DNA from: an uncultured Candidatus Nitrosopelagicus sp.
GTDB taxonomy: Archaea; Thermoproteota; Nitrososphaeria; Nitrososphaerales; Nitrosopumilaceae
Assembly: GCA_964539205.1 (NCBI GenBank)
Contig: CAZIHG010000019.1
Span: forward strand, 1-38,267
DNA: 38,267 nt
Direction of reading: 5' to 3'
Each line of letters begins with the position of its first letter. Position 1 is the first letter of the stretch. A program made the translations under genes and the position numbers. This document shows, piece by piece, positions 1 through 38,267 of the stretch. The notes under the pieces are model-generated. The model saw only the letters and a list, made by a program, of their open reading frames with translations, made no database searches and was not told where the DNA came from.

Positions 1-1
1 A

Positions 2-208
2 TATGGAGAATAAGGAAATAGAGGAATAAATGGTCCTGTTGGTGATTAAGGTCCACGAGGTCCACCAGGTCCACCAGGAGACAAAGGACCTACAGGTGGA
101 ATGTCAGAGGAACAAAAACAACTATTCAAAGACATGCTAGATATTCTTGCAAAAAAAGGAATTATTACATCGGAAGAACAAATAGAACTTCAAAGTCATC
201 TATACTAA
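2..208 (+). CDS. 3' end of a collagen-like (Gly-X-Y) protein with two in-frame TAA codons (partial; error or pseudogene)
   Basis: Hand translation of frame 2: YGE*GNRGINGPVGD*GPRGPPGPPGDKGPTGGMSEEQKQLFKDMLDILAKKGIITSEEQIELQSHLY*. Ten Gly-X-Y triplets at 5-94, TAA at 11-13 and 47-49, final stop at 206-208. Confidence 0.75.
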
Positions 209-930
209 TACAGACTTTCTGCAACAGTTCTGTATGGTTGAAGCCATCTTTCATGATTACATTGTGTACATTTGAACATCCATTTCCTTTTCCTTGTCAC
301 TATTTTTGGTATGATTACAACTTCATGTTTTGTCTTCTCCATACAAAAGTTACATCGTCTCAATTCAAATTGTTTAGCCTGATTTGCATCTTCTAGAAGA
401 TCAGCCAATTTCTTGAAATCTTTTTTCAATTCATCAGTAAGTTTTTGATTGTAGATTGTTGCGGCGGGATGGAATGTGACAAAAAACTTTTTTTCATTCT
501 TTTCAATAACTTTACCATGATTTTTCGTAATTTCTTTTCCCCCAAGAAGTGTACCATATGCGGTATTTCCCATAATGCATATGATCTTCGGATTGACTAT
601 GTCAATCTCATGATTAATAAAATCAACACATGCGGTTTCTTCCTCCTTTGATGGAATCCTATTGTTAGGCGGTCTACATTTTACAATGTTTGTGATATAA
701 ACATCAGTTCTATCGATTCCTGCATCATATAAAATCTCATCAAGTATTTTTCCAGCCGCACCCACAAATGGCTCTCCAGATGCATCTTCACTTCTACCAG
801 GAGCTTCACCTACAAAAATCACATCTGCATCAAAATTACCTTTTCCTGGAACTGCATTAATCCTAGTTTTACATAGCCCACAATTCGTACAACTTCGGAC
901 TTCCTCTGCAATTTTTTCTAATTGATGCAA
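205..930 (-). CDS. udg: Family 4 uracil-DNA glycosylase with C-terminal zinc-ribbon-like extension
   Basis: CxxC (CTNCGLC) Fe-S ligands, FVGEAPG, GEPFVGAAG, TNIVKCRPPNNR, TFHPAA. Tail carries CNFC...CTQC. Confidence 0.93.
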   Translation of the reverse strand: MHQLEKIAEEVRSCTNCGLCKTRINAVPGKGNFDADVIFVGEAPGRSEDASGEPFVGAAGKILDEILYDAGIDRTDVYITNIVKCRPPNNRIPSKEEETACVDFINHEIDIVNPKIICIMGNTAYGTLLGGKEITKNHGKVIEKNEKKFFVTFHPAATIYNQKLTDELKKDFKKLADLLEDANQAKQFELRRCNFCMEKTKHEVVIIPKIVTRKRKWMFKCTQCNHERWLQPYRTVAESLY

Positions 931-1027
931 TATAACATAAAATCATCTCTTTCCTGATTAAAAATCTTAGATCCTTACTTGTCACCTCAAAAGAATCACA
1001 TAATAGAACCTGTGACTAAATCTCTGC

Positions 1028-2455
1028 ATGACAAATGTACAAAATTTGGACTTTTTAAAATTCTTTGATCCTACAACAATGAGTATTCATCTAAAAGAAA
1101 ATCAGAAACCACTTGGGAAAAAAGGTACGCCTGGAAATTTTGAATTGGTTGAGGTTGGTGAAAAAACACTTGATAGAGACTATCTCGAAATAATTGTATC
1201 TCAAATTCTTAATTCAGTAGATGACGAGACACTTGGTAATACAGAAATATCAAAACCAGGTGCACTGGTAATACAATACAGAGATTATCGTATTGCAATA
1301 ACTAGGCCACCATTTTCTGAACTTCTAGAAATTACAATAGTTCACCCAATTAAGCAGATGGCGTTGGAAGACTATAACGTATCTGAAAAACTAATGTCAC
1401 GTTTAGAAAAACAAGCAGAGGGGGTTCTAATATCTGGTTCACCAGGATCTGGAAAAAGCACACTTGCATCTGCAATTGCAAATTTTTACAATCAAAATGG
1501 AAAGATTGTAAAAACATTCGAGTCTCCACGTGATCTACAAGTTGATCCTGGAATTACTCAATACACTAGATTGGATGGAAATTTTGAAAATTCTGCAGAT
1601 GTATTACTTTTGGTTAGACCAGATTATACTATATTTGATGAGGTAAGAAGACGAGAAGATTTTAGGATTTTTAGTGATCTTAGATTAACTGGTGTTGGAA
1701 TGGTTGGTGTAGTTCATGCTAACACACCGTTAGACGCAATACAACGATTTATCGGTAAAATCGAGCTTGGTATAATTCCAAGTATATTGGATACTGTAAT
1801 CTTTGTTAAAGATGGAGAAATCAATAAGATCTATGAATTAGAATTTCAGGTCAAAGTTCCATCAGGAATGGTAGAACAGGATCTAGCAAGACCAGTAATA
1901 GATATTTGTGATTTTGAGACTGGTGAGTTAGAATATGAAATCTACACATTTGGGGAAGAGAATGTCATCATGCCAGTATCTAGCAAAAATAAAAAAAATG
2001 GAATGGAGTTACTGGCTGAAAAAGAAATTATTGGCATTATGCGCAGGTTTGATTCAAATCCAAGTGTTGAGTTTCTAAGTGATTCTAGTATCAAAGTATT
2101 TGTTTCAAAAGAATCAATTCCATCTATAATTGGTAGGAATGGAAGTACAATCAAAGAACTTGAAAATAAATTAAAACTACATATTGATGTGGAAGAGAAA
2201 AATTCAAATTCAAAAATAGATGGTTATACATTACCATTCGATTTCTCAGAGTCTAGAACTGCATTAGTACTAGATGTTGGTAAAGAGTATTCTGGAAATA
2301 TTGCAGAAATTTTTTCTAATAATGAATTCTTACTTTCATCTAAAATAAACAGAAAGGGTCACATAAAGATCCTGAAACGTTCATCATATGGTAAACTTTT
2401 CTCAAGAGATGTAAATTCAAAAAACGATATTGAAATTTTTCTCAAAACTCATTGA
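1028..2455 (+). CDS. PINA-type (PINc/VapC-family) P-loop ATPase with KH domain, lacking the N-terminal PIN domain
   Basis: Walker A GSPGSGKST, FESPRDLQV, LLVRPDYTIFDEVR, GVGMVGVVHA, DAIQRFIG. KH motif IPSIIGRNGSTIKELE. Confidence 0.85.
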   Translation: MTNVQNLDFLKFFDPTTMSIHLKENQKPLGKKGTPGNFELVEVGEKTLDRDYLEIIVSQILNSVDDETLGNTEISKPGALVIQYRDYRIAITRPPFSELLEITIVHPIKQMALEDYNVSEKLMSRLEKQAEGVLISGSPGSGKSTLASAIANFYNQNGKIVKTFESPRDLQVDPGITQYTRLDGNFENSADVLLLVRPDYTIFDEVRRREDFRIFSDLRLTGVGMVGVVHANTPLDAIQRFIGKIELGIIPSILDTVIFVKDGEINKIYELEFQVKVPSGMVEQDLARPVIDICDFETGELEYEIYTFGEENVIMPVSSKNKKNGMELLAEKEIIGIMRRFDSNPSVEFLSDSSIKVFVSKESIPSIIGRNGSTIKELENKLKLHIDVEEKNSNSKIDGYTLPFDFSESRTALVLDVGKEYSGNIAEIFSNNEFLLSSKINRKGHIKILKRSSYGKLFSRDVNSKNDIEIFLKTH

Positions 2456-2939
2456 ACTCGTTCCTGAATTTCGGATTTGATTTTAGAAATGTCATAAATT
2501 TTCTTAATTGCTTAATTGTCTTTGGATTAAGATGATGCTCTATTCCCTCAGCATCTTGATTAGCAATGTCTTTTCCAATTCCTAGAATTTCAAAAAATTC
2601 TAATAGAATGCTATGTTTTTGTCGTATTGCTTCTGCCAACTGCTTCCCTTTTTTAGTTAGATTAATCCCATGATATTTTTCATATTCAAGATATTCATTT
2701 TCATCTAAACGTTTTAGCATTTTTGTGACACTTGGTGCGCTGACATTCATATACCTAGAAATATCAAGTGTTGTTGCATAACCTTTCATATCAACTAATT
2801 CAGATATAACTTCAAGATAATCTTCTATTCTGTTCGAATCTGGCTTTTGTGATTTATGAGCAGCCTTTATTGATTCCAGTCTTTTTGACGATTTTTTGAT
2901 CAACTTGTATATCAGAATTATCTTTGATATAAATTTCAA
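2442..2939 (-). CDS. DtxR/MntR-family metal-dependent repressor (true start probably ~12 codons downstream)
   Basis: EDYLEVI, HTH segment VSAPSVTKMLKRL, YHGINLT..G, KH.ILLEFF, AEGIEHHL. Confidence 0.9.
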   Translation of the reverse strand: MKFISKIILIYKLIKKSSKRLESIKAAHKSQKPDSNRIEDYLEVISELVDMKGYATTLDISRYMNVSAPSVTKMLKRLDENEYLEYEKYHGINLTKKGKQLAEAIRQKHSILLEFFEILGIGKDIANQDAEGIEHHLNPKTIKQLRKFMTFLKSNPKFRNEFNEF

Positions 2940-3020
2940 ATTTTTGTTATCAAATCTTGACTTGAATGTAATTCAATTTGATCCCTGAATTTTAACTATT
3001 TTTTTCATGACTAGAAGAAA

Positions 3021-3368
3021 ATGGTGGATATGTTACAAGAAAGAATAAGGCAGCTTAGACTAATGGGTGAATCTGCAAAACGTCGTTCAAGGATTTATTC
3101 TGGTATAACAGATTTAGATGATAAAAAAACTGCCAAGTCATTAGGTGCACTGAATCGTGCTTCAGCTCCTGGTAAGAAGATGCAAAAGCTTGGTTTTGTG
3201 ATGTTATGGATACCTGAACCAACTGGTGTCACATGCGTTGTTGGTGCACCAATGATATTAGCTGGACGGTATTTAGATAAAAAATACAATGGTGCCACGC
3301 TCAAGGATATAGGACAGCATACACAAGAGGCAATGACATCAATCAATAACTTCAAAACTACTACATAA
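3021..3368 (+). CDS. Hypothetical protein with hydrophobic hairpin
   Basis: 115-aa ORF filling the intergenic gap; segment LWIPEPTGVTCVVGAPMILAG. Confidence 0.65.
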   Translation: MVDMLQERIRQLRLMGESAKRRSRIYSGITDLDDKKTAKSLGALNRASAPGKKMQKLGFVMLWIPEPTGVTCVVGAPMILAGRYLDKKYNGATLKDIGQHTQEAMTSINNFKTTT

Positions 3369-3406
3369 TCATCTTAGTTTTTATCATGTTTTAATTATAA
3401 AAATAC

Positions 3407-3901
3407 ATGCCAACACGACTTCAGGTTTTAATTCCAATTGGAATTGCCGCAGTGATTGTTGGTATTGCAGGAGTAGTTTCAATGCCATCGGAAGTAAAGT
3501 TAGAACAAGTTGATTTTCCAGTGGGAACAATAAAAGTAGACGAAAAATTTCTTGAGGTTCAAATTGCAGATACAGAACCAAGACGAGTACGAGGATTAAT
3601 GTTCCAAGACACTTTACCATATGATCAAGGAATGTTATTTGTTTTTGATGAACCAGGACAAAAATCAATGTGGATGCTAAATATGCAGTTTCATCTTGAT
3701 TTGATTTGGTTTGATGAAAATGGGAATGTAGTAGAAATTAAAACAAATGTACCTCCATGTAAAACACCTCTTGAAGTAATGGCTTGTGATTCTGAACGTG
3801 TCGAAGCTAATAATGCAAAGTATATTCTTGAAGTCACATCTGGATTTGTCGAAAAATTTGATATTGATGATACATCAAAACTTGAAATAATTTCAATCTA
3901 A
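3407..3901 (+). CDS. DUF192-family membrane-anchored protein
   Basis: N-terminal TM; VQIADT..RRVRGLMF, GMLFVF, MWMLNMQFHLDLIW, YILEV..G. Confidence 0.9.
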   Translation: MPTRLQVLIPIGIAAVIVGIAGVVSMPSEVKLEQVDFPVGTIKVDEKFLEVQIADTEPRRVRGLMFQDTLPYDQGMLFVFDEPGQKSMWMLNMQFHLDLIWFDENGNVVEIKTNVPPCKTPLEVMACDSERVEANNAKYILEVTSGFVEKFDIDDTSKLEIISI

Positions 3902-3908
3902 GTACTAT

Positions 3909-4295
3909 ATGATGGAAGTGACAAAAATATCTGCAATTACAATATTTGCAAAAAACATGAAGGAATCTTGTATGTTTTATTCCAGAGTCCCCAAATTTGA
4001 GATATCATATGGTGGACCAGATTCAAACTTTACCACCTTCAAAATCAATCAATCACCAGACATGTATCTCAATATAGAATTACTTACAGTTAAACAAAAA
4101 ATAGAGAATGTATGCAGAATTATTTTTCATACAGACGATGTTGATGCATTATATCACTATTTGAGAAATGATGATATTATTTCCAAGTTGGGCAAATTTG
4201 AGACTATGCCTATAGATGCTGATTGGGGAGAAAGATATTTTCAAATGCGTGATCCAGATGGATATGAAATTGTGTTTGCTAGCCCAATAACCTAG
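3909..4295 (+). CDS. VOC/glyoxalase-family protein
   Basis: SCMFY, FHTDDVDALY, DWGERYFQMRDPDGYEIVF. Confidence 0.88.
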   Translation: MMEVTKISAITIFAKNMKESCMFYSRVPKFEISYGGPDSNFTTFKINQSPDMYLNIELLTVKQKIENVCRIIFHTDDVDALYHYLRNDDIISKLGKFETMPIDADWGERYFQMRDPDGYEIVFASPIT

Positions 4296-5578
4296 GGCTT
4301 TAATCTATCAGGGTCTCTTGGATATAGTACTACCTCGCGAACATTATCAATTCCAACTAGAACTGTCATTAGTCTATCCAATCCCATTCCCCAACCAGAA
4401 TGTGGCGGCATTCCCCAACCAAATGTCTTCAAATGTTCTTCAAAGCTTCTAGGATCCAAACCCTGTTCCTTTAATCTGGTTTTTAGTTGCTCAGGATCAT
4501 GTAAACGTCTACCACCAGAAGACAATTCCAAATATCCATATTGCAAGTCAAAAGAACGTGAGAGGGTTGAATCATCATCTTTTTCATGAATGTAAAATGG
4601 TTTAAGTTTCATTGGCCAATCAGTTAAAAAGTAAAATCCAGAATGTTTCTCTCCTAATGTACGAAGGTGTGAATCTAACAAGTCTTCCCCAAAGTCTAAT
4701 TTGATATCTACGGAATTCAACTCATCTAAAGCTTGACTATACGTTACTTTTTCAAATGGTGAATTTGGGATTTCAATCTTGTGACCAATATCTTCTTGTT
4801 CTGGCTTACATTTTTCTGATGCGTTTTTGAATACATCTAGTACGATGGATTCTAAAATATCCATTACATCAGTATAATCCATCATGGCGGCTTCAATGTC
4901 TATGCTTGTAAACTCACTGAGATGTCTCCCAGTATGTGATTTTTCAGCTCTATAAAATGATGAAATCTCAAAGACTCTCTCCAACCCTATAGTCATTTGT
5001 TCTTTGTATAATTGTGGGCTTTGTGCAAGATATGCTTGCTTTCCAAAATAGTCCAATCCAAAAAGATTTGCACCACCTTCACTCGCACTGCCAATAATTT
5101 TGGGTGTTGTAATTTCAATGAATTTTTTATTAGTTAATGTGTCTCTGATTGATGCTAGCACATTATGTCTTAGTTTGAATATTGACGCAGTTTTTTGATT
5201 TCTCATATCAAGTGCCCTAGAATTCAATCTGTTGTCGATATCACTTTCAAGTCTGCCTATTGGATCTATTGGAAGAGGATATTCCGCCTTTGCAAGTATA
5301 TCTATCGTATTAGCAGCAATCTCAAAATCAAAGTCTTTTGCCTTACTTGCTTGAATCTTACCGGAAATTCTAACCACACTCTGTCTGTTTAAACCTTCAA
5401 GCAAATCCTTAGACTCGCCTTTCACTATGACCTGACACATTCCAGTCACATCGCGTATTGTCAAAAACGCCATTTTTCCTAGTTTACGTAAATCCACGAT
5501 CCAACCACCAAAAAGCACATCCTGTCCAGTCATTGATGTATTTAGATCTTGAATTAGGTGTGTTCTTGTTATATCCAT
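4292..5578 (-). CDS. aspS: Archaeal-type aspartyl-tRNA synthetase
   Basis: OB-fold N terminus; SEGGANLF, LAQSPQLYKE, motif 2 YRAEKSHTGRHLSEF, motif 3 GMPPHSGWGMGLDRL, YPRD. Confidence 0.96.
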   Translation of the reverse strand: MDITRTHLIQDLNTSMTGQDVLFGGWIVDLRKLGKMAFLTIRDVTGMCQVIVKGESKDLLEGLNRQSVVRISGKIQASKAKDFDFEIAANTIDILAKAEYPLPIDPIGRLESDIDNRLNSRALDMRNQKTASIFKLRHNVLASIRDTLTNKKFIEITTPKIIGSASEGGANLFGLDYFGKQAYLAQSPQLYKEQMTIGLERVFEISSFYRAEKSHTGRHLSEFTSIDIEAAMMDYTDVMDILESIVLDVFKNASEKCKPEQEDIGHKIEIPNSPFEKVTYSQALDELNSVDIKLDFGEDLLDSHLRTLGEKHSGFYFLTDWPMKLKPFYIHEKDDDSTLSRSFDLQYGYLELSSGGRRLHDPEQLKTRLKEQGLDPRSFEEHLKTFGWGMPPHSGWGMGLDRLMTVLVGIDNVREVVLYPRDPDRLKP

Positions 5579-5680
5579 GGTTTTTTTTAATATTGTTTCA
5601 CGTAAAAACTTAGCACTGTTGCCTATAGTTTAGAAATTCTCAAAATCCATATAACACACTATTTTTCTAGGATTGCATAT

Positions 5681-6616
5681 ATGACATTCATCACTATAGA
5701 TAATCTAACTACCCATTATGATACATCAAAGGGAAAAGTACATGCATTAGATAATGTTAGTTTTTCATTAGAAAAAGGCCAATCAATTGGTATAGCAGGA
5801 GAAAGTGCATGTGGAAAAAGCACACTTGGCTTATCATTGATTAGGATGATTCCAAATGGGAAGATTATTGCTGGTAAAATAATTTTTGATGGAAAATCAT
5901 TATTAGAAATCCCTGATTCAGAATTTGACAAAAAACATAGATGGAATGATATCAGTATGGTCTTTCAAGGAGCGATGAATTCATTAGATCCCGTATTCAC
6001 TATAAAAGAACAGTTTGTTGAGATTCTAAAAGAGCATAAATTCAATGATGATATTGATAGAACAATTCTCGATTCACTTTCATCTGTTAATCTTGAAGAT
6101 ATTGTTTTACAAAAATATCCACATGAGCTAAGTGGTGGAATGAAGCAGCGTGTAATTATTGCAATGGCATTGTTACTAAAACCAAAATTTGTAATTGCGG
6201 ATGAACCAACTACTGCTTTAGATGTCTTGATACAAGCACAACTTATGAATCTGTTTAAGAAATTGAAAAAAGATGGAATGACATTAATGATCATTTCACA
6301 TGATTTGGGTGTTTTATCAGAAGTTGCCGAAAAAATTGGAATTATGTATGGTGGAAAAATGATCGAATTCGGTGATTCTATTGAGATTTTTAAAAATCCT
6401 AAACATCCTTATACAATCGGTTTACTTGAATCAATTCCTCGATTACATGGAAATAAGAAACCAAAATTCATCAGTGGTACACCACCTGATTTACTCAATG
6501 CTGAAGGAGGGTGTAGATTTATAGACCGTTGTCCAGAGGCTATGGAAAAATGTAAACAGACACCACCAAAGATTTCTACAGAATCTGGATATGTTTTGTG
6601 TTGGCTCTATGAATAG
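5681..6616 (+). CDS. Oligopeptide/dipeptide ABC transporter ATP-binding subunit (DppD/OppD-like)
   Basis: GESACGKST, YPHELSGGMKQR, IADEPTTALDV, HPYT, C-terminal GCRF..RC. Confidence 0.93.
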   Translation: MTFITIDNLTTHYDTSKGKVHALDNVSFSLEKGQSIGIAGESACGKSTLGLSLIRMIPNGKIIAGKIIFDGKSLLEIPDSEFDKKHRWNDISMVFQGAMNSLDPVFTIKEQFVEILKEHKFNDDIDRTILDSLSSVNLEDIVLQKYPHELSGGMKQRVIIAMALLLKPKFVIADEPTTALDVLIQAQLMNLFKKLKKDGMTLMIISHDLGVLSEVAEKIGIMYGGKMIEFGDSIEIFKNPKHPYTIGLLESIPRLHGNKKPKFISGTPPDLLNAEGGCRFIDRCPEAMEKCKQTPPKISTESGYVLCWLYE

Positions 6617-6981
6617 CGTTTTACGATAGGCAAACAGGAGTCAATTATACGTAAAATTTCACTTCGTATAACATTTCTATCTATTGTTATCCATATTTTT
6701 TTTCCTGCAACAGAAAATGCAATAGTTTGAACTTTTATTCTTTCTTCCCATACAAAGTCAGTTGCGCCTAACTGTTCATCAAATTGTTCTTCTAACTCGG
6801 TTTTGATAGCAATCTGTGCAAATTGATATTGTGTACTTTTTTGATCCAGTAATGGCTCCAAATCTTCTCTTCTATGACTTGCTAAGAGTTCACCAGATTT
6901 ACTAATTACACCTACAAATCTGATATATGGACTGATTTTAGAAATTAAACCTACAATCTCATAATTTTCATTATCAGTCAT
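6607..6981 (-). CDS. Thaumarchaeal roadblock/profilin-like protein (DUF6659-like)
   Basis: IRFVGVISKSGELL...RREDLEPLL pattern, 124 aa; family recalled, not searched. Confidence 0.6.
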   Translation of the reverse strand: MTDNENYEIVGLISKISPYIRFVGVISKSGELLASHRREDLEPLLDQKSTQYQFAQIAIKTELEEQFDEQLGATDFVWEERIKVQTIAFSVAGKKIWITIDRNVIRSEILRIIDSCLPIVKRYS

Positions 6982-7058
6982 TCATTATCAATTCCAGTTT
7001 TGCATTATTTTAGTGATTATTAGATATGTTTTCATAGTTATGATGAATTCTTATTCTA

Positions 7059-7721
7059 TTGGATATTTGGGATTTTTTTCCATTTTTTTCTTCTGAAGTT
7101 GGTTATATCGGTCTTGCATTGGTGAGTTTTATTGGTTCATTGATTCCATTTGTACCAATCCCGTCATTCATTCTACTCATAACAATGTCGGTTGGTGATC
7201 AATTTAATATTCATATTTTAGCAATTTTGGCAGCAATTACATCAACACTTGCAAAGCAGATAATTTTCTATGCCAGTTATGGTGGAAGAAAGATTATTTC
7301 TGAAAAAACTAAAAAAAGAATGTTACCGTTTCAAAGATTAGTTAAACGATATGGAGCAGGTGCAGCATTTTTTGCAGCAGCAACTCCGATACCAGACGAT
7401 TTGGTATATGTACCATTAGGATTAGCCAAATACAATCCCCGAAAATTTTTTGTTGCAACATTAAGTGGAAAATTAATTTTATGCTACGTGATTGTAATTT
7501 TGTCACATTATGTTAGTGGTCCTGTAATAGATCCAATTTTTGAAAGCTTTGGAATTTACTCTGTTGAGGATATGGAAGATCCAACACTAATATTGATAGG
7601 TATAATTAGCTTTGGTGCCGCAATGACTGCCATCGTATTAATATTACTTAGATTGGATTGGAACCGTGTTTTAGGCAGATTTGTACCTTGGACATTAGAA
7701 GATAATGATGATCAAAAATGA
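7059..7721 (+). CDS. DedA/VTT (SNARE-associated) family membrane protein
   Basis: Several TMs; IPFVPIP, FFAAATPIPDDLVYVPLG, FFVATLSGK. Confidence 0.85.
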   Translation: MDIWDFFPFFSSEVGYIGLALVSFIGSLIPFVPIPSFILLITMSVGDQFNIHILAILAAITSTLAKQIIFYASYGGRKIISEKTKKRMLPFQRLVKRYGAGAAFFAAATPIPDDLVYVPLGLAKYNPRKFFVATLSGKLILCYVIVILSHYVSGPVIDPIFESFGIYSVEDMEDPTLILIGIISFGAAMTAIVLILLRLDWNRVLGRFVPWTLEDNDDQK

Positions 7722-8278
7722 TCCTTTACATTAATGCTAAAATTCCACTGTTTTTCTAGACCTTTAGAGATACCAACTCGTGATTTTTGATGTATTTTTT
7801 GCGGTCTTATTCCATTACTAATGTATAATTCTGATTTTTTTGTTAGATCTTGATTGTGTTGTTTCATTGTAATGCCCATTGCAATTGTTAGTTTTCCTGG
7901 GCCATTAGATATGCTGTAAATGTTTTTCATTCCTCTATTTTTCATCATTACTTTCAAACCATTTTGTGGATAAACACCACGAATCAAAACCGCACCAGCA
8001 TTTTGTTTCTTACTTTTTGCTACAACATTCAACATAAAGTACATACCATAAGTAAAGTAAACATATGACATTCCAACCTGACCAAACATAACTTTATTTC
8101 GATCAGTCATTTTTATTGCTGCATGACTTGCAGGATCATCTTTTCCTCTATATGCCTCTGTTTCAGTAATTATACCGTCAAGTTTTATTCCATGAATTTT
8201 TCTGATGAGTCTTTTACCAAGTAATTCTTTAGCTACTGTCACTGTTTCACGCTCAAAAAATTTCCTTTGTAGGATCAT
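7712..8278 (-). CDS. mpg: 3-methyladenine DNA glycosylase (MPG/AAG family)
   Basis: VAKELLGK, ITETEAY..DDPASHA, YVYFTYGMY..LNVV, AVLIRG, NGPGKL, RVGIS. Confidence 0.94.
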   Translation of the reverse strand: MILQRKFFERETVTVAKELLGKRLIRKIHGIKLDGIITETEAYRGKDDPASHAAIKMTDRNKVMFGQVGMSYVYFTYGMYFMLNVVAKSKKQNAGAVLIRGVYPQNGLKVMMKNRGMKNIYSISNGPGKLTIAMGITMKQHNQDLTKKSELYISNGIRPQKIHQKSRVGISKGLEKQWNFSINVKDHF

Positions 8279-9378
8279 TTTCTCTTAATTATAGTTAGCA
8301 CATCCTCATCATGCAGAATATGTTTTAGTCCAACTCTCTGACCACCAAACTTTACACTTTTACCCCATACTAATCCAAATCTAAAATCTTTTTTCATATT
8401 TCTATGTAATTTATTACATACATCCAATACAGAATTTCCCTTTCTTATGATTAATGGCTCTTTAAAATCAGTTTTACCACCCTTTGGGCGCATGTAAATT
8501 CTAATGAAATGTAATTGATCGTATATACGGTCTCTTAGTTCTGCAACATTTACATCTGTGTCAGCAGATACTGGTAGAAATTCTGTTTTTAATTTTTTTG
8601 AAACTGATTTAAGAAACTTGTTATCAACTAGATCAATTTTGTTTAGTACGGTGATTGATTTGGCATATGTTTTGTTTCCGGTAATGAAATCAACTAATTG
8701 TTCAGAATCAATATCCTCACGTATCACAACTCTAGCGCTTGTGTAGCCATATACATTTAGAATATCTTTCAGAAGTTTTTCAGACATTTTTCTTAATTTT
8801 ACTTGTTGCGCAACTGCAATACCACCAGTTGTTGATTTTTCTATAACTATATTTGGTGGCTGTTGATTAAGCCTAATCCCAATATTACCCAATTCATTTA
8901 TTAAAACATCCTCATGATATGGCTGGAAAACATCCAGGATTAATAATACGATATCTGCACTCCTTGCTACTGAAAGTATTCTCTTTCCTAAACCTTTTCC
9001 GCTAGATGCACCCTTAATAATTCCCGGCAGATCAAGCATTTGAATTCTTGCACCACGATGTTCTAAAACTCCAGGTACAACTGTTACGGTTGTAAACTGA
9101 AATGCACCTACAGTTGATTTTGAACCTGTTAGCTTATTCAACAATGTTGACTTTCCGACACTAGGAAGACCTATGAAAACCACTGTTGCATCACCTGTTC
9201 TTTTTACATCAAACCCATCTGATTTTTTTGCACTTTTTTTAATGGCGTTTGATTCTTGTTCCCGTTTTAGTTTGGCAATTTTTGCTTTAAGTAATCCTAT
9301 ATGATGTTCTGTAGCTTTATTCAATTGTGTTCTATGAATTTCATCTTGTATTGCTTTGATCTTTTCTGGAATTCCCAT
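8275..9378 (-). CDS. drg: DRG/Rbg1-family Obg-like GTPase with TGS domain
   Basis: NKATEHHIGLLKAKIAKL, GLPSVGKST, FTT, DLPGII, NKID, TGS WGKSVKF.GQRVG. Confidence 0.95.
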   Translation of the reverse strand: MGIPEKIKAIQDEIHRTQLNKATEHHIGLLKAKIAKLKREQESNAIKKSAKKSDGFDVKRTGDATVVFIGLPSVGKSTLLNKLTGSKSTVGAFQFTTVTVVPGVLEHRGARIQMLDLPGIIKGASSGKGLGKRILSVARSADIVLLILDVFQPYHEDVLINELGNIGIRLNQQPPNIVIEKSTTGGIAVAQQVKLRKMSEKLLKDILNVYGYTSARVVIREDIDSEQLVDFITGNKTYAKSITVLNKIDLVDNKFLKSVSKKLKTEFLPVSADTDVNVAELRDRIYDQLHFIRIYMRPKGGKTDFKEPLIIRKGNSVLDVCNKLHRNMKKDFRFGLVWGKSVKFGGQRVGLKHILHDEDVLTIIKRK

Positions 9379-9444
9379 TATCCCACCTATCTTCCACTCA
9401 CTTAATACGCTTCATATATTATTGTCAACATTCTAACTAGATTA

Positions 9445-10137
9445 TTGAACAAAAAGATTTTAGCTGTTGATATAGATGGTACTATCACTCTTAATGGATG
9501 GGGATCCATACATTTAGGTGCATTAAAAAAATTGCGTCAGCTAAAGGATGATGGGCATAAAATAATTCTAGTTACAGGTAGATCGTCAGTTGAAGGATAT
9601 CTATTATCAATTTTTGGTGGTCTAACACATATGGCAGTAGGTGAGAACGGTGGTTGTATCACTTATGGCGATATCATGAACCATAAAATTATCGGAAACA
9701 AGGGTGAATGTATTCAGGCATTAGCATTTTTGCAGAATAGAATTGATGGGAAAATTAAAGAGAAGCCAGTTTTTCCACGAATGACTGAAGTTGTACTAGA
9801 AAGAACATTTGATATCAGTAAAGCCCAGAAGATACTAGATGAAGAAGGTCTTGATGTTGGACTATTTGACAGTGGTTATGCATTTCATATTAATTCACGT
9901 GGAATTGATAAAGGCGCAGGTTTTTTGGAGGCACTAAATATGTTAGAATGTGATGTTAGTGATGCAATTGCAATTGGGGATAGCGAGACTGACGTACCAT
10001 TATTCAATCTAATTCCAAACAATATAGCAGTGAATAACTCGATAGATGATCTCAAAAAAATTGCTAGAATTGTTACAACTAAAGAGTCAGGAGAAGGAGT
10101 GTTAGAAGGCTTAGATATGATTTCATCTGAATTATAG
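9445..10137 (+). CDS. HAD-family phosphoglycolate phosphatase (archaeal SPP-like)
   Basis: DIDGTIT, VTGR, ENGG, DKG, AIGDSETD. Confidence 0.88.
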   Translation: MNKKILAVDIDGTITLNGWGSIHLGALKKLRQLKDDGHKIILVTGRSSVEGYLLSIFGGLTHMAVGENGGCITYGDIMNHKIIGNKGECIQALAFLQNRIDGKIKEKPVFPRMTEVVLERTFDISKAQKILDEEGLDVGLFDSGYAFHINSRGIDKGAGFLEALNMLECDVSDAIAIGDSETDVPLFNLIPNNIAVNNSIDDLKKIARIVTTKESGEGVLEGLDMISSEL

Positions 10138-10144
10138 GTGTAAG

Positions 10145-12031
10145 ATGACGTTTCTGGAGATACTTTCCAAAATTAGGTACAATATTGATCAGATTGTGAA
10201 AGATCAAGGATATGAGGATATCAACTTCGCAGTAGAACCATCAAAACCAGGATTTGGTGATATTACATGCAATGTTGCATTCTTATTGGCAAAGCAATTA
10301 AAACAAAATCCACATGATGTTGCAGAAAAAATTGCATCATTATATATAATTGATACAAACTCTGAAATCAAAAATGTTATACCACATCCAACTGGCAATC
10401 TTAATTTTGAGATAGACTATTCATTTCTAAATAACAAAATAATCACTGCATCATTAAAAGATAATTATGGTGAATTAGACATTGGGAAAAATCAAAAAAT
10501 TATTGTTGAACATACATCTGTCAATCCAAATAAAGCATTACACATTGGTCATATTCGAAATGTCGTATTAGGTGACATTATTGCAAGAATTCTAAAGAAA
10601 GTAAATTTTGATGTTAAAGTGCTCAACTATATTGATGATTCAGGTTTACAGGTAGCAGATATAATAGTTGGATTCAGATTTGGTGGAATTCCAGATATAC
10701 CACCAAATAACAAAAAATTTGATCATTATTGTGGTGATGACGTTTACGTAAAAACTACTGATGCATATGAATCTGATAAATCACTAGAAGAAAAACGTCA
10801 TCTTGTATTGCATGAAATAGAAAATGAAACAAGTGAGATCTCAAAATATGCTAAAAAAATAACTAGAAAAGTTCTAGATGAGCAGTTAGCAACAGTTTGG
10901 GAGTTGGGCGTATTTTATGACTGCCTCAATTTTGAATCGCAGATTGTTCATTCCAAACTTTGGAGTACGATATTTGAAAAACTCAAATCTGATAATTTAG
11001 TAAGACTAGAATCATCTGGTGATAATGCTGGCTGTTGGGTAATTCCAGCTCAAGATGAGGATGATAAAATTCTTGTTCGTAGCAATGGAATTGCAACATA
11101 TATTGCAAAAGATATACCATATGCAGCATGGAAACTTGGATTAGTTGATGATCCATTTAATTACAAAATTCATTCAACACAGACAAACAACCAAATTCTT
11201 TATGAAACAACTTTAGATGATCTTTCTGAAAACAATGATGGTAGAATCGATTTTTCCGCTGATAAAGTAATTACTGTAATTGATAATAGGCAAAAACGTC
11301 TTCAAAATATTGTCACTGAATTGATGACAAAATTCAAGCAAGAAGTTTCATACGTACATCTTGGCTACGAATCTGTCACACTTAGTTCGAATACTGTTAA
11401 GACACTTGGTATTGATTCTGATGGAAAACCTGCTCAAATGTCTGGAAGAAAGGGTCTATACATTAATGCCGATTTGGTAATTACTAATCTAAAGAAAAAT
11501 GTGTTTGAAGAATCTCAAAAACGAAATGTTGATCTCAATAATACACAACTAAAGCAAATTGCAAAAGATGTTGCAATTGGAACTATCAGATATGAGATGA
11601 TAAAACCTGATCTTGATAAGATTATAACTTTTGATCTTAATAATTCACTAAAGCTGGAAGGAGACACTTGTAGTTACATACAATATTCATATGCTAGAGC
11701 AACAAGAATTTTAGAAAAATCTGATATAACACCAAACTTCGATGTAGATTTCTCAAACCTTCAAGATCAATATGAGATTGAACTTTTAAAGAAAATTGCC
11801 ATGTTTGACATCTTTGTTAATGATGCTGCTAACAATTTATCACCAAAAATTATTGCCAAGTACTGTTATTCACTTTCAACTGTATTCTCCTCATTCTATG
11901 AACACGTACAGGTCAATACAGCTGATACACCTGAATTAAAAAACTCTAGAGTGTGTCTTTTACACGCATATAAGAACACATTGAAGAGTGCATTTGCTTT
12001 GCTAGGAATAGCTACTCCAGAACGTATGTGA
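10145..12031 (+). CDS. argS: Arginyl-tRNA synthetase
   Basis: EHTSVNPNKALHIGHIRN (HIGH motif), MSGRKG, YIQYSYARA, FYE, C-terminal PERM. Confidence 0.96.
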   Translation: MTFLEILSKIRYNIDQIVKDQGYEDINFAVEPSKPGFGDITCNVAFLLAKQLKQNPHDVAEKIASLYIIDTNSEIKNVIPHPTGNLNFEIDYSFLNNKIITASLKDNYGELDIGKNQKIIVEHTSVNPNKALHIGHIRNVVLGDIIARILKKVNFDVKVLNYIDDSGLQVADIIVGFRFGGIPDIPPNNKKFDHYCGDDVYVKTTDAYESDKSLEEKRHLVLHEIENETSEISKYAKKITRKVLDEQLATVWELGVFYDCLNFESQIVHSKLWSTIFEKLKSDNLVRLESSGDNAGCWVIPAQDEDDKILVRSNGIATYIAKDIPYAAWKLGLVDDPFNYKIHSTQTNNQILYETTLDDLSENNDGRIDFSADKVITVIDNRQKRLQNIVTELMTKFKQEVSYVHLGYESVTLSSNTVKTLGIDSDGKPAQMSGRKGLYINADLVITNLKKNVFEESQKRNVDLNNTQLKQIAKDVAIGTIRYEMIKPDLDKIITFDLNNSLKLEGDTCSYIQYSYARATRILEKSDITPNFDVDFSNLQDQYEIELLKKIAMFDIFVNDAANNLSPKIIAKYCYSLSTVFSSFYEHVQVNTADTPELKNSRVCLLHAYKNTLKSAFALLGIATPERM

Positions 12032-12274
12032 TTATTTGATTCCTATTTGAAATTCTTTACAATTACAATTTGAAACTAAACACTGATCTTTTTTATTGAT
12101 ATGCTCATCTACCAAATGACCACAAAAATCATTATGGCAGATCTTCCTATTCATTTCTCGTAGAACTATCCTCTCAGCAATTTTATTTGCATCTTCTTTT
12201 GTGTAGCCTTTTTTATCAATATAATAATGGACTATCTGTTTCCAGAGTTTATCAATTTCAATCATTCTTTTCAC
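12032..12274 (-). CDS. Small protein with C-terminal Cys/His metal-binding motif
   Basis: CHNDFCGHLVDEH...CLVSNCNCKEF. Confidence 0.7.
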   Translation of the reverse strand: MKRMIEIDKLWKQIVHYYIDKKGYTKEDANKIAERIVLREMNRKICHNDFCGHLVDEHINKKDQCLVSNCNCKEFQIGIK

Positions 12275-12327
12275 TTAAATTGTTGTATATTTAGAAAGCT
12301 TTCTTTAAAAAAGATTGATCTTTCAGT

Positions 12328-12897
12328 ATGATGATAAGTTTGGATATTCTACAAATTGCAGAAGAAAATTTTCTTATCACATTCAGTATTGTCTTTGGAG
12401 TTGGATTTTTACAAGGTGCAATATTAGCAAGAGGCATAAGGAAAAAATTTCCTAAATTAAAAAAATATGCCAAAGGCATCTCTATTATTTTATTAATTTT
12501 ATTTGCGATTAATGCATCTGGGAACATATCTAAATTTGCAGATCCTTCCAAAGTAACTGTAAACAATTTTCAAATACCTGAAACACCGGAAGGTGCATTT
12601 ACTCTAATAATTGATTTACTAGGATTGAATGCAGGAGTATTAGCTGTAATTGGAATCTTCATAACAGTGTCGTTGATTTTAATTTTTAAATTTGCAGATA
12701 TATCACCACTCGCAAGATATTTTATTTTTACAATTAGTTTAATTGTATTAATTGTCTCTATACTAGGAAAATTTACAGATTATGTTCCCACAGTTTTTCA
12801 AATAATCCTGTATTCTATTTATCAATTAGGTTTGACAATTGGAATGTTTATAGTTATGAGAAGAAGAAGTGATGATCCATTAGAAGAATTGAATTGA
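12328..12897 (+). CDS. Multi-pass membrane protein, unknown function
   Basis: About five hydrophobic segments in 189 aa. Confidence 0.75.
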   Translation: MMISLDILQIAEENFLITFSIVFGVGFLQGAILARGIRKKFPKLKKYAKGISIILLILFAINASGNISKFADPSKVTVNNFQIPETPEGAFTLIIDLLGLNAGVLAVIGIFITVSLILIFKFADISPLARYFIFTISLIVLIVSILGKFTDYVPTVFQIILYSIYQLGLTIGMFIVMRRRSDDPLEELN

Positions 12898-12942
12898 ATT
12901 TTCAAACATTCTAAAAAATTACACCAAAATTATTTATCTAGT

Positions 12943-13833
12943 TTATAATAATTCTCTCAATCCAGCACATCTATTACGAATTGTTACTTCAGTTACACCA
13001 GAAGCATTTGAGATATTTCTTTGTGTTGTGTTACCGCCATCTGATATACACGCAAGATATAATGCAGCTGCGGCTAAACCCATTGGATCTTTTCCTGCAA
13101 CTAATCCAATTTTTTTTGCCTTATTCAGTAGTGCAATTGCTTTTCGTTTTGTTTTTTCACCTAATCCTGCCTCACTAGCAATTCTTGCAACACCATTGAT
13201 TGGATCAGCAATTGGAACTTTGAGATCAAGTTCTCTAAATATTAATCTGTAACATCTTGCAACATCTTTTCTTCTAACATTAATTCCATCAGCAACATCA
13301 TCAAGTGTTCTAGGTGTTTCTGTATCCCTACATGCAGCATATATGCATGATGCCACAAGACCATGAATGGATCTACCTTTGACTAACTTCTTTTCATTAG
13401 CCTTTCGGTAAATATACGCAGCTTTTTCGATCACCGTGTCGGTTAATGATAATTTATCCTTGAGTTTATCCATTTCACTTAATGCCTGTCTCAAATTCTT
13501 ATCTGAAGCAGAATTTACTTGTGAACGTGTATTCCAGGTTCTAAGTCGATCAATAGATTTTTTCATTGCAGATGATAATGGTTTTCCTGTAGCATCTTTG
13601 TTTGTTGAACCAATCATAGTTGATAGTCCCATATCATGTATAGTAATAGAGGTGCCAGAACCTACTCTGCTTTTATCATTACCATCATTAGCAAAAGACC
13701 TCCATTCAGGTCCTTCATTTTCTCTATTTTCAGAAATGACTATACCGCATACACTACATAGTATCTCACCAGAATTTTCATCTAAAACAAACGATGATTT
13801 GTTACATGCAGGACATTTTTTTAAATTTGACAA
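12943..13833 (-). CDS. tfb: Transcription initiation factor IIB (one of probably several paralogues)
   Basis: Zinc ribbon CPAC...CSVCG, GPEWRSF, HDMGLST, two cyclin repeats, GKDPMGLAAAALY, VTEVTIRNR. Confidence 0.96.
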   Translation of the reverse strand: MSNLKKCPACNKSSFVLDENSGEILCSVCGIVISENRENEGPEWRSFANDGNDKSRVGSGTSITIHDMGLSTMIGSTNKDATGKPLSSAMKKSIDRLRTWNTRSQVNSASDKNLRQALSEMDKLKDKLSLTDTVIEKAAYIYRKANEKKLVKGRSIHGLVASCIYAACRDTETPRTLDDVADGINVRRKDVARCYRLIFRELDLKVPIADPINGVARIASEAGLGEKTKRKAIALLNKAKKIGLVAGKDPMGLAAAALYLACISDGGNTTQRNISNASGVTEVTIRNRCAGLRELL

Positions 13834-13958
13834 TTTTGATGTTTAAAGTGTTTTTCTTGTGTTTAAAAATGATTGTTCACCATTTCAACTGGTTAATAGT
13901 ATGAAACGTGCGTATAATTCTACAATTATTTTTATCCAACCATATTTTACAATAATCC

Positions 13959-14540
13959 TTGGTTAAGAAAAAGCAACCAAAAGTTGTTGGTGTCGAAATA
14001 CTAAAGAAAAATGGTTTAGATGTTGATAAGCTTATAAAACTATTAGTGACTAATGCATCGGTCGAGTTCACAGCCTATTATTATTTTACAAATTTGAGAA
14101 TGCATTCTACAGGTATGGAAGGAGAAGGTGTCAAAGGCATCATAGAGGATGCAAGATTAGAAGATCTTAGTCACTTCGAATCATGTCTTGAACGTATATA
14201 CCAATTAGGAGGAAGTATACCAAACGATGCACAAGCGTTTATCAAAATGTCTGGCTGTGAATTTTTACAATTGCCACGAAATCCTACAGATATAAAATCA
14301 ATATTAGAAAAATGTCTAAAAGCTGAACAAGGTGCAATAGTCAATTGGAATAAAGTATGTAAAATGACACATGGTAAGGATCCTGCAACATATGACATTG
14401 CAAAAGATATACTTATGGAAGAAATTGAACACGAAAGTTGGTTTTTGGAATTACTCTATGGACGACCATCAGGTCACATGCGAAGGAAATTTCCAGGAGA
14501 GAGACCTCATACACAGAAGCATTCCAGATCACTTGGATAA
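13959..14540 (+). CDS. dps: DPS-like (DpsL) ferritin-superfamily protein
   Basis: [45 protein letters not shown]. Confidence 0.9.
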
Positions 14541-14555
14541 TCTTATAATTTTAAA

Positions 14556-16010
14556 CTAGACATCTAGCAAACAATAAGCATATTTTGTTTCTTTGATCAT
14601 TGGATACATTATACTATCTACATCAGTTGTATGTCGTAGTCCGATTCCGTGCCCCAATTCATGTGTCATGATTGTTTCAACAGTTTCTACATCAAAGAGT
14701 TGAAAATTTCCGTCACATCCATATCCACCAAGTGCAACCTCTATAACCCCTTTTCCAAGATTCGCATGACCCAATACATTCTCACCAATATCACGAACTA
14801 CCCATGTGACCCATAGATTTGCATCAACTTTTGATTTTGTAGTGACAAAATGTATTTTTGCTGGTTTTCCATCATTAGATTTGAATTCTTTTTCTTCCCA
14901 GTATTGGAATGAATTAGTTAATGTACTCACATGATCTAATGGCAGACTATTGGGTTGTTTATTTATGTAAATTTTGTATTGTATGTAGTATACACCATCT
15001 TCTAGTTCATATGTTGGATTTGGGAATTTCTTGTTTCCCATCTCAATTTGTTGGTCAAAATTCCATACAACATAGTCTCTCATGAATTTTTTTATAACAT
15101 CATTACTTGGATTTGGATATTCAATGTAACGTTTGTCATCATTTACAGTCTTTTCAATTCTATCCAAATATCTAGCAAATTGCCATCTATTCCTATCAGA
15201 AATTTTTTGCTCTTCTTCACTCATTTGAGACATATCTGGATATTCAATAACAAGTAATCCATTTTCTATGAGATAATGAATTCCTGTTATGAATTCAGAA
15301 TCTTCAATTCCACCATCAGCCCACCACCCAGCAGTATTTTTTACCCAACTTGGAATAATCTGTGATGAATTATCCTGCTTATCTGTGAGTTGTATCTTGA
15401 TAATGTTGTTTTTGATCATATATTGTATTGATGTTATGAATTCAGAGTCTCCAATAGTACCATCAGCCCACCACCCAGCAGTATTTTTTACCCAACTTGG
15501 AATAGTTTCAACTACATTCAATGTAAAGAAGTCAGGTTTTTCAACTTCATTATATGGATATTTTTTTACGACATTATCTGCAAAATTTTTGTAATTAATA
15601 GTGACATGATTTTCTGGTGAAATTGTGTATGCCTTCTCAAAATATTTTTGTGCTTCTTTGTACTCTCCAAAATTTCCAAATCCAACACCCATACCAAGTA
15701 AAGCTGAAATGTTATTTGGTTCATTTTCTAAAACTTTGTAAAGTTCATTCATTGATTGTTTATGCCGTTCTAAATTACTTAGTGCAATACCTTTCATTAA
15801 CATCGCATCAATATTTTCTGGTGAAATTTCTAATATTTCATCATACACGTTTATTGCTTCTCTTAATTCCCCATTTTGTAGATATTCGGCGGCAGTTTTA
15901 TGTAAAATAGAAATTTGACTATTATCAGCAAATATTGGATTAGTAACTAAAATAAAAAATATAAACAATGTAAAAAATCCAAAGAAGAATGAATTGTGCA
16001 TCTCTTTCAT
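14556..16010 (-). CDS. Exported TPR + 2x WWADG repeat + matrixin (M10-like) zinc metalloprotease
   Basis: Signal peptide, TPR-like helices, IPSWVKNTAGWWADG twice, HELGHGIGLRH (HExxHxxGxxH), Met-turn SIMYP. Confidence 0.85.
   Translation of the reverse strand: MKEMHNSFFFGFFTLFIFFILVTNPIFADNSQISILHKTAAEYLQNGELREAINVYDEILEISPENIDAMLMKGIALSNLERHKQSMNELYKVLENEPNNISALLGMGVGFGNFGEYKEAQKYFEKAYTISPENHVTINYKNFADNVVKKYPYNEVEKPDFFTLNVVETIPSWVKNTAGWWADGTIGDSEFITSIQYMIKNNIIKIQLTDKQDNSSQIIPSWVKNTAGWWADGGIEDSEFITGIHYLIENGLLVIEYPDMSQMSEEEQKISDRNRWQFARYLDRIEKTVNDDKRYIEYPNPSNDVIKKFMRDYVVWNFDQQIEMGNKKFPNPTYELEDGVYYIQYKIYINKQPNSLPLDHVSTLTNSFQYWEEKEFKSNDGKPAKIHFVTTKSKVDANLWVTWVVRDIGENVLGHANLGKGVIEVALGGYGCDGNFQLFDVETVETIMTHELGHGIGLRHTTDVDSIMYPMIKETKYAYCLLDV
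15312..15504. repeat. Exact 46-bp direct repeat (15312-15357 and 15459-15504) encoding the IPSWVKNTAGWWADG module
   Basis: accatcagcccaccacccagcagtattttttacccaacttggaata occurs twice, offset by 147 bp (49 codons). Confidence 0.9.
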
Positions 16011-16064
16011 TTAAAACAATGAAAAATTTCCAAATTAAGGGTATCTACAAATTTTTCCACATAA

Positions 16065-17066
16065 TTACCTGTGAATTATATCGCCAGCAAAAATTCGCTT
16101 TTCACCTTTATTGGTTTTAAGGATTAATGCACCATCACCATCTATCTTTTTGGCAACTCCAATAATTTTCCCATTTGTTGTATTTACTATAGTTTTTTTA
16201 CCAAGAGTTTCTGAATTATCACACCATTCTTTGATAATTTTTAATTTTTTGCCATCTGATAGGATGTCAATATTTTTTTCTAATTCATATATGAAATTTT
16301 CAATTAAATAAATCGGATTATTATTCTGTGATTCACGTAATATAGTCTCAACACCATAAAAATTTGGTGTACCTTTCAACTTCCTTTCGATTTCTTTTGG
16401 TTTTACTTTATAGTTTATACCAATTCCAATTACAATATTTTCAATAGTATTTGATTGAAATGATGCATCAATCAGCATACCAGCAATTTTTTTCCCATTT
16501 AGAGTTATATCGTTTGGCCATTTTAACTTGGTTTGTACATTTAGAATTTTGTGGATTGATTTTGATAATGCTAATGAACCTACTAGTGGTAGGAGAACAG
16601 AATCCTCAATTGAAAACTTTGGATGTAGAATAATCGATAACCAAATTCCCCCATTAGGTGAAATCCATTTTCTATCTAGTCTTCCTTTTCCTGATGTCTG
16701 TTTTTTGGCAATTATAATAGTACCATTTTCATTCTTATTGTGTGCAACCTGTAATGCGAAGTTTTGTGTTGATTCTAATTCCTCAAAATAATAGATACGC
16801 TTACCAATGTATTTCGTTTTAAGAACACTAGAAATTTCCCACGGTAATAATTGATTAGTAGTTTTTACAAAACGGTATCCACGTTTTTGTTTTGATTCTA
16901 TTTTATAACCTAGTCTACGAATATTTTTGATATGTTTCCAAACCGCAACTCTACTAATTTTTAGAACATCACTCAAGTCCTGACCAGATAGATATTCAGA
17001 TTTATGAGATTTTAGAAATGAAAGTATCTTTTGTAATCCAACATTATCAAACGATGTGTACATCAA
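16065..17066 (-). CDS. birA: Biotin--[acetyl-CoA carboxylase] ligase with N-terminal HTH
   Basis: SGQDLS..L.ISRVAVWKHI, STQ, QTSGKGRLDRKW.SP, KWPNDI, KIAGML, GIGIN. Confidence 0.94.
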   Translation of the reverse strand: MMYTSFDNVGLQKILSFLKSHKSEYLSGQDLSDVLKISRVAVWKHIKNIRRLGYKIESKQKRGYRFVKTTNQLLPWEISSVLKTKYIGKRIYYFEELESTQNFALQVAHNKNENGTIIIAKKQTSGKGRLDRKWISPNGGIWLSIILHPKFSIEDSVLLPLVGSLALSKSIHKILNVQTKLKWPNDITLNGKKIAGMLIDASFQSNTIENIVIGIGINYKVKPKEIERKLKGTPNFYGVETILRESQNNNPIYLIENFIYELEKNIDILSDGKKLKIIKEWCDNSETLGKKTIVNTTNGKIIGVAKKIDGDGALILKTNKGEKRIFAGDIIHR

Positions 17067-17070
17067 ATCT

Positions 17071-17613
17071 TTAGAATCCTATATCCATATCAAATCCACC
17101 ATCATCCATTCCAGAATCACCAAGACCATCACCATCATTGAATTGTGACATGTCTTCCGCTGGTATGTAACTTGACATTGCCATTCCCATCATACTGAAC
17201 ATCATACTGAACATCATAATATCGATTATACCAAAAAACATCATTGTTGGTAAAAATGATTTTTCATCCTTCATAATTTGCTGTAATTTTTGTTTGTCAC
17301 CAGATTCGTAGGCATTTCTCATATTCTTCCACTTTCCCTGTAATTCATGGATTCTTTCTTGAATCTCTTTGCTTCCCTTTTCTGTCACATTCAATTCAAT
17401 TTTTTTACCTAACCAACCTTTTTTTTCATCTACGTTTATGAATCCACGATTTTCAAGTTTTCCTAAAATATCATTTAATTCTTCAGGTTTGATTTTCGTC
17501 ACTTTAGAAATCTTATTGAATTGTCTTGCACCATTATTAATGGCACCTAAAACTATGAGATCTTTTGCCTCCTCTTCCATAAAAAACAATGACCCCACAT
17601 TTTTAAAAAGCAT
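17071..17613 (-). CDS. Winged-helix protein with Met-rich hydrophobic segment and acidic tail
   Basis: wHTH-like LGKLENRGFI...VTEKG; MMFFGIIDIMMFSMMFSMMGMAM; tail DDGGFDMDIGF. Confidence 0.7.
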   Translation of the reverse strand: MLFKNVGSLFFMEEEAKDLIVLGAINNGARQFNKISKVTKIKPEELNDILGKLENRGFINVDEKKGWLGKKIELNVTEKGSKEIQERIHELQGKWKNMRNAYESGDKQKLQQIMKDEKSFLPTMMFFGIIDIMMFSMMFSMMGMAMSSYIPAEDMSQFNDGDGLGDSGMDDGGFDMDIGF

Positions 17614-17721
17614 TTCAAGTAGAATTGGATATTAGGCTGAATATTTCCATGAATGAAACATTTTCAACCCCAAGATTCATAAACTACAGAAACATACAAG
17701 CTAAAAATCAGGATAGATATT

Positions 17722-19434
17722 ATGACAAACTTTGGAAGACTGGAATTTGTATTGGATCGATATTCCGGTACATGGTGTTGGAAAATTTCTGGGATACGTG
17801 CAGTAAATATGGTCTCAAAGTTGATTCCACGTGGATGGTATGGCGATCAACCTGATGAAGTCATAGTTTCAGATTCGGATGATAATATTAAAAAATTAAA
17901 AATGATCAACGACAGATATCCGTTCGACATTCTCTCAAAATCAGTTTGGAAAAGAAAAATCATACCATTAACAATCAAAAAACAAAAAACACCGAAAATC
18001 GAAAAACTTGACAAAGCAATTCCAAGTAAACAATTTCGTGGCGAGTTACTCGATTTTCAACGAGAGGGCTTAGACTTTTTGATGAAATCATCTGGAAACG
18101 CGCTATTGGCTGATGAAATGGGACTTGGAAAAACAGTTCAAACTTTAGCATATTTATCAAAAGAAAAAAATGCATTTCCAGCGTTAATCATTGCACCACT
18201 TGTCACTCTTACCAATTGGCAAAGAGAAATTGAAAAATTTCTCAAAAAAAAGAGTAGAAATGGAAAAATCATCGATGATAAAACACCCAGTTCAGTACTT
18301 ATTAGAAATGGAAAACAGGCAGATATAGGCAAATATGATTTTTACATTATCAATTATGAGTTACTCCATAAAAGACTACCAGATTTATTAAACTTGAATG
18401 TCAGTGCAGTGATCTGTGATGAAGTACAACATTTGCGTTCAAAAACAACACAAAAGTATGCAGCAGTAAAAAAATTGGCTGCAAAAGACGGTGTTAAATT
18501 TCGCGTTGGATTATCTGGTACACCGATTTACAACAGAGGCTCAGAGATTTGGCCTATTGTAGACATATTGAAACCAGGATTACTAGGAAGCTTTAAGGAA
18601 TTTTGTGAATATTTCTGTTATGTTAATGAAAAAGGCAAGGCCATTGTTGTGCCAAACAAACGAGAGAGTTTACGTGATCAATTAACTAACCATGTAATGT
18701 TAAGACGGAAAAAGTCAGATGTTTTAAAAGAATTAAAAGATAAAGTAAGATATCCTGAGGTTATTGCAGCAGATGAAAAGTTCTATAGAACTGAACTTGA
18801 CAAGATTTGGAAAAAACTTGAAGAAGAACAAAAATATGCACAAACTGCATTTGATAAATCAGCATCATATCATCGTGCAATTGAAAGTGAAAGGCAAGCA
18901 GCTGGACTTGCTAAATTACCACATGTGATAAATTTTGTAAATGATATCATGGATATTGAAGAGAGTGTCGTAGTATTTTGTCATCATAGAGCAATTCATG
19001 ATTTGTTACACAGAAGTCTATCAAAATATAATCCCGCATCAATTATTGGTGGACAGACTGATACAAAAAGAGATACTGAAATTATAAGATTTCAAAAGGA
19101 TGAAACAAAACTTATGATTGCAGGATTGCGTGCAGGAAATGTTGGAATTAACTTAAACAATGCAAGTTATGTTATTTTTGCTGAACTGGATTGGAGTCCA
19201 GCGATTCATAGGCAGGCTGAAGATCGTCTACATAGAATAGGTCAAAAAAACACCGTGTTTGCATATTATCTGGTTGGGAATGGTACACTTGATGAGCATG
19301 TATCTGATATTTTACTTGATAAAGAATATGAAATTGATGCAATTCTTGATGCTAAAACTGAATCATTTGAAAATAAAGAACGTGCAAAATTAATTCTCGC
19401 TCAAATTCATGATAAGTTAAATCCAAATAACTGA
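17722..19434 (+). CDS. SNF2-family ATPase (SMARCAL1/HARP-like)
   Basis: FQREG, LLADEMGLGKT, ICDEVQ, LSGTPIYN, MLRRKK..V, GNVGINL, QAEDRLHRIGQ. Confidence 0.93.
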   Translation: MTNFGRLEFVLDRYSGTWCWKISGIRAVNMVSKLIPRGWYGDQPDEVIVSDSDDNIKKLKMINDRYPFDILSKSVWKRKIIPLTIKKQKTPKIEKLDKAIPSKQFRGELLDFQREGLDFLMKSSGNALLADEMGLGKTVQTLAYLSKEKNAFPALIIAPLVTLTNWQREIEKFLKKKSRNGKIIDDKTPSSVLIRNGKQADIGKYDFYIINYELLHKRLPDLLNLNVSAVICDEVQHLRSKTTQKYAAVKKLAAKDGVKFRVGLSGTPIYNRGSEIWPIVDILKPGLLGSFKEFCEYFCYVNEKGKAIVVPNKRESLRDQLTNHVMLRRKKSDVLKELKDKVRYPEVIAADEKFYRTELDKIWKKLEEEQKYAQTAFDKSASYHRAIESERQAAGLAKLPHVINFVNDIMDIEESVVVFCHHRAIHDLLHRSLSKYNPASIIGGQTDTKRDTEIIRFQKDETKLMIAGLRAGNVGINLNNASYVIFAELDWSPAIHRQAEDRLHRIGQKNTVFAYYLVGNGTLDEHVSDILLDKEYEIDAILDAKTESFENKERAKLILAQIHDKLNPNN

Positions 19435-19441
19435 TGATTGT

Positions 19442-19693
19442 ATGGACTTTTTATTAGAAGAAGAAATGATTGATATTCTAACTTTCTGTCTTCAGAACCC
19501 AAATTCAACTGAGATTGATTTAAAGAAGCAGAGACTCAAAGAGATTGGTATTGAGTTATTTAATGATGGTGGTGTTGATGCGATGGAAAATTTCTTTTTT
19601 GTAGTTGAGAACAGAATCATTGGTGAAATTGAAAAAGATCCAAAACCATTCAGAAATTTATGGAATGGTATAACCAACGAATGGAACTACTAG
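19442..19693 (+). CDS. Hypothetical protein, likely co-transcribed with SNF2
   Basis: Starts 7 bp after the SNF2 stop; EIG..L..DGG..AM...WNGI..W pattern. Confidence 0.7.
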   Translation: MDFLLEEEMIDILTFCLQNPNSTEIDLKKQRLKEIGIELFNDGGVDAMENFFFVVENRIIGEIEKDPKPFRNLWNGITNEWNY

Positions 19694-19731
19694 TAGAAAG
19701 AATACTTGAAAAAAGTTATCTGATGTTCTGA

Positions 19732-19875
19732 CTAAGCTTTGCCTATTCTGAACATCGATGTGCTACAAGTTGGGCAAGTACCTTTTACTGCAGGTTTACC
19801 ATTTTTCATGGTAATCGCTGAGGTTCCTTGCATTTCCCTCTTGTCTCTGCATTTGACGCAGTAACCGATTGTCAT
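19732..19875 (-). CDS. DUF5679-like small zinc-ribbon protein (47 aa; absent from ORF track)
   Basis: Hand translation: MTIGYCVKCRDKREMQGTSAITMKNGKPAVKGTCPTCSTSMFRIGKA*. Confidence 0.88.
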   Translation of the reverse strand: MTIGYCVKCRDKREMQGTSAITMKNGKPAVKGTCPTCSTSMFRIGKA

Positions 19876-20024
19876 GTTTCTGCTTCATGACTCTGATATT
19901 AGCAAAAAACAGTGAAAATTATTTAACAAATTACAGTTTTTTTTCCGTTTGAAAATTTTATTGTTTCAAATTACGGCTAAAAAACCTTAGATTACATTAT
20001 ATTTTCAAATTTGTAGATGTTATC

Positions 20025-20873
20025 ATGCAAAATCTACTTCTAATAGTTTTTTTCTGTTCAATATTTTCAATAGCAGTAATTGGAAACTCATTTGCTGATA
20101 ATTATAGTATTAATGTTGATAGTACATTTTATGAAAAAGCTGACATAATTTCAATTTGGGGTTCAGCACCACCTAACCCTCAAAATACTGCATTTGTATC
20201 AATTAAAGATCCAAATGATAAAACAGTATGGACAGAGAAACTTTCACTTGATGAGAAAGGTGAATTTTCAACATTAGTTATTGCTGGAATCTCTAACTGG
20301 GAAGTAACTGGGAATTATAAAATTGTTTTAGAGTCTGACCAAAGTATAGAATCAAAAGAATTCTTTTATGATTCAGGACTGAAAGTTAACCCACCACCGA
20401 TAATTGATGAATACAATATCAGTCAACAGGATCTTATCATCACATTTACAATCTCAAGTATCATTGTTGCAGTAATTTTTGTTTATTTGGCACGAAATAT
20501 AATTTTAAGAAAAAAAACAAAGTATGATAATGCAGATCTTGAATCAAAGAAAGATCGTGATTACGAAAAATATCATTCAGAATGGACAGATGAAGATATT
20601 TTTGATTCACGTAAATCTACTATTAATGCAGAGGAACTTCGTGAAATGTACAAAAATAAATCACTTCCAAATTATTATTTAGTTTTAGGCTTGATGGATA
20701 ACGCATCAAATACAGAAATTAAAAATCGATATAGGGAACTTGCAAAACAATATCACCCAGATAAAAACAAAGATTCATCTGAGGAAAAAATGGCAGAGAT
20801 TAATAAAGCCTATGAAGTTCTTTCAGATGAAAAACTTAGAGACGAATATGATAAATTTTATAAATTAATCTGA
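20025..20873 (+). CDS. Membrane-anchored J-domain protein with exported Ig-like N-terminal domain
   Basis: Signal peptide, beta-rich domain, TM ([19 protein letters not shown]), C-terminal NYYLVLGL...[13 protein letters not shown]...[15 protein letters not shown]. Confidence 0.88.
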
Positions 20874-21251
20874 TTTCACAATAATATCTTTTAGTATAAG
20901 ATATAACACAATTTTTGTAGAGTTTTGCATTGTATTTGTTAAATTTGTGACAAATGAAATTTTTCGATTATCTTTTAGCTTAACTTCAATCAATATATCA
21001 AGAAATGTTTTATTTGGGCCAAGCATTGCATTTGAGAGGTATTTAGAAATATCTGTGTTAAAAACAGTTGCTTGAATCTTTGTATCTTTTGTATCACTAA
21101 AGTATACACCACCTCTAGTTGTTGGCTCTGTAAATGGATTTTCATTTTGAAAAACTTTAATCTTGTTAATTTCAAAAATTTTATCAGAAATTAAAAGTTT
21201 GAAATTTTTACTATTTTCTTCCACTATTTTCTGTATTTCTTCATCATTCAT
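20865..21251 (-). CDS. Hypothetical protein
   Basis: 128-aa ORF convergent with the J-protein; segment [12 protein letters not shown]. Confidence 0.65.
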
Positions 21252-21281
21252 GATATAATCTTATGATCAAACAAAAAATAT

Positions 21282-21599
21282 ATGTCAATAGAATGCTGTA
21301 TGAGTATGGCTGAAAAAATTTCAAAGGATCAATTAATGAAGGAATCTAACCAATATGTCATAATTGATGTACGTGAACCAGATGAATTATCTGGTGGCAC
21401 TATTGAAAACTCGCAAAATATGCCTCTAGGTCTGCTTATCAGAAATGCGAAAAAAGGTAAGATTGAGGAATTGAAGGACAAGAAAATCTGTGTCTATTGT
21501 GCTTCTGGTTATCGTGGAAATATTGCTGCAGAAGAGTTAGTGAAATCTGGATTTTCCGCTGTAAATCTTGAAGATGGTTATGCCAGTTGGACTGGATAA
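21282..21599 (+). CDS. Single-domain rhodanese
   Basis: IIDVREPDE, active-site loop YCASGYRG, NLEDGYASW. Confidence 0.9.
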   Translation: MSIECCMSMAEKISKDQLMKESNQYVIIDVREPDELSGGTIENSQNMPLGLLIRNAKKGKIEELKDKKICVYCASGYRGNIAAEELVKSGFSAVNLEDGYASWTG

Positions 21600-21855
21600 T
21601 TTGAGTTATAATACAATACGAAAAGCCAAGAAGCTTGTTGAGAATAATTCTATTGTTAAAATTGAAGATGATTTATTCCAAGTCAAATCATCCACTGATC
21701 CAGCTAAATCATATTTTGTGACCTTGGATACCTGTGAATGCCAAGGATTCAAGAATTTTTATAAATTTCATCATGGAAAAGGGCTGAAAGCAAATTGTTC
21801 CCATTTGGAAGCAATTCGAATATTTCAAAAAGAAAATCGATTTTCTGATCTGTAA
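21568..21855 (+). CDS. SWIM zinc-finger protein (start probably 21574 or 21580)
   Basis: FQVKS...YFV...CECQGF...CSHLEA (CxC...CxH). Confidence 0.8.
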   Translation: MKMVMPVGLDNLSYNTIRKAKKLVENNSIVKIEDDLFQVKSSTDPAKSYFVTLDTCECQGFKNFYKFHHGKGLKANCSHLEAIRIFQKENRFSDL

Positions 21856-21870
21856 CAATCAATCAGATTA

Positions 21871-21880
21871 CTTATATACA
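21871..21880 (+). promoter_or_regulatory. TATA box for the PEFG-CTERM gene (leaderless start at GTG 21902)
   Basis: CTTATATACA lies about 25-30 nt upstream of in-frame GTG. Confidence 0.5.
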
Positions 21881-21886
21881 CATTCT

Positions 21887-22378
21887 TTGGTATTTCTACC
21901 AGTGACTCTCAAATCTAAACAAGCATTACCAATTTTGACAAGCCTTATGCTAGTAGCAGCATTAGCTTATGCTCCAGCAGCATTTGCAGGTGGCTTGGAA
22001 ATTGAAGCAGATGCTGTTGAGGGCTCAACAACAATCACTCTTACAGGACAAGCTTCATCTAGTGATCCTGTATCAATCATGGTTCTTGCACCAAATGGAA
22101 ATGTAGTATCCATTGATCAAGTAAATCCAGATTCTGATGGTTCATTTACTTCAACAATTGGAGTTGGTGGACCAATGTGGAAGCAAGATGGTGTCTATTC
22201 AATTAGTGCACAGCAGGGCAGTGCTGCAATCAATAAATCAACTGTTGAAGTAGAGATTGCTGATGGTGCTGTAGTACCTGAATTCGGCACAATAGCGTCA
22301 TTAGTTCTAGTTGTTGCAATAACCTCAATTGTAATACTATCTGCAAAAGGCAGACTTAGTTTCACACCTAGAATCTAA
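21887..22378 (+). CDS. PEFG-CTERM sorting-domain surface protein
   Basis: Signal peptide ending AFA; C-terminal VVPEFGTIA + TM + basic tail. Followed by a T-rich tract near 22388. Confidence 0.92.
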   Translation: MVFLPVTLKSKQALPILTSLMLVAALAYAPAAFAGGLEIEADAVEGSTTITLTGQASSSDPVSIMVLAPNGNVVSIDQVNPDSDGSFTSTIGVGGPMWKQDGVYSISAQQGSAAINKSTVEVEIADGAVVPEFGTIASLVLVVAITSIVILSAKGRLSFTPRI

Positions 22379-22453
22379 CCTGTCATCGTTTTTTCTTTTA
22401 ACAATTAATTATGGTTAAGCTTCATAATACCCCATTTTACAGTATTATCAAAC

Positions 22454-23113
22454 TTGGATATTGAAAAATTTCAGGACGATGTATATGCAATAAGTGAATT
22501 ACTCTCTGAGCGATTAGATGTTGCAGATGTACCAAAACTAAATTTTGTTCGTCAGGCATTAATTGATATGTATAAGGAAAACCTGGTAAAAATCAACCAT
22601 TCCGTTTTAGAATTAATTTGTGCATCGGAGCTAATTGCACATGGCTATTTTGTTGACGTTGAGAAACCTGTTTCAAAAGTACTCAGATGTGACCTTTTTG
22701 GTACTAAAGGTGATAATACTTCTATTGTTGAAATTGAAACTGGATTTACACCACCTGAACATGCATTAGATACTGTTGACTATTATGCTGCAAGGATTGT
22801 GAGTAAAATTGCTAGGTATAGTCAATATTGTGGTAAATTTTCTCTCGCTACACCTGTGGTAAATGTATTACCAATACCGCAAGTCTTTCTCTTACCTCCA
22901 CAAGCAAGAAAAAAGGAAGATTTGATGAGATTAAAAAATTTATGTGATAGGTTTTACAAGAATCCCAAAATCACATTTGATAATATACAAAACGCACACA
23001 TTCATTCAATCTATTTGATTAACACTGATAAGGGATTTTCTAAAGAACTAGATCCTGAAGCTTATCTTCAGATGACAAAAGATATCATAGATAGAAGTGA
23101 AATTGATATTTGA
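22454..23113 (+). CDS. Hypothetical protein with PD-(D/E)xK-like core
   Basis: H..LEL...L...G..V.VE...CDL...IVEIETG pattern. Confidence 0.65.
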   Translation: MDIEKFQDDVYAISELLSERLDVADVPKLNFVRQALIDMYKENLVKINHSVLELICASELIAHGYFVDVEKPVSKVLRCDLFGTKGDNTSIVEIETGFTPPEHALDTVDYYAARIVSKIARYSQYCGKFSLATPVVNVLPIPQVFLLPPQARKKEDLMRLKNLCDRFYKNPKITFDNIQNAHIHSIYLINTDKGFSKELDPEAYLQMTKDIIDRSEIDI

Positions 23114-23181
23114 AAATTTAATAAAACCTGATCGAATTTTCTCACAAGGTTTAATACATGTTCACCTAGGAGTATCGCCAT

Positions 23182-25377
23182 ATGACTAAATACAAATCTA
23201 CTGAACAAGTAATGAAAATAATCAGTGATAAAAATAAGATCAGGAATTTTGGTGTTATTGCTCATGTTGATCATGGAAAAACTACAATGAGTGATAGTCT
23301 ATTAGCACATTCTGGAATTATTTCACCATCAACAGCAGGTTCTGCACTTGCAATGGATTCTATGAAAGCTGAGCAAGAAAGAGGAATTACAATCGTTCAA
23401 GCAAATGTAACATTACATTATCAGGAAGGTGAAAACGATTATGTAATAAACATGATTGATACTCCTGGACATGTTGATTTTTCAGGTCGTGTAATTAGAA
23501 GTCTTAGAGCAATTGATGGTGCAGTTGTAGTATGTGATGCTGTTGAAGGAATAATGACTCAAACTGAGACTGTCACAAGAATGTCTCTTGAAGAAAGGGT
23601 CAGACCAGTTCTGTATATTAACAAGATTGATAGGCTCATAAAAGAATTAAGATTAACACCTGAAAAAATGCAAGAAACACTTGCGAGTGTTGTTGCAAAT
23701 TTTAACGAATTAATCGACACGTATGCTGAAGAAGAATATAAGGAAAAATGGAAAGTGTCAATACAGGATGGTAGTGTGACGTTTGGTTCTGCAAAAGATA
23801 GGTGGGCAATTAACGTAGATGTGATGCAGAAGAAAGGGGTCACTTTCAAAGATGTTATTGATGCATATTCAGACTCGGGTAAGGTTGAAGATTTAGTTGA
23901 AAAAGCCCCACTTGCAGACGCTGTATTGGGAATGGTGGTGAAACATCATCCACCACCACATGTAGCACAAAAATATCGGGTTCCAAAAATCTGCAAAGGT
24001 GACTTGGAATCAGATATCGGGAAGCCTCTTGTAAATTGTGATGATAATGTAACAACTGTGATGATGATTGTTAATATGACAATTGATCCTGCAGCAGGAC
24101 CTGTCGCTATAGGTAGATTATTTTCAGGAACCATAAAAGATGGACAAACAATTAACATTATTGACACAAAGAGAGAAGGCAGAGTGCAGTCAGTAAACTT
24201 TTTCATGTCAAACGTACGTGAACAAGTAGGCCAGTTATCAGCTGGAAATATTCCTGCACTATTGGGACTCACAGAAGCTCGTGCCGGACAAACAGTTTCT
24301 AGTATAAAAGATATTGCAGTGTTTGAAGCATCAAAATATGTTTCTGAACCGGTAGTTCAAATGGCCATTGAACCAAAACATCCAAAGGATTTACCAAAAC
24401 TTGTAGAGACACTACGTAAACTCACAATTGAGGATCCAAATCTAGTTATCAAGATTGATGAGGAAAGTGGCGAAACAATAATGGCAGGAATGGGTGTACT
24501 TCATCTTGATGTTGCAGTTAATTTGATCCGTGATGCTAAAGTTGAAATTGTTACTTCAGAGCCATTGATCAATTATAGAGAGACTATTACTGGTGCATGT
24601 GAACCAGTAATGGCAAAATCTCCAAATCGTCATAACAAAATATTCATGAGAGTGGAACCATTAGAACCTGAAATTGCTGAAATGTGTAGAAATGGAACAC
24701 TAAGTGATATGAAAGATAAAAAAGAAACAGCACAAGTTCTTCGTGATCATGGTTGGGAACCAGACGTTGCTAAAAAAGTAATGAAATTTGATTCTCGTGG
24801 AAATGTTATGATTAATGGTACAAAAGGCGTGCAATTTATTGATGAATCTACAGATTCCCTTTTGTCTGGTTTCGACGAAGTTATGAGAGAAGGAGGTTTA
24901 ACCAAAGAGCAAGTTAGAGACTGTAAATTTACATTCACTCATTTTGTCCCTCACGAAGATACAGCACATAGAGGATTATCTCAACTTGGTCCTGCATCGA
25001 GAAGAGCTTGCTTGGCAGCATTTTTGTCAGCACAACCAATGATTTTAGAGCCAATGTTAGCAATTGAAGTTAGAGTTCCAACTGATCTTATTGGTAATGT
25101 ATCTACTGTCATTCAAGGCAAACGTGGAAAAGTACTTGATATGCAGCAAAAAGGTGGAACTAGTATTGTAATTGGCGAAGTGCCTGCTGTTGAAACATTT
25201 GATATATCTGAAAAAATGAGAGGACAGACAGCGGGTAAAGCAATGTGGAATACACATTTTAAAGCTTGGACACAAGTTCCAAAATCAATTGCTCAAACAC
25301 TAACAGAAGAAATTAGAAAGCGTAAAGGCTTACCACCAAATCCTCCAAATGCATCTGAATTCATAGACAGAGATTAG
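23182..25377 (+). CDS. fusA: Translation elongation factor 2 (aEF-2)
   Basis: AHVDHGKTT, EQERGITI, DTPGHVDF, NKID, GMGVLHL, KSPNRHNK, diphthamide loop HEDTAHRG. TTTAATA at ~23150. Confidence 0.97.
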   Translation: MTKYKSTEQVMKIISDKNKIRNFGVIAHVDHGKTTMSDSLLAHSGIISPSTAGSALAMDSMKAEQERGITIVQANVTLHYQEGENDYVINMIDTPGHVDFSGRVIRSLRAIDGAVVVCDAVEGIMTQTETVTRMSLEERVRPVLYINKIDRLIKELRLTPEKMQETLASVVANFNELIDTYAEEEYKEKWKVSIQDGSVTFGSAKDRWAINVDVMQKKGVTFKDVIDAYSDSGKVEDLVEKAPLADAVLGMVVKHHPPPHVAQKYRVPKICKGDLESDIGKPLVNCDDNVTTVMMIVNMTIDPAAGPVAIGRLFSGTIKDGQTINIIDTKREGRVQSVNFFMSNVREQVGQLSAGNIPALLGLTEARAGQTVSSIKDIAVFEASKYVSEPVVQMAIEPKHPKDLPKLVETLRKLTIEDPNLVIKIDEESGETIMAGMGVLHLDVAVNLIRDAKVEIVTSEPLINYRETITGACEPVMAKSPNRHNKIFMRVEPLEPEIAEMCRNGTLSDMKDKKETAQVLRDHGWEPDVAKKVMKFDSRGNVMINGTKGVQFIDESTDSLLSGFDEVMREGGLTKEQVRDCKFTFTHFVPHEDTAHRGLSQLGPASRRACLAAFLSAQPMILEPMLAIEVRVPTDLIGNVSTVIQGKRGKVLDMQQKGGTSIVIGEVPAVETFDISEKMRGQTAGKAMWNTHFKAWTQVPKSIAQTLTEEIRKRKGLPPNPPNASEFIDRD

Positions 25378-25380
25378 AGC

Positions 25381-25578
25381 ATGGTTAAAATTCAAACATT
25401 TGACGCAGTAAATTTTTGGAAGAATTCATACGCACATCAACGTGGAAAACTCTTAAAAAAATTAAATATCACAGATGAACAAATAAAAGAACTTGTTAAC
25501 AAGCAATATGTCGAATTATCTTCGGCGTTAAGATATGAAATTGAAACAAGTGGTGTTCAGAAATCTGATTTATTGTAG
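25381..25578 (+). CDS. Small hypothetical protein coupled to fusA
   Basis: ATG 3 bp after the fusA stop; 65 aa; T-tract follows the stop. Confidence 0.7.
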   Translation: MVKIQTFDAVNFWKNSYAHQRGKLLKKLNITDEQIKELVNKQYVELSSALRYEIETSGVQKSDLL

Positions 25579-25609
25579 TCTTTTTTAATTTAATTATGAT
25601 TTTCATCTA

Positions 25610-25753
25610 TCATTCTTCATTTCGTAATGTGACCATTATAAAAGAAATTTCTTTTAGAAATTCATATTCACCTTTTGACCACGAAGAATATTTTGTTGCA
25701 TTATTCCAGAATTCACGGCTGCAGGGTAATTGTTGTTCAATTGAATTTGGCAT
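25610..25753 (-). CDS. Possible small protein (47 aa; absent from ORF track)
   Basis: Hand translation: MPNSIEQQLPCSREFWNNATKYSSWSKGEYEFLKEISFIMVTLRNEE*. No family recognised. Confidence 0.4.
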   Translation of the reverse strand: MPNSIEQQLPCSREFWNNATKYSSWSKGEYEFLKEISFIMVTLRNEE

Positions 25754-25918
25754 AATTAGACTTGATTTTTTTATATAATATCGAATTTGCCTTTAATGCT
25801 TCACAAATACACTGAAAAAAATTGATCCATCCTAGAATTATGGATTGAATTATTGCTAATCATTAGTCAATATTTCATGAAAACTACAAGTTTTAGCATA
25901 AATCTGAATTAAGGTATT

Positions 25919-26050
25919 ATGAAAGCACGTTACGCTGGTAAATGTCGCAGTTGTGGTGATGATATCAGAATAGGCAAAGAAATAACCAAGAATTCCGATG
26001 ATATATGGGTACATAAACACTGCGCCGAAGAAGTCGTTGATCTACCTTAA
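25919..26050 (+). CDS. Small CxxC...HxxC zinc-finger protein (43 aa; absent from ORF track)
   Basis: Hand translation: MKARYAGKCRSCGDDIRIGKEITKNSDDIWVHKHCAEEVVDLP*. Confidence 0.82.
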   Translation: MKARYAGKCRSCGDDIRIGKEITKNSDDIWVHKHCAEEVVDLP

Positions 26051-26081
26051 ATAATATATTTCCAAGTCATTAAACCACCAC

Positions 26082-26909
26082 ATGACAATTAATCTCTTTG
26101 AGATGCTTATGTGGACATTTCGTCGTAACGAAAATGACGTTGTCAATCTTTACGATTCATTATCACCAATTATGCAATTATCAACTGGTGGCGAAATGCT
26201 CAATTTTGGTTTGTGGGATGAATCTACAAATACACCACTTGAGGCTCAAATGAAATTATGCGATGCAACAGGAAAAATGGCAAATTTATCAAATGTGGTA
26301 TCATTGATAGATGTTGGAAGTGGGATTTTAGGACCCGCAAAAAAATGGCATTTGGATTATCCAAATTTGACAATTTCTGCCGTAAACATAAATTTTAACC
26401 AATTAAAAAACTCAAAATCAGATTACGTAGCAAAATTAAATTCTACGTCAAGATTTTTACCTTTTGCTGATAACATAATTGATCGAGTAATCGCATTGGA
26501 ATCTGCACAACACTTTAGACCACTTGAAGATTTTCTTGCAGAATCAAAAAGGGTTCTAAAGGATGATGGTGTACTTGTTATGGCTATCCCAGTGGTTAAT
26601 GACAAATCATCTGGACTACTTGATTTGGGAATATTGTCGTTTACATGGTCATCAGAGCATTATACATATGAATCGGTCAGTTCAAAAATTAGTAATATAG
26701 GATTTAAGATTTTGGAATCACAAAATTTAGGATTAAATGTTTATGTTCCTTTAGCAGATTATTATTTCAAACATAGAAATGAATTACAAGAAAAAATTAA
26801 AACCAAATATTCTTCATCCACTGAAAAAATTCTTTTTAGTTCTTTGAAAAAAATGAAACAGATGTCAGAATTAGGATTAATTGATTATGTACTTCTAAAA
26901 TGTGCATAA
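26082..26909 (+). CDS. Class I SAM-dependent methyltransferase (sterol/tocopherol/EryG-RebM-like)
   Basis: LNFGLW...LEAQ, motif I LIDVGSGILG, LPFADN..DRVIALESAQHF, ESKRVLK.DG. Confidence 0.88.
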   Translation: MTINLFEMLMWTFRRNENDVVNLYDSLSPIMQLSTGGEMLNFGLWDESTNTPLEAQMKLCDATGKMANLSNVVSLIDVGSGILGPAKKWHLDYPNLTISAVNINFNQLKNSKSDYVAKLNSTSRFLPFADNIIDRVIALESAQHFRPLEDFLAESKRVLKDDGVLVMAIPVVNDKSSGLLDLGILSFTWSSEHYTYESVSSKISNIGFKILESQNLGLNVYVPLADYYFKHRNELQEKIKTKYSSSTEKILFSSLKKMKQMSELGLIDYVLLKCA

Positions 26910-26911
26910 TT

Positions 26912-26946
26912 AGCACTAGTTTATAATTTTATCACTAGTTTATATT
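26912..26946 (+). promoter_or_regulatory. Tandem CACTAG-TTTATA repeat (operator or BRE-TATA), site A
   Basis: CACTAGTTTATA at 26914-26925 and 26933-26944 (19-bp period). Confidence 0.6.
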
Positions 26947-26958
26947 ATATTACGGCAT

Positions 26959-27204
26959 ATGAGTAGTATGGGAGCATCATGTAGAGGAATATGTGTGCTG
27001 GAAAGCATAACTAAGGTACCAAATTCACAAAAATATCAGTTTGGATTAAAACGTTGTAGTTGGTGTGAAGTATGGCTTGATACTAACGACATAAGGTGTA
27101 CTTGCTGCAAGATGATTTTGAGAACAAAATCACGAAATAAGAAAAAATTAAGAGTAAATCCCAATATAGGAAAATTTGGAGATAATACATCGATTACGGC
27201 ATAA
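26959..27204 (+). CDS. Small Cys-rich zinc-finger protein
   Basis: CRGIC...KRCSWCEVW...RCTCCKMILRTK. Confidence 0.8.
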   Translation: MSSMGASCRGICVLESITKVPNSQKYQFGLKRCSWCEVWLDTNDIRCTCCKMILRTKSRNKKKLRVNPNIGKFGDNTSITA

Positions 27205-27235
27205 AATATTTCAGTAACAAATATGTCTGATTAAA

Positions 27236-28579
27236 ATGAGATCATCTAAAAACCCACAAGTGTTAATCATTGGAGCAGGTGTGGGTGGTTTATCTATTGG
27301 AACTTTACTTGTTAACGAAGGATACTCTGTTAGAATTCTTGAAAAATCTGATGGATTGGGTGGCAGAACTAAATCCATCAAATTCAAAAACCACATACTA
27401 GATAATGGATTTCATATAATGCCATTCTATAAAAAATCTGCAATTTATGATGTTCTTAAATCGGCTAATATTGTACAAAACTTGAAATTAGCAATTGTTG
27501 ATAGAATTGCATTCTTCGATGGTGACTTCCACACATATCCTAAAGGTGTTATGGATATTCTAGGAATGTCTTTGTTACCATTAAAGAGTAGATTCTCTCT
27601 CCTGAAAATTTTACTTCCAATGGCATTTACTAGTATGGAAAAAGCAGAACAAATGGATCAAACACCATTAACCGAAGTCACCAAGAAACTTGATAGTCAT
27701 TCAAAAAGATTTTTTGACGCAGTATGCATGCTTGCATTTGCTGATACAGCTGATCATATCTCATTAGGCGAGTTTGCAAGGACAATAATACGTGCTAATC
27801 CATTCAAAGGAGGTACAAGTGAATTTGCATATCCTGATATGGGTGGCTATGATAAAATTTCACAGGTTATGGGTGATTATATCACTCAGAATGGTTCTAC
27901 TATCAATGTTAATACTGCTGTGAAAAAAGTCCTCGTAAATGATTCTCGTGTGACAGGTATTTTACTGTCAGATGGAACTACTATAGAATCTAATTGTGTA
28001 ATAATTTCATATCCTGTATATCACGCAATAAACCAATTATTTGATAATAATGTATTTGATGATGGTTTTATCAAACACATAAACAGACTTAACAAAACTA
28101 CTTCAGTCGTTGAGGTTCATTTTGCATTATCAAAAAAACTTGATACTAGGCAAGTAGTTTTTCCAGTTGGAGATTATATCTCAAAAGGAATATTTTTCAT
28201 ATCCAATATAACACCAAGTGTTTCACCAAAAGGCGAACATCTCATAATTGTTGGTACACCAGTAAAACCAGAAGATACTGATAATCCACAAAAAATTAAA
28301 GAAATTGTTTTCAATATGAAAAAAGAACTGTCGAAAATTTATTCTGATTTTGATGATGCATTATTATGGGAGAGACCCATGGCATGGAAACTAGTTGAAG
28401 CTGTTGTCAAAGAACCTGGTCTAGTTTGGAAAAATAAGATGCCACACTCAGTTTCACAGGTAGAAGGCTTATTTTTTGTTGGTGATTCTACTGTAAGTTA
28501 TGGGATTGGAACAGATTCTGCAGCGCATAGTTCAATTTTAGCTCATCCAGAAATCATAAAATTTCTAAATGTTAAGTAG
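27236..28579 (+). CDS. Phytoene desaturase/HpnE-like FAD-dependent oxidoreductase
   Basis: IIGAGVGGL, EKSDGLGGR, LDNGFHI, YP.MGG, C-terminal VEGLFFVGDS. Confidence 0.85.
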   Translation: MRSSKNPQVLIIGAGVGGLSIGTLLVNEGYSVRILEKSDGLGGRTKSIKFKNHILDNGFHIMPFYKKSAIYDVLKSANIVQNLKLAIVDRIAFFDGDFHTYPKGVMDILGMSLLPLKSRFSLLKILLPMAFTSMEKAEQMDQTPLTEVTKKLDSHSKRFFDAVCMLAFADTADHISLGEFARTIIRANPFKGGTSEFAYPDMGGYDKISQVMGDYITQNGSTINVNTAVKKVLVNDSRVTGILLSDGTTIESNCVIISYPVYHAINQLFDNNVFDDGFIKHINRLNKTTSVVEVHFALSKKLDTRQVVFPVGDYISKGIFFISNITPSVSPKGEHLIIVGTPVKPEDTDNPQKIKEIVFNMKKELSKIYSDFDDALLWERPMAWKLVEAVVKEPGLVWKNKMPHSVSQVEGLFFVGDSTVSYGIGTDSAAHSSILAHPEIIKFLNVK

Positions 28580-29009
28580 ATTTAGATTTTGCATAGTTAA
28601 CAAATTCATCCATAACCATATTCATATTCTCCTCAATTTTTCTTTTAGCAAACTTTGCCAAAAATTTCAGACCTCCATGCAATTTTAAATCTACGGTTAT
28701 CGTAAGTTTCGTTTTTTCACCAAATTTTTCGTATTTTTCATCGAATACAGTGCCACTAGCTTTTCCATCCAGCATTTTAATGATATGTCTTTGAGGTTTT
28801 TCTATTACATGTTCTGTCATTACATTAATAGTTCTACCAAGAAACTCAAGTCTTTCTTGAATTTTTGTAGCATTACCATTTCTTTCAATTATTTTTATCT
28901 CTTTAAAATAATCTGGTAAAATTTTTGTAAAGTTTTCATAATCAGTGCTTATTTGAAAAATTAGTTCTCTATTTACATCAACAGTTTTTGTAAATTCAAA
29001 TTTTGTCAT
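28572..29009 (-). CDS. SRPBCC/START (Coq10/polyketide-cyclase-like) ligand-binding protein
   Basis: TVDVNRELIFQISTDYENFTKILP, beta strands, long C-terminal helix. Confidence 0.85.
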   Translation of the reverse strand: MTKFEFTKTVDVNRELIFQISTDYENFTKILPDYFKEIKIIERNGNATKIQERLEFLGRTINVMTEHVIEKPQRHIIKMLDGKASGTVFDEKYEKFGEKTKLTITVDLKLHGGLKFLAKFAKRKIEENMNMVMDEFVNYAKSKST

Positions 29010-29042
29010 ACATTCTAGGTAAATAATTAATCAATTAAATCA

Positions 29043-29100
29043 TATACTAGAAGCAAATCTTGGCACTAGTGGTGTCCATAGGCACTATCCATATATATAT
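29043..29100. promoter_or_regulatory. Three-copy (G/T)(G/A)(C/T)ACTA(G/T) array in a divergent promoter, site B
   Basis: TATACTAG 29043, GGCACTAG 29062, GGCACTAT 29081 (19-bp period), then ATATATATAT at 29091. Confidence 0.6.
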
Positions 29101-29121
29101 AATAAAAAATTATTTTCTTTA

Positions 29122-30093
29122 ATGAAGATGTTTTTCGCGGTAATTGCGAGCCTTTTACTTCTAGCTACAGTTGTTACAAATGCAGAGGCTGCAGGCGTTC
29201 CAGCCTGGGTGAAAAACAATGCTGGTTGGTGGGCAGATGGTACTATTGGAGACTCTGACTTTATCACAGGTATCCAATATTTGATTGAAGAAGGAATAAT
29301 TACAATTCCATCAACAACCCGAAGCGCATCAACTTCAGATACTATTCCTGATTGGGTGAAAAACAATGCAGGATGGTGGTCAGACGGAACAATTTCAGAA
29401 AATGACTTTCTTAATGGAATCCAGTATTTGATTAAGATGGGCATCATGCAGGTTAGTTCTACCGCAGTAAGTGACGATATGTCATCCCACTCACAATATC
29501 AGTCATCTTCAACTGAATCTAAAGAGTCAAAATCATCATCTGGCACTGAATTAGAAAATATGTTACAAACATGTCAAGACAAAGAAACTAAAAGAGAGAT
29601 AAGAGATTGTGAAAAAGCAATAAAAGAACAGTACATTGTTGATCAATTCAAAACAATTGGTTCTATCAATCAAGTTGGTCCAATTACATATTATTATGTA
29701 GCAAATTGGCAAGAAGAATCTAGAAACACTGTAAAACAATTTAATAATGTTGCATATACAGCAACTGGTCAGGCATTAGTAAATATCAAAGTTTTAGCTG
29801 AAAATACAGGTTCATCAGATAATGTCACGATGATGTGTACTAGTCCAGCAATTTGTAATTATTCAGTATGGGATGGTGGACATAAATGGGTTAATTCTGG
29901 CTCTGACTTTACATCTGGTAATATTGTATTGAAACCAGGTCAGGATAGATTCTTGAATATACTGTGGGGACCAGCAATAGGCTATGGAAGTTATGAGGAC
30001 TTTATCTATGATTCTGGAAAGGACTATTACTTGAGAATTTCTGAACCATTTGGAAAGACAGACATACCCTTGAATTTAGTTGTAGTTCCATAG
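29122..30093 (+). CDS. Exported protein with two WWADG modules, Ser-rich linker and beta-sandwich C-terminal domain
   Basis: Signal peptide ending AEA; VPAWVKNNAGWWADG and IPDWVKNNAGWWSDG. Confidence 0.85.
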   Translation: MKMFFAVIASLLLLATVVTNAEAAGVPAWVKNNAGWWADGTIGDSDFITGIQYLIEEGIITIPSTTRSASTSDTIPDWVKNNAGWWSDGTISENDFLNGIQYLIKMGIMQVSSTAVSDDMSSHSQYQSSSTESKESKSSSGTELENMLQTCQDKETKREIRDCEKAIKEQYIVDQFKTIGSINQVGPITYYYVANWQEESRNTVKQFNNVAYTATGQALVNIKVLAENTGSSDNVTMMCTSPAICNYSVWDGGHKWVNSGSDFTSGNIVLKPGQDRFLNILWGPAIGYGSYEDFIYDSGKDYYLRISEPFGKTDIPLNLVVVP

Positions 30094-30102
30094 CATCATC
30101 CA

Positions 30103-30390
30103 ATGAACGATATTATTTGGGGCACTGCAACAAAAATTCTTTCAAACAAATCTTTTGAAATGGAAGTGACACATCAGAAAGAGGAAAACAATTCAACATA
30201 TTCAGAAAAAGAAACAATTGAATTTACAGAAACCGATATCATGAGTATTTCTACAGATGAAATTCAAAGAACAGTAGAACAAGTTGAGCAGGGCTTGAAG
30301 GACAAATTCATTAAATGTGAAATTTCTGGCAAAAATGAAAATAATGAATTAGTCTGTAAGGTTTCACATTCTGGCGCTGGTGGTTACTGA
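30103..30390 (+). CDS. Acidic hypothetical protein
   Basis: 95-aa ORF in an apparent operon; gaps of 9 bp upstream and 0 bp downstream. Confidence 0.65.
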   Translation: MNDIIWGTATKILSNKSFEMEVTHQKEENNSTYSEKETIEFTETDIMSISTDEIQRTVEQVEQGLKDKFIKCEISGKNENNELVCKVSHSGAGGY

Positions 30391-31161
30391 TTGTCAATCT
30401 GTTGGAAACCAAAGATAATTACCAATTTAGACCTACAAACTAATTATTTTGATGAATTATTATCTGGAAAGATTCCAGCAATAATTGTTCCGAAAGTACT
30501 AGATCAACAAGAATGTCAGGTTCTAGTAGATAGGATTATGTTGAATAATGAAATATCTATTGGTCTTGGTTCCACAAAAAAAATAGGTGAATCAATAAAT
30601 TCATACATTTCAAATAAGATGGAATATTTTAAAAATGTAAAGCAATCAAATCATTGTTTAGGGAAAATCTTTTCACATAATGATCCACGGGAAAAGATGT
30701 TATCAGTGATATCAGGATTATCTGGAAAAGAAATTCAGTTTGCAAAAGAAAAATCATTATCATATTCAAAAGGCATGATTAGAATATATGATCCAGGTGA
30801 TCCAGTACACGTTCATCGTGACAATGCATCATTTGAGGCAACGAATTTTTCTATTTCAACATTTTCTGAACAATTTTCAGCAGTATTACATCTACAATCG
30901 GCACGATATGGAGGTAGCCTTACTGTCTTTGATAAAATTTGGACTAGATCAGATGAAAAATTCCGTGATCCAGAATTTGGTTATTCAAATGATGTTATTG
31001 ATGGTGCATTCTGTACTTCAATTACTTGTAAACAAGGCGATCTTGTAATAATTAACCCAAATAATTATCACATAGTAAATACAGTTGAAGGTAACTTATC
31101 ACGAATCACGTTTGGATTTTTTTTTGGGCATGGTAATTCATATTTATCCGCATGGTCATAA
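30391..31161 (+). CDS. 2OG-Fe(II) oxygenase
   Basis: IRIY...HVHRD (HxD), SAVLHLQ...GGSL, GDLVIIN...YH.V, 2OG-binding SRIT, C-terminal LSAWS. Confidence 0.85.
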   Translation: MSICWKPKIITNLDLQTNYFDELLSGKIPAIIVPKVLDQQECQVLVDRIMLNNEISIGLGSTKKIGESINSYISNKMEYFKNVKQSNHCLGKIFSHNDPREKMLSVISGLSGKEIQFAKEKSLSYSKGMIRIYDPGDPVHVHRDNASFEATNFSISTFSEQFSAVLHLQSARYGGSLTVFDKIWTRSDEKFRDPEFGYSNDVIDGAFCTSITCKQGDLVIINPNNYHIVNTVEGNLSRITFGFFFGHGNSYLSAWS

Positions 31162-31494
31162 TTATTCAAAAAATATCTCCATAGTATCAAGTCCAGCATG
31201 CTTGTTTATGATATCGTTAAAAATAATATCAGATTCAATCTCTAGTCGTTCTGATTTACCATCATAATATAGGTGATCCTCAACATAAATTCCACTCCTT
31301 GCTGATATCCTCAAAAGCATGTTTTGATTTTTTACGCCAATTATTTGGAATGGTAATTTGATAAAGCATTTGTCGCTATTTGCTTTCACTATTACATCAT
31401 ATTTTTTCTCATGTAACTCAATTTGACCATCAAGATATGTACCTTTGAAATTTAATATCAGAATTTTACCCTTTATTGGTATTTTATATTTCAT
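31162..31494 (-). CDS. Hypothetical protein
   Basis: 110-aa ORF abutting the oxygenase stop codon. Confidence 0.6.
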   Translation of the reverse strand: MKYKIPIKGKILILNFKGTYLDGQIELHEKKYDVIVKANSDKCFIKLPFQIIGVKNQNMLLRISARSGIYVEDHLYYDGKSERLEIESDIIFNDIINKHAGLDTMEIFFE

Positions 31495-31551
31495 ATTTCA
31501 TATTGTATTATATCCAATTTGTATTTAATATACATAAAAAAAAAATAACTT

Positions 31552-31559
31552 AGCACTAG
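31552..31559. promoter_or_regulatory. AGCACTAG motif in a divergent intergenic region, site C
   Basis: TTAGCACTAG is identical to the start of site A (26910-26919). Confidence 0.45.
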
Positions 31560-31605
31560 GTTTTTTTAGTTTGTGGGTTAAATCATTAAAACTTTACATA
31601 AAGAT

Positions 31606-32334
31606 ATGAGGATAGTATTATTCGGTATTTTTTTGGTCATCTCTATGATTTTTTTACCATTACCTGTATTTGCTCATAAATTAATTCAAACTGATGGTAC
31701 TAATGATCAAATTGAAAGATCATTAACAATACCTGATCCAATAGTATCATGGGCGATGTATGAAAAATTGGATGGTGGTGTTTTGTATTATACATTTGAT
31801 GCAAAAAAGAATGATCGACTATACGCTAGTATTGTAATACCAAAATTAGATGGTATTGAGTATTTCGCCCCATCATTGGTATTGATGGTACCCTCTTTTT
31901 CAATTAAATTTATTGACACCATATATGATTTGGATAAAACAAATCTGGTCCCATTCGCAGTACCAGATGGTTATGATGCAATTGTGTTTGAATATGATGA
32001 TGTACTACCATCAAAGGAATTTTATGAACCATTTGGACAAATTACATATTGGGAAAGACAAGAAATTGATTTAACAATTCCAGTTGATTCAACATACTAT
32101 CTGGCAGTTTTTGATTCTGAATCACAGCATGGTAAACTTGCACTAGCTGTAGGATATGTTGAGGATTTTTCAGCATCTGACTTTGTCACAGTTTTACCAG
32201 CTTCATGGTTCGAATCAAGATTCTTTGTAGAAGATTATGCTACACCCGTTCTAGTTTCGATTATACTCCTACTAATTGTTACCACTATTGGGGTATTTAC
32301 TTATAAAAAATTCAAAAAGAAATTAACTTCCTAA
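31606..32334 (+). CDS. Exported protein with C-terminal membrane anchor
   Basis: Signal peptide ending VFA followed by His; EFYEPFGQ..Y; C-terminal TM + KKFKKK. Confidence 0.8.
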   Translation: MRIVLFGIFLVISMIFLPLPVFAHKLIQTDGTNDQIERSLTIPDPIVSWAMYEKLDGGVLYYTFDAKKNDRLYASIVIPKLDGIEYFAPSLVLMVPSFSIKFIDTIYDLDKTNLVPFAVPDGYDAIVFEYDDVLPSKEFYEPFGQITYWERQEIDLTIPVDSTYYLAVFDSESQHGKLALAVGYVEDFSASDFVTVLPASWFESRFFVEDYATPVLVSIILLLIVTTIGVFTYKKFKKKLTS

Positions 32335-32371
32335 CTTACATCAAGTTTAAAACCACAAATGAAAAAATATT

Positions 32372-32399
32372 GGCACTAGATATACTTATTAGGCATTAT
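32372..32399 (+). promoter_or_regulatory. GGCACTAG...GGCATTAT pair flanking the TATA-like box of the B12-binding regulator, site D
   Basis: GGCACTAG 32372, ATATACTT 32380, GGCATTAT 32392 (20-bp period), start GTG 32405. Confidence 0.6.
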
Positions 32400-32404
32400 G
32401 AAGT

Positions 32405-33262
32405 GTGAAACAAGTGGTATATCTTAGGAAAAAAGCAATAAAGGGTGTAGATTACATTTATCTTGTAAAAAGTGTATGGGATAAAAAAAATAAAACGTCA
32501 AGACAGAAGACAATAAAATATCTTGGTGAATCAAGTCGAGTCTCTCGTGAGGATATACCAATGGAATATCGTAATGATCCAAAAATAACTGCATTCTTAC
32601 TAGAAAATACACCAATTAATGTGAAAAAAAAGCATGAATTAATTTCCAAGCTTCAGTCTCAACTATTTTCAAGATTAACAGAAGGTAATTTGAAAGACTC
32701 GATTATTATCTACGAATCATTTACGTCAAAATCTACAATAGACCAGTTTTATCAGAAAATAATGAATCCTGTGATGGAAAATATTGGCTTGATGTGGTCA
32801 CAAGGAAAATTATCAATTGCTACGGAACATGTATCTAGTAACACCGCCCAGAGCCTAATAAAAATAATAGCTGATAAACACAAAAAACCTAAACTCAATA
32901 GGGGTAGAATAATTATAACAACACCTGTAGGTGAGGATCATTGTCTTTCATGTAATATATTAGAATCATTCCTACTCTCTAAAGGATTTAGTACATTCAA
33001 TATTTCCCCATCTACACCAGCCGAGTCTCTTATACAGTTTGTCAAGACAGTGCAACCTACTGCAGTGTTAATTTCAATAACACTAAAAGATAACATCAAA
33101 TCTGGACAGCGTCTTGTAAAAAAGATTCGTAGTAATTATAAAAAATTACCAGTGTTTGTAGGTGGTCAAGCATTTCCAACTGGTAATAAAAATAAGTTTG
33201 ATGCTATACTGATTGAAAATACTAAGCAACTTGAACAAATACCACGGCTGCTCATAAAGTGA
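32405..33262 (+). CDS. Cobalamin-binding regulator with CarH/LitR-type signature and non-MerR N-terminal domain
   Basis: Helical cap IMNPVMENIGLMW-SQGKLSIAT-EH (W131-x9-E141H142); Rossmann domain TPVGEDH (E177-x-H179), ISIT, VFVGGQA; basic beta-rich N terminus YIYLVKSVWDK...RQKTIKYLG. Confidence 0.85.
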   Translation: MKQVVYLRKKAIKGVDYIYLVKSVWDKKNKTSRQKTIKYLGESSRVSREDIPMEYRNDPKITAFLLENTPINVKKKHELISKLQSQLFSRLTEGNLKDSIIIYESFTSKSTIDQFYQKIMNPVMENIGLMWSQGKLSIATEHVSSNTAQSLIKIIADKHKKPKLNRGRIIITTPVGEDHCLSCNILESFLLSKGFSTFNISPSTPAESLIQFVKTVQPTAVLISITLKDNIKSGQRLVKKIRSNYKKLPVFVGGQAFPTGNKNKFDAILIENTKQLEQIPRLLIK

Positions 33263-33513
33263 CATTTACAGGCAAAATGATATCATTTCCAAAGAATGTA
33301 TTTGGCGCATTTGGTGTTCTGTTTATAATTTCAGGTGTGATTATTCCAATTCAAAATTTGATAGTCTGGGGTCCAGAATTCGTTCTGTGGTTTCTATCTT
33401 CACCCGAGTTCACTGCGGAAAAACTCAGTATAGGTGTGATTGGATTAGGTTTTGTTATGATTGTATATGGGAAAAAACACGATCATCGTTTAAACAATAA
33501 TAAATTATTCTAA
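33259..33513 (+). CDS. Small two-TM membrane protein translationally coupled to the B12 regulator
   Basis: GTGA start/stop overlap at 33259-33262; two hydrophobic segments. An alternative ATG lies 6 codons downstream. Confidence 0.65.
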   Translation: MTFTGKMISFPKNVFGAFGVLFIISGVIIPIQNLIVWGPEFVLWFLSSPEFTAEKLSIGVIGLGFVMIVYGKKHDHRLNNNKLF

Positions 33514-33527
33514 TATTTAGAAGATCA

Positions 33528-34004
33528 ATGCCACAAAATATTGAAATGTTATTGGAGAATGCATCTGAACTGGTTTCATTAGATGAATTTGATGAAGCTC
33601 TTTTGATATACGATAAAATTTTAACTGTTAATCCAAAAAATGTTTATGCACTAATTGACAAAGCAATCACATTACAAAGAATTGGAAAAAACTATGAATC
33701 AATAAAATTATTTAACAGAGCATTAAAAATCCAACCAAAAAATGTTGATGGATTAATTGGGAAAGGCACAACGCTTCATGCACAAAAAAAATTCTCTGAT
33801 GCCATTTTATGTTATGACGAAGTGCTAAAGATTAATCCAAAGTTTCCAGTTGCATTGGCATACAAAGGACTTTCATTAGGTGAGCAAGGTGAAATTAAAG
33901 AAGCGTTGAAGTTTTTTAAAAAGGCATTAATCATTGATAAAAATTATGATCTGGCAAAATTAAGTAAGAAAAAAGCCTTAGAATTATTAAAATCTAAAAA
34001 ATAG
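33528..34004 (+). CDS. TPR-repeat protein
   Basis: About four 34-aa repeats (ALLIYDKIL..NPKN..AL..K). Confidence 0.9.
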   Translation: MPQNIEMLLENASELVSLDEFDEALLIYDKILTVNPKNVYALIDKAITLQRIGKNYESIKLFNRALKIQPKNVDGLIGKGTTLHAQKKFSDAILCYDEVLKINPKFPVALAYKGLSLGEQGEIKEALKFFKKALIIDKNYDLAKLSKKKALELLKSKK

Positions 34005-34167
34005 TTACATCACCTGGAGCAGGTTCTCTTTTTTGCTCTTTCTCATGAAAATCAAAAAAATCTTTATGAACGAGTTCTTGGTGTTTTTTTAACTCATCAA
34101 AATTTTCTAACATTTGATGGCATAAGAAGCATTTTGGCTTGTCTTCATCGGATAGTGGTAGTACCAT
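33994..34167 (-). CDS. C2H2 zinc-finger protein (57 aa; absent from ORF track)
   Basis: Hand translation: MVLPLSDEDKPKCFLCHQMLENFDELKKHQELVHKDFFDFHEKEQKREPAPGDVTIF* (C-x2-C-x12-H-x4-H). Confidence 0.82.
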   Translation of the reverse strand: MVLPLSDEDKPKCFLCHQMLENFDELKKHQELVHKDFFDFHEKEQKREPAPGDVTIF

Positions 34168-34217
34168 AATTGAATTAAATTGTATTGATTTATAATTTCT
34201 TTAGTATTTTTTATATT

Positions 34218-35318
34218 ATGCTTGAAAATTTACTTGGTAAATCCACTGCAATTGACAACGCAATTTCTGGAAAGGAACTAACATTTGATGATGGAATAGA
34301 ATTAATGGGTAATGATAATCTTCATGTTTTAGGTGCTGTAGCAGATCTATCTAGACAAAAAACAATCGGTAATACTGTTAGTTTCACCTCATCATATTAC
34401 ATGAATTATACCAATCTATGTGCTGCAAGTTGTCAAATGTGTGCATTTTATCGAAAAGGTGATGAAGATGATGCATACACACTTACACCTGAACAGATTG
34501 AGAAACGTGTTGCAGCAGCTAAACAACTAGGTGCAACTGAAGTTCATATTGTTGGTGGATTCCATCCTGATCTACAGTTAGAGTATTACGAGCAAATGAT
34601 GACAATTATCAAGGAGCATCATTCCGAATTAACAGTTAAGGCATTTACTGCAGCAGAAATTTTCTATTTATCTAAACTGACAAAAAACTCTGTTAAAGAA
34701 ATTCTTTCACGTCTAAAAAATGCAGGATTAGATACCATGCCAGGTGGTGGTGCAGAACTTTTTCATCCTGGTATAAGAGATAAAATAGTTCGTGGAAAAT
34801 GTACTGGTCAGCAATGGTTGGATACTATTAAGCAAGCACATGATTTAGGTATTAAAAGTAATGTAACAATGCTTTATGGTCACATAGAAAAACCAGAACA
34901 TATAGTTGATCATCTTATCAAAATTCGTGAATTACAAAAAAAGACCAATGGCTTCCTTACATTCATACCATTAAAATTTAGTCTAGACAATACAGAATTG
35001 GAAAAAGATCATTTAGTAGATCATGAGTGTTCATCAATTTATGATCTTAAAGTAATTGCATTATCACGTTTAATGCTAACAAACGTTCTTGACAACATCT
35101 CAGTTTATTGGGTGGCATATGGTCAGAAATTAGCACAAGTTGCATTATCGCATGGTGGTAGTGATCTTGTTGGAACTGCATTTTCTGAGGAAATTTACCG
35201 TGCTGCAGGAAAACCAACTAATTCTTCATTAATTGAACTTGCTACACTAGTAAAAGAAATTGGTAGAAATCCAGTACAACGTGATACATATTTTAATACG
35301 ATTCAGAAATTTAACTAG
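34218..35318 (+). CDS. mqnE: Radical SAM aminofutalosine synthase (CofH/MqnE family)
   Basis: NYTNLCAASCQMCAF (CxxxCxxC), EVHIVGGFHP, KAFTAAEI, MPGGGAE, TMLYGHIE, EEIY.AAG. ATG 34218 preferred over TTG 34185. MqnC/CofH not fully excluded. Confidence 0.82.
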   Translation: MLENLLGKSTAIDNAISGKELTFDDGIELMGNDNLHVLGAVADLSRQKTIGNTVSFTSSYYMNYTNLCAASCQMCAFYRKGDEDDAYTLTPEQIEKRVAAAKQLGATEVHIVGGFHPDLQLEYYEQMMTIIKEHHSELTVKAFTAAEIFYLSKLTKNSVKEILSRLKNAGLDTMPGGGAELFHPGIRDKIVRGKCTGQQWLDTIKQAHDLGIKSNVTMLYGHIEKPEHIVDHLIKIRELQKKTNGFLTFIPLKFSLDNTELEKDHLVDHECSSIYDLKVIALSRLMLTNVLDNISVYWVAYGQKLAQVALSHGGSDLVGTAFSEEIYRAAGKPTNSSLIELATLVKEIGRNPVQRDTYFNTIQKFN

Positions 35319-35589
35319 CAGGCTTTTTTTCGGTTCGTTTTGCACCACCTTTCTTTTTTCTTCTAGCGCCAAAACTAATCAATATTAGTAAGAATCCTAC
35401 ACCGATCATAATTCCTGCTAATGTAGTATAATCTTGATTTTCCTGTTCCTCTATGAGAAATGCTGCAATTTCATCATCAGTCATTCCCCCACGTCCAACT
35501 GGTGATGTTGTAGTAAATGCGGCAGTTAGTGTAAATCCAACCACCAATAAGGCTATTCCACCAGCAAGAATTTTTTTATCAATTAACAT
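35311..35589 (-). CDS. Small two-TM membrane protein
   Basis: Two TMs and a basic tail RRKKKGG. Confidence 0.7.
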   Translation of the reverse strand: MLIDKKILAGGIALLVVGFTLTAAFTTTSPVGRGGMTDDEIAAFLIEEQENQDYTTLAGIMIGVGFLLILISFGARRKKKGGAKRTEKKPAS

Positions 35590-35668
35590 TCATTGTGATT
35601 AATTATTTGCATAATTTAAGAAAAGCGAAATTCATAGGGATATAATGCACATTTAAAAATAAAAAAAT

Positions 35669-36646
35669 ATGATGAATCATATGTCTGATTTACCACATTT
35701 TTCAAGCAAAGCATTCCTAGCACCAATGGCGGGTGTGAGTGATCCTGCACTACGCTTGATGTGTAAGAGAATGGGCGCTGGTCTTGTTGTGACTGAATTA
35801 ACAAGTGTAAATGCAATAGTGGCAAAAGAAATACAGCTAAAATCACAACTTCAAGATATCAGTAATTTTATAGAATTTTCAGAAAAGGAAAGACCATTGT
35901 CTGTGCAGTTATTTGGATCTGATATTATAGCATTAGAAAAGGCTGCAAAGATTGTAGCACCATTTTTTGATATTATAGATTACAATATGGGATGCCCTGC
36001 ACCACATATTACAAAACAAATGGCTGGAGGTGCATTACTACAAAATTCATCACTTACACAGGAAATCTTTAGAACTTTAGTTAATAGTGTAAAACGACCT
36101 GTCTCATTAAAGATGCGTATTGGGGTGAATGAGTCTAACAAATTATTATTTAACGACATAGCAAAAATTGCAGAGCGTGAAGGAATTCAAATGATCACAT
36201 TACATCCTAGAACTGTTTCACAAGGATATTCTGGACATTCAGATTGGGACATGATAAAGAAACTAAAAAAAACTGTAAGCATACCAGTTGTAGGTAACGG
36301 TGATATCACATCACCAGAACTTGCTAAGAATGTATTAGAATATACTGGATGTGATTATATCATGATTGGTAGAGGTGCAATGGGTAATCCATTCATTTTT
36401 GAACAGATAAATGAATATTTGGATTCTGGTACATACAAAAAATATGGTGTTTATGACAAGCTAGATGCATTCATTAAATATCTTGATCTCACATCAAATT
36501 ACAAAATTAAATTTGCAAATATAAAACAGCAAGCAATTAGATTTACAAAAGGTATGGTTGGTGGTAGTATACTACGTAATCGTTTGACTAAAGCAAATAA
36601 TATTGATGAATTAAAAGAGATTCTTATTCAAACTATTCCTGTATAA
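35669..36646 (+). CDS. dus: tRNA-dihydrouridine synthase (DusB/NifR3-like)
   Basis: LAPMAGVSD, VQLFGSD, DYNMGCP, SLKMRIG, LHPRT, VVGNGDI, MIGRGA.GNP. Confidence 0.93.
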   Translation: MMNHMSDLPHFSSKAFLAPMAGVSDPALRLMCKRMGAGLVVTELTSVNAIVAKEIQLKSQLQDISNFIEFSEKERPLSVQLFGSDIIALEKAAKIVAPFFDIIDYNMGCPAPHITKQMAGGALLQNSSLTQEIFRTLVNSVKRPVSLKMRIGVNESNKLLFNDIAKIAEREGIQMITLHPRTVSQGYSGHSDWDMIKKLKKTVSIPVVGNGDITSPELAKNVLEYTGCDYIMIGRGAMGNPFIFEQINEYLDSGTYKKYGVYDKLDAFIKYLDLTSNYKIKFANIKQQAIRFTKGMVGGSILRNRLTKANNIDELKEILIQTIPV

Positions 36647-36895
36647 TCATTTGTACAGGTCAAATTCAGGACTTCGTTTTTGAGATTTAACTTCACTCAT
36701 GACTGCCTTAACTACTTCATTATGATTATATGTTAGATGCCTAAGAAATTTTGCTGATGCGTCAGCTCGTTTAACATCATCAGCAAATAACATTTCCTCC
36801 GAACCTAATTCATTCATCATTTCTCTACATTCACTGCATGGCTCAAAATCTAAGAATAATTTCATGATTCGCTCTCTTCGTAACATGGTAAACAA
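36647..36895 (-). CDS. Hypothetical protein with CxxC...HxxxxH motif
   Basis: EPCSEC...FLRHLTYNH. Confidence 0.65.
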   Translation of the reverse strand: MFTMLRRERIMKLFLDFEPCSECREMMNELGSEEMLFADDVKRADASAKFLRHLTYNHNEVVKAVMSEVKSQKRSPEFDLYK

Positions 36896-36922
36896 TGTCC
36901 CTATTTAACCAAGTCTAATGAT

Positions 36923-36997
36923 TTATAGATCTTCATCATCAATGAATAATCCAGAGTAATCATATGTTGAGTCTTTTTGTTTATTGATTGATTTCAT
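36923..36997 (-). CDS. Possible 24-aa microprotein
   Basis: MKSINKQKDSTYDYSGLFIDDEDL*; minus-strand TTATATT at 37019-37025, at leaderless spacing from the ATG. Confidence 0.4.
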   Translation of the reverse strand: MKSINKQKDSTYDYSGLFIDDEDL

Positions 36998-37078
36998 GAA
37001 TAATTTAGTTTAATTTTGAATATAAGCAACACGAATAATTGATCTATTATCTATTTTTGAAAATTTTACAAACATAGA

Positions 37079-37909
37079 TCATAATTGCTCAGATATTTTT
37101 AATTCAAAATCAGAAACAAGATTTTTTTGTTTTGCCATATCAAATAACGTTCTGATAGATTTCTCTCCAGATTCACCCATATCAACTGTTACAGGATTGA
37201 CATACATGAGAACAAATTTTTCAATCAGATCACGAGATTTTCCTCTGCTATATTGCATCGCATATTCTAACGCCTCATCTTTATGATCAAGTGCATATTT
37301 TATTGATTCCTGTAGATGTAAGTCAAATTTTTTGATAGTTTGTACATCAAATTTATTGCTCATAACATTAATTCCCAATGGCACTGGTAATCCATTTGTT
37401 TGTTCATGCCACCATTTTCCAACATCTAGAATTTTCATTACACCCTCTTGTTCAAATGACAATTGAGTTTCATGAATAACTAATCCTGCATCTACATCAC
37501 CATCCCTTACAGCCTTTGGTATATCACTAAAGTTCATTTCAACATAATCAAATTTACCAATCATCAATTGTAGTAATAGAAATGCTGACGTCATTTTTCC
37601 CGGAATTGCTATTTTCAATGTCTTTAGCTCATCAATTGTTATTGGTCTCATTGCAGTAACAATAGGACCGTATCCAATTCCGAAACTGCCGCCACTCCTT
37701 AAGATTGTATAATTTGGGATATACGCACAGGCATGGACTGATACTGCAGTAACATCCAATTCTGGGCTGGTCGCCTTTTTGTTAAGATTTTCAATATCTT
37801 CTATAACATGTGTGACAGTAAAGTCATTAGATTCTACTAAATTAGTGAACATTGCATAAAACATGAATGCATCGTCCGAATCAGGTGTATGTCCTACAGA
37901 AATATTCAC
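37079..37909 (-). CDS. mqnD: 1,4-dihydroxy-6-naphthoate synthase
   Basis: GHTPDSDDAFMFYA, DIENLN, GGSFG.GYGP, AIPG.MTSA, GLVIHE, LPVPLG, MYVN. Confidence 0.9.
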   Translation of the reverse strand: MNISVGHTPDSDDAFMFYAMFTNLVESNDFTVTHVIEDIENLNKKATSPELDVTAVSVHACAYIPNYTILRSGGSFGIGYGPIVTAMRPITIDELKTLKIAIPGKMTSAFLLLQLMIGKFDYVEMNFSDIPKAVRDGDVDAGLVIHETQLSFEQEGVMKILDVGKWWHEQTNGLPVPLGINVMSNKFDVQTIKKFDLHLQESIKYALDHKDEALEYAMQYSRGKSRDLIEKFVLMYVNPVTVDMGESGEKSIRTLFDMAKQKNLVSDFELKISEQL

Positions 37910-37985
37910 GATTTAGCTCTTAAATCTGGTTATAAAAAACATTAGAATTGGAAAAACTTTTCAATCTAACAGTTTACCATTAATT

Positions 37986-38105
37986 ATGATTTGTGCAAAT
38001 TGTGAAAATCATAAGCATTTTGAATGTATTGATTGTCAAAATGATCACAAAACAGAACTTTGTACTTGTGATTGCCATAAGACAGAACATGATCATGGTA
38101 ACTAG
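37986..38105 (+). CDS. Cys/His-rich metallothionein-like peptide (39 aa; absent from ORF track)
   Basis: Hand translation: MICANCENHKHFECIDCQNDHKTELCTCDCHKTEHDHGN* (7 Cys, 6 His). Confidence 0.72.
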   Translation: MICANCENHKHFECIDCQNDHKTELCTCDCHKTEHDHGN

Positions 38106-38114
38106 AGAAGCAAA

Positions 38115-38267
38115 ATGGAAAAAGATACACATTCTGATGAAGAGATTATAGAAATTCTTAATCTGAAAAAAGTAGTGGACATAGGAATGACAAAACATCA
38201 AGAGAAAGCAGCACATTTTGTGCCCAAATATTTGTCAGAAAATGGTTTTGACATAATTCCAGTTAAT
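38115..38267 (+). CDS. CoA-binding (YccU-like) protein, N-terminal part, truncated by window end
   Basis: MEKDTHSDEEIIEILNLKKVVDIGMTKHQEKAAHFVPKYLSENGFDIIPVN. Confidence 0.8.
   Translation, partial: MEKDTHSDEEIIEILNLKKVVDIGMTKHQEKAAHFVPKYLSENGFDIIPVN

Follow-up and report, generated by a model that had tools for sequence, protein, structure and literature searches.

Introduction

CarH and the class I LitR proteins (Thermus thermophilus CarH, TtCarH, PDB 5C8A/5C8D/5C8E; Myxococcus CarH; Bacillus megaterium LitR) combine a four-helix cap with a Rossmann domain, a W-x9-EH signature and a base-off His ligand; they form head-to-tail dimers, use direct-repeat promoter sites and are linked to carotenoid and photolyase genes. 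The W-x9-EH signature marks an adenosyl pocket that is absent from MetH (PMC8156234). CtMerR of the bacterium Chloracidobacterium (8JBS/8JBT) likewise joins a CarH-type module to a MerR-type DNA-binding domain and dissociates in light without His132, having an Arg instead (PMC11796333). The photocobilins SasPcob and AbDPcob (8J2W/8J2X/8J2Y) have no bis-His light state; they carry a C-terminal biliverdin-binding globin and no N-terminal DNA-binding domain. AerR of Rhodobacter (7TE2) is a B12-binding regulator of the same fold, a stand-alone B12 domain acting through CrtJ.

Marine ammonia-oxidising archaea are considered to be kept below the photic zone by light (PMC6776035) and are implicated in global cobalamin production (PMC4303638). 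In the open-licence PMC and bioRxiv literature we found no light-sensing regulator described for these organisms and no description of the protein family treated here. Judged by its sequences, this is a conserved archaeal family that fuses a CarH-type B12 pocket to a non-MerR N-terminal domain.

Materials and methods

The window, i.e. the whole stretch of DNA analysed, comprises 38,267 nt of an uncultured Candidatus Nitrosopelagicus sp. (GCA_964539205.1, contig CAZIHG010000019.1, positions 1-38,267, forward strand); the host assembly holds 853,748 bases and is 71% complete. The 19 main DNA datasets with this sequence are marine metagenomes without depth labels. The genomes compared are related to one another, the loci from Marine Group III hardly differ among themselves, and some loci were picked by gene, photolyase or box. 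RNA data were contigs from two runs, and so without level, strand or light condition.

The open reading frame (32405-33262, plus strand) encodes 285 aa from a GTG. Homologues begin at the V4 codon (GTG at 32414), which is probably the true start. Native numbering is therefore 3 lower than the numbering used here, and the agreement of residue numbers with TtCarH (W131, E141, H142) is a coincidence. Features are listed in Table 1.

Table 1. Features of the regulator gene and its surroundings in the window
Feature	Coordinates	Strand	Remarks
Regulator gene	32414..33262	+	282 aa from probable true start GTG 32414, by homologue starts
N-terminal domain	32414..32602	+	predicted three-stranded antiparallel sheet and short helices; putative DNA-binding
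Four-helix cap	32621..32881	+	G128-x-x-W131-x9-E141-H142 (CarH-type adenosyl pocket); S132 replacing CarH His132
Rossmann B12-binding domain	32906..33259	+	G176-E177-D178-H179, C180-L-S-C183, S224-x-T226, G253-G254
84-aa membrane protein, conserved neighbour	33259..33513	+	overlaps regulator's stop codon
Two boxes TTGGCACTAG and TAGGCATTA	32370..32398	+	20 bp apart, around TATA-like TTATTA; regulator's own promoter
242-aa conserved membrane-anchored protein	31606..32334	+	homologues beside regulator in Thermoplasmata and Methanomassiliicoccales loci
Box TTAGCACTAG	31550..31559	+	~56 nt before ATG 31606; shared with divergent ORF 31494-31162
110-aa conserved island protein	31162..31494	-	divergent from box at 31550
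95-aa conserved ORF and 2OG-Fe(II) oxygenase (WelO5-like)	30103..31161	+	downstream of secreted gene
323-aa secreted protein	29122..30093	+	commonest island partner; within 10 kb in 16/20 family loci
Box pair TTGGCACTAG, TAGGCACTA	29060..29087	+	followed by TATA; between divergent SRPBCC and secreted-protein genes
SRPBCC / polyketide-cyclase-like protein	28572..29009	-	match below cut-off
Cys-rich zinc-ribbon-like small ORF and 447-aa FAD oxidoreductase	26968..28579	+	Amino_oxidase; HpnE/CrtI-like below cut-off
Box pair TTAGCACTAG, TTATCACTAG	26910..26938	+	19 bp apart, followed by TATA; best-scoring genome site

Results and discussion

A CarH-type B12 module

The initial annotation had read W131, S132, I138, E141, H142, E177-D178-H179 and C180-L-S-C183 in this protein, and all are exactly as stated. 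The W-x9-EH signature is conserved and no product of chance, being present in 256 of the 263 family sequences examined, a set weighted towards close relatives, and H179 is predicted from sequence to be the lower axial His of the Rossmann domain. Pfam recognises B12-binding_2 (residues 104-154, E 2.8e-7) and B12-binding (residues 168-259, E 1.2e-8), both above cut-off. The motif D/ExHxx[G/P]-x41-SxT-x22-27-GG (taken from PMC9304148) occurs with exact spacing at residues 177-254, the sole departure being a Ser (S182) for G/P. Across 260 family sequences this position is S in 121, G in 70, A in 48, P in 20 and V in one, and by alignment the validated photoreceptor SasPcob has Pro there; it is therefore not diagnostic.

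The EDHCLS reading and the missing His132, to which the annotation had drawn attention, are both present but matter less than it implied. His132 is found in only 3 of 256 family sequences, and validated photoreceptors have Arg, Gln or Tyr at this position. Reading S182 or S132 as a loss of function was rejected. Three absences nevertheless count against the light-switch reading: that of His132 (the TtCarH H132A variant remains largely tetrameric in light; PMC10442372), that of the R176-D201 salt bridge of CarH, with D178 and S203 at those positions, and that of the Gly of GxxxP. Among the four SignatureFinder motifs of light-responsive cobalamin-binding domains (GxxW, EH, GxxH, GxxxP; PMC11796333) three are found, as G128-L-M-W131, E141-H142 and G176-E-D-H179; the place of GxxxP is taken by S201-P-S-T-P205, where some family members do have the Gly. 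C183 is widely kept in ammonia-oxidiser members, and C180 is confined to the host's own subclade.

Several members bear the automatic IMG name "methanogenic corrinoid protein MtbC1", and weaker HMM matches to MtgC, MtbC and MtaC point the same way. A methyltransferase corrinoid protein is nevertheless hardly credible and was rejected. The best such model reaches 37 bits against a cut-off of 370, and all of them score below CarH, the best NCBIfam match (NF052513, E 7.5e-17, itself below cut-off and covering residues 82-278 only; MtgC 2.3e-9, MetH 4.5e-5). No corrinoid methyltransferase appears among the recurring neighbours. A sequence search of the PDB returned photocobilin (1.2e-11), TtCarH (1.8e-9) and MetH (1.3e-7), with AerR a much weaker match (E 0.0019). 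Foldseek of the B12 module, a check proposed in the initial annotation, led to photocobilin, TtCarH or CtMerR in every match listed down to rank 50, the photocobilins being the best matches in both sequence and structure. Closest homology to methyltransferase corrinoid proteins, which the annotation had named as speaking against a sensor, is thus not what sequence and structure give: photoreceptors are nearest. Unlike the photocobilins the protein ends after the Rossmann fold, and unlike AerR it carries an N-terminal domain.

The full-protein model has a pLDDT of 88.7. As an apo homodimer the B12 module was predicted with a score of 0.72 (best control 0.00), a mark that 20 of the 30 solved pairs attain and 1 of the 23 single chains; contact agreement between runs was at least 97% and pLDDT at least 86. 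The predicted interface is head-to-tail, with the EH helix against the 195-202 loop, and resembles that of CarH. This pass may perhaps come from resemblance to solved CarH dimers.

An N-terminal domain other than MerR

Instead of a MerR winged helix the protein has a predicted beta-sheet domain; Pfam gave no MerR or other HTH match, in agreement with the annotation. The domain (model pLDDT 90) is basic, with 12 K/R against 3 D/E within the first 42 residues, and ten of its residues are invariant across two phyla (R, K, Y, Y, V, W, Q, Y, G, P). From its sequence it likely binds DNA, and indirect support for this role comes from a promoter box whose occurrence follows that of the gene in two phyla (see below). 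The distinct B12-sensor architecture that the annotation had proposed is borne out, with a CarH-type adenosyl pocket beside a non-MerR domain of predicted function.

The suggested likeness of the first ~45 residues to a transposase is real. The N-domain profile matches residues 1-41 of an IS1634 transposase (E 1.6e-10), the N terminus of the IS1634 transposase P0233 (residues 1-42) is 45% identical (hhalign 98.2%), NF033559 is above cut-off, and P0291 likewise has a homologous module. The idea of a "domesticated" transposase is not supported, however, because the module is common to transposase, HNH, AbiEii and small proteins: it also heads HNH nucleases, one AbiEii protein, small stand-alone proteins and proteins of ~160-185 aa that belong to no known family, and there is 1 recognised transposase among the 150 matches listed of 708. 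The first 42 residues of the transposase, used as query, returned only itself and one relative. An active IS1634 transposase was rejected. There is no DDE match in Pfam or NCBIfam, and the gene is single-copy and conserved; 24 of 25 gene-positive genomes have just one copy of the N domain.

For the host's N domain, Pfam and NCBIfam gave no match, the PDB sequence search 0 matches, and Foldseek against PDB and viral models none at E 0.001. The best VIA-align Z was 4.1, the arm-type integrase domain 3jtz (Z 2.8, rmsd 3.9, 48 aligned) lay within background, and the best ESM Atlas match (0.81) was an unnamed protein; such failed fold matches do not by themselves make the fold new.

Spread of the family

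The fusion gene is present in 98 of 200 genomes of the host's family, Nitrosopumilaceae, and the fusion family also in Nitrososphaeraceae, Nitrosocaldus, Thermoplasmata, Methanomassiliicoccales and Marine Group III. Descent within ammonia oxidisers is largely vertical, and the host's protein belongs to a supported subclade (99/97), the sole one with H-C-x-[S/P/A]-C. Among 213 genomes sampled from the phylum beyond the host's family, none yielded the N domain; other searches, including genome G059, do find occurrences there, which are still patchy. A locus scan using a single protein as query found nothing.

A promoter box that tracks the gene

All four exact copies of TTRGCACTAG in the 853,748 bases (26910, 29060, 31550 and 32370) lie within 5.5 kb upstream of the regulator gene, and the pair at 32370..32398 is, on sequence, a candidate auto-operator. 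In 64 of 78 related loci a strict box precedes the gene. Paired boxes number 2.17 on average in the 98 genomes that carry the gene and 0.41 in the 102 that do not, the reversed-pattern control giving 0.57 and 0.45, respectively; the paired-box sum was reached by 0 of 20,000 within-genus permutations. An ATG-ORF starts 54-59 nt past the box at 66 of 160 sites, as compared to 0/30, 0/29, 2/40 and 0/13 for control words (perm3, set aside, was a 5-mer; 60/1837). The 7-mer RGCACTA alone shows no enrichment in the window, with 7 occurrences against 4.1 expected, which 12 of 100 shuffles reach, and with a whole-promoter weight matrix only the 26910 site of this genome is clearly above background (17 vs 17 matches at threshold 13). 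Self-promoters in Nitrososphaeraceae and Nitrosocaldus contain the same box, as do 13 of 16 Marine Group III-type loci, with 17 sites between them and few other island genes shared. Like the CarH/LitR sites, the conserved element upstream of family genes is a direct repeat, but it is unlike their tandem 11-bp nnnnTnnACAn. In ammonia oxidisers its copies are spaced by 19-20 bp; in Marine Group III they stand on either side of TATA with a spacing of 33 bp.

The geometry bears on the direction of control. In ammonia oxidisers the strong box sits ~28 nt before TATA at a near-constant distance, on the same strand as the downstream ORF at 113 of 133 intergenic sites, so that an activator also fits. 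A box-binding light sensor of ammonia oxidisers might, in one of its states, sit on the strong box and bring TFB/TBP to promoters whose BREs are poor, or it might be a repressor in darkness and an activator in light. Archaeal activators typically keep a strict distance upstream of TATA, no second box can be recognised in 28 of 64 anchored promoters, and a TFB paralogue is present in 8 of 20 family islands. Yet a second, weaker box does follow 18-20 nt on in the other 36 (0-8 of 64 in 11 other windows) and overlaps the BRE position. The second box of Marine Group III lies downstream of TATA, and the host's own boxes flank a TATA-like element, which fits occlusion. Those CarH/LitR class I proteins that have been characterised repress in the dark. 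We regard activation as quite unlikely.

Alternatively, the protein might sense AdoCbl and light and act through a partner, another island protein (zinc-ribbon or TFB paralogue) reading the box. AerR works through such a partner, CrtJ. The island genes co-vary with the regulator, its N domain matches no solved DNA-binding fold, and 8 of the 102 genomes without a full gene have at least two box pairs. Among these exceptions, however, G094 has a split N-domain copy, and G141 and G187 are fragmented assemblies. Marine Group III loci also contain the box, and no homologue of the zinc-ribbon or TFB island proteins was seen in them; zinc-ribbon and TFB proteins each occur in just 8 of 20 family loci; and the basic N domain with its invariant residues heads DNA-acting proteins elsewhere. 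A partner protein is thus very improbable.

Genes around the regulator and the nature of the signal

The genes at 26968..28579 probably form an operon downstream of the 26910 box, and the 242-aa membrane-anchored protein is, by sequence, a candidate member of the regulon. The 323-aa secreted-protein gene is the sole island gene substantially covered by RNA contigs: one run covered almost nothing else, the other almost nothing at all, and the regulator gene had no coverage in either.

Linkage to light-related genes is seen in the relatives. Within Nitrosopumilaceae, class I photolyase is found in 31 of the 98 genomes with the gene and in 3 of the 102 without it, an association reached by 1 of 20,000 within-genus permutations; in 22 of those 31 genomes the photolyase and the regulator gene are no more than 10 kb apart. 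Every one of the 8 genomes (of 200) that encode a DPRP photolyase also carries the gene. In G126, G084 and G105, photolyase islands that lie far from the regulator have 8, 5 and 5 boxes. Of 12 loci outside the host's genus, 5 have a same-strand box ahead of the photolyase operon, five more have only the reverse box of a divergent promoter, and two have none; in the host's own genus photolyase is unlinked and boxless (0/4 loci), and none of the 6 DPRP leader promoters examined has the box. In Marine Group III the gene stands between crtI (NF058655 and TIGR02734 above cut-off) and a phytoene-synthase-family (crtB-like) gene, with photolyase in 2 of 16 loci, and in 4 of 5 Nitrosocaldus-type loci a pyrimidine-dimer glycosylase gene (PF03013) precedes the regulator. 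The CarH-like carotenoid/photolyase linkage occurs in relatives; the window itself holds only a CrtI/HpnE-like FAD oxidoreductase below cut-off.

The signal in the host's clade could also be cobamide status or redox instead of light, with the same protein and box: AdoCbl supply, oxidative adenosyl loss, or C180-x-x-C183 beside the His ligand would switch DNA binding. The CxxC motif is unique to the host's subclade, and no photolyase was found there: the host genome (71% complete) yielded no photolyase, DPRP or DUF1722, and the other three genomes of the subclade (59-85% complete) no class I photolyase. Class I photolyase is absent from 67 of the 98 gene-bearing genomes, including all 10 of genus g39, the family extends to Nitrososphaeraceae, Nitrosocaldus and Methanomassiliicoccales, and nothing about the local regulon (FAD oxidoreductase, SRPBCC, 2OG oxygenase, secreted protein) is specific to light. 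Against this, no exact box occurs near the cobS or adenosyltransferase contigs or, beyond the four upstream of the regulator, elsewhere in the host genome. The W-x9-EH signature is intact, and photolyase, crtI/crtB and UV glycosylase were recruited independently in three lineages. The genomes of the subclade are also incomplete; in the host's, amoA was not found and amoC only as a weak fragment, and amoA is present in 4 of 4 congeners. A signal other than light is accordingly rated unlikely.

A probable AdoCbl-dependent regulator released by light

With a probability of roughly 0.6, we consider the protein an AdoCbl-dependent, light-released transcription regulator that reads TTRGCACTAG with a new beta-sheet DNA-binding domain. 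It would probably belong to a group of archaeal B12 photoreceptor factors, spread over ammonia oxidisers and Thermoplasmatota, in which MerR is replaced by an undescribed beta-sheet module common to IS1634 transposases and HNH nucleases and one box serves to switch on carotenoid and UV-repair/oxidative-protection genes. The architecture, the W-x9-EH and His motifs, the archaeal spread and the box tracking the gene around TATA were computed here, and the following mechanism is consistent with them. The host genome encodes CobS, a cobalamin adenosyltransferase and a methylmalonyl-CoA mutase fragment. AdoCbl would bind base-off on H179, with W131, E141 and H142 capping the adenosyl group. In the dark, a head-to-tail oligomer held by AdoCbl would place its N domains on paired boxes and thereby block TFB, TBP and RNA polymerase. 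Green light would cleave the Co-C bond, and as in CtMerR and SasPcob the resulting hydroxo-cobalamin would have no bis-His switch; the oligomer would loosen and the protective genes would be turned on. These would be crtI/crtB in Marine Group III; in ammonia oxidisers they would be photolyase, DUF1722, SDR, FAD oxidoreductase and SRPBCC, frequently along with a TFB paralogue.

Conclusions

For light sensing in ammonia oxidisers, our analysis offers a candidate sensor together with a putative operator of ten bases and a list of genes. If the proposed reading is true, a new DNA-binding domain would be defined together with its target, a green-light switch with a new specificity would be available, and B12 photoreception would extend from the CarH/LitR systems to archaeal hosts and their TATA/BRE promoters. 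Photoinhibited, B12-producing nitrifiers would then possess a dedicated light sense.

A CarH-like B12 module on a promiscuous N domain

The regulator encoded in the window carries two Pfam B12 domains above cut-off (B12-binding_2 at residues 104-154, B12-binding at 168-259) and, as the initial annotation had stated in denying it a MerR domain, no helix-turn-helix in the same scan. All residues named there were recovered in the translated ORF. Their numbering, counted from the GTG at 32405 and kept throughout, agrees with that of Thermus thermophilus CarH (TtCarH) by accident, since the homologues start at the V4 codon. CarH ranks first in NCBIfam (E 7.5e-17, residues 82-278, below cut-off), ahead of corrinoid proteins and MetH. 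The PDB sequence matches place photocobilin and TtCarH over MetH, and for the AlphaFold model (pLDDT 88.7) photocobilin, TtCarH and the Chloracidobacterium photoreceptor CtMerR are the sole structural matches among the rows listed down to rank 50. CarH and photocobilin are closer to the module than methyltransferase corrinoid proteins, and the idea that the regulator is itself a corrinoid protein is hardly credible. Judged by sequence and model, the module is of CarH type.

Three of the four light-response motifs described in the available part of PMC11796333 are present, with SxxxP in place of GxxxP, and the long B12 motif (PMC9304148, excerpt) is kept in exact spacing with a Ser at the G/P position as its sole deviation. 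W-x9-EH occurs in 256 and His directly after the Trp in three of 263 family sequences, a set weighted to close relatives. According to excerpts of the respective papers, the position after Trp is Arg, Gln or Tyr in validated photoreceptors (PMC11796333), TtCarH H132A remains mostly tetrameric in light (PMC10442372) and the photocobilin SasPcob dissociates without a bis-His state (PMC10979010). The R176-D201 salt bridge (PMC8221060, excerpt) is not conserved. A predicted homodimer of the module, with a head-to-tail interface, scored 0.72 versus 0.00 for the best control (run agreement at least 97% of contacts, pLDDT at least 86); 20 of 30 solved pairs pass the mark, compared with 1 of 23 single chains, and likeness to solved CarH may account for the present pass. 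Because the host genome encodes CobS, an adenosyltransferase and a mutase fragment, adenosylcobalamin (AdoCbl) is plausibly available.

Residues 4-66 (N domain) are modelled as three antiparallel strands plus short helices, with 12 K/R versus 3 D/E within the first 42 residues and ten invariant positions among 41 diverse family members. No library searched, by sequence or structure, assigned the domain a name. Its profile has 708 matches; among the best 150, the B12 module is present in 44 of the 47 proteins of at least 250 residues, a size class that also holds one IS1634 transposase and one AbiEii protein, and the shorter ones include HNH nucleases, stand-alone proteins of 50-60 residues and proteins of 160-185 residues that belong to no family. 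The transposase likeness proposed in the initial annotation is therefore real, but with a module this promiscuous it does not show domestication. Loci with the N domain and no B12 module bear record titles mostly from Woesearchaeota, Nanoarchaeota or Methanosarcinales; in L170-L197 it heads other proteins and makes up an unnamed family.

A paired promoter box accompanies the regulator

A conserved direct repeat lies upstream of the regulator gene. The box, TTRGCACTAG, has four copies in the 853,748 bases of the host genome, all intergenic. In 64 of 78 loci from ammonia oxidisers, a set that may still contain one duplicate, its strict form TRGCACTA lies at most 70 nt from the regulator start; the 14 loci that lack it include several in which the gene is internal to an operon. 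Across 200 genomes, those with the regulator have on average 2.17 box pairs, about one of them from its own promoter, versus 0.41 in those without it (reversed controls 0.57 and 0.45), and at least two pairs occur in 68 of 98 versus 8 of 102 genomes. The observed total was reached in 0 of 20,000 within-genus permutations; the result is the same without the two unpublished genomes of the set, G243 and G129.

Of 160 sites from the window and from the larger of the fetched loci (L048-L092, picked around regulator gene, photolyase or box), 66 have an ATG ORF starting 54-59 nt past the box and 84 have a TATA-like word at +26 to +36, versus 2 and 4 of 112 for four control words. In 36 of 64 anchored promoters the BRE position, 18-20 nt further on, holds a second, weaker box. 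In Marine Group III, where the genomes carrying it are close kin, an identical box flanks the TATA with a 33-bp period (17 sites in 13 of 16 loci), in front of the operon and of a crtB-like gene. Since the box stays with the regulator even in a phylum where the neighbouring genes differ, and since the N domain is single-copy in 24 of 25 genomes, the simplest reading of these patterns is that the N domain binds the box; that some other factor reads it is improbable.

Coordinates of features in the window, elsewhere in the host genome (G000) and in fetched loci of relatives (L handles; other G handles, their genomes)
Feature	Sequence	Position	Remark
Regulator ORF	window	32405-33262 (+)	285 residues when read from GTG
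V4 codon (GTG)	window	32414	start of homologues
C180-x-x-C183	window	32939-32953	straight after His ligand
TTRGCACTAG	window	26910, 29060, 31550, 32370	
SAM methyltransferase, weak cyclopropane-synthase match	window	26082-26909	abuts island, no box upstream; also near regulator in L048
MqnE-like radical SAM gene	window	34185-35318	downstream; housekeeping, unboxed
VitK2_biosynth (menaquinone) gene	window	37079-37909	downstream; housekeeping, unboxed
Degenerate box pair	G000:C40	10196-10224	host genome's only pair outside island; upstream of 671-aa secreted protein on opposite strand
Box pair beside PAC2-family gene	L078 (G036)	6204	far from regulator; about 10-13 kb from amoA
Box pair beside PAC2-family gene	L079 (G001)	6602	as in G036; pair matched also in G032, G029, G026, G010
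Three near-perfect tandem boxes	L081 (G204)	6573-6659	18-19 bp apart, plus one reverse at contig end
DUF1722 then archaeal Nre (DNA repair)	L059	5161-7907	in boxed island, beside Peripla_BP_2 binding protein
DUF1722 then archaeal Nre (DNA repair)	L062	9974-12835	as in L059
Carotenoid operon, Marine Group III	L128	2677-8948	box both sides of TATA
Second regulator copy	L064 (G234)	9502-10365	W-x9-EH lost; near photolyase
Second regulator copy	L091 (G105)	3046-3639	adjoins DPRP
Regulator fragment, 91 aa	L072 (G126)	6957-7232	near photolyase
Split N domain	L117 (G094)		

Light as the probable input

Our best reading, with a probability of about 0.62, is that the regulator is an AdoCbl-dependent dark-state blocker at paired boxes that light releases. 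In the dark the AdoCbl-bound oligomer would sit on the boxes and block the pre-initiation complex; in light the Co-C bond would be cleaved and the oligomer would leave. Of 98 genomes with the regulator, 31 have class I photolyase, versus 3 of 102 without; in 22 of the 31 the two genes are no more than 10 kb apart. All eight genomes with the second photolyase family (DPRP) have the regulator. Against light stand the 67 of 98 regulator-bearing genomes without class I photolyase and the failure to find photolyase, DPRP or DUF1722 in the host genome (71% complete), or class I photolyase in the three other, likewise incomplete genomes of its CxxC subclade. No box was found at any of four photolyases in the window's genus, nor in any of the six DPRP leader promoters that were examined. 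Photolyase operons outside the genus have a same-strand box in front in 5 of 12 cases.

The CxxC pair is a possible redox or metal site, and H-C-x-[S/P/A]-C is limited to one subclade including the window's protein (support 99/97, 52-row tree). Cobamide or redox as the input is unlikely, and most plausible in this clade. The fixed box spacing is also compatible with activation; activation or dual action in ammonia oxidisers is less likely again.

Candidate regulon and distribution

In the window, boxes mark a small Cys-rich ORF together with an FAD oxidoreductase, an SRPBCC gene, a secreted protein with a 2OG oxygenase behind it, two conserved proteins of unknown function, and the regulator itself. 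Of two sets of RNA contigs, one covers almost nothing but the secreted-protein gene and the other hardly anything; neither covers the regulator. Recurring partners within 10 kb of the regulator in 20 family loci are the secreted protein (16), DUF1722 (11), zinc ribbon, SDR, TFB and FAD oxidoreductase (8 each) and photolyase (6). Photolyase islands unlinked to the regulator hold 8 boxes in G126 and 5 each in G084 and G105; a pyrimidine-dimer glycosylase gene lies 5' of the regulator in four of five Nitrosocaldus-type loci. The TFB paralogue in the island, often boxed upstream (L049, L052, L055, L058, L061, L063, L067, L083), suggests a two-tier response via an alternative basal factor. Tetrapyrrole-synthesis-like ORFs (hemA/hemB/sirC-like, judged by eye) abut the island in L049, L052, L055, L058 and L061, with no box in front of them. 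In Marine Group III, crtI lies behind a TIGR01777 oxidoreductase gene and is followed by the regulator and then by a phytoene-synthase-family gene; L128 and L158 also hold a photolyase. Related carotenoid-operon loci are L131, L138, L143, L150-L153, L155, L157, L158 and L167.

The regulator gene (match at E 1e-25 or better, nearly all full-length) occurs in 98 of 200 genomes of the window's taxonomic family and 18 of 25 genera, patchily inside genera, and in records titled Nitrososphaeraceae, Nitrosocaldus, Thermoplasmata, Methanomassiliicoccales and Marine Group III. In a hand-picked, midpoint-rooted tree of 52 rows the ammonia-oxidiser regulators form a single clade (100/100), and the window's protein groups with Nitrososphaerota members. 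Its host is a marine archaeon in whose 71%-complete genome amoA had no match; all four congeners examined have it. Extra regulator copies (G234, G105, G126, G094) are divergent or broken.

Relation to known systems

The proposed mode of action resembles that of CarH, but the regulator is outside the CarH/MerR family because the defining MerR domain is absent. The Pseudomonas LitR region likewise holds a photolyase, a short-chain dehydrogenase and an FAD oxidoreductase (PMC9758184, excerpt). The two photolyase families of marine ammonia oxidisers are described in the available part of PMC13591554, which names no regulator; excerpts of PMC7435645 contribute nothing further. No description of the family was found in open-licence PMC or bioRxiv literature, and archaea are not mentioned in the main texts of the SignatureFinder and photocobilin papers (for the latter by a weak, whole-word check), whose supplements or network may hold archaeal members. 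The CarH likeness is already on record as a label, because two partial members carry the automatic IMG name 'MerR family transcriptional regulator, light-induced transcriptional regulator'. The present analysis contributed the box and its geometry, the counts of co-occurrence, and the carotenoid context in Marine Group III, which is the family's clearest CarH-like setting and perhaps the best test system.
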